From NCBI GenBank assembly GCA_050084515.1, contig CM114271.1, forward strand, positions 23,064,001 to 23,128,000: 64,000 bases of DNA, written 5' to 3'. The position numbers and the translations under genes are program-made. How positions within the stretch are numbered: position 1 is the first letter of the stretch; every line of letters begins with the position of its first letter. Shown here piece after piece: positions 1 through 64,000 of the stretch. Under the pieces are notes generated by a model. That model saw only the letters and a list, made by a program, of their open reading frames with translations. It did no database searches and was not told the origin of the DNA. Source of the stretch: Blasia pusilla (taxonomy: Eukaryota).

Positions 1-427
1 GTCTGGGGCGAATCCTCACCACGATCTTATATAGTTTGATATACTATGTGGTATTCGCTCCACGCAAGGATATCTATATCCGGAATGGACAACGCTCCAT
101 ATCGACTCTTGTCAAGCCCAATCCTTTGAATGACGGTTCCCCAACATCAGGGGTTGCGCTCTTGAATCCAACAAGACGCGCTGCAGACTAAAAGCTCTTC
201 CTCCGAGACTCACCAATTGGAAGACCTCTCCCTCGTTATCCACCAACACAACACCAAGAGAAGCCATGGCACGCTCTATGGCGGGTCTAGCAAGCATCTC
301 TGCCATCCTAGCAACCGTAGCGTGCCATGAATATGACGTGGACGGCCCGAGCATCCGCTCCAAGGGCAGGTCCATCACCTCCTTTGCAGTCACCTATGAA
401 CGTGATGTAGGAACTCCAACTCCACAC
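1..427 (-). mobile_element. Degenerate Ty3/Gypsy fragment (protease region); left half of the element interrupted by the MULE
   Basis: ORF 112-393 (EVMDLPLERMLGP...RVLLDSRAQPLMLG) matches the + strand copy at ~27240-27510. The sequence resumes at 19993 after the 9-bp TSD. Confidence 0.85.
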
Positions 428-458
428 GGGGGCTAGTATTCTGGCAGGAGAGAGTAAG

Positions 459-488
459 AGAGGAGAGGAAGAGAGGAAGAGAGGAGAG
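459..488 (+). repeat. Left subterminal inverted repeat of the MULE (AGAGGAGAGGAAGAGAGGAAGAGAGGAGAG)
   Basis: Reverse complement of 19943-19972. Confidence 0.8.
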
Positions 489-2042
489 TCTCTCTTAAAA
501 AAAAAGGGCCAAATCCGCCTCCTCTCTTCAAAACTTTTTGACATATTTGAAATTTTTGTTTGCTTTCAAATTCAGGAAATCTTTAGAAGAGAGTATTTAG
601 TGGTCCACATTTGGCCCTAAAAACCTCCTCTTTCTGGGGCGAAAAAAAAGGAGACATCATAAGACCACCCTAAACATTTTTCCATCACTCTCCATGTGAG
701 CCTAAGTTTCTTAACATTCCCTATCTCGGTCAACAAAAATCAGTGCCCTTGGTATTTTTGTTGGAGGACCACCCGGATGCCACCCTCTCTTTTTGCAAGG
801 ATTGTTGCCTGCATCATGGCCTCCCCTAAATTGCCCCATAACCAACTTTCTGTTGGTTATGAATGGTGTCTGCTCAAGACCAACTTTGTGAAATGTGAAC
901 ACATCAGATCCTAAGGCTGAGAAACCGAGAAGCTGCACCCCTCCCAACCTGTAAGAAAGCTCACTATAAGAAAGGAAAGATTTTTAGAAGTGATTTTCTT
1001 CCACCCTGCACCCACGACGATCTAACAGGTTGGGAATCCGAAATGGCAATCCGATAGGTAGTAGGAATCCTGCACATCTTAGACAAGAAAAGAAGCCTAC
1101 AACTGGTTTGACGAATGAATGGGAACGAGCCAAAAGTCAAGAAGCCTGCCACAATATGTCAGAAGTTGGTCTCACCGGGATAGAGTCCAATCACTCAAGC
1201 AGTGAACCTGTCGGAATCCGACAAGTTTCCTGGAAATGGTAAAAAAGTTGCAGTGGACAAAAAGCAAAAAGTTGCAACACGTCGGAATCATACGGGTTGC
1301 AGAATTGTAATTCTCAGTAGCTAAAAGAACACAATCCACAAGTCCAAAAAAATATTCCAGCAAACTTTTACAAACACCATTATGGGTTGAAAAAATCTTG
1401 TCCTTTATTACCTCCGAAGGAACCTCGGAAATGTACATTTCACCTAGTCTATGATTTCTTCAGCCTCGTCATCTACAAATTTACTCCTAACTCTCCTCGG
1501 TGACAGTACCAAAGGAATGTCTTGGGATACAAGTGGCTTCTCTGGCCGATTGTAGACGGGGATCGAAAATGTTGGCGAATTCGAGAGCCTTTCCCCCTAG
1601 GTACACCATAACGGTCCCATGTAACCTGTTTCGAGTCCCACCGCCTTCATTGGCAATATACCTTGTACGCTCTGCAATGTGACATCCATCAAGTATCAAT
1701 ATCTGCTCCGTCCCCGGTAATACCATTATGCCAATCGCACAGGTAGTAGGAATCCAACACGTCTGAGAGAAGAAAAGAAGCCTACGCTTGCCTTTACGAG
1801 TTGAGGGGAAGGTGCCAAGGGAAGAAGCCCGCCAGACTGCCTCTTAAGTTGGACCAACAGGGAAAGAGTCCGATCAGGCAACCTGTCGGAATCAGACAGG
1901 TTGCCTGGAAATGGTAAAAAAGGTGCAATGGTCAAAAAGTGAAAAAGTTGCAAGCAGGAGAAAACTAACGGTTGCAGTGGTCATAAAGTGAAAAGTTGCA
2001 AGCAGGAGAAATCCGACGGGTTGCAAAATAGAAGTCCGCGGA

Positions 2043-3045
2043 TGTCGCGCCCCTACTCTCGTTGAACGTCAATCTTTAGTGTTGCGGAAGCGTGCGTTCA
2101 GTAGGTCACGAACTCATCGTCGATCTGCAGCCAAACACGCACTCTCGTTAGTCGGGTCTGGGCGAACCGGCGTTCCAACCCACCGAGTCCTCGACTCGGC
2201 GTCTCATCAAGCTCAACCTTCCCTAGTTCCTAGCTTCCAACACATGGCAAGTCCTTCAAGACTTGGAACAGACTTCCTGGTTAGTCCAAGGATCTGAAAC
2301 GGCACTTGCACGCCTAGCGATCCCAACTGTTCAACGGTCCTCGTGTGAGTTCCGAACCGAGACCCAAGTAATTGAGTCGCGGCGTGAAATCCAAGAGGGA
2401 TGTCTAAAATCGCTTCAATGGACTTGGTGCAGGTTTTCCAACCCAACGCCCAAACTCGCGTTCCGTTCCATGCCCTTGAGCCGCCCCGCGGCGCCCAAAG
2501 TGGGGTTTGGATTCCAAGCACTCTCGGAGACCTTCCCCCTTACTAGTACTTCTGGGGTTCTCCAATAACCCCTCCCCTTCGGGAAAAGAGGGTCGGACCC
2601 TTCATTGTGGCCCTCAACCCGACTCCACTTACAGTCGTTTTCGGGTCGTATCTCGGCCTCTGCTTATGCATTTGCAGCGATCTTTGGTGCGTTTGGATCG
2701 GCTCTCTATAAGCTTTCCAACGCACCCTTATTTGCTCCAAACGCATCTCGGCGCTAAAAGTTATGGCCATAAATACAGTCGGAAACTCTCAAATGCTAGT
2801 GGCGTTCCTAATCCGGATCTTCCTTTTGGCAACCCACTCTCTAGACTCGACTTCTTTCAAGTCTCATTCCGCGTTTGGTCCTGGTTTCTCAGTCGCGACC
2901 ATAACACCTGAAACGCGATTCTTCGTTCGCGTCTCGTATCTTGTCTCCTCTTTGAGACAACTCCAACGCGCAAACCATCTTAGTGTGAGCCCGCTAATGT
3001 TCCGATGTTCCGCTTGGCACTTGTTTGGTCATGAGGGTCGCGACA
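2043..3045 (-). repeat. 3' LTR of the chromovirus
   Basis: Direct repeat of 8347-9349 with TG...CA ends; roughly 25-30 substitutions counted by eye. Confidence 0.97.
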
Positions 3046-3060
3046 CTCACCCCTCTTTTA
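3046..3060 (-). promoter_or_regulatory. Polypurine tract of the chromovirus
   Basis: Minus strand reads TAAAAGAGGGGTGAG immediately before the 3' LTR. Confidence 0.85.
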
Positions 3061-3736
3061 GAGGTTGATGCCCTCATCAACGCAAACTTTTATTATGTCA
3101 AGTCTCCTGGGCAGCCTACCCCTTTACATTGAATTGCGTTCTGGTGGCTAACCCGCAATTCCTCTTAGTCTCTAGTTGTCGCTTTGCCCCACTTAGAATT
3201 ATTAGCCTCTCATCTTCAATAAGCATGGACTAGTTCCAAGGAACTAACCTATCAAATAAGCTAACTAAGTGTGCAACCTTAGACTCTTTCGACTCATTAC
3301 TGTAAACATCATACCTGTTTACCTGGTCCACAAATCGTACTACTATTGGGTCGCTCTCGTATTCGACTTAGGCGCATCACTAAGTTTACTTATGTGGCCA
3401 CAAGTAAGATCACCCCAAGCCCCAAGACAGACTTCATCTGCCCCGCCGACGCTAGGGCGAGCCCGAGTGTAATCCAACACAAGGTCCTGTTCTAGGTGCT
3501 TATCCACATACGAGCTCTCACCTCAAATACTCCTTGTCTATCCTCTTGTTGTATATTCTAAGCCTATGATGAACGACTCATAGCCATGCACTACCACATA
3601 CAAATTGCAATCAACATTGGTATCGAATCTCCAAATCCATACACTCCTTTATTGCAACACTAGCATATTCTAGTTACAACGGCCTTCGGCCCAAGATTCC
3701 AGTGGTTACAAGTCATGTCTCTAGCTTCTCCTCGTA

Positions 3737-6700
3737 CTAACGTATGTGCTTCGCTTGTGTTCGCTTGAAGTCACGCAGCAACTCTTGCGCGTGTTCCAAA
3801 TCCGCCTCCGCAATCCAAGTCGCCTCCTTCACATGGTAGCCCTTCCATTTGACCAAGTATTCATACTTGTTGGCCCGACGCCTCGAACGTAAGATGGTCT
3901 CCACCTCGAACTCCGGCTCCTCATTTACGATGACCGGGTGCGGTCTCACCACTGTCTCCGCTTTCGAAACGCGTCCATTATCTTGAAGATATTTCTTCAA
4001 CAATGACACATGAAAGGTCGGGTGAATCTTGAACTCGTCCGGCAGCCTCAACGTATACACATCCTCAAACGGGTTTGCCACAATCAAATACGGTCCAACA
4101 TACTTGGCAAACAGCTTCGCAGACAACTCTTTCGGAAGAGTGAGATTCTTCACACTCAACCACACTTGTTCTCCAACTTGGAATCGCATTTTGGCGCCGA
4201 CTCTTGTTAGCATGCTTAACGCGTACCTCATTTGAGCCTTTGCAAGACTTAGCCTCGCGCTCTTCTCGTTGTCGCATCTCTACCAACAAACTTTCTGCCG
4301 TCGCTTGTCGTGTTCGTGCCAATGTAGTACCCTTCGAAAGGGCTAGATCAAGAGGCCCTTCTGGCTCTCGTCCATTTGCCAGGAGAAACGGAGATTCTCT
4401 AGTTGTAGAATGCTTGGTCGAGTTGTAGGAGTATTCCGCCATGCTCAGCCATCTGACCCAATCGCGTTGATCAAAGACGACATAATTCCTCAATCACCGA
4501 TTCACGATAGAGTTTACCTTTTTCATCGGTCCATCCGTCGTGGTGGAAAGCCGTCATCAAACTCAGCTTGGTCTTAAACCTTCGAACAAGTGCTTCCGAA
4601 AGCACGGTAAACTTTGATCCCGATCTGAAACAATGCTCCTCGGCAAACCATGAGCACGCCACCAGCTATCGAGGAATAGTTGCGCCGTCGTATACGCCGT
4701 TGCGGAATCCATCGTCGGCACGAATCTCGCCAACTTGCTAAACCGATCAACAATCACAAGTATAGCAAGGGTCCTTCGGGGATCGGCAAGGGATGCAGCA
4801 AGCCATGTTTCTTATCATAAGAGACCCTATTCGCTTGGCAGGTCACATAGGTCTTCACATATTGAGCAACATCCTCCTTCATGTTGGGCCAAAAGAACCG
4901 CTTCGACAGAACAGCTAGCGTAGATTTCTCTCCTTTATGTCCTGCTAAGGGCCCGTCGTGACATTCCGCTAACACCTTGGTTCGCATCCTGCCTTGCCCT
5001 ACATAGATCCTACTGCTTTTAGTAAACCTTAGTCAAACCTTCTGGCCACCTTCTCATGCTTCAACTTCCTTAGGTATTCCCCGCTTGAGCATCCTTCATA
5101 TATCCTTCACGAATCCTTCTCTCAGATCTGTTTCCTTAGGGAACATTGCTCTCAAGACTGTGTCGTCGATGGCATGTGTTCCTCCTTGCGACTTAACGCA
5201 TCTGGAATCACATTGTCTTTACCTGGCTTGTGGATCAACTCTACATCCATCAGCGCCAAGGTATCATGCCACCGCAGTTGTTTCGGCGTCACTCGATCCT
5301 GGGTCTCAAAATACTTGAGTGATATATTATCGGTGAATACTCGAGTCCTGTGGAGCCCTAGATAATGCCGCCACTTCCTCAAGCAATGTACCACCGCGAA
5401 CAACTCTTTCTTGTGAGTAGGCCATCTCCTTTCATTGTCGCTAAGCTTCTTGCTCTCATATGCTACCGGTCTCCCTTCTTGCACCAACATTCCTGCAACC
5501 GCAAAATCACTAGCATCGGTACGCACTTCGAACGGTTTGTCAAACTCCGGCAGCTTTAACACTGGTTCATGCGATAGAATCTGCTTCACTCGGTTGAATG
5601 CCTCATTAACTTCCTGGGTCCAAGTCGTGTTGGCAAACTTTTCCGTCCAATCCGTGAGAGGTCTCACAATTCCCGAAAAGTTTTTCACATAAGTACGATA
5701 AAATTGCACCGCACCTATGAACCTCCTCATCCCCTTTACAGTGGATGGGGGTTCCCGCGCGGAAATCGCCTTTACCTTTTCCATGTCTGGAGTGACGCCA
5801 TCTGCATTGACCGCGTGACCCAAGAATTTGATCTTACTCAAACCAAATTCGCTCTTCTCTACATTCGCATACAGTTGATTTGCCCTTAGCTTAGACAAGA
5901 CCGCTCTCACATGTCGAATGTGCTCCTCTAGTGACTTCGAATAGATAAGTATGTCATCGATATAGATGATAATATACTCATCCATTTCCTTGTGAAAAAT
6001 GGAGTTCATCAATGTGGTGAAAGTCGGAGGCGCGTTACATAGACCGAAAGGCATCACTACAAACTCAAAGGAACCGTATCTCATCCTGCACGCAGTCTTC
6101 TCCACATCTGCCTCGGCAATCCGAATCTGGTAATATCCTAACTTCAAGTCAATCCTACTAAAATATCTCGCGCTTTGCCACCTATCAAAGAGATCATCTA
6201 TCCTTGGAAGAGGATAATTGTTCGAACCGTCACTTTGTTGGTCTTGCGGTAATCAACACACACCTCATCTTTCCATCCTTCTTCTTTACAAAGAGAACAG
6301 ATGCTCCATAAGGTGACTTGCTAGTCCTAATGTTAACCCTTTTCCAAGAGCTCACTTAATCGCTTTTTCAACTCAAGAAGTTCCTCCCTGATTCAACCTA
6401 TATGGTGCTTTTGAAGGCGGTTGGGAACCGGTATGATCTCTATCTTATGATCTACGGCTCTATGCATGCGGCAATTCAGTCGGAAGCTCATTTGTGAAGA
6501 CATCCTCAAACTCCTTGACCACTTCCTTGAGTGGTTGGGATTCCCCTTGAAGCAGGCGTCTGATCTCTGCAGATATAACGCTTTGTAGCCTCCTCCACTT
6601 GTCTCATCAAGCAGAGAAATCCATCCTCCAACTCGGTCATGCTCCTCCTTGTGATCGAGTTCACCAACTCCATCTTCGTTGGAACCTCACGGACCAACCG

Positions 6701-8197
6701 CTTTTTGAATCGTTTGCCTTTTAGCAAGACGCTCAACCTCAATGGTCGGCGTCTTAACTCCACCTCATACGCATCTAGGAATGTATTCCCCAAAACTCCG
6801 TCAATGCCGTCCATTTCGCATATAGTGAAATTCTCCTTCAACTCGAATACCCCGCATCCTACTGTCAAACCCAAGACCAAATCAGAAGTCCGATGAGACT
6901 TGCCTCCTGCAAATCCCACTCGAATGGGCTCGTCTGCCTTAGAGGTAGACAACCCCAGTTCCTTCACGATTCTCAGGCTTAGGAAGGAAAGCGAAGCACC
7001 TGTATCCACGAGCAACAACACATCGCGATCAACAATCTTGGATCTTAGGTACACCAAATTGTGCGTCCTCTTGGTGACTTGAAGGGACGTCTCGATATCG
7101 CCCGCCAATAGATGCTTAGCAGAAAACGCAATCATACTCCCATTACTAACCTTCGGTTTCGAACACCCTTTCGACAGGTGCCCCGGTTCGCCACAGTTGT
7201 AGCATACGACCTTGCCGTTTCCTATCTTTGAGTGTTGTCCTCCTTTCGGCTTTGCATGAAGTTCCACTTGTTTTGCTGCCGGGGCAGACTACTCTCCTGG
7301 TTTGTGTTGGCCCCCACTCCAGCCTCTTTTGAACGCCTCCTTATTTTTTGACTTCTTCGAAAAAACTTTTGACTCGAAGGGTTTCTGGGTTTGGACCTCA
7401 TCGTCCCCAATCCGCTCCGCTAGCTTTAGAAGGTCCGCCCAGGTCTCTGGTAACGTCGGCATTCGGTAAAGGGCCTTTTCAGCGCTCGGCTTGAGTCCAC
7501 TAATGAAGATAGCCTTCTTCGCGTGCTCATCCATCTTCGGACTAGAAGTCAGTTTCGCACTAAACTCCCTCACATACGCGCTTAAGGAACCACTCTGCCG
7601 CATCCACACGCATTCCACCGTGTCACGAAACCCTTGATACTCCGGAGTGAACCAATCCCCAATCAACTCCTTGAACTCCTCCCAACTCAGAGGTGACCCG
7701 CCGCCCAGATATTCCTCTCGTTGAGCTGTCCACCATTGTAGAGCATGATCCTTCAGGAAAGTAACGGCTACCGTCACCTTGTCCTGCTCAGCAGCCCTCT
7801 ACGCCTCGAAGTACAGTTCCAGTTCCGTAAGGAAATCCTTCACTTTTCGCGAGCGCCCCACTCCCGTGAATGGCGTGGGCAGGTTCGTCTTGCCGAGCTT
7901 TTTGCCCGCACCCGGGTTTCGAGTGGCCTCTAACTCTGCAATCCGCTTGCTTTGCTGGGACATCTGCTCCACCAACACCTTCAACAAGTCCAACGTCTGG
8001 CTCGACTCCATCCTTTCCCCTGAGTTTGGGCCCACCGGCCCCGCGGAAGGAGTCGCCTCTGGGACGTCCTCACGACTGGCGTTCAGCTCTTCGGGAGTCT
8101 CCGTCTCCTCTATAGCCTCACGGTCCGGCATTGGTTCCTCTCTTGGTTCACGTCGCTTGATTCGGCGCTTCTTGGGTTGTTCTCCCTCGATCGCCAT
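3737..8197 (-). pseudogene. gag-pol of the chromovirus (frameshifted)
   Basis: Gag (7289-8197); CCHC knuckle CYNCGEPGHLSKGC and protease LLVDTGAS (6506-7267); RT YIDD and RNaseH TDAS (5152-6147); integrase HHCC and core (4065-4987); chromodomain FEVETILRSRRRANKYEYLVKWKGY (3737-4231). Confidence 0.95.
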
Positions 8198-8332
8198 TTA
8201 CAAGCCAACTCACTCAGATCTCCTCCTCGTTTCTTGCGTCCCTCCTCGAGCGTCCGAGTCGAGCCGCTACCTTGAAATTTCCCAAGCGTCCGGCTGATCC
8301 TACGACCCCAAGTTCTCGCTCACCAAGGATAA

Positions 8333-8344
8333 GCTCTAATACCA
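8333..8344 (-). promoter_or_regulatory. Primer binding site (tRNA-iMet type)
   Basis: Minus strand TGGTATTAGAGC, 2 nt after the 5' LTR; one mismatch to the canonical TGGTATCAGAGC. Confidence 0.85.
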
Positions 8345-8346
8345 CT

Positions 8347-9349
8347 TGTCGCGCCCCTACTCTCGTTGAGCTTCAATCTTTAGTGTTGCGGAAGCGTGCG
8401 TTCAGTAGGTCACGAACTCATCGCCGATCTGCAGCCAAACACGCACTCTTGTTAGTCGGGTCTGGGCGAACCGGCGTTCCAACCCACCGAGTCCTCGACT
8501 CGGCGTCTCATCAAGCTCAACCTTCCCTAGTTCCTAGCTTCCCACACATGGCAAGTCCTTCAAGAATTGGAACAGACTTCCTGGTTAGTCCAGGGATGTG
8601 AAACGGCACTTGCACGCCTAGCGATCCCAACTGTTCAACGGTCCTCGTGTGAGTTCCGAACCGAGACCCAAGTAATTGAGTCGCGGCGTGAAATCCAAGA
8701 GGGATGTCTAAAATCGCTTCAATGGACTTGGTGCAGGTTTTCCAACCCAACGCCCAAACTCGCGTTCCGTTCCATGCCCTTGAGCCGCCCCGCGGCGCCC
8801 AAAGTGGGGTTTGGGTTCCAAGCACTCTCGGAGACCTTCCCCCTTACTAGTACTTCTGGGGTTCTCCAATAACCCCTCCCCTTTGGGAAAAGAGGGTCGG
8901 ACCCTTCATTGTGGCCCTCAACCCGACTCCACTTACAGTCGTTTTCGGGTCGTATCTCCGCCGCTGCTTATGCATTTGCAGCGATCTTTAGTGCGTTTGG
9001 ACCGGCTCTCTATAAGCTTTCCAACGCACCCTTATTTGCTCCAAACGCATCTTGGCGCTAAAAGTTATGGCCATAAATAAAATCGGAAACTTTCAAACGC
9101 TAGTGGCGTTCCTAATCCGGATCTTCCTTTTGGCAACCCACTTCCTAGACTCGACTTCTTTCAAGTCTCATTCCGCGTTTGGTCCAGGTTTCTCAGTCGC
9201 GACCATAACACCTGAAACGCGACTCCTCGTTCGTGTCTCGTATCTTGTCTCCTCTTTGAGACAACTCCAACGCGCAAACCATCTTAGCGTGAGCCCGCTA
9301 ATGTTCCGATGTTCCGCTTGGCACTTGTTTGGTCATGAGGGTCGCGACA
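8347..9349 (-). repeat. 5' LTR of the chromovirus
   Basis: Direct repeat of 2043-3045, adjacent to the PBS. Confidence 0.97.
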
Positions 9350-10151
9350 GCGGAGTACATAGACGATCACATTCGAAAAGACAAAAAATGTTCAGCAAAC
9401 TTTTACAAGCACCACCATCGTTCAAAAAAATCTTCCGCTTTATATCATCCGAAAAAAGCTCGGAACTATACATTTGATCTATTCTATGAAATCTTTTGCC
9501 TCATCATCAAAAAACTCCGTACTCCAACGCTGCAGTCAAGCTGGGTCGTTGAGTTCTTTGAACTCACTCGTCATCGTCCGAGAGCTCTTGCAAAATTACT
9601 TTCGGCCTTGCCCTCCCGATTTTTGGAATCGTTGGAAGTGACGATGGAGTCACTACCAAGGGTGGCTCTGGAACCAGAGCTCTCGGCTTCGGTGGAGAGT
9701 TGTACACCCCAATGAGCCTTTTGTATTCTGCCTTTGCCTCCTTGCAAAGGTCAAACAGTTCCTGCCTTCCCTCGAGGCAGAGAATGTTCCTGCCACTCTG
9801 CCAGGCGCCTTTGATACTTGCCCCTGAAAGTCACACTAAGTCGAACACCAAGTCACCCGGCCTTGAGCAGAGCTCGATGAGCGTTTGCATTAGGGCTGGC
9901 GACTTTTCCCTTCCTCCCAGAAGTGGGGTACTGTCTTGCATGTAAATTCCCGGGGGGGAATTGTACAAACTATCTAAGTGCCCATCGAGCATGGATCCAC
10001 AGGATCCTAGATCTTGAACACCTGGAAATTGTGCTCGGGCCGAACAAAGCAGTACACGTAGGAGTGGTCCATCTGTAAATCAGCATGTTGGAAACAATGT
10101 CAGCAACAAAAGAAGTCGACTTGAGAACATTTTCAATTACTGACTTTGGAT

Positions 10152-10482
10152 CAACCTGTCGGAGTCCGACGGGTTGTTTTGTCCCGGACGAGCCCGTCAC
10201 CTTCCGACGGGTTGGTCAGGGACTAAAACAACCCGTCGGGCTCCTTTGTTTTTGTCCGTGAGCAACTCGTCGGAAGGCGATGAGTTGCTGACCTAGAGCA
10301 ACCCATGCTCGCCTGAGAGCAACCCGTCGCTATCAGACGGGTTGCATCAAAAACCAAAAGCAACTGGGAAAAACCAAAAGCAACTGCAACCCGTCGGAAA
10401 CCGACGGGTTGCTCTCAGCCAAGCATGGGCTGCTCTAAGCCAACAACCCGTCGCCTTCTGACGGGTTGCTCACAGACAAAAA
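10152..10482. repeat. Intronic array of 27-bp palindromes containing a ~98-bp inverted repeat
   Basis: About 7 copies of CAACCCGTCGGA-N-TCCGACGGGTTG variants; 10249-10346 is approximately the reverse complement of 10385-10482. Confidence 0.9.
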
Positions 10483-12640
10483 AAACGGAGATTGACACTC
10501 ATTATACTCACTCAACGGAGATGAACACTCATTATACACATCATTAAAATATAATTGAAATTATAGTACAGGAATTGAGCCTTACCCGAATCTGACTCAT
10601 CGCGGATAAGAGTGGGTACTTGTTTTTGATGATCCACGATTGCGCCGTCCTCCACTTTAGCGACCTCTTGACGCACTAGAGGTTGAAGAGCTCGTCCTCA
10701 CTCCCTCTAGTCAACACCAAGAAGCAACCCTTGTCACTCAGATAGGCGTCAGCAAAGGAGAACAATAGCACAATCTGGTCATAAGAGAGCGTCACATTCC
10801 ACTTAGGTATCTCATCCGACGGATTCTCGCCCCAAAGTCGCAACCCCGAGGGCAGATCGGCGATCAAGAGATCCACCGCAACCTCTTCGACCACTCCATT
10901 CACAGTCCAGGCAGCGTGCCGGTTTTGTTGGAGCTTCCGTCCCAGCGTTGTCAATTTTTCGATGGCTGGTGTCGACGCTTGAGAACTGAAGCTCTTCAGC
11001 TCATCCAGTAAAGGAGTGAATTGAAGGAGGACGCTTGTCCGGGTCGTTGTTTTTCTGTGTCTTCCCAAGGATGATGGACTGTATTCTCCTTGGGACAACC
11101 CGGGCACCTCTCGCTTCCGCTTCTCCCTAGTGTGCGGACGGCTTGTCGGGGTCTCTATGACCTCAGACTCTGGTGGGGTTTTTTTGCCGAGGACCTGGTC
11201 CGACCCTCTCTCCCCGCTCGCCCGGACGATTCCGCCTCTGGCCTTGAATCTTCAGCCTCTCTTTGGGAAGACTCGGCCTCTGAATTTTTCCCTCCCCTCG
11301 CCTTGCCTTTGAGACCCGCTGTGGATTTGTGTTTGGCTATGCGGACCTTGGAAGCCAACTCAGCTGTCTCGTGGGCCTGCTCTTCTGCATCTCCTCCGAA
11401 GAAGTCTTCAGGCTGGACGAAATTGGGGATGTCGTCTTGTCCTGAGGCCACTGCATCATGAAGCACTCGTAAATCCTTATCGGTAATGTCTTCAGGAACG
11501 TTGAAGTCGAGCCAAATGGGGCAATTCTCCACCTCCCAATCGGACATGTGCTGCCCCATCTCCATGTCGTATATGGAGAATGTCTCGCATCCGCATGAAG
11601 CCCACAATTTCAAGGCTTACCGGTAATTTTCCCACGCACTGCATTCTTACACTAGACGAGGTACCAAGACCATCCATTGGGCAGCTTTTAGTCGAACAGA
11701 ATCGGCCGTCGCTCTCGTAGATCTCGCTTCTTCTTCGCTTGATCCCGTTTCTTCCCTCTACTTCTTCGTCAAGCTCTTTCGAGGGAGGGCGCAAACCTTG
11801 AACATGGTCTTGAATCCTGGGTTTTTGGTTGGCTTGTCCCGGATGTCGTCGAGCCAAACCTTGAAATCTCCAGAACTTTCAAGGTTTGCTTCATCCGGGA
11901 TGGGCTCTAATCTTCTGAGCTCCGCTTGCAGACCATCCAGCACGGACTTCCCGATAACCCGCAACGCGTCCCAGAACGACCATTCGCGTAGCCAGTGCGA
12001 GATCACTAGATCGGACACACCCGGAGGATGGTGTGCCCCCCTCTTCTAGGCCTCTGAGCCCTCGAGACTGATTTTCATCAGTCGGATCCTCCTAAACTCG
12101 CTTATGCCGGACAACGCAAACCGATGCACGCGATCCAGGGACACTTTCTCTCCAATCCGACCATGCGGATCTTCATCCCTTTTCCGCTGGCGCTTGATAA
12201 TCGCCTTCAGCTCCTTGTAGAACTCCGGACCAAGTTCGGGGTTGAGAATGTTGATGTATCGTTGCATCTTGCTCGCCGTGTATTTCGTTCTTTCGCAGAA
12301 TCGCAGCGGCTTTGATGAATTTCGCGCTTCAGACGCAGATACCTTTCTCCCTCCGCTCGGCTCGGTCAGCGCTTTTCTTGGCCTGTATCTTTGACCAGCA
12401 AAGGATGGTTACAATCGCATCTTGGGAAATAAACTTATTTGCCCAAGTTTTCTTTTAATCTGAGCACCCTTTGCAAGCATCGATTGACAAGGGCACGCCC
12501 AAGAACCCTTGTACTCCCGGGTGCGTCGTAAGCACCTTCCTCACCCAATCGCAGTCCTGGATCCAATGGTGGGTGACATTTCCCTCCGATACAATCCTGC
12601 ACATCCAAACTCAACCCGTCAGGAAATTACATGGGTTCCT

Positions 12641-13237
12641 GCAACCCGCCGGACTCGACGGGTCGTCATACTCAAGGTCGATTCTAGCAACGAAGCTAAA
12701 TGATGCAACCCGCCGAGTCCGACGGATTGCATTCAGATTTGCTTATGCCTGGTTTCAACCCGTCGGACTCCGACGGGTTGTGCAACTGAACATACTAATG
12801 TGAACATAGCAACCCGTCGGAGTCCGACAGGTTGCGTAATTGAGTGTAAACTTGCAATTTGACGCGAAATTTGGGGAACCAACTTCCGAATGCAACCCGT
12901 CGGACTCTGACGGGTTGCTTTGGGGAAAAAACCTTCTAAACCTGCAGTCATTCGAACAACTCGTCGGAGTCCGACGAGTTGCATTCTTCAAAAAACACCC
13001 TGACAAGGCGGCGAGTCGAGCAACCCGTCGGACTCCGACGGTTTGCTTTGGGCCAAAAACTAATTAAATCTTTCCTCAATCAAACAATTCGTCGGAGTCC
13101 GACGAGTTGCATTCTTAAAAAAACATCCGAAATAGCATGCAGTCGAGCAACCCGTCGAAGTCCGACGAGTTGCTTTTGGCAAAAACAAACCTAACCCATT
13201 CATCAATCGAGCAACTCGTCGGAGTCCGACGAGTTGC
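12641..13237. repeat. Intronic array of ten 27-bp palindromes with a ~64-bp period in its right half
   Basis: Copies start at about 12641, 12705, 12756, 12809, 12892, 12956, 13020, 13084, 13147 and 13211. Confidence 0.93.
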
Positions 13238-14836
13238 GTAAGTGTTAAAGATACTCACGTGTTCATGGCATGCATTGCCATCTCCACCGTCGCCATGTGA
13301 TGAGGGAATGGGTGAAGGACCACTGCCTTCACGCAGAAATGTGCCTCCAATGAGTTGGGCCGCTCCTCCGCAAACTTGGTCCACGCCATGAACGTGTGAT
13401 TTCCATCCCAGATGAAGAAATGCAGATTCCTCATGCAGCTGAATTCCGTGCCCTCAACTTGCCTTCTGAAATCCTGGTCTCGCAACCTCCAGAATGTGTC
13501 GAGCTTTTCCAAGTCCTCCTCCGTAACTAGAGCTTGGGTTCCATGCTCGTCGTAAGGCTGAACATAGAAGGGAGGAAAGCTCTCGACGTAGGATGCTATC
13601 GCCGCCGATTGTTTAAGCTTCGCGATGTCCTCGTCGGACTGAATTTCGCGGATGTATTCCATTGTCCGCAATCGGCAGAGTGGAATCCTTGGGGCGTTGT
13701 GGCCCTCCATGAGTGCCATCTGATTTACCACTTGTCAGAACCGGGACAAGATGAATAAGCTACACTGAATTCCCAATGAATTGCAATTCACATAATTCAA
13801 AACACCCAGATCCTCTCTTACCCGCTTGAAAATGGGGTCGGTTTCTTGACCAGCTAACTTGTCTAAGACAGAAGCTGGCAAATCGACTGGGAACTCGTCG
13901 ATCCGATAGAGGTCGATGTCCTCCGCCGGGCTTGGAGTCGAGAATGACCGCTCTCCGGCTTCTTCGGCCATGTCCACCATCTCCACGCTGGCGGTCCTCA
14001 TGACCTCGCCGTCATCGATTTCAACTTGGCGTTTCCACTATGTTGATTGTGTCCCGGACTTCGTGGGGACATTTCCCGCATCTCAACACTTGCGGTTGGA
14101 CGGGCAGGGATATCGTCAATGGCTATCGCTTTTTCCCTCCTCGCTTCATCCAATTCTGCCCTCCTCACCAACGCGTCCAGACGCTTCTTTTCTCTCTTTT
14201 CGTCGACGATCCTTTTCTTCAAGGCCTGCGACGTCTCAACCTCTGCATTTTGTTTATCTAGCGCCTCTTGAACACGTCTCGCAAGAAGCACTTGGTTGTG
14301 CATCTCCGCTTCCCTTTCCCGCTCCTCGATTTCATGCTGCCTAATTTCATTCGCCGAACGAGGCCCAGGAGATGCTGACGCAGGAGTCCTAATGGACTTC
14401 GGAGTGAAGCTCCCAGACTTGTTGGCTTGTGATTTTTTCCTCGTCATTTTTTCCGGAAATGCCTCCACCTATGTCCACGACGAATCCCTTGATCAGTCGC
14501 CTTGCTGATGTCGAGATGGGGAGCTCGAATCGCCTTGATGGGTAGCTCGAATCGTCCCGCGATCGCTCACTCGAACCGTCTCGCTGTCGTTCGGTCGAAC
14601 CGTCTTGCTCTCGTTCCCTCCTATGGACTCGCGATGTGTCGCCGTGTGAAACGCCCCTTCGTATTTGATCAGCTGCTGCGCGGGAGAGTGAGAAATGAAG
14701 ATCGTGAAATGAGAAACCGAAAATGAGCAATTTTTGCCCTATTTATACTTTTGTAGCCGTTGGGCTGACCGTTGGGTCCCATTGTCCTTTCGACGGCGAC
14801 GTGCCGGAGGTTACGGAAGTCCGAACGTGAAAAATG

Positions 14837-15412
14837 GCAACCCGTCGGAGTCTGACAGATTGCGCGCCTCCGCCATCTTAGGTACGTCGCCACGTGCGCG
14901 AGCAACCCATCGGAGACCGATGGGTTGAGCGCCTCCGTCGTCTTCGGAAAAGAACGCGAGGTACCCGCTCAACCCGTCGGAGACCAATATGTTGCGTGCC
15001 TCCGCCGTATTTGGGACGGGAACGGGACGTATCTTGGGCAATCCGTCGAAGACGGTTGGTTTGCACGCTTCCCTCATCAAGGGTTAAGAACGTGGGCTTC
15101 CCGTGCAAGTGATCAGAGTCCGGCTGGCTGCACCACAAGGCGAGGCCCTTGCCCAACCCGTTGGAGGGCGACGGGTTGCACGCCTCGCCGTCTTTGGGCA
15201 AAAAGGTGAGGCACCCGCGGAACTCGTCGAGAACAAACGGTTTGCACGCCTCCGGAATCTTCGGGCAAGAAGGAGCGGTATCCGAGCAACTCGTCGGAGA
15301 GCGACGGGTTGCTCGCTTCGACAATGTTTAGCGAGCGTGCAACCCGTCCGGCCGACGGGTTGCGTGCTTCGTTAGCTTCGGGTATTTTTGAGTTACCAGG
15401 ACTCGACGGGTT
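14837..15412. repeat. Intergenic array of the same palindrome (~65-68 bp units) between the two divergent MULE genes
   Basis: Copies at about 14837, 14902, 14970, 15038, 15154, 15221, 15286 and 15339. Confidence 0.85.
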
Positions 15413-15857
15413 CCAAGTGTGATCGCAACCCTCCGCTTCCCAAATCCGGTAACATATTGCAACAGAATTGAATGTGTTCTGAATTGATCCATTGTGTCAC
15501 ACAATGTCACCCACCGAATTTATCTTGTCTCAGTAAAAATCATCAAGAGTATCATTTCCTATTCACTATAAATTAAAAATTCTCATTCTCATTCTCATTC
15601 TCGTCTCCTCCCGTTGAAATCTTCTTGGAATGGATAATTATTTTAAGCTCACTTGTGGTACTATCATCGCGGCCCTTCCTCAATCGAAATCATTTGACCC
15701 CAAGCTCGTGAGTCTTTCATAGCAAGTGGATGAAAATTTTCGTCTTCGATTTCTTCTCCAATTGGAACCATCTTTGTATCCAAAGATATTAGGTGGACGG
15801 CACGGAAGACATAATAGGTAAGACGGTCCAGCCAAAGGTGACCTCGGACCGTAAAGT

Positions 15858-18800
15858 ATGGAATCTCCTACCTCTAGCAAATGGTCAATACAAAGTTTAC
15901 GGCCACTCGAATTCGCGTCTGTTTCCCAAGTAGACGGTCTAGAATTTCCTAGTGCTCCGAGCTCTACGTTTGCAACTCCAAGCTCTGCAGATCCGGCCGA
16001 CTCAACCGTGACGCTCAGTAACAATGTTGTTCTTCTGAAGAGATTCGGATGTAATCAACCTCCGTGGATCAGCCGGACACCAATCGGGCCCTCTGTCCGC
16101 CTACTCGTTCCTCTTGCGAGTATCAGGCAATAGTTTGCTTTCGTCTCTGGCCTTGAAAATGTTCAAGCACATTCTTGTCAACGAGCTGCCGCCCACGTAC
16201 GATGGTAATTGCATTTTTGAGTTGCCTCCACTTGTTGCTCCTGCTCAAAAGAAGGATGGAGGACGCCTGAAGGGTATGGACAGAAAGTCTGATTGTCATC
16301 GATGGTGCAGGCTTCAATGGACCAATGCTTCAATTCCGGATGGTCCTTGGATTGTCTCCCGCCGCCAATGCGTGGGAGCCTTGAAGTGTAGAAGTCCAAC
16401 ATGCCCGTATTTAGAGCGCAACAGGCGAGTCAATACGTCGCAATTCCCTCCCAAGAATGCAGAAACTCCATACGAGGTCGGTGCCACCATACCGCCGGGA
16501 GGCCATCGATGTCCTCATTCTCAAGCATCGCCCTTCTGCGTTGGAGCGTGTCCTGCATACATATTTTTCATTGTCCACGACTTGGGCTCCACGTCAGAGT
16601 ATACAAGGCTGGTAGTCCATGTTGGCTCCCACACTCATCCTGTGACCGATGCAATTCAAAGACACATCAAGGAGGATGTGGCGAAGAAAGTAGCCAAGGT
16701 CTACAGAAACTCTCCGGGTTCAAAGCCCAGAGTGATCAAGCTCACAACGGCATCACAAATTTGTGAACAATTGCTTGGAATCCCTGGACAGGGCAAGATC
16801 ACGGCGGTTGAGGAGAAACAACTCTGGGAAAATCTCGCATTTCTCGCTGATCCTGAATGCTTCCGGAATTTGCCGTCGATACGAGTTATGGATGGAAAGA
16901 CGGCCGAAATGGATGCCATCGCCAAAATCAAGGCAAACTCCAGATTTCCATTCATTCAGAGATGGTAGTTCATGGGCCAAGGAGGCGAGGGATCCAGGGC
17001 CTATGTCTTCAAAATGTCAACCACAGGTCCGTCGAGTGGCCTCAATCTTATAGATCGAATGAGGGAAGAGGAAGATCTTTACGGGAGCTGGGTAAGCTTT
17101 GATATTTGCTACAGAGTGCTGAACGGATGGTTGACGATGGGTGCTCACGTTTATGACCATGTGGAGAAGGGACTCAAAACTATAGTTGTTTGTGAAGTAA
17201 AGGCAGAAGACGTTGGCAGTTTGAAGATGTGCTGGTTACTCTTATTGGAGGTGGTGAAGGAAAACAAAAGGCCACGTCCGGAAATTTATGGGTTCATGGC
17301 GGACAATGCACAACCTGGGTGGATTGCTATTCGGGAAGTGTTATGGGGTGGAAGGTTCAACCGGAGAGGGAAAGGTCGGATGCTTTCCATTGGCAACAGT
17401 CTATGACCCAGTACACCAAATCTTGCATCAAGGAGAATAAGAGGACAGAGCATGTGACTCTACTCCAACGCTGCAAGGACAGCAAAACCTTGAAGCAGGC
17501 CATGGAATGCCAGGAAGAACTTCATGGGTGGTGGAGGAAGCATGCGATTGAGGGGAAGTACAAAGAGTTGCGCTCTTGGTTGAGTTGGTGGACTGAACGT
17601 ATGAGACAATGGGGAAACTTCATGCGGCAGGTGAGATCACTATTTTGTCTTGTCAAGCTCACGCTGAGAATTGTTTGTAAAGTTGTAGCTCAGGGTGAGA
17701 AGCGTGGGAACTATATGGATTTCAAACCCAAGAAACCAAGCAAGCTGTCGGATGCGACGGGTTGCCCGAGTGTGCAACCCGACGGAAACCGACGGGTTGC
17801 CCGAGTGTGCAACCCGACGGAAACCGACGGGTTGCCCGAGTGTGCAACCCGACGGAAACCGACGGGTTGCATCCAGATGCCTCGGCCTTGCATTGGATGC
17901 CTCGGCCTTGCAACCCGTCCGGTTCCGACGGGTTGCAGTAGGTGGGTTTAAGGTTACAACACGTCGGGACCCGACGGGTCGTAGAGTCGTTCATGGGATA
18001 TCTCGGGCCTACAACCCATCTGGTTCCGATAGGTCGCTTATTTCTTTGACTCTTGAGTTATTTTTCGTTCCCTTCTAACATTGTCGTCGTTGCAGGGATT
18101 GAACGTTCATGAAAATGCCCTCTGCCCCAACACAAGTGGAGCAGAAAGTGTTCATTCCTCTTGGAGGTCGTAACAAGCATGCCAATGAATTTCACTTGTG
18201 GAGGCATGCCAACAAGACCAAGCAAGAGCAATGCTACAGTCTACAGCATCCCATATCTTCCTCACAAAAGGCATAACAAAAGAAAAGGGGCCGTCGATCT
18301 ACGAGCTCTATGTCAAGGCGGCTGTGAGATCTGGTGATGAAAAATTGTATGTGGAAGCCTTCAACCGGTGCGTAGTTGGAACTCCACTCGAGCAAGACGT
18401 ACACATTGGTGGGGATATTCGTGGGCGGGTTTCAAGACGTCCCATACAGATGGTGGTAGAGCAGTCCGAGCGAGACTCGTGGAGACCAGATAAGTATCTT
18501 GACTTCAGGCAGGTGAAGAGGCAACATCGAGGAACGAATCCGGTGATTGATTTGGATGAGGAAATTACACCGCCCAGGTATTCGGGGACCCCGGACCCGT
18601 CCCAAATCCATGATGGAGTTACTTCTCCAAAATCAGTGAATGTTTTATTTCAAAAGCCCTCCGTTCTTTGGAAGTTCGCAACATCCCGTCACCGGGTGGT
18701 TCAACAATATGGAATTCGGTAATGGAGGTGGATTGCAACCTAAAACGGTGGCATATATCTGGAGCAACCCAGACGTGGACCCCCTGCGGCAGGCAGATCG

Positions 18801-19580
18801 ATGGCATTAAGAGAGCATGCTGCACTTTCCTAAATAAGAATCGCACAAGGATGGGCGACCACTACCTGGGTTTTGGGGACTCAAAACCTTTGATCGTTTC
18901 ACAAGGACCGGGGATCAATTGAATTCCTTCTTCTGCCCAAATGAATCTTGCACTTTCCGGAAGTCTTATCCGGCTGCCATTGGAGCTCCCGGGAATACCC
19001 CCACGATTTGGCCCATCGCCGCAGTACGAATCGCACTCAAGACGAAATGGACAATCTTACTAGTGCCGGTTTGACTCGAGGCGGGGAAGTTCAGAGCATG
19101 TTAGCATTACTGAGACCTTCAGATTTAGTATTCAACCCAAGATTGATGTCAACATGTACCGGAGAAGGTGGATGATCTCAATCCATTATTTGTGTTTGAG
19201 TCTAGAAATGGGGTGAAGAGAAACAGAATGTGCAGCCCAACGGTGGAGAGAGCAAAGCGAATTGCATAAGCTCGGGAGGCAAAAATGGAGATCGTCGCCA
19301 CGAAAGATGTCTTGAGTGGCAATGGAATAGGAAGGATGTATTGGGTCAGAACAACATCAGAATTCAAGTGTCACAAGATGTGGTGCACATCTGTTGCTTT
19401 CCCACATGTTCATGTGATGACTTTGTCCAACGAGAGACAAGTGGCAAAAGGTATTTCCCTTGTAAGCACATGTACTATGTGTTGCTGGTAGTTTTAAGAG
19501 AGTCAGAGGTAGGAGTAGGAATCCACCAACAAATTCTGTCCCTCAAAGAAGTGCGAAGTATTTTAAAAAAACCACTTTGA
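15858..19580 (+). pseudogene. MULE transposase with GCM/WRKY-like Zn domain, DDE core and SWIM finger
   Basis: CVGALKCRSPTC...HVGSHTHPV; WVSFDICYRV (first D); GFMADNAQPGWIAIREV (second D); DAFHWQQS (CxxH position); PNTSGAESVHSSW (E, ~18127-18165); SWIM PTCSCDDF...CKHMYYV. Intron 17631-18095. Stops and frameshifts present; start position uncertain. Confidence 0.85.
17755..17980. repeat. Palindrome array inside the transposase intron (34-bp tandem unit x3 plus degenerate copies)
   Basis: GCAACCCGACGGAAACCGACGGGTTGC repeated with a CCGAGTGT linker. Confidence 0.9.
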
Positions 19581-19942
19581 GGATGCAAAACGAGGTTTTA
19601 GATTGTACTTTTATTTTTCCTGAATCTTCACTATGAGCTTGAACTCTATTTAGCCCGGGGCAAATGATAAATTTTTTCCAGACCTTGGATGGGAAAAGTG
19701 ATTGGTTCCACACTTGTGATTCCACTGATTTTTCAGTTTTCTAAATTTTGTGCAATTTGCAACTCGTCGGACTCAGAGGGGTTGCCAAAATATGGAAGAG
19801 GAAAAAAAAACTGTGGGACTGCTTCATAACTGAACAAAAAAGTGCAAAAAAATTCAAACAAAAATTTTCCTCTCTTCAACCCAACGGAAACTCTCTTAAA
19901 AAAAAAGCATCTATTTCGGTTCAAGGTAGTTTCCTCTCTCCT

Positions 19943-19972
19943 CTCTCCTCTCTTCCTCTCTTCCTCTCCTCT
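19943..19972 (-). repeat. Right subterminal inverted repeat of the MULE
   Basis: Reverse complement of 459-488. Confidence 0.8.
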
Positions 19973-19992
19973 TACCGCACCTTACTCCACAC

Positions 19993-21798
19993 TCACATAG
20001 CGTAGCGGCCAGCTGGAACACCTTGGCGAGTGTACCTCCCAATATCATAACATCGGAAGCAAAAAATAGAGGAGCACGGTACACCATTGTGGCCGCTCCC
20101 AACATCGTACTCGACACATGCTCCTCCTAAGCATCAGCAATAGGAGTCATCCCATTCGTTTCTCCCATCATCCTTTGTGCCTCCACACCAATAACATCAC
20201 CAACTCTTCGGGAACTCTAATCAGGACCTATCGATGAGGTCCTCATCGCCTCGTACATCGTGAAAGACTGAGAAAGCCTAGTCTATTTCTTGGCTTCCTC
20301 CGGTTGTTGATCCAACTCTGCGGCTGCTCCACATGTCACAATTGCGGGGGCCTCCATCTGGGCAACCCCGCACATCCAACCAGGATCCTCCATATCTCTG
20401 GCGGCTCCATAAGACATCGATGCCACGGATCCGGCATCGGGTAACCTCAATGCCATAGTGGCAATCTGATGTTGTAGGTGCTGTATCTGAGCAACCATCT
20501 CTGCTTCATGTCTGGGGTCTCCCTCGATGCGTCTAGGTGGTGGGACTCTACCTCCTCCATGGGCAACTCCACCACCCCCTCGGGCAAATCCAACTCCTCG
20601 TTCTCCAACGGACCACCTGGTGCACAACCTCTAGGCCCTCGGTCTGGACCTAACTCAAGGTGCAAGCTGAAAAACCTGGCGCGTGTATGACCGTACCTCT
20701 AACAATAGTTACACTGATAACCTCCTCGTGTAGCACCATCTCCTCCTCAATGTTGAGGCACGCGACCACGATCCTAACGAGTGCAATCATGCTGATGATG
20801 GGCTTCACCACATGACCAACAAGTAATCGTAGGCGGATGCTGCTGAGCCGCATATAAAGGTGCAGGTCTTTGTGGCAAGACCTCCTGGTATCCTCCCTCA
20901 GCTTGTGGTGCCACAATCAAACTATCTTGAAGTCCATGTTGCTGCACTAGTGGTGTAGGCAATTATCACCGCTCTCACCCAGAACCCATAGTGGCTACGC
21001 TCTCCTCCGCCATGTTGCGCTCAATATTCTAGGCAGTCCTAAAAACATCTCTCAAAGTAGGGAGGTGTTCATAAGAAGCACCCTCCCGCACCCTTCTCCA
21101 CAAGGTTCGCTCCAGCATCGCATACCATGATTGGATAGCCTAAGCCTCTCTTACCTCCTGAGTGACGTTGATCAATCAGCGCAAGTGAGTGTAAGCCTCA
21201 TGCAAACTCTCACCCGGGCGCCTGTGGAAGTCGTGGATGCTCCGCAACTTCTCCGTCCGTACCCCCTGGTAGCTCGCCCTCAACTCAGCGAAGAACTCAA
21301 CCACGAGGTTGAACTTGGGACAAACCTGACTAGATAGTGCAACTGCTACACTATAAGTGACCCCTCCTAAAAAAATCACTAGTGGAAGAAGAAGTAGCCT
21401 CTCGTCACTCCTCCTCCTCATCTGAATTATTTTACACCTTATTTTACAAAGAGAGAATGAGCTCTCAAACTCTCTCTACTTGAGGTATACTCTCTTCCCT
21501 CTCCCAAGCTCTCTCCTCGGTAACCTATGCTCGTAGGTTATCTCCTTGGCTCTTGATCTGCTGTAGCACGTCAAGGGCCTATTCCCAAAGTCGAAATTCA
21601 ACTCTACCAAATATAGAAACTTACCCAAAATAGTAAGTTTCTCTATATGGCTCCAAATGAGCCGAAACGGAGGGGAAACCTGCTCTCTCAGGTCTCCCGG
21701 GACCTGAGGAGGTCATCCTCAACCTCCTAAGCATGTCCTTCTCTATTCATGAAGGCGCTCTACCAGATCTCTCAGATCTATCCTAAAAAGTCGTGACA
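19993..21798 (-). mobile_element. Right half of the interrupted Gypsy copy: gag with Zn knuckles and an LTR fragment
   Basis: CWSCGEAHHQHDC knuckle; homologous to 24500-25970 (+). LTR end (minus strand TGTCACGACTTTTTAGGATAG) near 21798. Confidence 0.85.
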
Positions 21799-24700
21799 CC
21801 TTTCTGAATCTGTGGGAATCCATGTAAATTCAAAAAATCGGTCCGTTGTGTCCTTTTCGTTTGTAAGATGTACTAAAAGGAATCGGTTGGAAAGCCACTA
21901 TCAACGAGCAGTTCCAACTAGAAGGCGGTTTTTTGAGGTCGCTTGTGATCCAAGGAAGCTGCCCATGGGACCCAGCCCTTAGGGGTTCTATCCCATCTTT
22001 TAGGATAGATCAGTGAGATCTAGTAGAGCGCCTTCGTGAGTAGTGCACGACATGCTCAATAGGGCAAGGATGACCTGTTGAGGCCCCGAGAAACCTGAGA
22101 GAGAAAGTTTCCCTTTTGTTTTGGCTCATTTGGAATCATATTGAGAAACTTACTATTTTAGGTAAGTACCATTTTGAATATATGATTGACGTTTTACTTT
22201 TGGTAAGTGGCCCTTGACCTCCTACATCAGGTCAAGAGCCAGGGAGGTGACTTGGGAGCATAGGTTACCATGGAGAGAGCTTGGGAGACGGAAAGGTATA
22301 CTTTTAGGAGGGAGAGCTTGAGAGCTCATTATCTCTTTGTTGAACCTCTTCGTATGAAGCGGCAGAGCTATGGTCTTGTTTGCCTTGTGTGTAACCCAAG
22401 CCTCTCATTAGGAGAGTGGGTTTGGTTTGACATTGAGAGAGATATGTGAGAGTGCACACATGTGAGAACTATGGTGTTGTGAGAGAGATTGGATCTTATT
22501 TTACAAAGAGAGAATGAGTGAGTGAGAGAGCTTCATTGGGGAGCTCACTTGTCGCTCGCTGGTTTTGCAGGTTGGGGATCGCCATTGGGGAGCTCACTCG
22601 TCGCTCGCTGGTTTTGCAGGTTGGGGATCGTATTCCCCGTTCAATGGTTCATGGGAGTGCTCACCGGAGCAAGAGCCGCTTACTTGTGATGTTTCCTTTG
22701 CCGATTTTTCATGTGGAAGAGTGGCGCACGGAAGCGCTGCCCAATTTTTGATAGGGATTGAGTATAGGAGCGGGTTGCCCCATGCCGGTGCTTTCAGGAG
22801 CACCATGTAGCTTGCAAGATTGACTTTGTCATATATTGTGAAGTTGTGCACGTTGTGCAACAAATAATGCGCAATTTGGAGTTACAAGCAAAAATTTATG
22901 GTCAATCTTGCAAAACTGCCATTGCTAGGTGATTTTTAGGGTTAAATTGTTCAAACCCAAACCAAGTGCCACGCCAGCAACGGCCATCGCCATCATAGTC
23001 ACCATCAACGGTCAACCATCACTATTGACAGTCAACCATCACCATCAGCAGTTTGTCGTCACCATCAACGATCCACCGTTGGCCGCTGTCGTCGCCTAGC
23101 ACGGCAGAGAGCCGCGTTCAGCCGTTGTCCACCCTTTGGTTGCCATTGCTGCCATTACGGAGTGGAGGGTCTTCCACAACCACCGTTGATTCTCTGACTT
23201 GCACCGCCATCACGTACTTTGGTTTGGCCGTCACCATCATCACAAATTTTTCATCAACCAGTGCTCGAAGGTTACGGGTTATGGTGTTTGAGTTTTCATT
23301 TCATGTTGCTATGTTGGAATTGGCAGCCGTTGGATGATGATCGAGTACCGTGTCCTGACGCCCGTAACCGCAACACGCCGCTGATTGCCGCGCCGTGTTG
23401 CTTGTGGCCGCACCGGACCATCTCGATTGCGGAGCCGCTCCTTCACTAAGGTGCACAACATGAGAATTGCTGATTGAGGAGGGTATGTCGGCGAGTGCCG
23501 TGCCATTCTGTGCGCTAGTGCCGCATCGGAGCATTGGACATGCACCGCACATCGAGGAGGTTGGGGCAATGTCAGTACAAGAGGAGTACGACTCGCTGAT
23601 TGGAGGATTTGTCTTCACGACCGAGTTGGCATCGAGATTTGCAGTTGCCCAGGAGCGACATCGACATTATTGTCAGGTTACCCATTCTGGTCTCTTACCC
23701 TACACGTGTAAGGGATTTTCGGATATTGGGAAGCTATTTGGGATATTGGGTTTCGTGCTGATGCTAGGAGCATCGATGATGTATGGATTTAGGGGACGTA
23801 GATCTGTGTGAGATGTCTAGACTGTTGAGGATGGTTTGTCGATGAGACGATAGATTGGTTGATTTGCCGCACCATGCTGCTTGTTACCGCACACGACACG
23901 TCTCAGTGCGAGAGTGTAGATTGAGTGCCGCATGTTTAGTTTGAGTGATTGAGGGATTTCTCACGAGATTGAGAGTGATTGTGTGAGAGGGGCACGAGGA
24001 CCATCACGGCGTCCTTTCGAGATTTTGAGAGGCGAGGTAGTGGACGTGAGAGTAGCTTTGGAGGGTTTACTTGGAGTCGTGCAAGGTTTCAAGGGTCTCC
24101 ACATGAGAGACCACCTTGATCTCCTTCTCTGTCGTCTTCAGACGAGGAGGAGCATATAGAAGAGTGTATTAGTGATCGACCGTACACATTGAGTGGTCCT
24201 ACCAGTTGGGCGTATGAGATGGACGACCAGGGTAGAGGACCGCATAGGTTTTCAAGTATTGTAGGCAGTATAGAGCTACACGACTTCATTGCGGATTTTA
24301 GGAGTTGGTTTGACTCATAGTGGCTAGGAACTCTAGAGAGTTCAACCCGTTTATAGCATGGAATGGTATATTCCAGCATTAAGAGGGGGCGCCCATGGAC
24401 GATTACCATGAGTTCTCCCACAGATATGCCCAAGAGATTGAGGCATGGCGATTCTACTATGATCCACACTATGTGTCATAGACGGAACCGTGCCCAGATG
24501 AGGAGGAGGATTCAAGAGAGGCTACTTCCTCTTCCACTAGTGATGTTTTAGGAGGGGTCACTCGCACTGGAGCAATTGCACCATCTAGTCGGGTTTGCCT
24601 GAGGTTCAACCCGTGGTTGAGTTCTTTGCTGAGTTGAGGGCGAGCTACCAAGGGAGTACGGACGGAGAAGTTGCAGAGCATCCTTGACTTCCAGAGGCGC

Positions 24701-25972
24701 CCAGGTGAGAGTTTGTGTGAGGCTTACACTCGCTTGCGCTAGTTAATCAACATCACTCAAGGGATGACAGAGGATCAGGCTATCCAGTCATGGTACGCGA
24801 TGTTAGACTGGACCCTGCGAACACATGTGCGGGAGGGAGTGCTTCTAATGAATACCTCCCCTATATTGAGAGATGTTTTTAGGACCCACGAGAACATTGA
24901 GCGCAACATAGCGGAAGAGAGCGTAGCCACCATGGATTATGGGTGAGAGCAGTGATAATTGCCTGCATCACTAGTGGAGTAACGTGGAATCCAAGATAGG
25001 TCGATTGTGGCACCATGAGCTCAGGGAGGATATTGGGAGACCGTGCCACAAAGACCTGCACCTTCATATGCGGCTCAGCAGCAGCCACCTACGATTACTT
25101 GTTGGTCATGTGGTGGAGCCCATCATCAACGTGATTGCACTCGTCAAGGTCATGGACATGTGCCTCAGCATGGAGGAGGAGATGGTGCTACACCAAGAGG
25201 TTATCAATGTGATCATTGTCAGAGGTTTGGTCATACATGCACCAGGTATTTCAGTTTACATCCTGAGTTACGTCCAGACGGAGGGCCAGAGAGGGCACCA
25301 AAGCGAGTAGCCGGTTCGAGCGAGCCTAGAGATTGTGCACCAGGTGGTCCCGTTGGAGGATGAGAAGCTGGAGTTGCCCGACAGGGTGGTGGAGCTGCCC
25401 GTGGAGGAGGTAGAGTCCCACCAGCTAGATGCATAGAGAGAGATGTCGAGCATGAGGCTAGGATGGCTGCTCAGATACATCTGCTTCAGGAGCAGATTGC
25501 CGCTATGGCATTGAGATTACTCGATGTCGGATCCATGGCATCGACATCATATGGAGCAACGAGAGATATGGAGGATACTGGTTGGATGTGCGGAGTTTCC
25601 CAGATGGAGGCCGCCGTAGTTGTGACGCGTGGAGTAGCCAAAGAGTTTGATCCATAGCGAGGGGAAGCCAAGAAACATACTAGGCTTCCTTAGCCTTTCA
25701 CGTTGTCCGAGGGGATGAGGATCCCATCGATGGGTCCTGATGATGTTGGTGTGCAGGCACGGAGGACGATGGAAGAAGCGAGTGCAATGACTCCTATTGC
25801 TGATGCTTAGGAGGGGCATGTGTCGAGCACGTTGTTGGGGGCGGCCACCATTGTGTATCGCGCTCCTTTATTTTCTGCTTCCGATGTTATGACATTGGGA
25901 GGTATGTCCGCCGAGGTTTTTCGGTTGGCCACTATGCTATGTGAGTGAGGAGTTGGCATTCTTGCATCACGT

Positions 25973-27238
25973 TGTCGTATAGTAAAATCAACCAGTGTGT
26001 AAACTCCTTCGTCATTAAGTGTTAGATAGAGTTTCATTAGTATTAAGTAAATTGGCTTAGAAAAAGGAGATTCTTATGTTTAAACCTCTTTTATGCGGGC
26101 CCAACTTTAGGAAAAGGAGGTAATAAATAAAAGATGACTTTATAAAAGTAAAGTAGTTGCTTTAATGAAAAGCAAAAGTAGTCTTGGTTGGTGGCTAGGT
26201 TAGTTGGGGTAATTTGGAAAATATCATGTGGGTAAAAGAGGATATTTTGGAAGAGATAAGAGGAAATCTACTTGTGTCAAAATGTGATTGGCTAAGCCTT
26301 GAGAGGAAGCCATGTGGCACAAGATAAGATAAGCTCTATTTCGTACTCTTGTGGATCCCTTGTGAGTATATAAAGAGGAGGGACCTTCAAGGGTTCATCA
26401 CCTTCTATTCCACATCTTGAGTCTCTCGTGTCTCTCTTGAGTGTATGGCTTTGGGATTGCTTGCTCTTCCAATGAGAGTGGATCATCCCTCTTGGGAGAG
26501 TAACTTGATCATGGTCTATTCTTCGAGAGGTTTCTAGAGTGTGGTGTGTGTGTGTGTGTGTGGGGATGAGAGGTTTGTCACCGTAGAGGAGTTTAGTCAT
26601 ACTAAAATAGCGGATGTTTTGGCTTGTTACTTTCCCAATGAGAGTGGATTACCCCTCTTGGGAGAATAACTCCGCCAAAACCCATTCTTGAGGAGAGTAG
26701 AGAATGTCTGTCAAGCATGGATAGGGGTGGAGCACGAGCTGTGCCCGACTTTCCTTTCCTAAATCCTTACCATGTCAAGGTACTCTTTGTAGATAGGCAC
26801 TGGTTCACTCGCTATTTAGTTTATCACTTTGGGGAGGCGTTCATGAACCAGGTCATGCAATCTCCAACTCCGGTGATTCTTCCTATCGTCACATATGGAA
26901 GGACATGGGATTGTACTTTGTATGTCCTTATATAGCGATCCATGGATGTCAATAGGCCTGGTCAAGTAGGGTTTAACACCAGTTGTGCTATCTTCCTCGT
27001 GTACAAACGTAAAATAGTTTATAGGGATTTTATAGTTAGGAATTTCGGGGTCCGATGTTACGAAGAAGTGATCGCCTCGGCACTTCCATTTGTGATTTTC
27101 ATCGTGAGAGAATGGAGAGTGTACATCATAATTTTATATTGAAAAAGGAGAACTTATTAGAGAGTTCACCTTGCATCGACCGCATCTACCGCAGCTAGAA
27201 GGCCCGCCCTTGCTCGAAGAAAGATTCTCGACACGACA
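25973..27238. mobile_element. Solo-LTR-like insertion (1266 bp) with 4-bp TSD ACGT
   Basis: Ends TGTCGT...ACGACA; ACGT at 25969-25972 and 27239-27242; the empty site is visible in the copy at ~391-420 (-). Confidence 0.88.
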
Positions 27239-28185
27239 ACGTTCAGAGGTGATTGTAGAGGAGGTGATGGACCTGCCCTTGGAGCGGATGCTCGGGCCAT
27301 CCACCTTAGATTCATGGCATGGTACGGCTGCTAGGATGGCGGAGATGTGCGCTAGACCCGTGATAGAGTGTGCCATGGCTTCTCCTGGTGTTGTGTTGCT
27401 CGATAATTGAGGAGAGGTCTTCCAGTTGGAGAGGTCTTCCGGAGGTAGAGCTTTTAGTCCGTAGCGTGTCTTGTTGGATTCACGTGCGCAACGCTTGATC
27501 TTCGGGAAAGCGTCATTCATAGGATTGGGCTTGACGAGAGCCGATGTGGACCGTTGTCCATTTTGAATGTAGACATCCTTGGGTGGAGCGAGGACCACAC
27601 AGTTTATCATCCAACAGGAGGTTGTGGTGAGGATTTGCTCGAGATATCCTATAGATGAGTTTGTGGTGCGAGCCAAGGCGATAGTGACTGATGCAAAGTC
27701 CTACAACCTCTTGGTTGGTCGAGCAGTGTTATTCCCGATGGGTTTTTCCCTGGGTTATTGGGAGGAGTGAGCGTCCTATAGACTAGGATGGCAGTTAGGT
27801 GATGGCCGCCTTAGCTCATTACCCATTCGATTCATAGGTGTAGTGATCGAGCGACGTCCAGGAGAGATGGCAACCTTAGTAGCATTTAGCACTGCCATCA
27901 CTTGGCCTAGTGATTTGATTGAGGGACATGTCCATGTAGACGATACTTCCATTCTTGACATTTCTATGCAGAGGAGTGTCATCGTAGCCGCATCAGTCCG
28001 TGGAGGAGAGGTGCCGCTTTGGGGTTCGAGTGAGGAGCTTTGACGCTTAGCCACTGAGCATGTGCAAACCGCGTGGAGCGAGATGTTTGCACCAAAGTGT
28101 GACGGGTCACAGGAACCCCAGGTAGGCAGGAGTGCTACTATGATCCCTTTGGACACCACACGGATTGTGTGGTGCATCCCAGAGA

Positions 28186-29136
28186 AGGGTATTTGGGTGT
28201 TGGATCTCTTTGGAGGGATCAGCATTGGGTTAGCTGCTATTTTGGGCGTGCAACAATACCTGTATGTGGAGATTGATGATGTTGCGAGGCGCGCTTCACT
28301 TCACCAATTGGCGTTGTAACGTCTCCGTTTCCCCGACTTGTTGTTTTCATCCGCCATTCAGAGTTACCAAAGTTCCATACCAAGGGATATTTCATTCTTG
28401 GGGACGTAGGACTTGGATCAAGTAGGGACAATAGACTTGGTCATTGCTAGTTGACCATGTCAGGGCCAATCGAGTGGTGGACGAGGTAGCGGGTTAGCTA
28501 GCACTCGATCCAGATTATTTTGGGAGATGATGCAAATCTTGCAAAATTTATTGGAGCATTATTTATGTGCCAATTTTGGGCAATTTGAGGTCCCGCGTAG
28601 TGACGAGTGCACATCAAGTACGCGCATAGATCGGCCCGGAAGTGTTGTTAAATGCGGCAAGTGTGGGTTCACGAGCACATCGCCCAAATCTTTGGTGGAC
28701 CAACTTGGTACCACACGAGGTGTTACGGAGGGCATATGCAAGAGTGGAGTGCTCCTCTGATTTGTAGGTGGATTCTATATTGGATCCAGGCCATTGGTCA
28801 TAGGCAGCAAGGCTAGATGATTGACCGTCGTTGACTGTGGTCAATAGGATTGGCAAGCCACGCGTAGCCTTTCCCACATTGGTGAGTTTTCTCGCTTCCT
28901 ATGCATTCAAGGAGGCCAGACCTAACTTGGTTTGCGATGATCAAGTAAAGAGGTTGGTGGAGCCCAACGCCAATGAGCGAGAGCGAGTGATGGGATTCCC
29001 CATAGAAGTGACGGCAGAACCGTCACTATCAGAGGCATCACGATGTCATGTCTTGGGTCAGGCAATGGACCTGAACTGCTTGACATGGATTTTCAGCTTA
29101 GGAGTAGCTGAGCAGTGTCGTTTGAGGACACAATAG
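28186..29136 (+). pseudogene. Retrotransposon-encoded C5 cytosine DNA methyltransferase domain (DNMT3-like motifs)
   Basis: Motif I VLDLFGGISIG; II YLYVEIDD; IV IDLVIAS*PCQG...RSRLFWE; VIII LNAASVGSRAHRPNLWWTNL; IX/X ERERVMGFP...RCHVLGQAMDL. Confidence 0.85.
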
Positions 29137-32018
29137 ATCACAATTGTTGCGTTGGTGAGTCCCATGCCTACCGAGGCAGTTGAGGCAGCGGCTGGGGGCA
29201 AGACCCGAGGAGATCGACACACCAGGGGTGATTGAGAGAGACACCCTTGGACTTCTTGGGATGTTTTGCCGGTACGCCATGAGAGGATAGCCACAACATT
29301 GAGTGTGGTTCTGGGTAATGCACGTGGAGATGAGAGTTCTATTGTTCGAGACAGGATTGCACCATAGCAACCTTCGACACCCGCGTCGGAGAGTCCTACC
29401 GTAGTCACGATGGAGACTTGGGAGCGAGATATGGGCCCTAAGTTGATAGGAGGAAAGCAGTGCCGGATACACCAATTCCTTAAGAGTTATAGGACCTGTT
29501 TTGCATTAAGTATGCATGATTTGGGTACCCTGAAGGGTTTACGGATCCGCATTGAGTTGTCGAGCGACACACCGATCTTCCAATGACCCTAAAGGTATAG
29601 TGACATGGAGAGGGCTTTGATTCAAATTAGGAGCCAAGACTTGGTTGGAGCAGGACTAGTGGAGATGTCGCATGGAGAGTATGCATCTACCACTGTCATG
29701 CCCGCCAAGAAGGATGGCGCCAAGAAGGATCCGCCTATCCGTCCATGGCAATTGGACGGATAGGCGGATGTGTGGAGATTACCGACCTATCAATCGGCAG
29801 ACGAAGTTTGATAGGTATGCCATGCCCACCCTTGAGGAGATCTTTGATGCAATTGGGCATGCAAAGGTTGGATTTACGAGCCAGATACCATCAGTTGCCT
29901 ATCAGATTGGAGGACACGTAGAAGATGGCATTTTGGGGCATCGATCCTCACGAGAAGGATTGTTTGTATCAGTGGTGGTTCTTACCATTCGGGTTAAAGA
30001 ACGCCCTGGCTGAGTTTCAGAGGGTCATGGATAGGATCTTGGCAGGTTTGGATTTTGCTAGGTATTATATTGATGACATCGTAGTCTTTAGCGCCACAGT
30101 TTGAGGAGGATGAGCGACATCTAGAGGAGGTGTTTCGACGATTGCAATTACATGGATTGAAGCTACATCTAGGCAAGTGGAAGTTCTTCTATGACTAGAT
30201 TGAGGACTTGGGTCATACGATATATCCTGGGGGCCTTGGTGTGCAACAGACAAAGGTAGAGGCTATTTCACGCATTCCACGCCCTTCAAATGTGAGTCAA
30301 GTTCATGCGTTCATGGGATTGGCGAACTTCTATCAATAGTACGTCAAGGGTTTCAGTTGATTGCAAAGCCGCTAACCTTGATGACCAAGATGGATAAAGA
30401 ATGGCACTTGGGGGATGAGCAAGAGAGAGCATTTCAAATGCTCAAGGATAAATTGACATCCGCGCCCATATTGAGGAGACCGATCAGGGGACATCTTTTC
30501 CAGTTGCATACCGATTGGAGCATGTTGGGGCTTAAAGCCATGCTCACCCAACATGACGATGATGGTAGAGAGTTGATGATGGCTTATGCTAGTTGCTCGA
30601 ACAACACTGTAGAGATGAAGTATAACTCGTATGAGGATGAGTGCTTGGCTATAGTGTGGGCTGTCACACATTTCAGATGTTATCTATTCGACAATCCCTT
30701 TACCATCATTACTTATCATCAGCCACTTAAGTGGTTGATGGAGTCCGACAAGCTTACAAGAAAGCTTGCGAGGTGGGCTCTTTTGTTGCAGGAGTATGGC
30801 TTCCCAGTGGTTATAGACCTAGGACGCTCAACCAGGATGCAAATGGTTTGAGCTGTAATCCATGCCAGAGTCAACGAGATGCGATTGGAGCTCGTTGGCA
30901 TGGTGAGAGTGATGAGGAGTTGGTGCCAAGATGGCATGTGTCAGCCTTTTTGGGCTTGTAGGCTATGGAGAGCCAAATTTCTTGGACTTTGATGGCGAGG
31001 TGTGATGGAAAGTCCTAAGATCTAGAGGCCGGTGAGGAGACGACATGTGGCCGAGACATTCACGACCATGGAGTGGTCTTGGAGTACCTATGTACTGGCA
31101 GCGTCGCGAGCATAGTGGGTGCTAGAGAGCGGGATCGGATCCTACAGCAAGCCAAACGGTTCTGGTGGGAGGGCACACATGTGTTGCGAGTGTGGAAGTG
31201 CATATAGTGCCTCATCCTTCGCACAGAGTATGTTTGGTGCGTCATGCCCACGAGGAGGTGGGTCATTTTGGAGTGAAGCGGAGATACAGCTTGCTCCAGA
31301 TTCAGTATTGGTGGCGACGCATGCAGACTAACGTTCAGCAGTTTGATACCAGATGCATGGAGTGTGATCGAGTCTAGGCATCGTTCAATGCTCCAACTCC
31401 ACAGTTGCATCCACTTCCGATCATGGGTTTAGGTTATAGATGGAGTTTAGATTTTGCACGACCTTTGTCTTTGACAGAGCACCATAGTCGTTATGTGTTG
31501 GTGATGGTCGAGCACTTCTCGAGTGGATAGATTTGGTTGCATTGCCTGTCAAAGCAAGTGAGGAAGTAGCGTATACCTTCATAGATCGAGTGTTGAGTCA
31601 TTACGGTGCACCAGCTGAGGTCTTGACAGACCAGGGTACAGAGATCCGCGGGGAGTTTCAGGCCTTGTATGATCAGGCACTGATCGACCACCGCACTACT
31701 TCGTGAGGTCATCTTGAGGCGGATGGACTAGCGCAGCGGGTTGTGTAGATGGTGAAGAGAGGACTGTGCAAGTATGGCTTGTAGAGAGGTCACCTAGGAG
31801 ATTGGGACATTCAGTTTCTTTGGTTGGCGATGGAATACAGATTCAGCGAGCAGGCATCCTTAGCGTCTTTCTCACCGTACTTGTTGCCTTATGGCCGAGA
31901 GCCAGATTTACCTGCGGCCATTCGTCAAGATACTGGTAAGGTGTTGAACCTTGATAACCCTGATGTATGGATACGAGCCTCTTCGTAGAGGGCTGAGTTG
32001 TTTCAGAGAGTGATGCCC

Positions 32019-33299
32019 TATAATGTACAAGTGATTTTAAAATGGATCTTTTTACAATAATTTAATGAGTTCGATCCCTAAGAGGATCACGATTATGTGA
32101 AAAGAGAGTTCAAGATGACATTTATCTTGCAATAGTTGTAGTTAAGTGTGTAGAATTCACATTCAATGACTTATCAGTGTCTTCAAATCTCTCTTAGTAA
32201 TTAGATTTCTTTCCTCTATTCTCTCTAGTGGAGTTGAAATCACGCTCAGGTAGATCTTCACTCAACATCTAAGAACCTCATAGAGACCTCAACAAGAAGC
32301 TGGCTTCTCCTACTTTTGGAACTCAATCCGTCTAGGCAAACTACTCTCTATCGAACAGATTTCTTACAACTCCGTGTTGATTATTCTATTGATGAAAAGG
32401 TTCTCTGATTCACTCCTCACTCTACAGACCCAATAAGAATACTCAGACATATGCATCACACATCAGAATGAAGAAATTAGTGTTTTACTACTCCATCAAG
32501 AATGAGAAAGCTTCAAAGTGTATACAAGCTTGAGAGGGTACTACTCCTTTGCTCGGACCATTCCTACAGCATAAGGACTTCGTAAAAGAATGATGATGAT
32601 AGCTACTTTCATGCTTCTTAAATATCTTCCGGAGTAAGAGTGGTTCTAAGGATTCGAAGCGTTCTTGAGGAATCTGGTGTCTCTTCAACATTTGTAACTA
32701 CCTAGATCTATGGTGCTCTTTTCTTTTCCTATGATCCCTGTGAATCCGCTGAGCGTAACTGTACTAACTTCGTATCTGATAAAAAAAGTCACGCCTCTTC
32801 CTAGTCTAACTTTTCTAACGGTGTGTCGCTTGAAATCACTTTGAGTCTTAGCTTCGCTTTGCTGCAAAGTCTCGACCTCTTTTGCTTCCCTTGAGGACGA
32901 ATCTCTTTCTCCTGATCTGAAGACGAAGCGCTCCATTCTTCACTCTTGTTCTAGGTGCTTTGTGCTTTGTTGAAGAGCGAAGTACTTTGTCATCTTCTTC
33001 ATCTTCATCATGCTTCGTTCAAGAGCAAAGCACTTCATAAGCAGGTTCTTTATAAGGCTTCGTTGTCTTTTCCAAGCTTCGCTCTTAGTCTTTAGACTTT
33101 GTTACTGCGTTTCCATCTCCTCTAAGGCAAATCCTTGATTTTCCACCTCTCTGCCTTGTCCTAGGAGCTTCGTGATCTCTTTCAATATTACTCATTCTTC
33201 TACTACACAACCATAATATCCAAAATCATTATGTATACACAAATTTTCTTCGAATAAAAAGCTCTAAATCTTCAAAAGTACAAAATTGCGGGCATCACA
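32019..33299. mobile_element. Solo-LTR-like insertion (1281 bp) in the integrase, 5-bp TSD TGCCC
   Basis: TGCCC at 32014-32018 and 33300-33304; ends TATAATG...CATCACA; integrase frame (RVMP|MEFENL) resumes afterwards. Confidence 0.85.
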
Positions 33300-33619
33300 T
33301 GCCCATGGAGTTTGAGAACTTGGTGATTTCGCAACCTCGGGATACGTTGAGGTATGCAACTATTCAGGCAGGTGGTTATCGACCTACTATCCGGAGAATT
33401 CATCAAGAAGACTATGTCTACTTGCAACAGACGGCACCCACGACGTTGGATGTGATTGCAAGGCACACCATCTTGAGAGTGCGTGAGGTTTTTCCATCAA
33501 GTGTTCTCTTTTGGAGGGACGCGATGGTATGGTTTGGAAGGACCATGTGCGTAACTGTGCCCCATGTCATCTTCCGAACATTGACGGTATAGTTGATCCG
33601 AGCTTAGCAATAATTCCTG

Positions 33620-33771
33620 CAAGCTTGTGGTGTATGTTGTGTGATTCCGCCCGTGGTAGAGCCACTCTGCTAGTCTGTGATGGGTGTTCGAGAGGATGGT
33701 ATATGGCATGTTTGACGCCACCTCTAACTAAGGTTCCTCGGGGACGATGGATGTGTCCCAGATGTACATAG
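33620..33771 (+). other. PHD finger at the integrase C-terminus
   Basis: CMLC...LLVCDGCSRGWYMACLTPPLTKVPRGRWMCPRC; C4HC3 pattern with H replaced by Y in this copy. Confidence 0.88.
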
Positions 33772-34082
33772 AGTAGGTAGTTCTACATTCTGACTTGTGT
33801 CTGTGACATGGATGACAAGAAGGGGACTAATGATGGGACTACATGAGCACCTGGCCTTCTTGCTCTTAGCGTCCGAGAGATGTATGTCATGGTAGGTAGG
33901 AATAGATGGCTATCTGGACTTAGAAGGACCTAACCACCAGCTAGGGGGGCGATTGGAGATCTTTGGGTACTTCTTATCTCGTTATTTGGATGCCATGAGT
34001 AAGCATGGGATCATTCGTGTTTGTGTCTGTGTTTGGTGACAACAATGTATGTTGTGTAGCGATGTGTATATACACGACAACT

Positions 34083-34726
34083 CTCACGTCTTTTAGGATA
34101 GATCAATGAGATCTAGTAGAGCGCCTTTGTGAGTAGCGCAGGACATGCTCAATAGGTCGAGGATGACCTGCTGAGGCCCCGAGAAACCTGAGAGAGCAAG
34201 TTTCCCCTTCGTTTTGGCTCATTTGGAGCCATATTGAGGAGCTTACTTTTTTAGGTAAGTACCATTTTGAGTATATGATCGACGTTCTACTTTTGGTAAG
34301 TGACCCTTGATCTCCTACATCAGGTCAAGAGCCAAGGAAATGACTTGGGAGCATAGGTTACCATGGAGAGAGCTTGGGAGAGGGGAGGGGTATATCTCAA
34401 GGAGAGAGAGCTTGAGAGCTCATTATCTCTTTGTTGAACCTCTTGGCATGAGGCGGCGGAGCTATGGTCTTGCTTGCCTTGTGTGTGTAACCCAAGCCTC
34501 TCATTAGGAGAGTGGGTTGGGTTTGACATTGAGAGACATATGTGACAGTGCACACATATGAGAACTCTGATGTTGTGAGAGAGATTGGATCTTATTTTAT
34601 TGGAGATATTTTGGTACCTCTTGTCTCATTGTTTGGATGCCATGAGTTAGCATGGGATCGTGCGTGTTTGTGTGTCTATTCGGTGACAGCGATGTATGTT
34701 GTGTAGCGATGTGTATACGCACGACA
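34083..34726 (+). repeat. LTR of the DNMT/PHD Gypsy family
   Basis: TCACGTCTTTTAGGATAGATC...ACGACA; similar to 21997 onward and to 39696-40331. Confidence 0.8.
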
Positions 34727-37700
34727 GTTCTCCCCGTGGGAACCGTGACAATGGGTCTCAGAAGTCCTATGTCCCTTGGTCCTGTATTTATTTTGTCAAG
34801 TTTGATGATATCTACAAGCCATTTTACCCGCGATTAGGCAAGATTTCCCGGTTTCACGTATATTAGAAACAAGTTATAGCGTGATGCGACCCAAGGATCT
34901 TCCTTGGAGTTTCTGTGTCGTAACTCTTGCGGCTTGGAATGACCAAAGACCAATTTTCAGTTTGTTAAATTTTAGTCGTTGATCTTGGTGATGGGGATCC
35001 CCGCGACCCAAAACTTGCCCAGTGGGGACCTTCCCCTAATGGCTCCGGATTCAGGAGTTCCCACTAAGGACTAGGTCCCAAGTGCTATGTAGTCCTGACG
35101 ACTATGTAGATGGTCCTAAATTTTCCTTATCTAATCATACCACGCATTCTAATTTTCCATCACACCACGCGGATCGAACATCGAAATGGTTTGCACTGCA
35201 CAAAGATAGGGTGCAAGTCATTGGGATACTCATTACCTAGGATTCCCTATAACAAAGTTGCGGATGGAAAATTGGAGAAAGAAGGGAATTGGAAGACGGT
35301 GAAAGGAGGAAGAGTTCACTTCTAATTCTTGCATATCATGTGATTTGAATTATTGGTGCAGTGCGATGTGAATTCTTATTACAAGATGCAAAATTCTTAG
35401 AAACTCACCTTGCTCAACTAGATTTTAGCCTCTATGCACGTGGAATTGGAGTCAGTGTGGTGATTGCGCTTCATTTGAAGCTTTCAACTGGTGCTCAGAT
35501 TTCTATTGTTACTTTGGGCCCTGATAAAGGGAGCTGGATATTGTGGCATGTCGGCAGGTTTGATTAGTTTCCGTCCAATTTTCTTGCCTTCTTGAAGTCT
35601 TTTCAAAAAACATTTAGGTCAATTCCTGTTAGCGGCTCTAAGATTAGTCCCATGTGCAGAATACTCAAAATTGGAGGCTGATAGTAGAGGAAATCAATAG
35701 AACTTTGCAAGTGAATGAAGATATCCACCTCCATTACTTTTGTGATCTCACTACCAATTCTCAACGATATCTCGCTCACTTGAGTTCGATGAGGGTAGTT
35801 ATAGAATCTGGTAAGCAGCTAGCATTGTTAGTAACCTTCAGTGAATGGTAGAAGGAATTGTGAGATCACCATGGCAGCCATGAATGTATAGGGATGAGTA
35901 TCGGGCATGAGTAGCAACCAGCCCACCAAGATTGCATTCGACCTGAATGAATGTGGTTAAGATCTGCAATCGTACATAGCGAGAGAGTGGGAATAGAGAG
36001 AGGCAAATGAGGGTGGCATGCTTGCTGCTTGCATTGTTGCGACTACTGATTTACAATAGCATCTAACAAACACGTACATATAGAGATCGAGTGAGAGGGT
36101 GATCGTTGCTTTCCTGATTCAAAGGGGGTCCGGTCAAAGAGATCATGGTGTTGCATGCTTGTCTTTTCATTTTGGCTATAACTTCCGTTCCTTGATAGAA
36201 TCTTTGTGGTAGCTCCACAAGTATGTATGAGATTGAGATAGGGTGGGAGAGGGTTCAACTCCAAAGTCTTACACTTTACAGTGGATAGGGCTGGCCTCAA
36301 TCGCATTAGAGTGGGACATTAGCTTGTACATTCATTACAAATGCTCGCCTTTCAAACTCTACATTTAAATTCCCAATGACAGTCGAACAGAGACATGTAG
36401 CGGGATGGTTTGATCAATTGTGCTAGCTAAAGGGTTTGTGGTGACAGTTTGGTTTGGCAAGGATTGCAAACTTGGGTACATATATTATAAGTAGTCTCCT
36501 TCGACGGGGAATGTGCTTATGCAGATACAAACTTGTGTGTGCATAAATACACTTCTATGAGTAAACTCTACAAATAGAAGTGTGACCTCTGAGCTAGTGA
36601 CTACCTGATAAATGTAAGAGTATCTAGCCAATACAGTAGAAAGTTACACACAATAATGCATGAAATTTCATTATTTTTGGAGACACATAGCAGCAGGGAG
36701 ATTAGCGCAATGTGCTATCACAGGAACACTCATCACCATCATCCTTTGGCTTACTGCCATATGTAGCATCTGAAGATGATATATCCGAGCTTGCATACGA
36801 TGCCGTGCGGAATACATCAGCCCAAAAATTGTCACTTGATATCTCTAGGGAAGCAAGAATAACATCTTGGTGCAGATCAATTGGAAGATTTGGGTTTCTT
36901 CCGTTCAGATTTGGCACTAAAGTTGGAATATCTAAATATGCCTCAATCCAACAGTTTGGTATCCTTTGCATCTAGCATGGTTGATTCGCAAAGGTAAAAC
37001 TCTCCAATAGATGCTTTTTAAGGTTGTAGTTATGTTAATTATGGTTAGAATCTCAAAGTGTATATTATTTTGACACATTAAATATAAAAGAATGTAACAT
37101 TAACATTGTTATTGAATAGGAAATATAAGTCATATTCGAGAGATATTACTTTCGAACAGTGGATTGCCTTGCCATTGCACAGGATACAATTGACAACTCA
37201 AAAGATCTCGATGCTCATCTACTATTGTGAGCTATACCTCCTAATATTAGCGCATTCTCATTCAAGAGTATGAAAGCCTACGAAAACCACTATAGGGTAG
37301 AAGGGCCAAGTGGTGCGACACCCTTCTCCACTTATAATGTTGGATAGTATTCCTCATCGTCTTCAAAGGAAAGTGTTTCTTCAGCCAATCAAAAACAAAT
37401 TTCCTTTCCTTATGCCGTACAATCCTTGTCAACACAGGTAAAGTGATAAAGATGTTCATCTTCCATCGTCTTTGTGGAGTCAAGAATGCTTGGAGATATG
37501 GGAGTGTGGACTGTAAGTATTGTGGGTTGAGGCACGACTACTTTGCTGGATTCTCCTAGATAGAACAACCTCTCTCGCGGTACGTTGCTATAATGACAGT
37601 GAAAGCTTAATTATTAGCCTCATGGTGGCTACCTTTGAACTTAGGAGAATCCTGAGTCCTCAACATGCTCTTTCCCTTCAAATTTGTAGACTTTCTAGCT

Positions 37701-39139
37701 CTCTGTCAGTAGATATCCAGATGTACCCAGTAGAAGAAGCTTACATGAGCAATTGAACCTGGAGGTACATGTGACAATGGCCCATAGCAATTTACGGGCA
37801 TTCAAAATCTCATGGCTATCGCACAATAGAATAGGAGGCAAATGTTCTCGGCGAAATGAATGATCGCTATCTCCCCAAACTATTCATATAGGCCACATAT
37901 TGTTGAGAAACACTAAGTGAAGGTCATCCAAAGTGTCAAAAGGGCTAAAATTTTAGTTATGAAATGATGGTCTGAACGGTCAAGCCGAAAATGAGCAGCT
38001 ACCTCTTTGGAAGCCCTCAAATCCACCCAATGGTAGGTCCTTAAGGATACAAGTAGAGAATGTTAGAAATTTGGTCACAATGACTATGGATTAAAATTTT
38101 TAGTCAATGACAACCTAAACATGGACAAAAAGGTACTTCCCTAAATAATATTGATTTTGACTCATAATGGGCTAAATACATACATTGGCACATTAATGCA
38201 TGCTACTCCTTGTCAAAACTACGAACATAAAATTTTGTAATGAGGACTGAAAATTCTTAAGGTAGGAAGAATATTATGCATGTAAGTTCCACTTCAAATG
38301 TTAACGTTTGTGATGAGGATGACCTAATTTTTAAATGTGGGTAAATATAAAGTAGAGAAGTCCCTATCTAAGGGAATTTTGCATGTAAAAACTAATCAAT
38401 AAAAAAGGACATCAAATTTAATTTACCAATAACATTTGGAAATGTTTGAAGTCTTTGGACAATTGGTGGCAAGAGCAACCCTTCAAAATGGGCTAAAGCC
38501 CTCAATAGTGTGAGGAAAGATTTTTTTAATTTTCTACCTCAACTAAGAAGTTACCTAAAATTTTGAAATTTGCTCTTTCCTCGCGCAATGGCTATGGCAG
38601 CCTACAAAAACTTTCACAACTTCGCGCTTAGGGTTTGAAGTTATGCATCATTTCTTTGATAACGTGCATAGCTTCCCGATCTACAATATTGCCAAATTTA
38701 TTTCTCCATTCACCCTTTCCTCAAAAGTTGAAGGGGACAGTTATGCAGCCCATAATCCTCTTCTTCTACAAATTTTGTTGGGAGAAATCAGCGCGGAAGT
38801 GCTGATTTCTCCCAACAAAATTTCAAACCTTTAAAGATAGAAACCAGATAGCCACTTGGGCTCTTGAGAGCACCAACATAGAGCAATCCAGTCCCATACT
38901 TAATTGTTACCGGAAACTAGACAGCGGTTCCGCGTGTTTCTCTCTTATACAAGAAAACTATAAGGAAACAAGACCAAACGGACGGCTCTTGCTCCAATAA
39001 GGACTCCCATGAGCCATGAAGCCAGGAACACGATCCCCAACCTAAAAAAACAATTAGGCACCAACGAGCTCTCTCATTCTAGAGCTCTAAACTCTTCAAT
39101 CTCTCTTTGTAAATCAAGTAACATTCTCACAATGTCTCT

Positions 39140-39455
39140 TGTCACGTCTATTTGGATAGATCAACGAGATGTAGTAGAGCGCCTTAAGAGATATTGGAGG
39201 ACAGCCTCAAAAGATTGAGGATAATATGCTGAGGCCACGCGTAACCTGAGAGAGCAGATTTCCCCTTCGTTTAGGCTCATTTGGAGCCGTATTGAGAAAG
39301 TTACTACTTCGGGTAAGTGACCATTTTTTGTATAGTTGAGTTTCTACTTTGGGAAGTGGCCCTGGATCCGCTACACCTAGTCAAGAGCCAAGGAGATGGC
39401 CGACGAGCATAGGTTACCGTGGAGAGGGTTTGGGAGAGGAAAGGGGATATACCTC
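39140..39455 (+). repeat. Truncated LTR of the same family, followed by (GAGTA)n
   Basis: Starts TGTCACGTCTATTTGGATAGATC; similarity ends near 39455. Confidence 0.7.
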
Positions 39456-39695
39456 CATAAAAATAGAGTAGAGTAGAGTAGAGTAGAGTAGATTTTTAGT
39501 CCACGGGAAGCCAATCTCGCTTATGGGACCCCTTCCACATATATGATTGACATCGCAATAGACAGGTTCCTTCACATCTAGATTTGGTATTATCACTAAA
39601 GAGATTTGGTTTTTTTTTTGTTTTTTTAATTTTTTTATAAAGGCTACAATTTTTATCCAGATTTTTGACCTGGGAGCATAGTCAAGGCACACGCA

Positions 39696-40331
39696 TGTCA
39701 CATCTTTTAGGATAGATCGGCGAGATCTAGAAGAGCGCCTGCAGAGATACTGTAGGGCAGCCTGGGGAGGTCAAGGATGATCTATTGAGGCCATGGGTAA
39801 CTTGAGAGAGCAATTTTCCCTTCGGTTCGGCTCATTTGGAGCCAAATAGAGAAACTTACTATTTCAAATAAGTTTCCATTTGGAATATAGTTGACTTTCC
39901 ACTTTGGGAAGTTTCCCTTGACTCGCTACAACAGGTCAAGAGCCAAGGAGGTGACCTGCGAGCATAGGTTATCAAGGAGAGAGGTTGGGAGAGGGAAGGG
40001 AGTAAACCTCCAAGAGAGAGAGCTTGAGAGCTCATTCTCTCTTTGTTCAACCTCTTCGCATGAGGCGGCGGAGATATGATCTTGCTTGTCTTGTGTGTGT
40101 AACCCAAGCCTTTCATGAGGAGAGTGGGTTTGGTTTGACATAAGAGAGAGTGCACACCATGGAGAGTTTGGAGTGAGAGATGTGATGTGAGATCTACTTG
40201 ATTTATTGGAGATATTTTGTACCGCTCGTCTCGTTGAGAATATTCCATGAGTTAGCATGGGATCGTGCGTATTTGTCTGTATGTTCCGTGATAAAGATGT
40301 ATGTTGTATAGCGATGTGTATGCGTACGACA
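39696..40331 (+). mobile_element. Solo LTR of the same family
   Basis: TGTCACATCTTTTAGG...ACGACA; flanks CGCA/CACA could be a 4-bp TSD with one CpG transition. Confidence 0.8.
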
Positions 40332-40519
40332 CACATGAAAGGCACACAAGGTGCTCTCTCTCTCAAACATGGACCATCCATGCCCTAGGTAGGAGATGCC
40401 ACTACCTTTGGGTTGAGACCGACCCCCCCCCCCCCATCCTCTAAGGGCCTAGGAGATTTGAATCCAAGATCTCTTCAAGAAGACCTTATGTTTGTTTAGC
40501 TAACTTCTTGGTCATTTAC

Positions 40520-41165
<646 letters not shown>

Positions 41166-41167
41166 TT

Positions 41168-44100
41168 CACACTTGAGTAGCTGATAGGCCGAGATCTATC
41201 GTGGATAGGGCATAGGAGCCAACAAACTATCTTGAGTGTAACTTTGTCCCGCGGTGTCGGATGAGGTTGAGGATAGGTCTTTTGTGTCAAAAGTGTTGTT
41301 TTTGACAACTTTTCTATTGAGGTCTTTCACAGTCGGATGACTTATTGAGCAGGTCATCTATGCGCGCAATTACCAAGAGGATAGCTATTTTTAGGGAAAG
41401 AGCGTTTGGCTCCTCCTAACCCTATATAAGGGAGGAAGATGGCTTTCCCAAGCCATCTTTCTCATGTCGGGCCGTCGGAGCACCTCTCTTGTATGTGTGT
41501 GAGATAGGACTAGGGTGCTAGCCTCCGGATTCCTTGATAGTGTAGGGTGGACGAGGCTCAATATGCCGATGTAGATTGAGGAGTGGAGTTTTCTGGGTGT
41601 GCCATTTTTACTACTCTTTATTTTTACATCAAAAAGATGTTATGGAGCTGGGGGGATTTTTGTTTGCAGGTAAGCAAGCAAGTTGCCTCAGTCGGGAGCC
41701 CCTAGAGACGCGTGTGTTGCGGGTGTTGATCATTTTTTTGTTCGAAAGACCGTGCGTGGAAGCGTTGGTCATTTTTCCCTAATTTTTTTGGTAGTGGACT
41801 AGGGTATGGAAATATCGGTGTAGCAGCAAGGGCGCTCAAGGTGTAGTGCAAAATATAGTGTTGACGGGTGAGTGGTGCGGGTTAGGAATGAGAGAGAAGG
41901 ACAGCCTTTCAGGTCTTGCACTCGCCGGGGGTCTATCAAGTAAAGACAGCCAGGCTAGGTCGTAGCTGCCTAGGTTAGGGTTAGGGCACCTAGGCGTACA
42001 AATATCTAGTCGCCTACGCTGACCAGGGAGGTAGTTGGATAGAGGCACAAAGTGGCAAAATAAGTTGCAAATGGAGACAACCGTAGTTCGGAGCGGGCCA
42101 AAAGCCGCAAGATATCTAGACTTGCGGGCAGCAACGGAGCTACATAGGGCAGCAAGCCGTAGAGAGTAAATACGGAAGGGGTGGAGATAGCTCGGACAGA
42201 GTCACGCAACGGCTGAGAAGGCCGGAGAAGGAGTGGGGCTAGTTGGGGGAAAAGATAAGGTAGTAGGGGAGCCGTAGTTAGGGAGCCCCTCCCCCCCAGC
42301 AGTGTGGGAAACCCCCACTTTGGGCATATTAATTACGATAGGGATGCGGGCCCTTAAGGCCCCCTGCCCCATTTAGGGTAGGTCCATAATGGCCCATCGG
42401 GAAGTGTGCCAAGGGTCGGGCCCTCTTTTTCCACGTACGTAGTAGGAGAGGTAGGCAACGTTGTCGTGTCGAGAGCCTTTCTTCGAGTAAGGGCAGACCT
42501 TCTAACTACGGCAGACGTGGTTGATGCAAGGTGAACTCGGTAAGAAGTTCTACTTTTTCAATACAAAATTATTACGTATACTCTCCATTCTCTCACAACA
42601 GGTATCACAAATGGAAGTGCCGAGGCGATCACTTCTTCATAACATCGGATCCCAAAATTCCAAACTATAAAATCCTTATAAACTACTTTACGCTTGTAGA
42701 GGAGGAAGATAACACAACTAGTATTAAACCCTACTTGAGTAGGTCTATTGACGTCCATGGATTGTTATATAAGGACATACAAAATACAATCCCATATTCT
42801 TCCATATGTGACGATAGGAAGAATCACGGGAGTTGGAGATTGCATGACCTGGTTCATAGACGCCCCCCCAAAATGATAAACTAAATAGCGAGTGAACTAG
42901 TGTCTACCTACAAAGATTAACTTGATATAGTAAGGATTGAGGAAAGAAAAGTCGGGCACAACTCGTGCTCCATCCCTATCCATGATTGACATACATTCTC
43001 TACTCTCCTCAAGAATGGTTTTTAGCAAAATTATTCTCCTAAGAGGATTAATCCACTCTCATTGGGAAAATAACAAGTCAAAACATTCACTATTTTAGTA
43101 TGACTTAATTCCTGTAATGTGACAAGCCTCTCATCTCCACACACACCACACTCTAGAAATCTCTCGAAGGATAGACCATGGTCAAGGTACTCTCCTAAGA
43201 GGGGTGATCCACTCTCATTGGAAGAGCAAGCAACCCCAAAGCCATCCACTTAAGAGTGACACGAGAGACTCAAGATATGAAATAGAAAGTGATGAACCCT
43301 TGAAGGTCCCTCCTCTTTATATATCCACAAGGGATCCACAAGAGTACGAAATAGAGCTAATCTTATCTTGTGCCACATGGCTTCCTCTCAAGGCTTAGCT
43401 AATCATATTTTGACGCAAATAGATTTCCTCTTATCTCTTCCAAAATATTTTCTTTTATCCACTTGATATTTTCCAAATTTCCCTAACTAACCTAACCACC
43501 AACCAAGACTACTTTTGTTTTTTTATTAAAACACCTAGCTCACTACTTTACTTTTATAAAGTCATCTTTTATTTATTACCTCTTTTTCTAAAGTTGGGCC
43601 CGCATAAAAGATGCACTGTAAAGAGGTTTAAACATGGAAATTTCCTTTTCCTAAGCTAATTTACTTAATACTGATAAATTATTAGTATTAAGGCGCAGGT
43701 GACGTGATAGACTAGTATGGTTGCGTTTGGACGGGGTTGCGTTGAGGTTACGAGGCGCGTTTGGGGATGGGCGGAGAGATTTTTCAAGACATGATCTTTT
43801 CGGGTGTGGCTGGGATCTGCAAGGATTGTGATGGAGGCATACATGCCGATGCTGATGGGAGGTTTGACGTGTTGGTCGAGGAGAGTGTCGTGTTGCGGAG
43901 GTTGTCATATCACGTGGAGTGGATGTTGATAGTGCCGTAGGTTGGAGGGCGTGATCAAGTTATCCATTCGAGTCCCTTTTCCCACACTTATCTTATGTGA
44001 TTGAGAGTGTTGGATATTGGGTAGTTCCTTGGGCTAGATGGATGTAGCCATGGAGACAAGTGTAGCCTCCTTGCATGTATAGCATGTTTCTGGATATACG

Positions 44101-46600
44101 GAGGTTACTAAGTAGGGGTCACGTGTATGATCCGAGAGTATTAATGGCTTAGGTGAGTTAGTTGGGAGGCTTATGGTGAGCCCGAGTGTTGAGTGTGCGT
44201 GTTCGGGATTACCATTAGCATCGATGAACTAGAGAGGAGTGTGGGAGACTCTTGGTGAGTTTGAGTTCTAGAGCGGGTGAGACAAGGTTGTCATCACGGC
44301 GTCCTTCCAGGGTCCATAAGAACGGGATAGTGCAAGCAGTAGTAGTGGTGTGACACAAAGTGGAGTGAGATACCGAGGATTTACGAGTGAAGAGCTACCT
44401 TGATATCCATCCGTGGCTGGATCATCATCACTAGACACTAGGTTTGGTGACAAGATTGCAGACGGAGGCACTCTTACTTGGTAGGTGATGGACGACATGG
44501 GCCATCGAGGCATGCGTCCTTTCTCGGGTGCAGTGGGCACTATCAACTTAGATGATTTTATCCAAGAGTTTGACGCATGGTGCGACTTCCAGGAGATACG
44601 GACCCCCACATGGTTCAACCCTTTCATGGCATGGAAGGGGTTGTTCTAGCACTTGGAGGGTCCTCCGATGGATGACTACATGGAGTTCTTCCGACAGTTG
44701 GGGAAGAGCTTCTAGGGTGTATGCACCCACAAGCTGAAGAGTCTATAGGTTTTTTGAGCGACGATTGGGTGAGAGTTTGAGAGAGGCATTCACACCCATG
44801 AGGAGGCTGATCATTGCTATGTATGGAGTTACTAAGGCGCACTCAGTCCAATATTGGTACGGGGTTTTGGACCGAGAACTACGAAGAAGAGTCCAAATTG
44901 TGGTGTTGATTTACATAGCAAAGCCCACATTGAAGGTGGTCTTTGAGGTCGTGTGAGCGTATTGAGCTCAACATGAATGAGGAGCAAGTAGTGACCGCTG
45001 GATTTTCTCGAGAGTCGACGGGTCCACAAGCGATGGTGACCCCACAGGTGCCACAACAAACACCAGTACCACGAGAGGGGGCCAATGTGCCTAGAGAGCA
45101 GGCCGAGTACCGTGAGCCTATGAGGCAATGACCCGTATCTACATATGTTGCCCAGTAGGGACTGATGCTGTCTTGTTGGACGTGTGGAGAGGCCCATAGG
45201 TAGAGAGACTGCACGCAACATGGGAGATGACTACGAGCACCTCCGATTGCTCAAGAGCCACAGAGGATAGCCCGTCCACAATACTAGTGTGACTATTGCC
45301 ACTGATATGGTCACACTAGGGATAGATGTTTTGACCTTCGTCAAGAGGCACGTCTAGAGATAGGCCGAGGGTCTAGGGGCGGTCGTCTTGGAGGAGGTTG
45401 GGGAGTTATTCTTGGAGGTGGTGGTAGAAGACCACCACCAGCCAGAGGAGATGGAGCAGGAGGACGAGAGCCGACACGTCTCTCACGCATTGATCAGTTG
45501 GAACAGAGGATTGCTGCCATGACGATGATGCAGCTCAGGGAAGGCATAGAGCCACGAGCAGCTTGTGTGGCTCTAGCTTCTATCTCTTACCCTGACCCGG
45601 GTAAGGATCTCGCTAATATGGGATTTATGTGTATTGCAGCTCACGTTGAGGCTGCTGTAGTAGTGACTCGTGGTGTTGCAAGAGGCATTGAGCCATGGAT
45701 TTTAGACTTCGCGGGACCTCTGCCATTGACAGGGCATCATCATAGATACGTGTTGGTCATGGTGGAGCATTTCTCCAAGTGGATAGAGTTGGTGGCACTA
45801 CCGGAAAAGGCGAGCGAGGGAACAACTTATGCGTTTCTAGATTGTATGCTTAGTCACTTTGGTGCACCAGCCGAGGTGTTGACTGACCAGGGTATTGAGT
45901 TCAGGGGAGAGTTTCAGGCCTTGTGTGATCAGGCGCTCATAGATCACCGCACCAGGTCTAGAGATCATCCTAAGGCAGATGGGTTGGCGGAGAGAGTAGT
46001 ACAAACGGTGAAGAGGATTGCGCAAGTATGGCTTGCAGCGGGGACAGTTGAGGGAATGGGACCTACAGTTGCCATGGTTGGCTATGGGTTATCGTTTTAG
46101 TCGGTAGGCATCCTAGGCATCATTTTCACGTTTTTGCTCTTTGGAAGAGAGCCAGTTTTACTTGCAGCTATTCGACGTGACATGGCAAGGGTGTTAGATA
46201 TTGATGATCCAGATGTGTGGGTACAAGCGTGTTCTCAGAGGGCGGAGATTTTTCGTAGAGTTATGCCTATGGCCTTTGAGAACTTAGCTATTGCTCAGCA
46301 TAGAGATACATTGTGGCATATGTCATGTCTGACCCCCCCTCTTGATGTAGTTCCCACGGGATGATGGATGTGTCCGAGATGTGTATAGGGTAGTAGGTCA
46401 TGTCAAGGAGATGTGATATTTTCTATCTAGAGTTAGGGGGATCCAAGTGCTAGCTAGGGGGCCCGTTGTGTGATCTCCACGTATATGTATGAGTTAATTT
46501 TTGTACATGTGTGGATCTACTCGTGTATGGGGAAGATCGGTGTTGTGTGGTGTGCATGTGACCAGCCATGTATGTTGTGTAGCGATATGTATGCATACGA
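41168..46600 (+). mobile_element. Internally deleted Gypsy relative (LTR/leader, gag, integrase core, PHD remnant)
   Basis: 5' part similar to 62402-64000; gag remnants ~44500-45300; ORF 45498-46100 runs from gag-tail sequence directly into the integrase core; WHMSCLTPPL...WMCPRC remnant; AGCTAGGGGG at ~46452. Confidence 0.75.
42462..43692. mobile_element. Second, inverted and end-truncated copy of the 25973-27238 solo-LTR-like element
   Basis: Reverse-complement similarity along its length; ACGT precedes the intact end (42458-42461). Confidence 0.85.
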
Positions 46601-46604
46601 CAAC

Positions 46605-46820
46605 TTCCCCAAATGGAAAGTCAATTATATTCAAAACGATAACTTACCCCAAACAATAAGTTTTTCAATATGGCTCCAACTGAGTCAAAACGAAAGAGAA
46701 ACCTACTCTCTCAGGTTACCCGTGGCCTCAACATGTCATCCTCGACCTCTTGAGGCTATCCTCCAGTATCCCCGAAAGCGCTCTACTAGATCTCGTCGAT
46801 CTATCCTAAAAGACTTCACG
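46605..46820 (-). repeat. LTR fragment (DNMT/PHD family), reverse orientation
   Basis: Reverse complement of the TCTTTTAGGATAGATC... LTR start. Confidence 0.7.
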
Positions 46821-47257
46821 ATGGGCATCGACTTGTCCCCTTATAACCATAGAAATGTAGTGGACTATGAGGGAGAGATTTGACTCGTTCCTTACGGATT
46901 GCGTTCATCATCTCTACTTTGATTTTTTTATTGTAGACAACGAGTATCCATAAATTTGATGCGTATCCGGCTAATGGGTTTTTGGGTAGAAGGGTTGTAA
47001 GAGGCCCAATTAGTAGTAGTCATAGTTTTTGCGTTAGTTGCTGATATTCTATGGTCTTGGTGAGTTTGGTCCATAGGGAATGCCTACAAAAGAGGGATAC
47101 TTTTGAGTCCCTTTTGATTTTCCATACTAAGGTTCATCATCTCCAAAGCGATCGCTTTCATGGTTTGTTCTTGAGCGCTCCTCAGCGATATGTCCTTCCC
47201 GAGTCCCGAGACTCATTCGGGTCTGCTTGTTGGTTGGAGGAGATTATTCTTACCCAC

Positions 47258-47642
47258 TCGATGGGGCTGTCCTCATCTTTCTAGTTTGGATCGATGGAGT
47301 CGATGGTGCTGTCCTCATCCTTCTAGTCTGGATGCGCGGAGTGGAAGGTGCCGTTCTCGTCCGTCTAGTTTGGATCCATGGAGTCGATGTGCTGTTCTCA
47401 TCCTTCTAGTGTGGATGCGTGGAGTCGATGGTGCTGTTCTCATCCGTCTAGTTTGGATCCGAGGAGTCGATGGTGCTGTTCTCATCCTTCTGGTTTGGAT
47501 CCGTGGAGTCGATGGTGCTGTTCTCATCCGTCTAGTTTGGATCCGTAGAGTCGATGGAGCTGTTCTCATCCGTCTAGTTTGGATCCATGGAGTCGATGGA
47601 GCTGTTCTCATCTGTATAGTTTGGATCCATGGGGTCGATGGG
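47258..47642. repeat. 42-bp minisatellite, about 9 copies
   Basis: Unit approximately TCTAGTTTGGATCCGTGGAGTCGATGGTGCTGTTCTCATCCG. Confidence 0.92.
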
Positions 47643-48192
47643 TTGGTTACCGATATAGTTGGAACTCCCGAATAGGGAACTCCACCGAAGAGTGCCCTGT
47701 CTTTCGAGTTATGCGCGGGCGGTCGCATGATGAGAGAGGCGACAAACGACCTATGGGCTTCAAAGCATAGAGAAGCACAGATGTGTGACGCAATGCGAGC
47801 GGCGCTCGCCCGCATCGCAATCCAGAGGTGGTGGAAGAATGTTTGGGGTGCTGGTGCGGCCTGCCCGGTTCGCTTACTAATGCACGTTGGCCGGTGTAAA
47901 GTTGAATCGTCGGGTGGTAGATTCGAAACTCGATTGTGCGAAGCCGTGCGAAGAAAATTCTGCCAAGCAACTGCGAAAGTAGTCGGATCGGATTCACCGG
48001 CACTAGTCGCGTTCTTGTATACGAGGCGTCTTTACTGCAAGGGTCGATCGGCAGATGACGCAGACTGTAAACGAGCCATTCATGTTGGACATGATCACTG
48101 GGAAGGCGGCGGAAAAAGAGATTACATTGCTCGGGATTTGTCAGTTTTATTCTGATGAACAGCAGTGGAGACCGGCCTGTCATCGTACTCAA

Positions 48193-51100
48193 ATGGGAAA
48201 ACGCATGGATTGGTCTTCCGCGTCGCTGCAAATTCTTCTGCTTCTATGTGCCCTCAGCGTCAAATGCACGGCAGGGGGGAACACGAGCTGTAAGTCCCCG
48301 GCGACCTAGCCTAAACTGAAAGTTGTTATTTGTGCGTGACATTCAATTGGACTAGTGCTGATTCATGCTGATCAATCACACCTTTAAGCTTCTCCCATGG
48401 TCTGCTGCAACTAGATCAGAGCGTTCAAACGCGCGGGGATCCGCTGTGATCCAGTTCATCACGGTCGACTTTTACCTTCCTTCCAGCTCGTTGCCGAGTT
48501 TGGAACTTCGGTGCGTCCGAGTGGCTTTTAGGATGCTGAGTATAGCGTCGTGAGTTTCCATGGGCTGATCTCTAACTGAGATCGATATCTGTCGACTCTC
48601 ATCGACTTTCCAGTTGTAGTGAGTAAACTGTCATCAAAGTCTCATGAACTAGGATTTCAGTGGAGTTCCAATTCGACGCTCCCAGATTTATAGTATCTTC
48701 CTGTCCATTAGGCTTTATTGACTAGGCAGAGAGCATGATTCTCAATGAACTCGCCGATCAGACGGGACCTATCCGCTCTCGAGCATACGACCGGAGAAAC
48801 TGTGCCGAGCCGGATAGCCGCATGGAAAAAAGTCTGTTGCTAGTCATGTACGAATACGGTTCGCTAGCATCGCATGAGCTCCAGAGCAAACTACAGTGAT
48901 CGCTTAAGGCTACCTTATCTTAGTCGGTCATTAGAAAATACCATGGAATCATGAAAGGGGGTATCTCTGTATTGAAATACATTTAGTGATTGTTAACTAC
49001 TGAGGGTGGTATACAATCATTTTGAGCCTCCAATGGTGGGCAGGTCGTCGGTGTGCGAGTAAATTGTTAGGGAGTGGGCGTCCTTTGATTCCAGTTGGTA
49101 ATGCAAGTGCGGATACGCTGAGCCGGGGTGTGCACACTTAGTCTTCACATTTATGCACTCATTAACCCTCTCAAATTGGATCTGGCAGCGTTTCTGAGCA
49201 TCGATTGCGGTGGAACTGGAGCGTACACGGATGGTTTCGGAATCGATTGGATCCCGGATGATAAGTACATAAAGAGCGGCAAAACGATCACTGTAGGTCC
49301 GTTTCCGTTGCTCCGCTCCAACCAGCACAACAGAATTTTCCCAGACGGACGCAGCAAGCACTGCTACGTGTTGCCGCTGACCGTGGGAATCACGTATATG
49401 CTGCGAGTCACACTGCTGCACAACGGCGTCGCCGACATTCCTCTACCAGTCGACTTCAACGTCACCGTGAACAGCAATCCATGGTTCAAGTGGTCGCTTT
49501 CCCCATCAGCAGCGAATGTAATCAACAGACCTATTGTCTTTGACTCCGTATTCCTCAGCGAGTCAAATGAGGTCTATTTTTGCTTATTGAAGGGTACGCA
49601 AAGTATACCATACATTACGTCGATTGAGTTGCGGGAGCTGAATCCTGTCTCATACTCAGTGGTCCGAGAAGGCCAGTTCTTGGCTAATCTGTACCGACAC
49701 AACAATGGCCCCAATCAAGTCCTCACGCAGTAAGGCATTTCTACCCGTTGGCGTGCAATTTGTACCCCCGTGTTTTAATGATTGTTGAGTAATGGAAGCT
49801 GTAGGCAGTATTTGCGATCCCGATTCTGAGATCACACGGGATGATCTCAGAATTCGGCGGAATTTTTCATTAGGAAAATAGTACCGCAATCGACATTCCC
49901 CTGTCTTAAAATTCTCGACGTCCTTACTACGCCCGACCACCGGCGCAGAGGTAGTTGGCTCCTTAATCGTGATTGGGATTCCCTCATGACCTAGTGATTG
50001 GTTCCTTCGGGAGAATGTGTTCATTCGTGTTGAGATGCGAGATTTACTGAAGCCGGTTCTAGATCTGAGTCGTTGAAGTGGATGCATGTTTCAGGTTCCC
50101 AGACGATGACTTCGATCGCTACTGGTTTCCGGATACGCTTCGGATTCCCAAGTATGCGAGCTTGGTAAACGCATCTGCATTGCCGGATCCCCCTCCGAAT
50201 CCCGCGTTCGGGTATAACATGCCTCCAGCAAAAGTCATGATGGATGCATTCACTGCCCCAAAGATCGCCGATCGCTACAACTTCTTCACGGCCACAGACA
50301 GGGTGTTTGTGGCATTATACTTTCAGGAACTGCGGTCCAATTACTCGGCGGCTGACCCCCGCGGCGTTATCGTTACAATCGCGGACAATAATCCCTTCCT
50401 GTTCAACATCTCTGACAGTGTCCATCAGCTTACCGCCGACGTGTACAACACGACAGACGGTGGTGTGAACATCACCATCGAGAAGCAGGAATGGTCCTCG
50501 TACGATCCCATATTGAACGCGCTTGAGATCTATAGAGTTGCCGACATCAACTTGTCTGCGATCGACCCAGCAGACGGTAACAATGCCAAACCATCACATG
50601 TACTTCGTTCTATCAATTTCTTTCCCACGGGCCACGTGATCATGTAATCTATAGGCAACTATTTAAAGTAGCTCGATCGTCTCGCATTTCCGATGCCTCA
50701 GTTTCTCTACGACAGGTTCGTCCATGTATCATCTTCGATTCGAATTTGTTGTGCTGATTATCAATTTGAGAAAGCCGTCCGGCTTGGCTAGTCTTAAATT
50801 CAGCCTTGGTAAAAGATATATAGCCCCGAATTACACATCTACTATTCGGATGTTGGGGACTGTTGGAACGAATCTGCTGCTCAGGGGTGCTCAGAAACGT
50901 TGAGTCTGCGGAATCGTAAGAGTGATAACGCTTTCGAAGTCCTTGGCTTTCGCACAAGTTTTTCTTCAGAATTTTAGGTGGAACTTAACAGGGAAAGCGA
51001 ATCAAGGTAGTGGATGAGAGAACATTGCAGAGAGAAGTTCTAGTCAGGAATTGAAATTGATTCCTCTCTTGGGATAATCGTGTGCTGCTCAGTGACTCCA

Positions 51101-54100
51101 ATCCAAAGTATACAGGCGAGTTTCAATTTGACGGACTGGACGGGCGACCCATGCTACCCAGTGCCCTGGGACTGGATTGCTTGCGATCCTGCAACCTCCA
51201 GAGTCGTCACTCTGTAAGATCTCTTACCAAAGTAACGAGCCGCTCTATACAAAATTTCAAGATGTTTGAGGAATTCATTAGCTCTTAACAGAGCCGCTAG
51301 TGGACTGATCGAATTGTACTCCTGAAGAATCTAGAATGGATATTATAAAAATTCATCAGTGGTTAATATGTGTAAGATCAACTGTTCAAATGCTCGTCAG
51401 CTTCGCAGTGAGTGCTAGATGCAGAGGTTCAGGCAGGAGAAAGCACTGCTTCATCTAAACTTGGACCGACATTGGCTTGATCTAAGACCTAACGCACACA
51501 ACTTCTGACAAGTACTGCTTGGTGATCCAGGAATCTTTCGAGGATGTCTCTCAGCGGCGAGATTCCTCCGGAAATAGATGGACTAAAATCTCTGGAAGTA
51601 CTGTAAGTAGCTCTACTTTACTTCGCCGTGGACATGGACAAGGAGGGCCTTCTTTGATTGATCTGGTTCAAAATCCAGATTAACCTCATAGGTGTCGGGC
51701 CGGGGAAGTCGAGTCCAGGGAGTCCATCGGTATGCCGACGTCAAATTACGAGTTGATTGATCAATGGATACTTGGTTTAGATGTTTTGATGCTAGGAATG
51801 TAACGTATGTAAGGTTTTCCCTGCAGCGATTTCAATTGTAACCTCGTGTTACTGTCCTGCGAATGACCATAGAGCAATTGCATGTTAATGAGTTATAGGT
51901 CGGCACGACTACCAGGTTTTGCTGCTCCGATGGGACTGATTCCCGGGTCAATAAGAGCAGTAATCGTTCTTGTGCTGATGTGTTTCTCTGTGGACGTCTA
52001 CTGGCAGAGATTTAGACAACAACGACCTGACTGGATCGATCCCCAGTTCTATGGTAACCGACCTCCCAAGATTGAGAATCCTGTAAGTTGCGTTCAAATG
52101 TTGACGCATCTGTCGTTTGTTCCAGGTGTCTTTGGAAAGTCTAATATGGTGCACGTCTAGCAGACACATTACAACTACTGTAACTTCGAATTCACGCACC
52201 GATCTAACTTGATAAAGAAACGTCTTCACTTACCCCGTACCTACAGGCAGATGGACGTTCCGCGGGACGTGTCTAACTGCTTAGTACTGGCAACGTTCCT
52301 AGTCTTGTCTGGATCTAGACTGCGCCGGAATAATCATCCAATCGCTTTGATTTTTTAGTTTTTCCTTGTTCAAGTTGTCATTGTTATGCTCAGAAAGTCT
52401 CAGAATGACCTCGTTATTGAGGAACTTCCGGGAAAGGGCATTGCGCGTACAGTTCTATCCGATCCCCGTTCAACGCATACCGATGGCGTTCCTGAATCAT
52501 CTTTGCTCAGAATGTTCGAGATTTGGAATGATATTGGAAGTCCGTACGCGAGATTGACACACCTAACTCATAGCCCGTCTGTGCATGAATAGGAAACTGG
52601 ATAACAACAACTTGAGTGGATACATTCCAATTCCGTTCCAAAACAGAAATGGCTTCACGTAATTTCAAAACCAATCCTCCTTTCTTTTTTTCCGGGGTCC
52701 GGGAGAAGAGGTTGAGATCAATGGCGTCCAGTGTGCTCTCACCATGATTATGCAGGGTTGGCAAATTCAAGGAGGTTTCATTAGATATTTGGGTCCAGAG
52801 CGAGTCGTTCGGCTTCATGTGTGTGTGCACCTTTAGATCCCGTTCGTCAGGGTCAAGATCGAGATCAGATTATTGTGTGACTCCGGGTCCAAATGAATGT
52901 TGAATCCGGCGATCAACTGAGAGATGCACTGCTGTACTTGACTTGATCGATGTTCTTGGGTGTGCAGGTTCACAGGGAATCCACGATTAGTTTTGTGCTT
53001 ACCCGGCGATAAGTGTAATACGAGTTCCAAGGGGACAAAAAGCTCTAAAGTCGGGATTATAATCGGTGTGATAGTCGGAGCGATCTTTGCAATTTTCATA
53101 GCCATCTGCGTCATCGCATGCTGCTATCGAAAATACGGAAAGAAGAACGTCTCCGGACTGCCAGCTAAGTCTGCAGCTGCACAACCTCTGCACTCTGGTG
53201 AGTTCGTCACATCATATGGCTGACGTCGCTCTTCAGATTATGTGGTGTTACTCACCCCTAACATTGTAACGTTACGAACTCCTCACGTTCCTGCACCTGC
53301 ACAGGACCATACAAGTTAACAATTCACCTTGATTCGCTTTCCCTGTTCACCTCGCTATCACTCGCACGTCTTCACGGGAAAGCACCTCTGAGAAAAGCTC
53401 CTGCAACGGGTCATAAGATGACTGCCATCTGGTTGAATACGTTTTTAGTCAATTTCAAGCTTCTGAATTAGTATTTGGCGTCCTGACCGCAGGATCTCGG
53501 GAGATTTCAGGCCAGAGCGGCGAGGAATTCCATAACTCGGATACTTGGTCCTCAGCTCCTGGGCAAGGAAGCGCAGGTGGTGCAAATTCCAGTGACTTCA
53601 TGCCAGCCGGGTACATCACCATAGATCAAATAATAGCGGCCACGCAGAACTACAAGAAGAGGATTGGCAAGGGAGGATTCGGGGACGTGTTCTATGGAAA
53701 GCTTCCCAACGGAAGGGAAGTCGCCGTGAAGGTGAACACGGAAGGAGCTCATCAAGGCCGTGCCGAGTTCTTAAACGAGGTACGTTGAAGCTAGAGTGGT
53801 ATGCGCTGCCCTTCTCCGAGAATCCAATCGATCTGATTCACGCAGTGGACATCCATGACTTCAGCTGGCTGGCCTCACTCCAGCGGGCGGTGGTATTACG
53901 TCACCGCATTTCCGACTCGACTCACTGCCTTTCCCGGGCCTCAGAAGGAAAATGAATCGTGAATGAGAGAAAGATGATAAAAGTGACGAATGCTGAAGCC
54001 CGTCGAGGAAGTGACGAGGGCCCTAAAACGCATTTGCCCTGTCAAGAGTTGTACCCAGGGAAGCAACGACCTCCTACAACAGCAACAATTTCCTCCATTA

Positions 54101-56642
54101 AACCTGATGAGCACAGCGCATACCCCGGGAAAATCCACGGTGGTGAGATTCGAAGGGGGTAGCAGCTAGCGACGAATCACAGTTTTTGAGCCTAATTTTG
54201 AATGTTCTTGCCGGATTGTGCCATTTCGAACAGTTTGCGGCGCGCTCATAGTCTCTGACGGTTTTCTATAAACATGATTCATCGAAATAGTTGGAACTTT
54301 TCGAATAGTTGCAGGGCGGAAACTTCAATTCCACGATACCCGCTCTTAAACTTTCTCACTACAGGTCGGACTAACAGTTTTCTGCCTCAGTCCTCTCTCT
54401 CTCCATCTTATGGCGACCGCTCACAACTCCAGGGCCTTTCGTCAAAATATGTTACCAACTTCGAGGCTTCTATTGTCCTGCATAGCTTTCCATATCTCAA
54501 GGTTTTTCTAATTTCGTAGGGCTCACCACGTACGCGCGTGCCCGTACATGCGCAGGTTGCCCTTCTTACAAGAGTTCACCACAGAAATCTTGTTCCTCTT
54601 CTTGGCTACTGTGACGAAGCTGACAAGCAAATTTTGGTCTACGAATTCCAATCCAAAGGGGCCTTGAACGATCTTCTATACGGTATGTGATTGAGTGGAT
54701 CAAGTCCCAAATCGGGATCATGTGCTTCCTGTAGAGCAGAACAGAGCTTCGATGGTGAGTGTAATTAGTAAGCGTGGCTGATTTGCAGTGCACTTAATTG
54801 GTGTCGTTCAGGTCCAGGTGCAGCAGCGAGTCCCCTCGTCTGGAAGACTCGACTTAGTATAGCCCTTGATGCAGCAAAAGGTGTGGGGAATCATCTACGA
54901 ATTATGTCAGATTGTATTTCCATTTTCACCGTCTGCATCATGGAAACGAAATGTCCCGACTTCTGTTGTGCACCGTTTCTCAGTTTTCCTTGCCATGAAT
55001 CTTCAGAAGCCTGTAGAGTGAGTGCTGTCCAGGTGAAGGTTGAACTACGACCCTGGATGGATCCCAGCCAACGCATCCTGCTTGTCTATGACCGATCCAT
55101 TGCAACAGTAGGCTTCTATGATCATGTCATTGAACCCCAGCGCTGCCGGTTTCTTTCCAGGGTTGGAGTATTTGCACACCGGCTGCAGTCCGAAAATCAT
55201 TCACCGAGATGTGAAAAGTAATAATATATTGATCGGCGACAACTTTGTGGGCAAGGTTTCTGATTTCGGAATTTCCAAATCCACACCTGATGACGATAAC
55301 ACATTCTCCACCTTGGTTAGAGGCTCCCCGGGCTATCTGGATCCAGAGTAAGCCATCATCTGATTGACATGGATGGAAGCTTCCGTGGCTGAATCAGACT
55401 GCTTTGATGCACACCTACTAGTCACTGGATGTCGCCGAATCTCCTTGATTGATCGCAGGCGTACGCATACAAATTGGATACAAAGTTTGTTTGAGTTCGC
55501 GAGCGCTAACAGTTCGTCTTGCGCTTGCTTGAGTTCAGGTACTTCGATAACCAAAGGTTGACCCCGAAAAGCGATGTTTACAGCTTTGGTGTTGTCCTTC
55601 TGGAAATCTTGCATGGCACTGGTCCTATTTTATCAAGAGAAAGCGGTATCCATGAACTCCTCGTCGATGAGGTATGAATACGTCACAAGCCTTCTGCTCA
55701 CTTTCATTGCTTTCACCATAGAATCAATGTGTTCACTGTAATTCTCACTTAGGTTACTGAATGGCACGCATAGTACGGAATACGAGAAACTTCTAGGTTG
55801 GATCTGCACATGCATTGTGTGCTGGATATGAAGCTGTGTGGCTTGTAATGGCGAAACAGATATGACGTAACTATTGAGCAGTCCACCTTCGATGATCAAT
55901 AGTGCATCGTCCTCATGAGCACGCGCTTGCAGAAGTGCCGGCTTTTGAAGTGTTGCGGAGATTTGATTCTCAGACTCTGTGAAATCTTTGCCGAAGTACA
56001 TGGAACCACACTAGTGTCACTGCAGGCTTCTTACTTCTCACTGCGGGAAAGCTTGCTCGTCACCGCAATCAAGCTAGCCTGACCGTCCACCATGCCTTGC
56101 AAGTTGGCCCCGAAATGGCCGTCACTAGAGAGATCTCGATCATCACTGCTACGAGCGAGTGTTCTCATGAGCATACGATGTGGCGCATGTTTGTGCGTGT
56201 GCAGGTGAAGTCGGCGATGGAAAGGGGAGACATTGTGTCCTTCGCTGATCCAACGTTAGAACGGAAATTCAACCCCGAGTCTGTCTGGGCGGTGGCCAGG
56301 TTGGCCTTGCAAAGCGTCGATACAACGGCAGTTAACAGACCGGATATGTCCCAAGTCGTTCGAAGTCTCGGAGAGGCTATCAAACTGGAAACCTCATACG
56401 ACGCCGGCGGCGTCCACGCTCCAATCACTGGGTCTTTCAACATGTCAGGAAGCGACTCTTCATACCGAGGCTTCACGTCTGAATTTCCAACTCACGTCTT
56501 CCATGGCCACTTCGAGGAGGCGAACACTGTCTCCTCCGTGCGGAACGTGGAAGAGATCATGAATATGCGGTCTCCTGAACGCGCAGCGCAAGCTACAGGC
56601 GATACAGAAAGGTCGGTCCTTTGGCAGCCACCCACAATCTAG
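48193..56642 (+). CDS. Malectin-like domain / GDPC / LRR receptor-like Ser/Thr kinase (LRR-I or SYMRK-type architecture)
   Basis: Exons 48193-48289 (signal peptide), 49189-49729 (FLSIDCG), 50095-50576, 51093-51213 (WTGDPC), 51531-51602, 52008-52082, 52593-52658 (LRRs), 52968-53197 (TM), 53493-53779 (GKGGFG, VAVK), 54556-54682, 54812-54880, 55161-55347 ([11 protein letters not shown]), 55539-55671 (SDVYSFG), 56205-56642. All introns GT-AG. Confidence 0.93.
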
Positions 56643-57688
56643 GTCTTCACAAGGGGTACTTCTCTAGCTTTCAACACCTATCAGTTCCGCTTCACATAGC
56701 AGCACACCTGCTCGTTTCGGACATGGATCTGCCCAAACTCATCAATTGCACATCTTTCTTTCTCGACTCTACTTAGACCCGGGGCTATGGAATGACGCTT
56801 CCGAATGCAGCAAGTGCCCAATGTCATTTGTACTCTAGGAACCCTCTCATGGCAAGAATTTAGGGTCGGGACACTCCCATGAAGATCAAGAAGACGATCG
56901 AATCGCAATTGTCATCGGATTGTGCGCACCCAAAAGAAAAGGAGGTTCCATTCCATTGTTCCACGAATACTAGGTATGCACAGGTGAAAGAAATCTTCCT
57001 TCTCATCTAGTTAAGTTACATGAAATTATTAGAGGGGATATAACCACAAAGGACAAGTGTCTAGAGTAGAAAAATGTTTGGTAGTGATACTCGTATTGCT
57101 GATAGTATTATAGATTTGCCGAATACTTTCTTTCTGTTAGGAATTTGTATCATTATATGTCGTATCAAACCGGAAGATTCCATGTTTTTACCCAAAATTT
57201 CACCCCCTCCTATTCTAGTAGACCTTGATTTTCGCCGCTATAAAATGGATGGATAGAAGAGGGTACTCAATTACTCATGTTGAGTAGCTCTTGTCTACCT
57301 CTCATAAGGGATTCTCAAGAAGGTGAAAGGATTTATGTTGAGGAGGTCTTCCATCTCATGACACCTTCCTTGTAGGTGGATTTGGTTGTGCCAATAATAA
57401 TATGTTGGTTGGTTTTCCAAACAAGAAGGAAATCGACGAAGGTGAAGGGTATCGATGAGCTTGACAATGTATGAATATGTCTTCATAAATATCAAAGAGT
57501 CAATTCCCTCTAAGGAATCTACATTATTATTGGAAAGTGTTTTCTTGATTTGCAAATACGTGTTTGCTTGACATGTGACAACGTGTTTGCTTCACATGTG
57601 ACAACTGGCCACCAAGAAAATGTTTCTCATAATAAAGTAAACAAGAAAAAAATTTAAATTTATGAGCCGTGTAATTAGTCCCTTCATT

Positions 57689-57717
57689 CCCGTGCGTGGC
57701 ACGGGTTGTCCACTAGT
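57689..57717 (+). mobile_element. Helitron-like 3' terminus
   Basis: Hairpin CCCGTGC-GTG-GCACGGG, 7 nt, then CTAG followed by T. 5' end not located. Confidence 0.65.
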
Positions 57718-59381
57718 ATATTGTTAAATGGGACTCGGAGTGGGAGGACCCAAATCACTCGCTTGGTGTTTTCGTAGTCATTGATGATTGAAGTTGAGGA
57801 TGACAAGAACATTATAGGCAATATCTTTTCCCTAGATGGAGGAAAAAGTGCAATGTGATGCAGTAGGGACATATCAATACAAACAAGGTCCTCTATATCT
57901 TTGTACATGAACATTTTCCACATGGCTTACGAGTGCATAATACTAATATGCCTGATTTTCAATGCAAAAAATCTAGTACATCTTGCAAGCATGTAGGGTT
58001 CAATAGAATGTGAGCTTCCAACACTTTTAATTAGCATTAAATCATGTTAATTGAAAATATCTACTATACTTATTATATTTCTACTATTTACATAATATAG
58101 GCATACTTATAAGAAGAAAGAATTTTCCTTTCTCTTAGATTTGAAGCTTTTTATTCACATGACCTTCTTCTTTATGAGATTTCTAATATGTGTATTTCTA
58201 CTATTGCATAAGCATCGGTATGCATATACTCATACATTAACGGTTGGCGTTATGATTACAAAATTTTTGCAGTGTGGCCAAAATATTCTTCATTGAATGC
58301 TCTGAATTAGGTTTAGTATTGAATTTCCTTTCTTTCGGAGATTTCATGTTTTGTGTAACTTCCAAGATCATAGAGATGTTACGAGTTTAATGGTGCATGT
58401 GGCACATGAAAAAAATCGTGTTGAAAATAATAACAAAATACACTCGAATCATATAAGATGGAAGAATACATAAAATTGTTGACTTAAAGAATCAATGAAC
58501 TTCAAGGCCACAACCAACCTAGCTAAAGGAGGAGAACAAAGAGATCCCCTAAGGTTTAACTTACAAATAAGGGAAAAAGGGTATAATAGAACCATAAATA
58601 TGAAAAAAAAATCCACATGATAGAAAATAGCGTTGAACTTCTTCTTTTTTTAAATTAAAAGATTTTAACACACTCATTGCAAAACACTTGAGAAATGAGG
58701 AAAAAAATTTATTTCAATGATCCAACTATAAAATGAATGTTTCGAAATCTATACTCAATTTTGTAGAAATTCGCTAAAGGGGCCCCCTGAGGAACTAATG
58801 TAACCTCTACGATCCCTTGGGAAATTTTTGAACTTAATGGGTACGTGAGCATGCCACGAAGGATCTTCAAGAGGCCATCCAACTTGTTCTTGTAAATTAC
58901 TATTGTAAGGAACGAAGAGGGAGATAGGGTGGAAGGCACTTGGCCACGGTAGTTGAACATATGTTAGTAGTGCATATCCACTGTAGGATGTTTATTGTTT
59001 ATTCTCTGTCGGCACAATTCATTCTGTTACATGTTACTATTCATTCTCTTACATGTCAACTGGAAAATTTCAAAATGGATGGCAGTGAGCACTATAGAGT
59101 CCTAGTACACAAGCCACTTATTTTTTATGCTCCCGATTTAAGAAAACATCATTTTCCCGTGGATGAGAAGGAAGTGATCGGCGGCCATTGAGAAGAGAAG
59201 AGGTGTTTCTTGTATGGACCCTCTTCATTACGTTATGATTCTAGAGCTGCATTTGAGTTGTGGAGAGCTTCGAGGTTCAACAATGAGCCCAATCTTCAAG
59301 GGTTGACTTTGGAAGAAGGTAAACACTTTGAAAACTAAAGCAATTTCACTTACCGCGGCTAATAAGAAATTATATTGACGG

Positions 59382-60320
59382 ATGCAAAATATCCGCCATG
59401 GCGAATATTTATGTTTCTTGTACATGTGCCTAAGCAAGTGGGTATTTTGTGTAGTCCCAAGGCAAGTTGCTCGCATTCAACTAAAGGAAGTCTTCTCCAC
59501 TTTTGACGAGTTCAAATTTGCCCTAGATTTTTGGTGCTCACTCCATTCGAGAGCGAAGCACTACGCACGAACTAAGAAATGGTTTAGACTTCGGACCTAC
59601 ACACATGGAGCTAAGATACGAGGGAAAGGCATTCTAGATGACTTCAACAGAGACCGGATTTATAAAAATGAAGAGGAGGATGTAGATGAATGGGATATAG
59701 AATTGGATGTAGTTTACCAAAATCTGTTACAAGACATTACAAGAAGTATAGATGTCCATTTCAATACCAAGCAGGAATCCCTGGCTCCAAAGGGTTTAGG
59801 GTCCAAACTTAGGCAGCATGTCCAAGTGGCACCCAAACTCAAGGAAGTGCAAGGGGCACATAAAATGAGAGAAGATTCCCTCAATGCACCTGGAGTGATT
59901 GGGGATTTATTTGATGTTCCTAAAGCCAGTGAGGAAAAGGTGGGTAAACTGTGGGATTGCTCATTTGCGGCCACATTCCTTCAAGATGGACAAGATATTC
60001 ACTCACCGACAGCTTCACTCAAGGAAGCCCCAATGGCACCTATGCTTGTAAAAGCCTCCACGGTGGCCAAATTTAGAGATTTGGTTGCGGCTAACCATCA
60101 TTATATTAGGCTAGGGACTAAATATCGTTTTAGTGGAGAGAGGGAGAATTCGTTCCGACAAGAAGTTTTCCTATTCCCCGTGGGAGCAAGCTTGCACACG
60201 CATATGTCCATGTCTACGGAATTTTCCGTCATATGGAATGACATGTTTGTGCAGGCCTGGATATGTGCGGCCCGCATCCATGCCTTCCCAAAGCCCGCTG
60301 TGCTTGTAGACCTGGGCTGA
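59382..60320 (+). CDS. 312-aa ORF of unknown function, possibly a TE-derived fragment
   Basis: Long open frame in AT-rich context; EVFSTFDEFKFAL weakly recalls MuDR/FAR1 N-terminal helices. Confidence 0.3.
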   Translation: MQNIRHGEYLCFLYMCLSKWVFCVVPRQVARIQLKEVFSTFDEFKFALDFWCSLHSRAKHYARTKKWFRLRTYTHGAKIRGKGILDDFNRDRIYKNEEEDVDEWDIELDVVYQNLLQDITRSIDVHFNTKQESLAPKGLGSKLRQHVQVAPKLKEVQGAHKMREDSLNAPGVIGDLFDVPKASEEKVGKLWDCSFAATFLQDGQDIHSPTASLKEAPMAPMLVKASTVAKFRDLVAANHHYIRLGTKYRFSGERENSFRQEVFLFPVGASLHTHMSMSTEFSVIWNDMFVQAWICAARIHAFPKPAVLVDLG

Positions 60321-60469
60321 AGGAGCCTGCACCCATTGCGTCACCCGCCAAGGCTTGCGGTAGGCTAAGATCCAAGCCCACAGGGTGGGCTTGGCCCCCA
60401 TTAATTGGGTGAGCTCAAGGCCCTTGTAAGGCCCACCTTAAGCATGCATGCATGGCGGACTTTGGGTGG

Positions 60470-62400
60470 ACGTCCTACACCATGAAATGTGGCGAGCTAT
60501 GATTCCCAAGCTAATTGAGTTATTGAAGGAGAAGATGTAGATAGGAATCTTAGAGCCATCCATTGGACCATACTCAAGTCGATGGTTCACAATGCCGAAG
60601 AAAACAAGAGCTCTCCGGTTCATTCAAGATATACAACCCGCAAATAAGAGAACCATTCGAAATATGAAAGCAGGGCCTACAATAGAGGAGATTGCAGAAG
60701 CTTTTGGAGCCAGTGTTATCTATTTGATAGGAGATTTGCACTCAAGATATGATGAATTCCAATTAGCCATGGAGAGTAGAGATATTACCACTATGCGCAC
60801 TCCACTTGGGCTTGTAAGAATGGGCATATTACCTCAAGGAGCAACAAATTTTGTCACCCACATACAAAATGCAATAAATAAGATCTTTTGAGAGTTCATT
60901 CTTGAGAAAACTATCCATTTCAAAAATGATATTCCTATAAAGGGATATGCAATAGAAGATAGAAATGAGAAGGTTATGAAAGACAGGTGTAGAAAGTTTG
61001 TGTTGGATCATATTCGTGATGTGGATATGATCCTAACAAGACTAGAAGAGATGAATCTCACTCTTTATGGAGAAAAGTGTAGCCTTGGGGTTCTTAAGAT
61101 TGTAGTAGTGGGTCATCTCTCTGGAGATTTCGGCCATAAACCAAATTCATCAAAATTTGATGTCATTGGAAGGATACGAGAGTGCGAGAACATTACCAAA
61201 GTGAGAAGGTTTTTAGGAGCTTGTGTGTTTTATCAGGTGTGGATTTCTCATTTTGGCCACATATCTGATCCATTGTATGATTTATTGAGAAAAAAGAAGA
61301 AGTTTACTTGGGAGAAGAAGCAAAGAGCAGCAATCATGTAACTGAAGGAAGCATTAAAGTCACCACCGGTTCTGCAACAAGTAAGCTACGAATGTAGAAG
61401 AGCTATAATCATCACCGTGTACACTAGCCCTATTGCTACCAAGTGGGCACTTTACCACATTGATGTAGAAGGAAGAAGGTTTGCAACAAGGTTTGGAGCT
61501 CATACACTTGCAGAACGACAAAGGAAATACCCTGAGGTAAAAAGGGAGCTTTGGGGAGTTATGATTGCAATGAAAGTTGAGAAGGAGTATTTTATGGGAG
61601 CCTATGTATTGCTTGAGTTTGATTGTCTATCTCTATTAGGTATGATTGCAAATTATACAACTCCAGATATAGCCACGCGACATTGGATAGCCTACATCAG
61701 GTCCTTAAATCCACAATTGAGGCATATAGCTGGAAAAAAGAATTTTGTAACTAATATGTTGTCTAGAGCTAGATTTAGTAAAGAAAAATATATAGAAGCA
61801 CTTGAGATAGATGAAGATGATGCATATGTATAACAAGTGACATCTGAAGAACAAGGTTGCATGGATTATAATCTAGCCTTCAAAGAGAATTTATATGAGG
61901 GCAGGTTAAAACAAATTGGGCGCTATTTAAGCACTCTTCAAAGAGACAAAGGGTGGACAAACAAGTTCTTCAACGAGATTCGACATAAGGCTTATGGCTA
62001 TCTACTACATGGTGGATATTTTTGGAAAAGGCCAAAGAGGAGGGATGGAATGGCCTTGAAGGTAGTGGATGACAACCGGACAAAAATGCAAATTCTCAAA
62101 GAATTCCATAATTATATATGGGTAGGACACAGAGGTACTTCGAAAAATTTTACCAAGATAAAAGAGAGATATTGGTGGAAAGGCTTATGCAAGGATATTG
62201 AAAGATATGTTGGGTCATGTGTTGAATGTCAGTTTCTATCAAAAATCAGGGTGAGATGGACTAGCCTAAGCCCATTTATCCTTTTTCTATTCATCATCAG
62301 TGGATAGTAGATCTAGTTGCTATATATGCCACTAGATCATTGGGGAATCCGCTACGTTGTCCTAGCACAAGAAGAATTATCTAATTTTGTAGAAGAGAGG
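60470..62400 (+). pseudogene. Degenerate Gypsy pol fragment (RT, RNaseH, integrase Zn-binding) of another family
   Basis: LPQGATN; VRRFLGAC; RELWGV; HIAGKKNFVTNMLSR; H...GHRG...RYWWKGL...CVEC. Confidence 0.85.
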
Positions 62401-62401
62401 G

Positions 62402-64000
62402 TGTCACATCTGAGTAGCCGATAGGCCGAGATCTATCGTGGATAGGGCATAGGAGCCAACGGACTGTCTTGCGTGTAACTTTGTTCCGAGGTATTGGATG
62501 GGGTTGAGGATAGGTCCGTTGTGTTAGAAATGTTGTTTGTGACAACTTTCTTATTAGAGGTCTTTCACATCTGGATGACTTGTTGAGCAGGTCATCTGCC
62601 TTTGGTAACTTGTGCGCGTAGGTTATTAGGAGAGTAGCTATTTTTAGGGGAAGAGCCTTTTGGCTCTTCTCAACCCTATATAAGGGAGGAAGATGGCTTT
62701 CCCAAGCCATCTTTCTAATGTTGGGCCGTTGGAGTACCATTCTTGCTCGTGTGTGTGAGTTAGGACTAGGTGCTAGCGTCTGGATTCCTTGATAGCATAG
62801 GGTGGACGAGACTTGATATGTCGATGTAGATTGAGGAGTGGAGTTTTAGGCCGGGTGTGCTATTTTTACTACTCTTTATTTTTACATGAGAAAGATGTCA
62901 AGGGGCTCGTGGGAATTCATTGTTTGCAGGTAGGCAAGTGAGTTGCCTCGATGGGGATTCCCTAAAGACGTTGGTTGGCATTTTGTTGTCGTTTTTCCAT
63001 TCGGAAGGCCATGGGCGGAAGCGTTGTCCGTTCTCTCAAGTTTTTGTTGGTGCAAACTGACTAGAGGCAACAGCAGAGTGCAGCGCTCAGATGTAGCGCG
63101 GAAAGTGTGAGCGACGATCGCAAGTGAGTAGCAGCAAGTGTCGGGAAACCGGAAGGAGAAGCTTAGGTCCATAGTGACCGTGAGGGCGGCCAACCTAGGG
63201 TGTAGCCGCCTAGGGCTAGGATTAGGTCGGAGGTGATGGAGCCAGGGGCCGCGAGCTGCGGAACTGCGGCCCTTGGTCGCAACCCTTCCTCCCCCTGCCC
63301 CCCCCCCGCTTTCCCCACGTGGTTGGGAGCGCCATGGTTGGCCCCTTCTCGAAGTGGTAGATGGCAGTTGGATGTGGTAAGAGCAGAGTGGATGCGGTGG
63401 AGTAAGGGGCATGGGCACCGTGGTAGAGGCGGGGCAAATGTGGTTGACAATGCGGACATGGTAGGCCGGGTGGACATGATGGAGGCACGAACGACGTGGT
63501 AGACGAGCAACCATGGTTGGGGTTGAACGTGGTTGAGTTGAGTTACATAGTGGGAGAGTTGAGTTACATACTTGGTGTTTTGCGAGCATGGTGGGATTCA
63601 CAACGGGAGTTTGGCCCTTATTACGAGTCAATTGGGGGTCGACTCTTTAGTTCTTCACCGAGTGGGATTTACGAGGGTTGTGATGGAGACACACGTGTCG
63701 ATGCCGACGGATAGTCTGCATCCATTGATGGGAGGTTTGATGTGTGTCGAGGAGAGTGTCGTGTTGCGGAGGTTTACATACCACATGGAGGAGTGAGTGT
63801 TGATGGTGCCGTAGGTTGGAGGGCGTGATCAAGTTACACATTTGAGTCCCTTTTCCCACGCTTATCTTATGTGATTGAAAGTGCTGGGTATCGGGTAGTT
63901 GCTGGGTATCGGGTAGTTTCTGAGGCTAAATAGGTGTAGCGATGGTGACGAGTGTAGTCTCCATGCATGTGTAGCATGTCTGTGGATATTCGGCAATTGC
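62402..64000 (+). mobile_element. LTR/leader of a Gypsy element inserted into the pol fragment, running off the window
   Basis: Begins TGTCACATCTGAGTAG; similar to 41168-42400 and 43750-44100. Confidence 0.75.

Follow-up and report, generated by a model that had tools for sequence, protein, structure and literature searches.

A decayed gene copy with a permuted amino-methyltransferase-like domain on a probable liverwort-like plant DNA transposon

Genes and features at the locus

The window, a stretch of 64,000 nt, carries on its minus strand a gene of about 14447 to 9564 (protein of ~1,100 aa) with a methyltransferase-like domain at its C-terminus and, head to head with it, a divergent multi-exon gene that is a candidate for a Mutator-like transposase (Table 1). 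A sequence-only reading of this DNA had described the domain alone; it was found where that reading put it, with all quoted peptides of both halves on the minus strand and at matching coordinates, but the gene actually extends upstream to about 14447. It is collinear over five blocks with a 1,244-aa relative (P0054). The intact protein is ~1,100–1,250 aa long and consists of an N-terminal WDGNHR domain, a long linker and the C-terminal methyltransferase-like domain. Searches with blastn and tblastn revealed no other copy of the gene within the window.

Table 1 Positions of genes, motifs and repeats in the window
Feature	Position	Strand	Remarks
Element continuation past the retrotransposon, with hairpin units	1275–2042	.	
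LTR retrotransposon	2043–9349	−	later insertion, not belonging to the element
Last coding block	9564–10072	−	motif VIII-like HSYVYCFVR, then motif X/I/II half
Terminal stop	9564–9566	−	
ILCLEG	9768–9785	−	
LSGAS	9816–9830	−	
Premature TGA inside motif I	9831–9833	−	
GDLVFDLV	9834–9857	−	
REKSPALMQTLIEL	9870–9911	−	
MDHSYVYCFVRPEHNFQVFK	10013–10072	−	start of exon after intron, frame A
Intron, 513 nt	10073–10585	−	GT–AG, phase 0; palindromic hairpin units throughout
106-nt inverted repeat within this intron	arms 10241–10346 and 10385–10490		
Catalytic-side N-terminal half of domain	10586–10939	−	DLPSG, IPKWN, LSDKGCFLVL, SWIIKNK
SWIIKNK	10619–10639	−	
In-frame TAG in N-half	10676–10678	−	
LSDKGCFLVL	10712–10741	−	
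VDLLIADLPSG	10844–10876	−	
DLPSG	10844–10858	−	motif IV position
Middle region	10940–12351	−	collinear with Riccia proteins
WEVENCPIWLDF	11503–11538	−	middle region
In-frame stops	11617–11619, 11647–11649, 11758–11760, 12046–12048	−	middle region
NILNPELGPEF	12220–12252	−	middle region
Probable intron	12409–13254	−	tandem hairpin array at 12892–13237, period 64/128; intron status from collinearity
N-terminal conserved domain	13255–13734	−	possibly ParB/sulfiredoxin-like; fold assignment non-significant
WDGNHT	13393–13410	−	relatives: WDGNHR
PRIPLCRL	13669–13692	−	
5′ coding part, lysine/glutamate-rich, with frame changes	13735–14447	−	read from sequence
Single stop in 5′ part	13735–13737	−	may be a small intron
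Start ATG, MTRKKSQ...	14445–14447	−	
TATAAATA box upstream of the gene	14740–14747	−	read from sequence; function putative
Palindromic-unit array separating the two head-to-head genes	14838–15362	.	
Divergent multi-exon gene, Mutator-like transposase candidate	16039–19580	+	
Hairpin-filled intron of this gene	17627–18091	+	
C-terminal SWIM-type zinc finger	19407–19481	+	Pfam SWIM E=0.0058, 16.6 bits

The window copy is a dead pseudogene without a function of its own, its frame interrupted by six premature stops and shifted at least once. The reading frame of the middle region shifts between 11335 and 11218, and the TGA at 9831–9833 replaces the first glycine codon of motif I; at position 9833, other copies carry the base of GGA (Gly) in 30/30 RNA reads and in 18723.9 of 18835 DNA depth.

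An intron splitting the methyltransferase-like domain had been proposed earlier, and a GT–AG intron was found, but the exon that follows it, which begins at 10072, is read in another frame than the one proposed. The donor GT comes after ...SAMSQIR, the acceptor AG lies before 10072, and the peptide that follows, MDHSYVYCFVRPEHNFQVFK, fits the family block KVxHSKVEVFCKxxxxFxIPK. Because the exon restarts in the other frame, a frameshift near 10007–10016 is required to reach the frame in which the C-half had been read. RNA depth was 0.1–0.5 in the bin 10048–10396 versus 5.8–11 in the bin 9699–10047. None of the RNA reads listed for the window is spliced over the 10586/10072 junction, so the call of an intron at 10073–10585 draws on homology and on the dip in depth in the intron bin; we regard its position within the domain as established by homology. 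No RNA read aligned to the window is ≥99% identical to this locus. The reads, all <99% identical, agree in strand with both genes, and paralogous copies are transcribed.

Both genes have in their introns a palindrome, CAACCCGTCGG-N3-CCGACGGGTTG, that is also arrayed between the genes and in the element's flanks. Its 11-mer half-sites number 54 (0.65 expected), all within 1275–19770, with none in the retrotransposon (2043–9349) or in 19771–64000. Beyond the retrotransposon, where the element continues, 1316–1479 is a 75%-alike duplicate of 9354–9514. The retrotransposon itself has LTRs at 2043–3045 and 8347–9349 (97.4% over 1003 nt) and a TCCGC target duplication, and sits 215 nt downstream of the stop of the methyltransferase-like gene (9564). 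The mobile context suggested by the sequence-only reading is supported by a multicopy gene family (below) and by element-private palindromes around both genes.

The assignment of the element to a class is more tentative. One joint of the divergent gene, 17626→18092 (GT..AG), occurs in 7 RNA reads. Its SWIM match falls under the Pfam cut-off of 19.6 bits, and five exon-sized frames gave no MULE or DBD match in Pfam. MULE elements are recognized by a DDE transposase domain, a SWIM finger, long terminal inverted repeats and a 9–11 bp target duplication; neither clean terminal inverted repeats nor a target duplication was found for the element in the window. Two inverted matches were considered as ends and rejected: one of 30 nt (459–488/19943–19972) is CT-rich simple sequence, and one of 406 nt (2–403/27239–27644) abuts a different repeat, also at 42457–43678, and looks like copies of another element. 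From the sub-threshold SWIM match, and partly from motifs that we take to be typical of Mutator transposases, we treat the element as a candidate Mutator-like transposon.

Homology and motifs of the encoded domains

The C-half of the domain matched Pfam PF01555 (N6_N4_Mtase) with E=1.4e-4 and 22.3 bits, over profile positions 165–220 of 221. Single relatives scored 24.5 bits (P0009, E=3.1e-5) and 25.9 bits (P0032, E=1.1e-5), the window and all relatives scanned falling under the curated cut-off of 26.7 bits. With phmmer, the C-half found M.RsrI (E=0.012) and DpnA (E=0.048). The N-half had no match in Pfam, but against 1.84 billion proteins it gave 12 matches at E≤1e-3, the best two (9e-14 and 3.4e-12) being Riccia proteins; a word-index search with it for longer proteins returned nothing.

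Aligning 13 family members with 6 phage methylases by hhalign gave a probability of 97.5 and E=7.9e-12 over 148 columns, covering the strand after motif IV, HSKVEVF and then motifs X, I and II; motif IV itself falls outside this local alignment, and the phage sequences, selected for matching P0009, are biased towards the C-half. In tblastn, P0009 matched 44 phage records (39 annotated as methylases, 3 unannotated and 2 hypothetical proteins), and the match to a Synechococcus phage methylase spans residues 63–266 and has DLPYG. PF01555 made up 24/30 of the nearest ESM Atlas clusters, and a profile of 13 relatives reached E=0.19–0.32 against PDB sequences, where all three matches were beta-class methylases. 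The family alignment had no match among viral contigs, and the AlphaFold2 model of the domain from 13 family sequences, at pLDDT 30.9, gives the fold no support.

On the minus strand, DLPSG (10844–10858) lies upstream of GDLVFDLV-x-LSGAS (9816–9857), which is the permuted order. This order and the alignments of relatives agree with the beta-class permutation, catalytic before SAM-binding, that had been read from the letters; the profile searches likewise upheld the kinship to N6_N4_Mtase, both for the window peptide and for its relatives against phage methylases. Judged by sequence, the domain is homologous to permuted (beta-class) N6_N4 amino-methyltransferases, of bacterial or phage descent.

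All named relatives of the gene are multicopy genes of the liverwort Riccia. Riccia sorocarpa has 30 gene models with a match to the methyltransferase-like part and 24 with one to the N-terminal part, including nine pairs with adjacent locus tags and at least six single models that bear both domains; PF01555 is precomputed on 5 of the 30. One Riccia genome holds dozens of paralogues of 42–95% identity, many of them truncated or fused to unrelated models. The family's models are annotated as ‘Trimethylguanosine synthase’, ‘Profilin’ or ‘hypothetical’. Among 14 Riccia paralogues, mean pairwise identity was 0.73 in the C-half of the methyltransferase-like domain, 0.67 in its N-half, 0.45 in the linker and 0.38 in the tail.

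Motif IV of the family follows the pattern D-[LMIV]-P-[STEK]-G; in 39 members it reads DLPSG in 15, DMPTG in 7, DVPEG in 4 and other forms in 13, and its fourth residue is aromatic (Y, F or W) in none of them, whereas 6/6 aligned phage methylases have Y or F there. DLPSG had been suspected to be a decayed DPPY, with other copies expected to tell; none of the 39 has the aromatic, and its absence is therefore a conserved family trait, the decay of the window copy lying elsewhere, in its stops and frameshift. Leucine at position 2 is normal, since annotated phage methylases show DLPYG, DIPYN, DPPYG and DPPFG, and the true departure of DLPSG from these is at position 4. Conserved in the family are motif I with the acidic residue that follows it, the Lys of motif X and, in motif IV, Asp and Pro; the Trp and Asn of a P-x-W-N block after motif IV are near-invariant. 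A D[FY]xGGWGA-type motif I is present in 24 relatives and aligns to DxxxGSGST of the phage enzymes. The family has kept the SAM-binding motif and has lost the motif IV aromatic throughout.

The N-terminal domain has WDGNHR in 17 relatives and WEGNHR, WDGNHQ or WDGNQQ in 4 more; the window copy has WDGNHT. It had no match in Pfam or PDB sequences, in phages (tblastn) or in metagenome contigs. With its AlphaFold2 model (pLDDT 54.9), 6/9 top Foldseek rows were Noc or ParB, at E of only 0.95–3.8 and none ≤0.001, and a wide structural comparison (VIA) gave no Z≥2. The domain is possibly ParB-like and DNA-binding.

Interpretation and alternative explanations

Probably, in our view, a large accessory gene of a liverwort-like plant DNA transposon has left a decayed copy here, and the region corresponds to the C-terminal domain of its product. 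With its N-terminal domain the intact protein would bind the palindrome arrays of the element that carries it, and its methyltransferase-like domain would either methylate, weakly or in a non-canonical way, or bind DNA/SAM as a non-catalytic module. By likeness to PAG2/PAG3 and VANC (below), such a protein may help the transposon to mark or de-silence itself. Retention of the SAM motifs together with loss of the base-stacking residue in every member points to an altered or non-catalytic use of the domain, maintained by selection.

A DIRS1-type origin was rejected. The DIRS1 methyltransferase domain is described as lying in a polyprotein with RT/RNase H, next to a tyrosine recombinase, and as PCIF1-related (group 2; PMC4738411); the present gene encodes neither RT nor recombinase, and the sole RT nearby belongs to the later LTR insertion with its own TCCGC duplication.

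The accessory-gene reading can be carried further, to a single protein whose ParB-like head reads the palindromes and whose re-tooled SAM-binding methyltransferase domain acts on them. Such a protein would let a land-plant Mutator-like transposon recognize itself or counter its silencing; it would have been acquired from a phage ParB–methylase locus and be akin to, or have converged with, the red-algal pair PAG2/PAG3. In this full form we hold it to be speculative and rather unlikely.

Similarly doubtful is that intact members, with Ser/Thr where the aromatic should be, are nonetheless active N6-adenine or N4-cytosine DNA methyltransferases in which another residue, such as the invariant Trp of P-x-W-N, stacks on the flipped base; the transposon would then methylate the host genome or the palindromes that it carries. 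The conserved motif IV, I and X residues and post-motif I acidic residue, the near-invariant Trp and Asn, transcription of paralogues and the rank of this domain as the best-conserved part of the protein would all suit an active enzyme. However, loss of the motif IV aromatic strongly lowers catalysis in amino-methyltransferases, and the family has an aromatic in 0/39 motifs, as against 6/6 in the phage methylases.

That an ordinary host gene was duplicated and the duplicate decayed here, next to a transposase and repeats by coincidence, seems to us improbable. It would accord with the lack of defined terminal repeats or target duplication, and with a depth of DNA contigs (which does not equal copy number) several-fold lower over this gene than over the transposase gene. 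Against it, the palindrome occurs nowhere in the window but in the interval with both genes, including introns of both, the many Riccia paralogues are diverged and often truncated or fused, and near-identical DNA pieces are very many, with ~110,000 short contigs of run X1 mapping to 10.4 kb.

Still less credible is the mobile family as the reservoir from which the liverwort 4mC methyltransferases (MpDN4MT1) arose. The two share a plant lineage and a broad class (PF01555, beta-type order), and the named relatives are in Marchantiales, but MpDN4MT1a/b of Marchantia are reported to carry a TSPPY motif, to cluster with prokaryotic N4C enzymes and to be free of extra domains (10.1101/2021.02.12.428880). 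The transposon family has large extra domains and the D-[LMIV]-P-[STEK]-G pattern, with TSPPY absent from all 39 motifs. Chance resemblance in non-coding DNA, to which a copy full of stops and a single Pfam match under the cut-off might incline, is refuted by the two best Riccia matches (E=9e-14 and 3.4e-12), the five blocks collinear with the 1,244-aa relative and the profile–profile match (E=7.9e-12).

Bacterial-type amino-methyltransferase domains are described as rare in land plants (PMC4738411). Here such a domain is encoded by a family of transposon genes that, in liverwort-type genomes, are present in many copies, contain introns and are transcribed. With the element-private palindrome arrays, the family offers a concrete opportunity to test whether a transposon recognizes and modifies itself.

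Comparison with known systems

M.RsrI, DpnA, CcrM and phage ‘adenine-specific methyltransferases’ have the same order of motifs (IV, V–VIII, X, I, II) as the liverwort-like family and share with it the GD-V-D-x-x-G-x-G-x-T, AA-x-x-x-R and E motifs. The family differs in having S, T, E or K rather than Y or F at motif IV position 4 and GxRKC in place of HPTQKP, and in that its domain sits within a ~1,100-aa protein encoded by intron-containing, multicopy genes in a eukaryote. MpDN4MT1a/b and the bdelloid N4CMT are likewise permuted PF01555-type domains of bacterial origin in eukaryotes, Marchantia being a liverwort too. They are described as host genes, present once or duplicated, with demonstrated 4mC activity, N4CMT adding a chromodomain, whereas the present family is transposon-borne and lacks the motif IV aromatic, and any activity of it is putative.

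For the N-terminal domain, DUF3723 was among the nearest ESM Atlas clusters (score 0.95, 11/30 matches). The Starship elements of fungi are described as carrying DUF3723 (PF12520) as conserved cargo (PMC9156397), and both would be mobile-element accessory genes of unknown function. As hmmscan of five family members against PF12520 gave no match at E≤10, we treat this kinship as a lead only.

VANC proteins are anti-silencing proteins of the Mutator-like VANDAL elements of Arabidopsis (PMC5735166, PMC10398659). By analogy of mechanism, VANC and the liverwort-like gene would each be a Mutator-like accessory protein with short motifs amassed in the non-coding parts of the element. No sequence relation between them is expected, palindrome binding by the liverwort-like protein is putative, and to our knowledge VANC has no methyltransferase-like domain.

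Our search for published accounts of such a gene in liverworts or Mutator elements returned only a preprint on red algae, in which giant Plavaka, Mutator, Zisupton and Fanzor-bearing DNA transposons carry PAG2, a PF01555 DNA methylase with SET, and PAG3, a ParB-like domain with 2OG oxygenase (10.1101/2025.02.11.637652). Likened by description, PAG2/PAG3 appear to be the closest published parallel. Both cases, as far as described, involve DNA transposons with PF01555-type and weakly (here possibly) ParB-like domains, tandem inverted-repeat arrays adjoining the ParB-like gene, mostly degenerate copies with low transcription and a proposed role in self-binding or self-modification. Such self-recognition or modification by a transposon has so far been proposed for the red algae and shown in Arabidopsis with an unrelated protein. 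The liverwort-like family differs from PAG2/PAG3 in having no SET or 2OG-oxygenase domain by Pfam scan, in its land-plant host, in a motif IV without the aromatic and, again by description, in uniting both domains in one polypeptide.

Gene structure around the methyltransferase-like domain

The sequence-only reading placed a beta-class amino-methyltransferase fold, split by an intron, on the minus strand, and every peptide it quoted was recovered there (see table). Searches by tblastn with full-length relatives gave five collinear blocks between the window gene and P0054, a Riccia protein of 1,244 aa; with the ATG and the upstream TATAAATA, these show that the region encodes the C-terminal domain of a larger gene, some 4.9 kb long.

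The exon ending at 10586 reads ...SAMSQIR and is followed by a donor GT, while an acceptor AG precedes 10072, giving a putative phase 0 intron of 513 nt (10073–10585). The next exon opens with MDHSYVYCFVRPEHNFQVFK (10013–10072), a conserved family block in alignment A1 (KVxHSKVEVFCKxxxxFxIPK). This splice appears supported by homology, by the gene models of two Riccia relatives (P0003 and P0004), which stop 5 to 22 residues past the same splice point, and by a dip in RNA depth (0.1–0.5 in bin 10048–10396 versus 5.8–11 in bin 9699–10047); the mapped RNA reads listed included none spliced across the 10586/10072 junction. The proposed split thus stands by homology, but the downstream frame proposed with it does not: MDHSYVYCFVRPEHNFQVFK lies in another frame and, as that frame closes at TAG 10007–10009, the earlier one (...GSMLDGHLDSLYNSPP...REKSPAL...) can be reached only through a frameshift, near 10007–10016.

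Just beyond the stop at 9564 stands FFDDEAKDFIE-stop (9482–9514, minus strand); its duplicate at 1447–1479 (minus strand), 75% alike, has FVDDEAEEIID-stop. Longer Riccia proteins (P0025, P0028 and P0054) have a tail similar to both peptides, ...PFVDDEAQEE..., so the true C-terminus may lie past the end first proposed. The 3′ end is tandemly duplicated (1316–1479 with 9354–9514; 1043–1277 with 1728–1953).

Positions of gene, peptide, lesion and hairpin features in the window
Feature	Position	Strand	Detail
TATAAATA	14740–14747	minus	upstream of gene
ATG	14445–14447	minus	gene start
Collinear block	13692–13261		P0054 residues 153–300
Collinear block	12261–11926		P0054 residues 421–531
Collinear block	11547–11506		P0054 residues 579–592
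Collinear block	11176–10700		P0054 residues 788–943
Collinear block	9917–9567		P0054 residues 1035–1149
VDLLIADLPSG	10844–10876	minus	
LSDKGCFLVL	10712–10741	minus	
SWIIKNK	10619–10639	minus	
REKSPALMQTLIEL	9870–9911	minus	
GDLVFDLV	9834–9857	minus	
LSGAS	9816–9830	minus	
ILCLEG	9768–9785	minus	
Stop	9564–9566	minus	
TAG	12046–12048	minus	premature stop
TAG	11758–11760	minus	premature stop
TAA	11647–11649	minus	premature stop
TAA	11617–11619	minus	premature stop
TAG	10676–10678	minus	premature stop
TGA	9831–9833	minus	premature stop
Hairpin array	10152–10468		intron within methyltransferase-like domain
Hairpin array	12892–13237		intron after WDGNH exon; period 64/128; units over 12612–13236
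Hairpin array	14838–15362		intergenic space; period 67
Hairpin array	17755–17870		intron of neighbour gene; period 35; units over 17754–17981
Hairpin units	1275–2023 and 19760		flanks

Methyltransferase homology, motif IV and decay

The C-half peptide (P0002) matched the Pfam profile PF01555 (N6_N4_Mtase) at E = 1.4e-4 over profile positions 165–220 of 221, its 22.3 bits lying below the curated cut-off of 26.7; all single-sequence scores for this profile (window C-half and the relatives scanned) fell just below cut-off. Among solved structures, phmmer matched it to M.RsrI (E = 0.012) and DpnA (E = 0.048). The N-half (P0001) had no Pfam match; searched by HMMER against all 1.84 billion representatives, it returned 12 proteins at E ≤ 1e-3, the two best (9e-14 and 3.4e-12) being hypothetical proteins of Riccia fluitans and Riccia sorocarpa. 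The peptide resemblance exceeds chance.

The family runs from the motif IV position through LDDRGCLIILH and HSKVEVFCK to a motif X/I/II stretch (K-C-x-G-F-V-Q-T-L-L-E-N-F-T-x-x-G-D-I-V-I-D-F-x-G-G-W-G-A-T...A-A-x-N-x-x-R...E), collinear with phage methylases in alignment A3, which bears out the beta-class order (motif IV position before SAM-binding motifs) proposed earlier. Aligning 13 family members by hhalign with six phage methylases, selected for matching the relative P0009, gave a probability of 97.5 and E = 7.9e-12 over 148 columns; as the alignment begins at the strand after motif IV, it covers both sides of the intron, and motif IV itself falls outside it. In tblastn against 50,697 phage records P0009 matched 44 (39 annotated methylases, 3 unannotated, 2 hypothetical), and its match to the Synechococcus phage ACG-2014f adenine methylase covered residues 63–266. 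In the ESM Atlas, 24 of the 30 clusters nearest to the domain were PF01555, from bacteria and phages; its AlphaFold2 model had a pLDDT of 30.9.

DLPS had been taken as a departure from DPPY and a possible sign of decay. The six phage methylases carry DLPYG, DIPYN (three), DPPYG and DPPFG, so an L or I in second place is ordinary; the missing element is the aromatic residue. That absence is family-wide. Across the retrieved family, which takes in unnamed fragments of other assemblies, 39 motifs were collected, and 0 of them have Y, F or W at position 4 (DLPSG 15, DMPTG 7, DVPEG 4, DIPTG 3, DMPSG 3, others 7). Motif I is retained in 24 family sequences, and in a set of 14 Riccia paralogues conservation is highest in the two methyltransferase-like halves (mean pairwise identity 0.73 and 0.67; linker 0.45; tail 0.38), so the missing aromatic is an old, conserved family trait. 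In motif IV the aromatic side chain stacks against the flipped base, and catalysis is crippled without it; this domain may therefore be a SAM-binding module with base-methylating activity altered or absent. We rate it unlikely that intact copies are active DNA methylases.

The window copy has decayed through other lesions: six premature stops, counted inside blocks alignable to relatives, a frameshift near 10010 and another shift of frame between 11335 and 11218. The TGA occupies the first glycine codon of motif I. Other copies carry the base giving GGA at position 9833, seen in 5/5, 10/10 and 15/15 RNA reads (runs X19, X20 and X21) and at 18723.9 of 18835 depth in DNA run X1. Mapped RNA reads in the ≥99%, 95–99% and 90–95% identity classes numbered 0/49/130, 0/58/218 and 0/45/158 in the three runs and, as none was ≥99% identical to the window, they come from paralogues. 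Judged by its lesions, the window copy is dead, an ordinary decayed transposon gene; the point of interest, a moderate one, is the family.

The N-terminal domain and Riccia relatives

The first collinear block contains PRIPLCRL and WDGNHT; 17 relatives have WDGNHR and 4 more have WEGNHR, WDGNHQ or WDGNQQ. Thirty Riccia sorocarpa models match the methyltransferase-like part (42–95% identity) and 24 the N-terminal part. Nine pairs of models carry neighbouring locus tags, suggestive of split gene models, and at least six single models contain both domains. Public labels on P0020, P0024, P0047, P0049 and P0054 from this species are misleading ('Trimethylguanosine synthase', 'Profilin', 'Plant heme peroxidase family profile'), and some of these models seem to be fused to adjoining host genes.

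The layout of the domain (strand, IPLxRL, helix, strands, WDGNHR, helix) recalls ParB/sulfiredoxin domains, as a lead; the domain had no match in Pfam, PDB sequences or phage records. Its AlphaFold2 model had a pLDDT of 54.9 (residues 56–110 near 80); Foldseek placed Noc or ParB in 6 of 9 top rows, but at E = 0.95–3.8 and TM about 0.15, and VIA found nothing with this model. The nearest ESM Atlas clusters to P0054 residues 125–345 were fungal DUF3723 (score 0.95, 11 of 30 matches), whereas hmmscan gave no DUF3723 match. DUF3723 is described as a conserved cargo gene of fungal Starship giant transposons (PMC9156397), and the likeness hints, as a lead, at an accessory domain common to unrelated mobile elements.

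Palindrome arrays, neighbouring elements and known systems

The half-palindrome CAACCCGTCGG, with at most one mismatch, occurs 54 times (0.65 expected), always within 1275–19770, with no match in the LTR retrotransposon at 2043–9349 or in 19771–64000. Arrays of hairpin units of about 25 nt (CAACCCGTCGG-N3-CCGACGGGTTG), repeating every 35, 64/128 or 67 nt, fill introns in each of two genes as well as the intergenic space; the remaining 44 kb of the window has none. The second gene (16039–19580, plus strand, divergent), a candidate Mutator-like transposase from the look of its motifs, has a C-terminal SWIM-type zinc finger (Pfam E = 0.0058, below cut-off) and no MULE match in Pfam. Seven spliced reads (X19 1, X21 6), which come from paralogous copies, confirm its intron 17627–18091 (joint 17626–18092, GT..AG). 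Over 9350–14584 most first mates map to the plus strand, and over 15632–19800 to the minus strand, which fits minus-strand and plus-strand transcripts, respectively, assuming usual reverse-stranded libraries. In run X1, about 110,000 short DNA contigs align over 10.4 kb. Neither clean terminal inverted repeats nor a target duplication marked the ends of the palindrome-bearing element.

The retrotransposon, near-intact, Ty3/gypsy-type and on the minus strand, is a later arrival that lies 215 nt past the stop (LTRs 1003 nt, 97.4% alike; 5-bp target duplication TCCGC); by eye, its translations look like gag, containing a CCHC knuckle, then protease, RT and integrase-chromodomain. Directly after the right flank of the element begins an inverted repeat (19984–21424/24495–25953; 1485 nt, 80% alike), inside which are further repeats common to 34084–34726, 39140–40331 and 46602–46814. 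Two other repeat families, 2–403/27239–27644 (inverted, 83%) and 26033–27243/42457–43678, abut at about 27240.

We consider it probable that the window holds a decayed copy from a multicopy, transcribed gene family that is associated with a transposon and whose methyltransferase-like domain is constrained and lacks the stacking residue. ParB proteins bind inverted repeats. In a more doubtful proposal, the N-terminal domain of the intact protein would recognise the element's own palindrome arrays and bring the SAM-binding domain to them, to mark them or hinder host silencing.

Our literature searches turned up no account of such a gene in liverworts or land-plant Mutator-like elements; supplements to a red-algal preprint may list wider homologues. 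Among eukaryotes, haptophytes and chlorophytes are known to have acquired phage ParB-locus methylases, and few such enzymes have been noted in land plants (PMC4738411). The liverwort MpDN4MT1 enzymes are reported to differ in having TSPPY and no added domains. Closer in setting are the red-algal transposon genes PAG2 (PF01555 and SET) and PAG3 (ParB-like and 2OG oxygenase), which adjoin tandem inverted-repeat arrays and for which self-recognition has also been proposed (10.1101/2025.02.11.637652); an unrelated protein, VANC, counters silencing in this way in Arabidopsis VANDAL elements (PMC5735166).

What the first reader, a model, noticed from the sequence alone, without database searches (positions are those of the whole stretch)
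28186..29136. Ty3/Gypsy polyprotein with a DNMT3-like C5 cytosine methyltransferase between protease and RT
Motifs I, II, IV (PCQG), VIII (AHRxxxWWTNL) and IX/X (ERxMGFP...LGQAM) lie in order within pol; motif VI was not found. Established: retrotransposon-borne DNMTs are known from Symbiodinium and the charophyte Klebsormidium. An example beside a land-plant-type receptor kinase would extend this, and suggests self-methylation of cDNA.
Basis: partly seen in the sequence, partly recalled or inferred. Interest (0 to 1): 0.8.

Follow-up and report, generated by a model that had tools for sequence, protein, structure and literature searches.

The report
Dead retrotransposon copy carrying DNA methyltransferase
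This is a decayed copy of a very abundant plant jumping gene that carries its own DNA-methylating enzyme domain, a rare kind so far described in print only from algae, and its closest relatives here are in mosses and liverworts.

Summary
Window 21988-34732 (+) is a roughly 12.7 kb Ty3/Gypsy retrotransposon. Its pol carries a C5 cytosine methyltransferase domain (28146-29127) between protease and RT. Pfam DNA_methylase scores 26.6 bits against a cut-off of 22. A profile that includes this domain matches DNMT3A/B/C best among solved structures (7e-24).

This copy is dead. It has 7 in-frame stops and a 26-nt deletion that shifts the frame and removes the E-N of motif VI. Its terminal repeats are 9% diverged.

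It is not a one-off capture. In a DNA run labelled as the same species, the DNMT bins reach 51-90% of the protease bin's depth, and 1.37% of the reads examined lie on the element. Stranded RNA reads cover the DNMT in sense.

The domain order gag-PR-DNMT-RT-RH-INT(-PHD) is the same in a Klebsormidium nitens protein (the published KnitGypsy-Dnmt3 host), in Closterium proteins and in an intact 2188-aa environmental polyprotein. In the DNMT tree the window falls in a 98%-supported clade with all six named bryophyte proteins (Marchantia, Riccia, Calypogeia, Sphagnum).

Verdict: a new, land-plant member of the known streptophyte Gypsy-DNMT3 kind. Enzyme activity is untested.

The parts
21988..22503 (+). 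5' terminal direct repeat A1 (516 bp)
   Evidence: 90.75% identical over 519 columns to 34081-34599. K2P distance 0.094, with 32 transitions and 13 transversions.
24400..25650 (+). gag-like region with a CCHC zinc knuckle (CWSCGGAHHQRDC, about 25100-25138)
   Evidence: The knuckle is read directly from the ORF 25019-25363. The region 24495-25953 recurs inverted at 19984-21424 (80%). There was no Pfam gag hit at E<=0.01, so the gag label is an inference.
25969..27238 (.). About 1.27 kb insertion of another repeat, absent from many family copies
   Evidence: The joint 25968->27239 is seen in 407 WGS reads and in 17 and 11 RNA reads. The same repeat lies inverted at 42457-43678 (87%).
27351..27750 (+). 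Aspartic protease (LLDSRAQ for the DSG motif), with stops
   Evidence: tblastn of P0001 residues 986-1110. A second fragment of the same protease lies at 59-291 on the minus strand.
28146..28559 (+). DNMT3-like domain, N-terminal half: motifs I, II and IV, then RSRLFWEM. Three in-frame stops (28317, 28407, 28452) and a 4-residue gap after motif I relative to a Calypogeia protein
28560..28566 (+). Break point: 7 nt where relatives have 11 codons. A 26-nt deletion removes the E-N of motif VI and shifts the frame
   Evidence: P0173 residues 47-57 have no counterpart between the two tblastn segments. See also alignment A4.
28567..29127 (+). DNMT3-like domain, C-terminal half: the V of motif VI, then motifs VIII, IX and X. 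Four in-frame stops (28627, 28765, 28801, 28822)
29464..30200 (+). Reverse transcriptase, split over three frames
   Evidence: Pfam RVT_1 scores 29.3 bits, just under the 29.6 cut-off. tblastn of P0031 residues 1332-1620.
30411..30798 (+). RNase H
   Evidence: Pfam RT_RNaseH E 8e-32 and RT_RNaseH_2 E 6.5e-29.
31207..32018 (+). Integrase: H2C2 zinc domain and DDE core, in two frames
   Evidence: Pfam Integrase_H2C2 E 2.1e-11. tblastn of P0031 residues 1892-2160.
32013..33298 (.). About 1.29 kb AT-rich insertion, absent from many family copies
   Evidence: The joint 32012->33299 is seen in 661 WGS reads. WGS depth drops to 382-756 inside it.
33299..33771 (+). Integrase C-terminal region ending in a PHD finger (33631-33766)
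   Evidence: Pfam PHD E 1.4e-9. tblastn of P0006 residues 1371-1534. PHD was found in 20 of 24 long relatives.
33952..34085 (+). Repeat B1, directly upstream of A2
   Evidence: 86% identical to 34599-34732.
34081..34599 (+). 3' terminal direct repeat A2
34599..34732 (+). Repeat B2, directly downstream of A2. Together the repeats read A1...B1-A2-B2
   Evidence: An A-then-B arrangement also occurs at 39698-40331.

Best explanation
Window 21988-34732 (+) is an old, non-functional copy of a high-copy Ty3/Gypsy retrotransposon family. The family's Gag-Pol reads gag - protease - DNMT3-type C5 cytosine methyltransferase - RT - RNase H - integrase - PHD finger. It belongs to the streptophyte 'Gypsy-DNMT3' lineage first described in Klebsormidium nitens, and here it sits in a land plant, most likely a bryophyte.

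Shown:
- The domain identity and the domain order.
- The decay of this copy.
- That the DNMT segment is carried by most family copies in the host.
- That the family, DNMT segment included, is transcribed in sense.
- That relatives keep the catalytic motifs.

Inferred: in intact members the methyltransferase is made as part of the polyprotein, next to RT. It would act as a de novo cytosine methyltransferase on the element's own new DNA or its insertion site. The C-terminal PHD finger would take the chromatin-reading role that the chromodomain has in chromoviruses.

This copy itself does nothing. Its excess of C-to-T and G-to-A changes and its CpG depletion show that it has been a target of methylation, not a source of it.
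For: Domain identity:
- Pfam DNA_methylase scores 26.6 bits against a cut-off of 22.
- tblastn gives E 9e-76 and 3e-82.
- The profile search puts DNMT3A/C/B first among solved structures.

Domain order: Pfam and tblastn place PR, DNMT, RT, RH, INT and PHD collinearly. The intact 2188-aa P0031 has CCHC 530, protease 796-888, DNMT 978-1226, RVT 1421-1575, RNase H 1638-1766 and integrase 1895-2061. It aligns collinearly with the window.

Lineage:
- P0048 is GAQ93235.1 of Klebsormidium nitens and reads PR-DNMT. P0050, P0067, P0113, P0075 and P0101 are Closterium proteins of the PR-DNMT / DNMT-RT kind.
- In a 132-row tree, a 98% branch puts the window with all 11 PR-DNMT rows and apart from 109 rows. 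Those 109 include every row typed RT-RH-DNMT-INT.
- In an 89-row IQ-TREE, the window lies in a 21-row clade (98%) with all 6 named bryophyte proteins.
- The Riccia sorocarpa protein P0183 runs from DNMT into RT collinearly with the window, at 52% then 75-85% identity.

Family copies keep the domain:
- WGS depth in the DNMT bins is 2016, 1150 and 1796, against 2246 for PR and 2643 for RT.
- 170,541 of 12,434,590 reads (1.37%) lie on the element.

Transcription: in the DNMT bins, depth with the first mate on the minus strand is 20-61 (X17) and 16-55 (X18). With the first mate on the plus strand it is 1.2-6.8 and 0.01-1.8.

Decay of this copy:
- 7 stops and a 26-nt deletion.
- Terminal-repeat K2P distance of 0.094.
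- Places where the window has A or T and the reads have G or C number 402 + 351, against 186 + 205 for the reverse.
- CpG o/e is 0.68 and TpG+CpA o/e 1.19 for the element, against 0.95 and 1.13 for the neighbouring kinase gene.

Relatives keep PCQ, and three of the four named bryophyte proteins that span motif VI keep ENV: P0204 (Calypogeia), P0176 (Sphagnum) and P0177 (Calypogeia, which reads KNV).

Repeat layout: A1...B1-A2-B2 fits the published remark that KnitGypsy-Dnmt3 has DIRS-like repeats with Gypsy domains (PMC5890265, Fig. 4c legend, passages seen).
Against: - No intact copy from this host was seen, because no genome is held. Whether the family is still active here is therefore open.
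- Reads were laid at >=80% likeness. Depth therefore mixes diverged copies and possibly related Gypsy families, and 131,193 of the 170,541 WGS reads are under 90% alike. The 1.37% figure is an upper bound. The middle DNMT bin falls to 51% of the PR bin, so some copies may lack or have diverged in that part.
- Only 216 of 6,849 (X17) and 472 of 7,149 (X18) RNA reads are >=99% alike. Expression of this particular copy is not shown.
- Enzyme activity is not shown for any member of this lineage. The K. nitens domain gave no methylation in yeast, and the authors call that inconclusive.
- Assigning the host to bryophytes rests on a transposon tree and on a Malectin-like receptor kinase gene. Transposons can move between species.
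- The tree has no host DNMT3 outgroup, so descent from DNMT3 rests on the search against solved structures and on the paper.
- A target-site duplication, TG..CA ends, PBS and PPT were not established.
Confidence: 0.9

Rival explanations
1. One-off capture: a single Gypsy copy picked up a fragment of a host DNMT3 gene or transcript, so the domain is not a family trait.
For: Only one DNMT segment lies in the window, although there are at least five other fragments of the family. The gag-integrase deletion derivative at 45306-46267 has none.
Against: WGS depth over the DNMT bins is 51-90% of the protease bin. Sense RNA covers it. The same PR-DNMT-RT order occurs in K. nitens, Closterium, Riccia and environmental polyproteins. 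The other fragments in the window simply do not span that part of pol.
Confidence: 0.02
2. Family-level pseudo-enzyme: the methyltransferase fold is kept in the polyprotein for a structural or DNA/chromatin-binding role and does not methylate DNA.
For: The only assay of a lineage member (K. nitens) showed no methylation in yeast. One bryophyte relative reads KNV for ENV (P0177).
Against: Relatives across the lineage keep FGG, PCQ, ENV and the AHR..WTNL and ERER.MGF motifs. The authors call the yeast negative inconclusive because human DNMT3B also failed. The paper reports Ka/Ks < 0.2 and conserved key residues for the K. nitens copies (passage seen).
Confidence: 0.15
3. Independent origin or horizontal arrival: the bryophyte-type elements did not descend vertically from the charophyte Gypsy-DNMT3. 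They acquired the domain separately or were transferred between hosts.
For: The same DNMT clade sits at two different places in pol. Of the 150 relatives, 88 have it after RNase H or directly before integrase, and 13 have it after protease. So the module has moved or been gained at least twice. The family is patchy among named taxa.
Against: The bryophyte clade is nested among PR-DNMT rows from Klebsormidium, Closterium and unnamed sources on one side of a 97-98% branch. It shares their domain order and the C-terminal PHD finger.
Confidence: 0.15
4. Assembly chimera or nested insertion of a separate DNMT-bearing element into an ordinary Gypsy.
For: This copy does hold two nested insertions (25969-27238 and 32013-33298).
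Against: Among the 15 best-supported joints listed, none brackets 28146-29127 (226 further joints were not shown). P0031 and P0183 cross both borders of the domain collinearly. The similarity to P0173 runs on to 29334, into the linker before RT.
Confidence: 0.02

Closest known systems
KnitGypsy-Dnmt3 of Klebsormidium nitens (de Mendoza et al. 2018, PMC5890265; passages and section 10 read)
   Same: Both are Gypsy elements with a non-rearranged Dnmt3-type domain inside pol. The K. nitens protein GAQ93235.1 (P0048) has the domain directly after protease, as here. It lies on the same side of the 97-98% branch in the DNMT trees. The repeat layout is unusual in both: the paper says 'same as that of a DIRS retrotransposon', and the window reads A1...B1-A2-B2.
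   Different: P0048 is not among the 45 relatives that score best against the window's domain; those are 31-48% identical. The window is 50-63% identical to the bryophyte-clade P0173 in alignment A4. The host here is a land plant, and the family is very abundant (up to 1.37% of the WGS reads examined), whereas the paper stresses that K. nitens has fewer copies than Symbiodinium. The published figure and supplements could not be seen, so a PHD finger in the K. nitens element is unconfirmed.
Closterium spp. (Zygnematophyceae) PR-DNMT proteins: GJP34393.1, CAI7911866.1, CAI7850249.1, CAI5973665.1, CAI7734670.1
   Same: Same PR-DNMT(-RT) order, and the same side of the DNMT tree.
   Different: They form a separate 98-99% supported clade. 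I found no paper that describes them.
Gypsy polyproteins with RT-RNase H-DNMT-integrase-PHD, for example 'pol' KAF8056149.1 of Scenedesmus sp. PABB004
   Same: Related DNMT domain (36-46% identical to P0001). Related RT, RH and integrase, and the same C-terminal PHD finger.
   Different: The methyltransferase lies between RNase H and integrase, not between protease and RT. These rows fall on the other side of the 97-98% branch.
SymbioDIRS-Dnmt3 and SymbioLINE-Dnmt of Symbiodinium (PMC5890265)
   Same: Retrotransposon-borne C5 methyltransferases. The SymbioDIRS-Dnmt3 domain methylated CG de novo in yeast.
   Different: A different transposon class (DIRS with tyrosine recombinase, and LINE) in dinoflagellate hosts. 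The authors treat this as an independent acquisition.
Chromoviruses (Ty3/Gypsy elements with a C-terminal chromodomain)
   Same: A chromatin-reader module sits at the C-terminal end of integrase. One chromovirus-like element lies in this window at 2043-9349.
   Different: The targeting role of the PHD finger is an inference.

Membership tests
C5 cytosine DNA methyltransferase (Pfam PF00145) | Profile match above the curated threshold | tested here: met
   26.6 bits against a cut-off of 22, E 5e-6, on the stop-read-through frame. Single ORF pieces alone reach only 18.2 bits.
C5 cytosine DNA methyltransferase (Pfam PF00145) | Motif I (FxGxG, SAM binding) and motif IV (PCQ, catalytic cysteine) | tested here: met
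   VLDLFGGIS and PCQG are present. A stop codon stands directly before PCQG.
C5 cytosine DNA methyltransferase (Pfam PF00145) | Motif VI (ENV) | tested here: not met
   The 26-nt deletion at 28560-28566 removes E-N and leaves only V. P0173 and three of the four named bryophyte proteins that span it (P0204, P0176; P0177 reads KNV) have ENV.
C5 cytosine DNA methyltransferase (Pfam PF00145) | Open reading frame / capacity to encode an enzyme | tested here: not met
   7 in-frame stops and one frameshift within 28146-29127.
DNMT3 subfamily | Closest to DNMT3 among characterised methyltransferases | tested here: met
   Profile A3 (10 relatives plus the two window pieces) gives DNMT3A 7e-24, DNMT3C 5.8e-22, DNMT3B 1e-21, DRM 2e-12, M.HhaI 4e-10 and DNMT2 1.6e-8. 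No DNMT1 appears at E<=0.01.
DNMT3 subfamily | Canonical (not DRM-rearranged) motif order I-II-IV-VI-VIII-IX-X | tested here: met
   The order is read from alignments A3 and A4.
DNMT3 subfamily | Placement inside the DNMT3 clade in a tree with host DNMT1/3/DRM/others | not tested
   No host DNMT sequences could be obtained. The paper places the K. nitens transposon domains as Dnmt3-related (passage seen).
DNMT3 subfamily | PWWP/ADD reader domains of animal DNMT3 | tested here: not met
   Pfam found none in the element or in P0031. These domains are not universal in DNMT3 (PMC12344493, passage seen).
Ty3/Gypsy LTR retrotransposon | pol order PR-RT-RNase H-integrase | tested here: met
   The methyltransferase is inserted after PR.
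Ty3/Gypsy LTR retrotransposon | Two long terminal direct repeats | tested here: met
   516/519 bp, 90.75% identical. A further 134-bp repeat flanks the 3' copy on both sides.
Ty3/Gypsy LTR retrotransposon | Target-site duplication, TG..CA ends, PBS and PPT | tested here: inconclusive
   The ends were read in alignment A2. No clear duplication or TG..CA was seen. PBS and PPT were not searched for.
Streptophyte Gypsy-DNMT3 lineage (KnitGypsy-Dnmt3) | Dnmt3-type domain within Gypsy pol, at the same position as in K. nitens | tested here: met
   P0048 (K. nitens) reads PR-DNMT. The window reads PR-DNMT-RT.
Streptophyte Gypsy-DNMT3 lineage (KnitGypsy-Dnmt3) | DNMT domain groups with the K. nitens element's domain | tested here: met
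   Same side of a 98% (FastTree, 132 rows) and a 97% (IQ-TREE quick, 89 rows) branch. The trees are unrooted with respect to host DNMT3.
Streptophyte Gypsy-DNMT3 lineage (KnitGypsy-Dnmt3) | DIRS-like repeat structure | tested here: inconclusive
   The A1...B1-A2-B2 layout is present. I recall it as the split-direct-repeat layout of some DIRS-like elements. Tandem-LTR rearrangement is not excluded, and the published figure was not visible.
Streptophyte Gypsy-DNMT3 lineage (KnitGypsy-Dnmt3) | Cytosine methyltransferase activity | not testable with these tools
   The published yeast assay of the K. nitens domain was negative and called inconclusive.

The most novel reading that the evidence does not exclude
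A land plant (probably a bryophyte) hosts a transcribed family of Gypsy elements, making up as much as about 1% of its DNA reads, that still includes members encoding an active DNMT3-type enzyme. If so, a share of de novo cytosine methylation in that plant would be transposon-encoded. Moreover, the same DNMT module sits at two different places in pol (after protease, or between RNase H and integrase) within one PHD-finger Gypsy group that spans chlorophytes, charophytes and bryophytes. That would mean the methyltransferase was relocated or re-acquired inside an old, widespread and essentially undescribed group of green-lineage retrotransposons.
Probability: 0.3. Interest if true: 0.7.

Novelty: new member of a known kind. 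Interest (0 to 1): 0.5.

Why it matters
Retrotransposons that carry their own cytosine methyltransferase turn the usual picture, in which the host methylates the transposon, on its head. In the papers I could search, they are described only from Symbiodinium and from one charophyte with fewer copies than Symbiodinium.

This locus and its relatives show three things:
- The streptophyte Gypsy-DNMT3 lineage reaches into land plants, since all six named bryophyte proteins group with the window.
- It can be very abundant, at up to 1.37% of the WGS reads examined.
- It is transcribed in sense, across the methyltransferase segment.

That gives a tractable plant setting for asking what a transposon gains from a DNMT3. 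It also warns annotators: short 'DNA (cytosine-5)-methyltransferase' gene models in bryophyte genomes may be transposon fragments.

The locus itself is a dead relic and has no function of its own.

Tried and rejected
- Whole genome: none is held for this window, so intact copies could not be sought and copies could not be counted directly.
- Earlier scan notes: nothing for this genome or by sequence. The word search gave one unrelated diatom note.
- Single ORF pieces against Pfam were too weak on their own: one piece reached 18.2 bits and two had no hit. Each half against solved structures was also only weak, with best E-values of 0.0043 and 0.24. A frame read-through and relatives were needed.
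- First protein search, with the N-terminal half and candidates of 953-3033 aa: 1 protein among 363 candidates.
- Host identification with the Malectin-like exon, longer proteins only: none of 565 candidates scored. The protein atlas said only Streptophyta. The species was not determined and I did not pursue it.
- Sequencing-run search: no RNA holder was listed in the index. RNA evidence comes only from the raw reads that were laid.
- I first read GNL (28576-28584) as a mutated motif VI.
- Literature: six full-text searches found no description of DNMT-bearing Gypsy elements in bryophytes or Closterium. Two recent papers mention 'streptophytes' only by citing the 2018 paper (passages seen). 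Supplements and figures were closed and may list more hosts.
- No structure prediction, complex prediction or RNA-family search was run. None would have changed the reading.
Full report
**What is at the locus**

A direct repeat of 516/519 bp (21988-22503 and 34081-34599, 90.75% identical) frames a 12.7 kb element on the + strand.

Reading the three + frames with stops shown as X, Pfam finds these domains:
- DNA_methylase, 26.6 bits against a cut-off of 22.
- RVT_1, 29.3 bits, just under its 29.6 cut-off.
- RT_RNaseH, E 8e-32.
- Integrase_H2C2, E 2e-11.
- A PHD finger, E 1.4e-9.

A protease with LLDSRAQ for the DSG motif lies at 27351-27750. A CCHC knuckle lies at about 25100.

The order along the strand is gag - PR - DNMT - RT - RNase H - integrase - PHD.

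**The methyltransferase segment**

It is read in two frames, 28146-28559 and 28567-29127.

The copy is broken:
- Seven in-frame stops, at 28317, 28407, 28452, 28627, 28765, 28801 and 28822.
- A 4-residue gap after motif I.
- A 26-nt deletion: relatives have 11 codons (...YILEN) where the window has 7 nt (28560-28566). The deletion shifts the frame and takes away the E-N of motif VI.

My own first guess, that GNL was a mutated ENV, was wrong.

**Which class of methyltransferase**

Each half on its own gives only weak matches to solved structures. I then built a profile from ten relatives plus the two window pieces. It matches DNMT3A at 7e-24, DNMT3C at 5.8e-22 and DNMT3B at about 1e-21. DRM follows at 2e-12, M.HhaI at 4e-10 and DNMT2 at 1.6e-8. 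No DNMT1 appears at E<=0.01.

The motif order is not the rearranged DRM order. 'DNMT3-like' is therefore supported. I could not build a tree with host DNMT3s.

**Is it a family trait or a one-off?**

No genome is held for this window, so I used public runs and laid four of them on 22600-33900 at >=80% likeness.

In a WGS run labelled as the same species:
- 170,541 of 12,434,590 reads examined (1.37%) lie on the stretch.
- Summing both directions, depth is 2246 over protease and 2016, 1150 and 1796 over the three DNMT bins. It is 2237 and 1973 over the linker, 2643 over RT and 3373 over integrase.

Most family copies therefore carry the segment. The dip in the middle bin may reflect divergence or partial loss.

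Two stranded RNA runs cover the DNMT bins at depths of 20-61 and 16-55 with the first mate on the minus strand. With the first mate on the plus strand, depth is at most 6.8. By the tool's note, this means sense transcripts.

Caveats:
- 131,193 of the 170,541 WGS reads are under 90% alike.
- Only 216 of 6,849 and 472 of 7,149 RNA reads are >=99% alike.
- These are therefore statements about the family, not about this copy, and the 1.37% is an upper bound.

The same call shows two joints, 25968->27239 (407 WGS reads) and 32012->33299 (661 reads). The two stretches of about 1.3 kb between them are insertions that many copies lack. Without them the element would be about 10.2 kb, and the integrase would run straight into the PHD finger.

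**Decay signature**

Places where the window has A or T and the reads have G or C number 402 + 351. The reverse direction gives 186 + 205.

| Region | CpG o/e | TpG+CpA o/e |
|---|---|---|
| The element | 0.68 | 1.19 |
| Neighbouring kinase gene | 0.95 | 1.13 |
| Young chromovirus-like element at 2043-9349 | 0.98 | 1.02 |

(All.)

This is the pattern expected from deamination of methylated cytosines (established knowledge). The copy has been a substrate of methylation.

**Relatives**

A full HMMER search with the intact domain of P0001 gave 2602 proteins at E<=1e-3 and 233 at E<=1e-30. P0001 is the one hit. The best 150 were listed, and 79 of them are >=1000 aa.

Typing these 150 by BLAST with domain segments gave:
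- 88 with the methyltransferase after RT/RNase H or directly before integrase.
- 13 with it after protease or before RT.
- 49 with the DNMT alone.

Pfam on 24 long relatives found RNase H in 23, the integrase core in 23, RVT_1 in 20, PHD in 20 and DNA_methylase in 15.

P0031 is 2188 aa and intact. It has exactly the window's order and aligns collinearly with it, whereas P0006, of the other type, aligns with DNMT and RT swapped.

Names printed by the look-ups:
- P0048 is GAQ93235.1 of Klebsormidium nitens and reads PR-DNMT.
- Five proteins are from Closterium strains.
- P0024 is 'pol' of Scenedesmus sp. PABB004, of the other type.

**Trees**

FastTree tree: the window plus 131 of the 150 proteins, after dropping 19 rows with under 290 aligned residues. 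A 98% branch separates 109 rows from 23 rows. The 109 include all rows typed RT-RH-DNMT-INT. The 23 hold all 11 PR-DNMT rows and the window.

The last protein search used the window's C-terminal half and returned 94 of 125 candidates at E<=1e-5. The best are 55-64% identical and include proteins named from Sphagnum troendelagicum, S. jensenii, Calypogeia fissa, Marchantia paleacea and Riccia sorocarpa.

IQ-TREE quick tree: 89 rows, made up as follows.
- The window.
- 21 rows from the window's side of the first tree.
- 12 of the 109 other-type rows, used as root.
- 55 of the 93 new hits; the 38 shorter than 195 aa were dropped.

It places the window in a 21-row clade (98%) with all six named bryophyte proteins. 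That clade is nested among P0001/P0002, the Closterium clade and the Klebsormidium clade.

The Riccia protein continues from DNMT into RT collinearly with the window, at 75-85% identity in the RT start. So at least that bryophyte protein is a piece of the same kind of element.

Relatives in this clade keep PCQ, and P0173 plus three of the four named bryophyte proteins spanning it keep ENV (one Calypogeia protein, P0177, reads KNV).

**Host**

The window holds an intron-rich receptor kinase gene with a Malectin_like domain (E 1.6e-26 and 3.2e-14) and a Pkinase domain (E 1.8e-12) at 49122-56642. Its nearest atlas clusters are streptophyte.

Together with the tree, this makes a land plant, probably a bryophyte, the most likely host. 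The species was not determined.

**Repeat layout**

The 134 bp just upstream of the 3' repeat (33952-34085) recur just downstream of it (34599-34732, 86%). The element therefore reads A1...B1-A2-B2, and an A-then-B arrangement recurs at 39698-40331.

I recall this as the split-direct-repeat layout of some DIRS-like elements. The 2018 paper's Fig. 4c legend says that the K. nitens elements have the repeat structure of a DIRS retrotransposon but Gypsy domains. Rearranged tandem LTRs are not excluded. No target-site duplication was evident.

**Comparison with what is known**

The kind is known: retrotransposons carrying Dnmt3-type domains were described by de Mendoza et al. 2018 (PMC5890265; abstract, passages and section 10 read).

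Two later texts speak of 'streptophytes (Gypsy-DNMT3)' only by reference to that paper:
- bioRxiv 10.64898/2026.05.21.726589 (passages seen).
- PMC12344493 (passages seen).

Six full-text searches found no account of such elements in bryophytes or Closterium. Supplements were closed and may list more hosts.

The published yeast assay gave methylation for SymbioDIRS-Dnmt3 but none for the K. nitens domain. The authors call that result inconclusive.

**Verdict**

- The locus is a dead copy of a very abundant, transcribed Gypsy-DNMT3 family. It is a new land-plant member of a known kind, not a new kind.
- How the enzyme serves the element (self-methylation of new DNA is the leading idea) remains an inference.
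- The wider pattern I saw in passing deserves its own study: one DNMT module at two positions in a PHD-finger Gypsy group, spread from chlorophytes to bryophytes.

Noticed in passing
relatives P0006, P0010, P0012, P0019, P0024 and others (not in the window): A large group of Gypsy polyproteins carries the related DNMT between RNase H and integrase, and ends in a PHD finger. By segment BLAST, 88 of the 150 best relatives are of this type. One is 'pol' of Scenedesmus sp. PABB004. I found no paper on this architecture in green algae.
   Followed up: partly
relatives P0135 and P0146 (not in the window): Two long proteins on the window's side of the DNMT tree carry both DNA_methylase (C5) and Dam (N6-adenine methyltransferase) Pfam domains. 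This recalls the 'EpiLTR' elements of a 2026 preprint, which however places their DNMT near DNMT4.
   Followed up: no
window 33631-33766: A PHD finger sits at the very C-terminus of the integrase, where chromoviruses carry a chromodomain. It is conserved in 20 of 24 long relatives. It may be a chromatin reader for targeting, but this is untested.
   Followed up: partly
window 2043-9349 (minus strand): A younger Gypsy element with long open frames. Its LTRs (2043-3045 and 8347-9349) are 97.4% identical, it has a chromodomain-like C-terminus (EYLVKWKGY), and its CpG o/e is 0.98, so it is not depleted, unlike the DNMT element.
   Followed up: partly
window 19984-21798 (minus), 2-403 (minus), 45306-46267 (+), 39140-41100: Further fragments of the same family. 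There is a head-to-head partial copy (terminal repeat plus gag) and a protease fragment at the window's edge. There is also a deletion derivative in which gag runs straight into the integrase core (Pfam rve E 8e-13). A cluster of terminal-repeat pieces makes up the rest.
   Followed up: partly
window 25969-27238 and 42457-43678 (minus): A repeat of about 1.27 kb inserted in the element. It has the highest RNA depth of the stretch (107 and 215, first mate on minus) and very high contig depth in a skim run. Its identity is unknown.
   Followed up: no
window 49122-56642 (+): An intron-rich receptor kinase gene: a Malectin_like domain in two exons, LRR-like exons, a transmembrane stretch and a kinase. 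It appears intact and is not CpG-depleted.
   Followed up: partly
window 47258-47641: A tandem repeat with a period of about 84 bp (self-matches 86-89%). In one frame it reads as repeated LVWIRGVDGAVLI units.
   Followed up: no
window 16039-18722 (+), 13255-13734 (minus), 59379-60320 (+): Long open frames (159-313 aa) without any Pfam match at E<=0.01. They may belong to unclassified transposons.
   Followed up: no
proteins P0176, P0173, P0189, P0199 (public annotations): Some short gene models in bryophyte genomes and metagenomes are named 'DNA (cytosine-5-)-methyltransferase' or 'site-specific DNA-cytosine methylase', yet they group with this transposon domain. They may be transposon fragments rather than host genes.
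   Followed up: no
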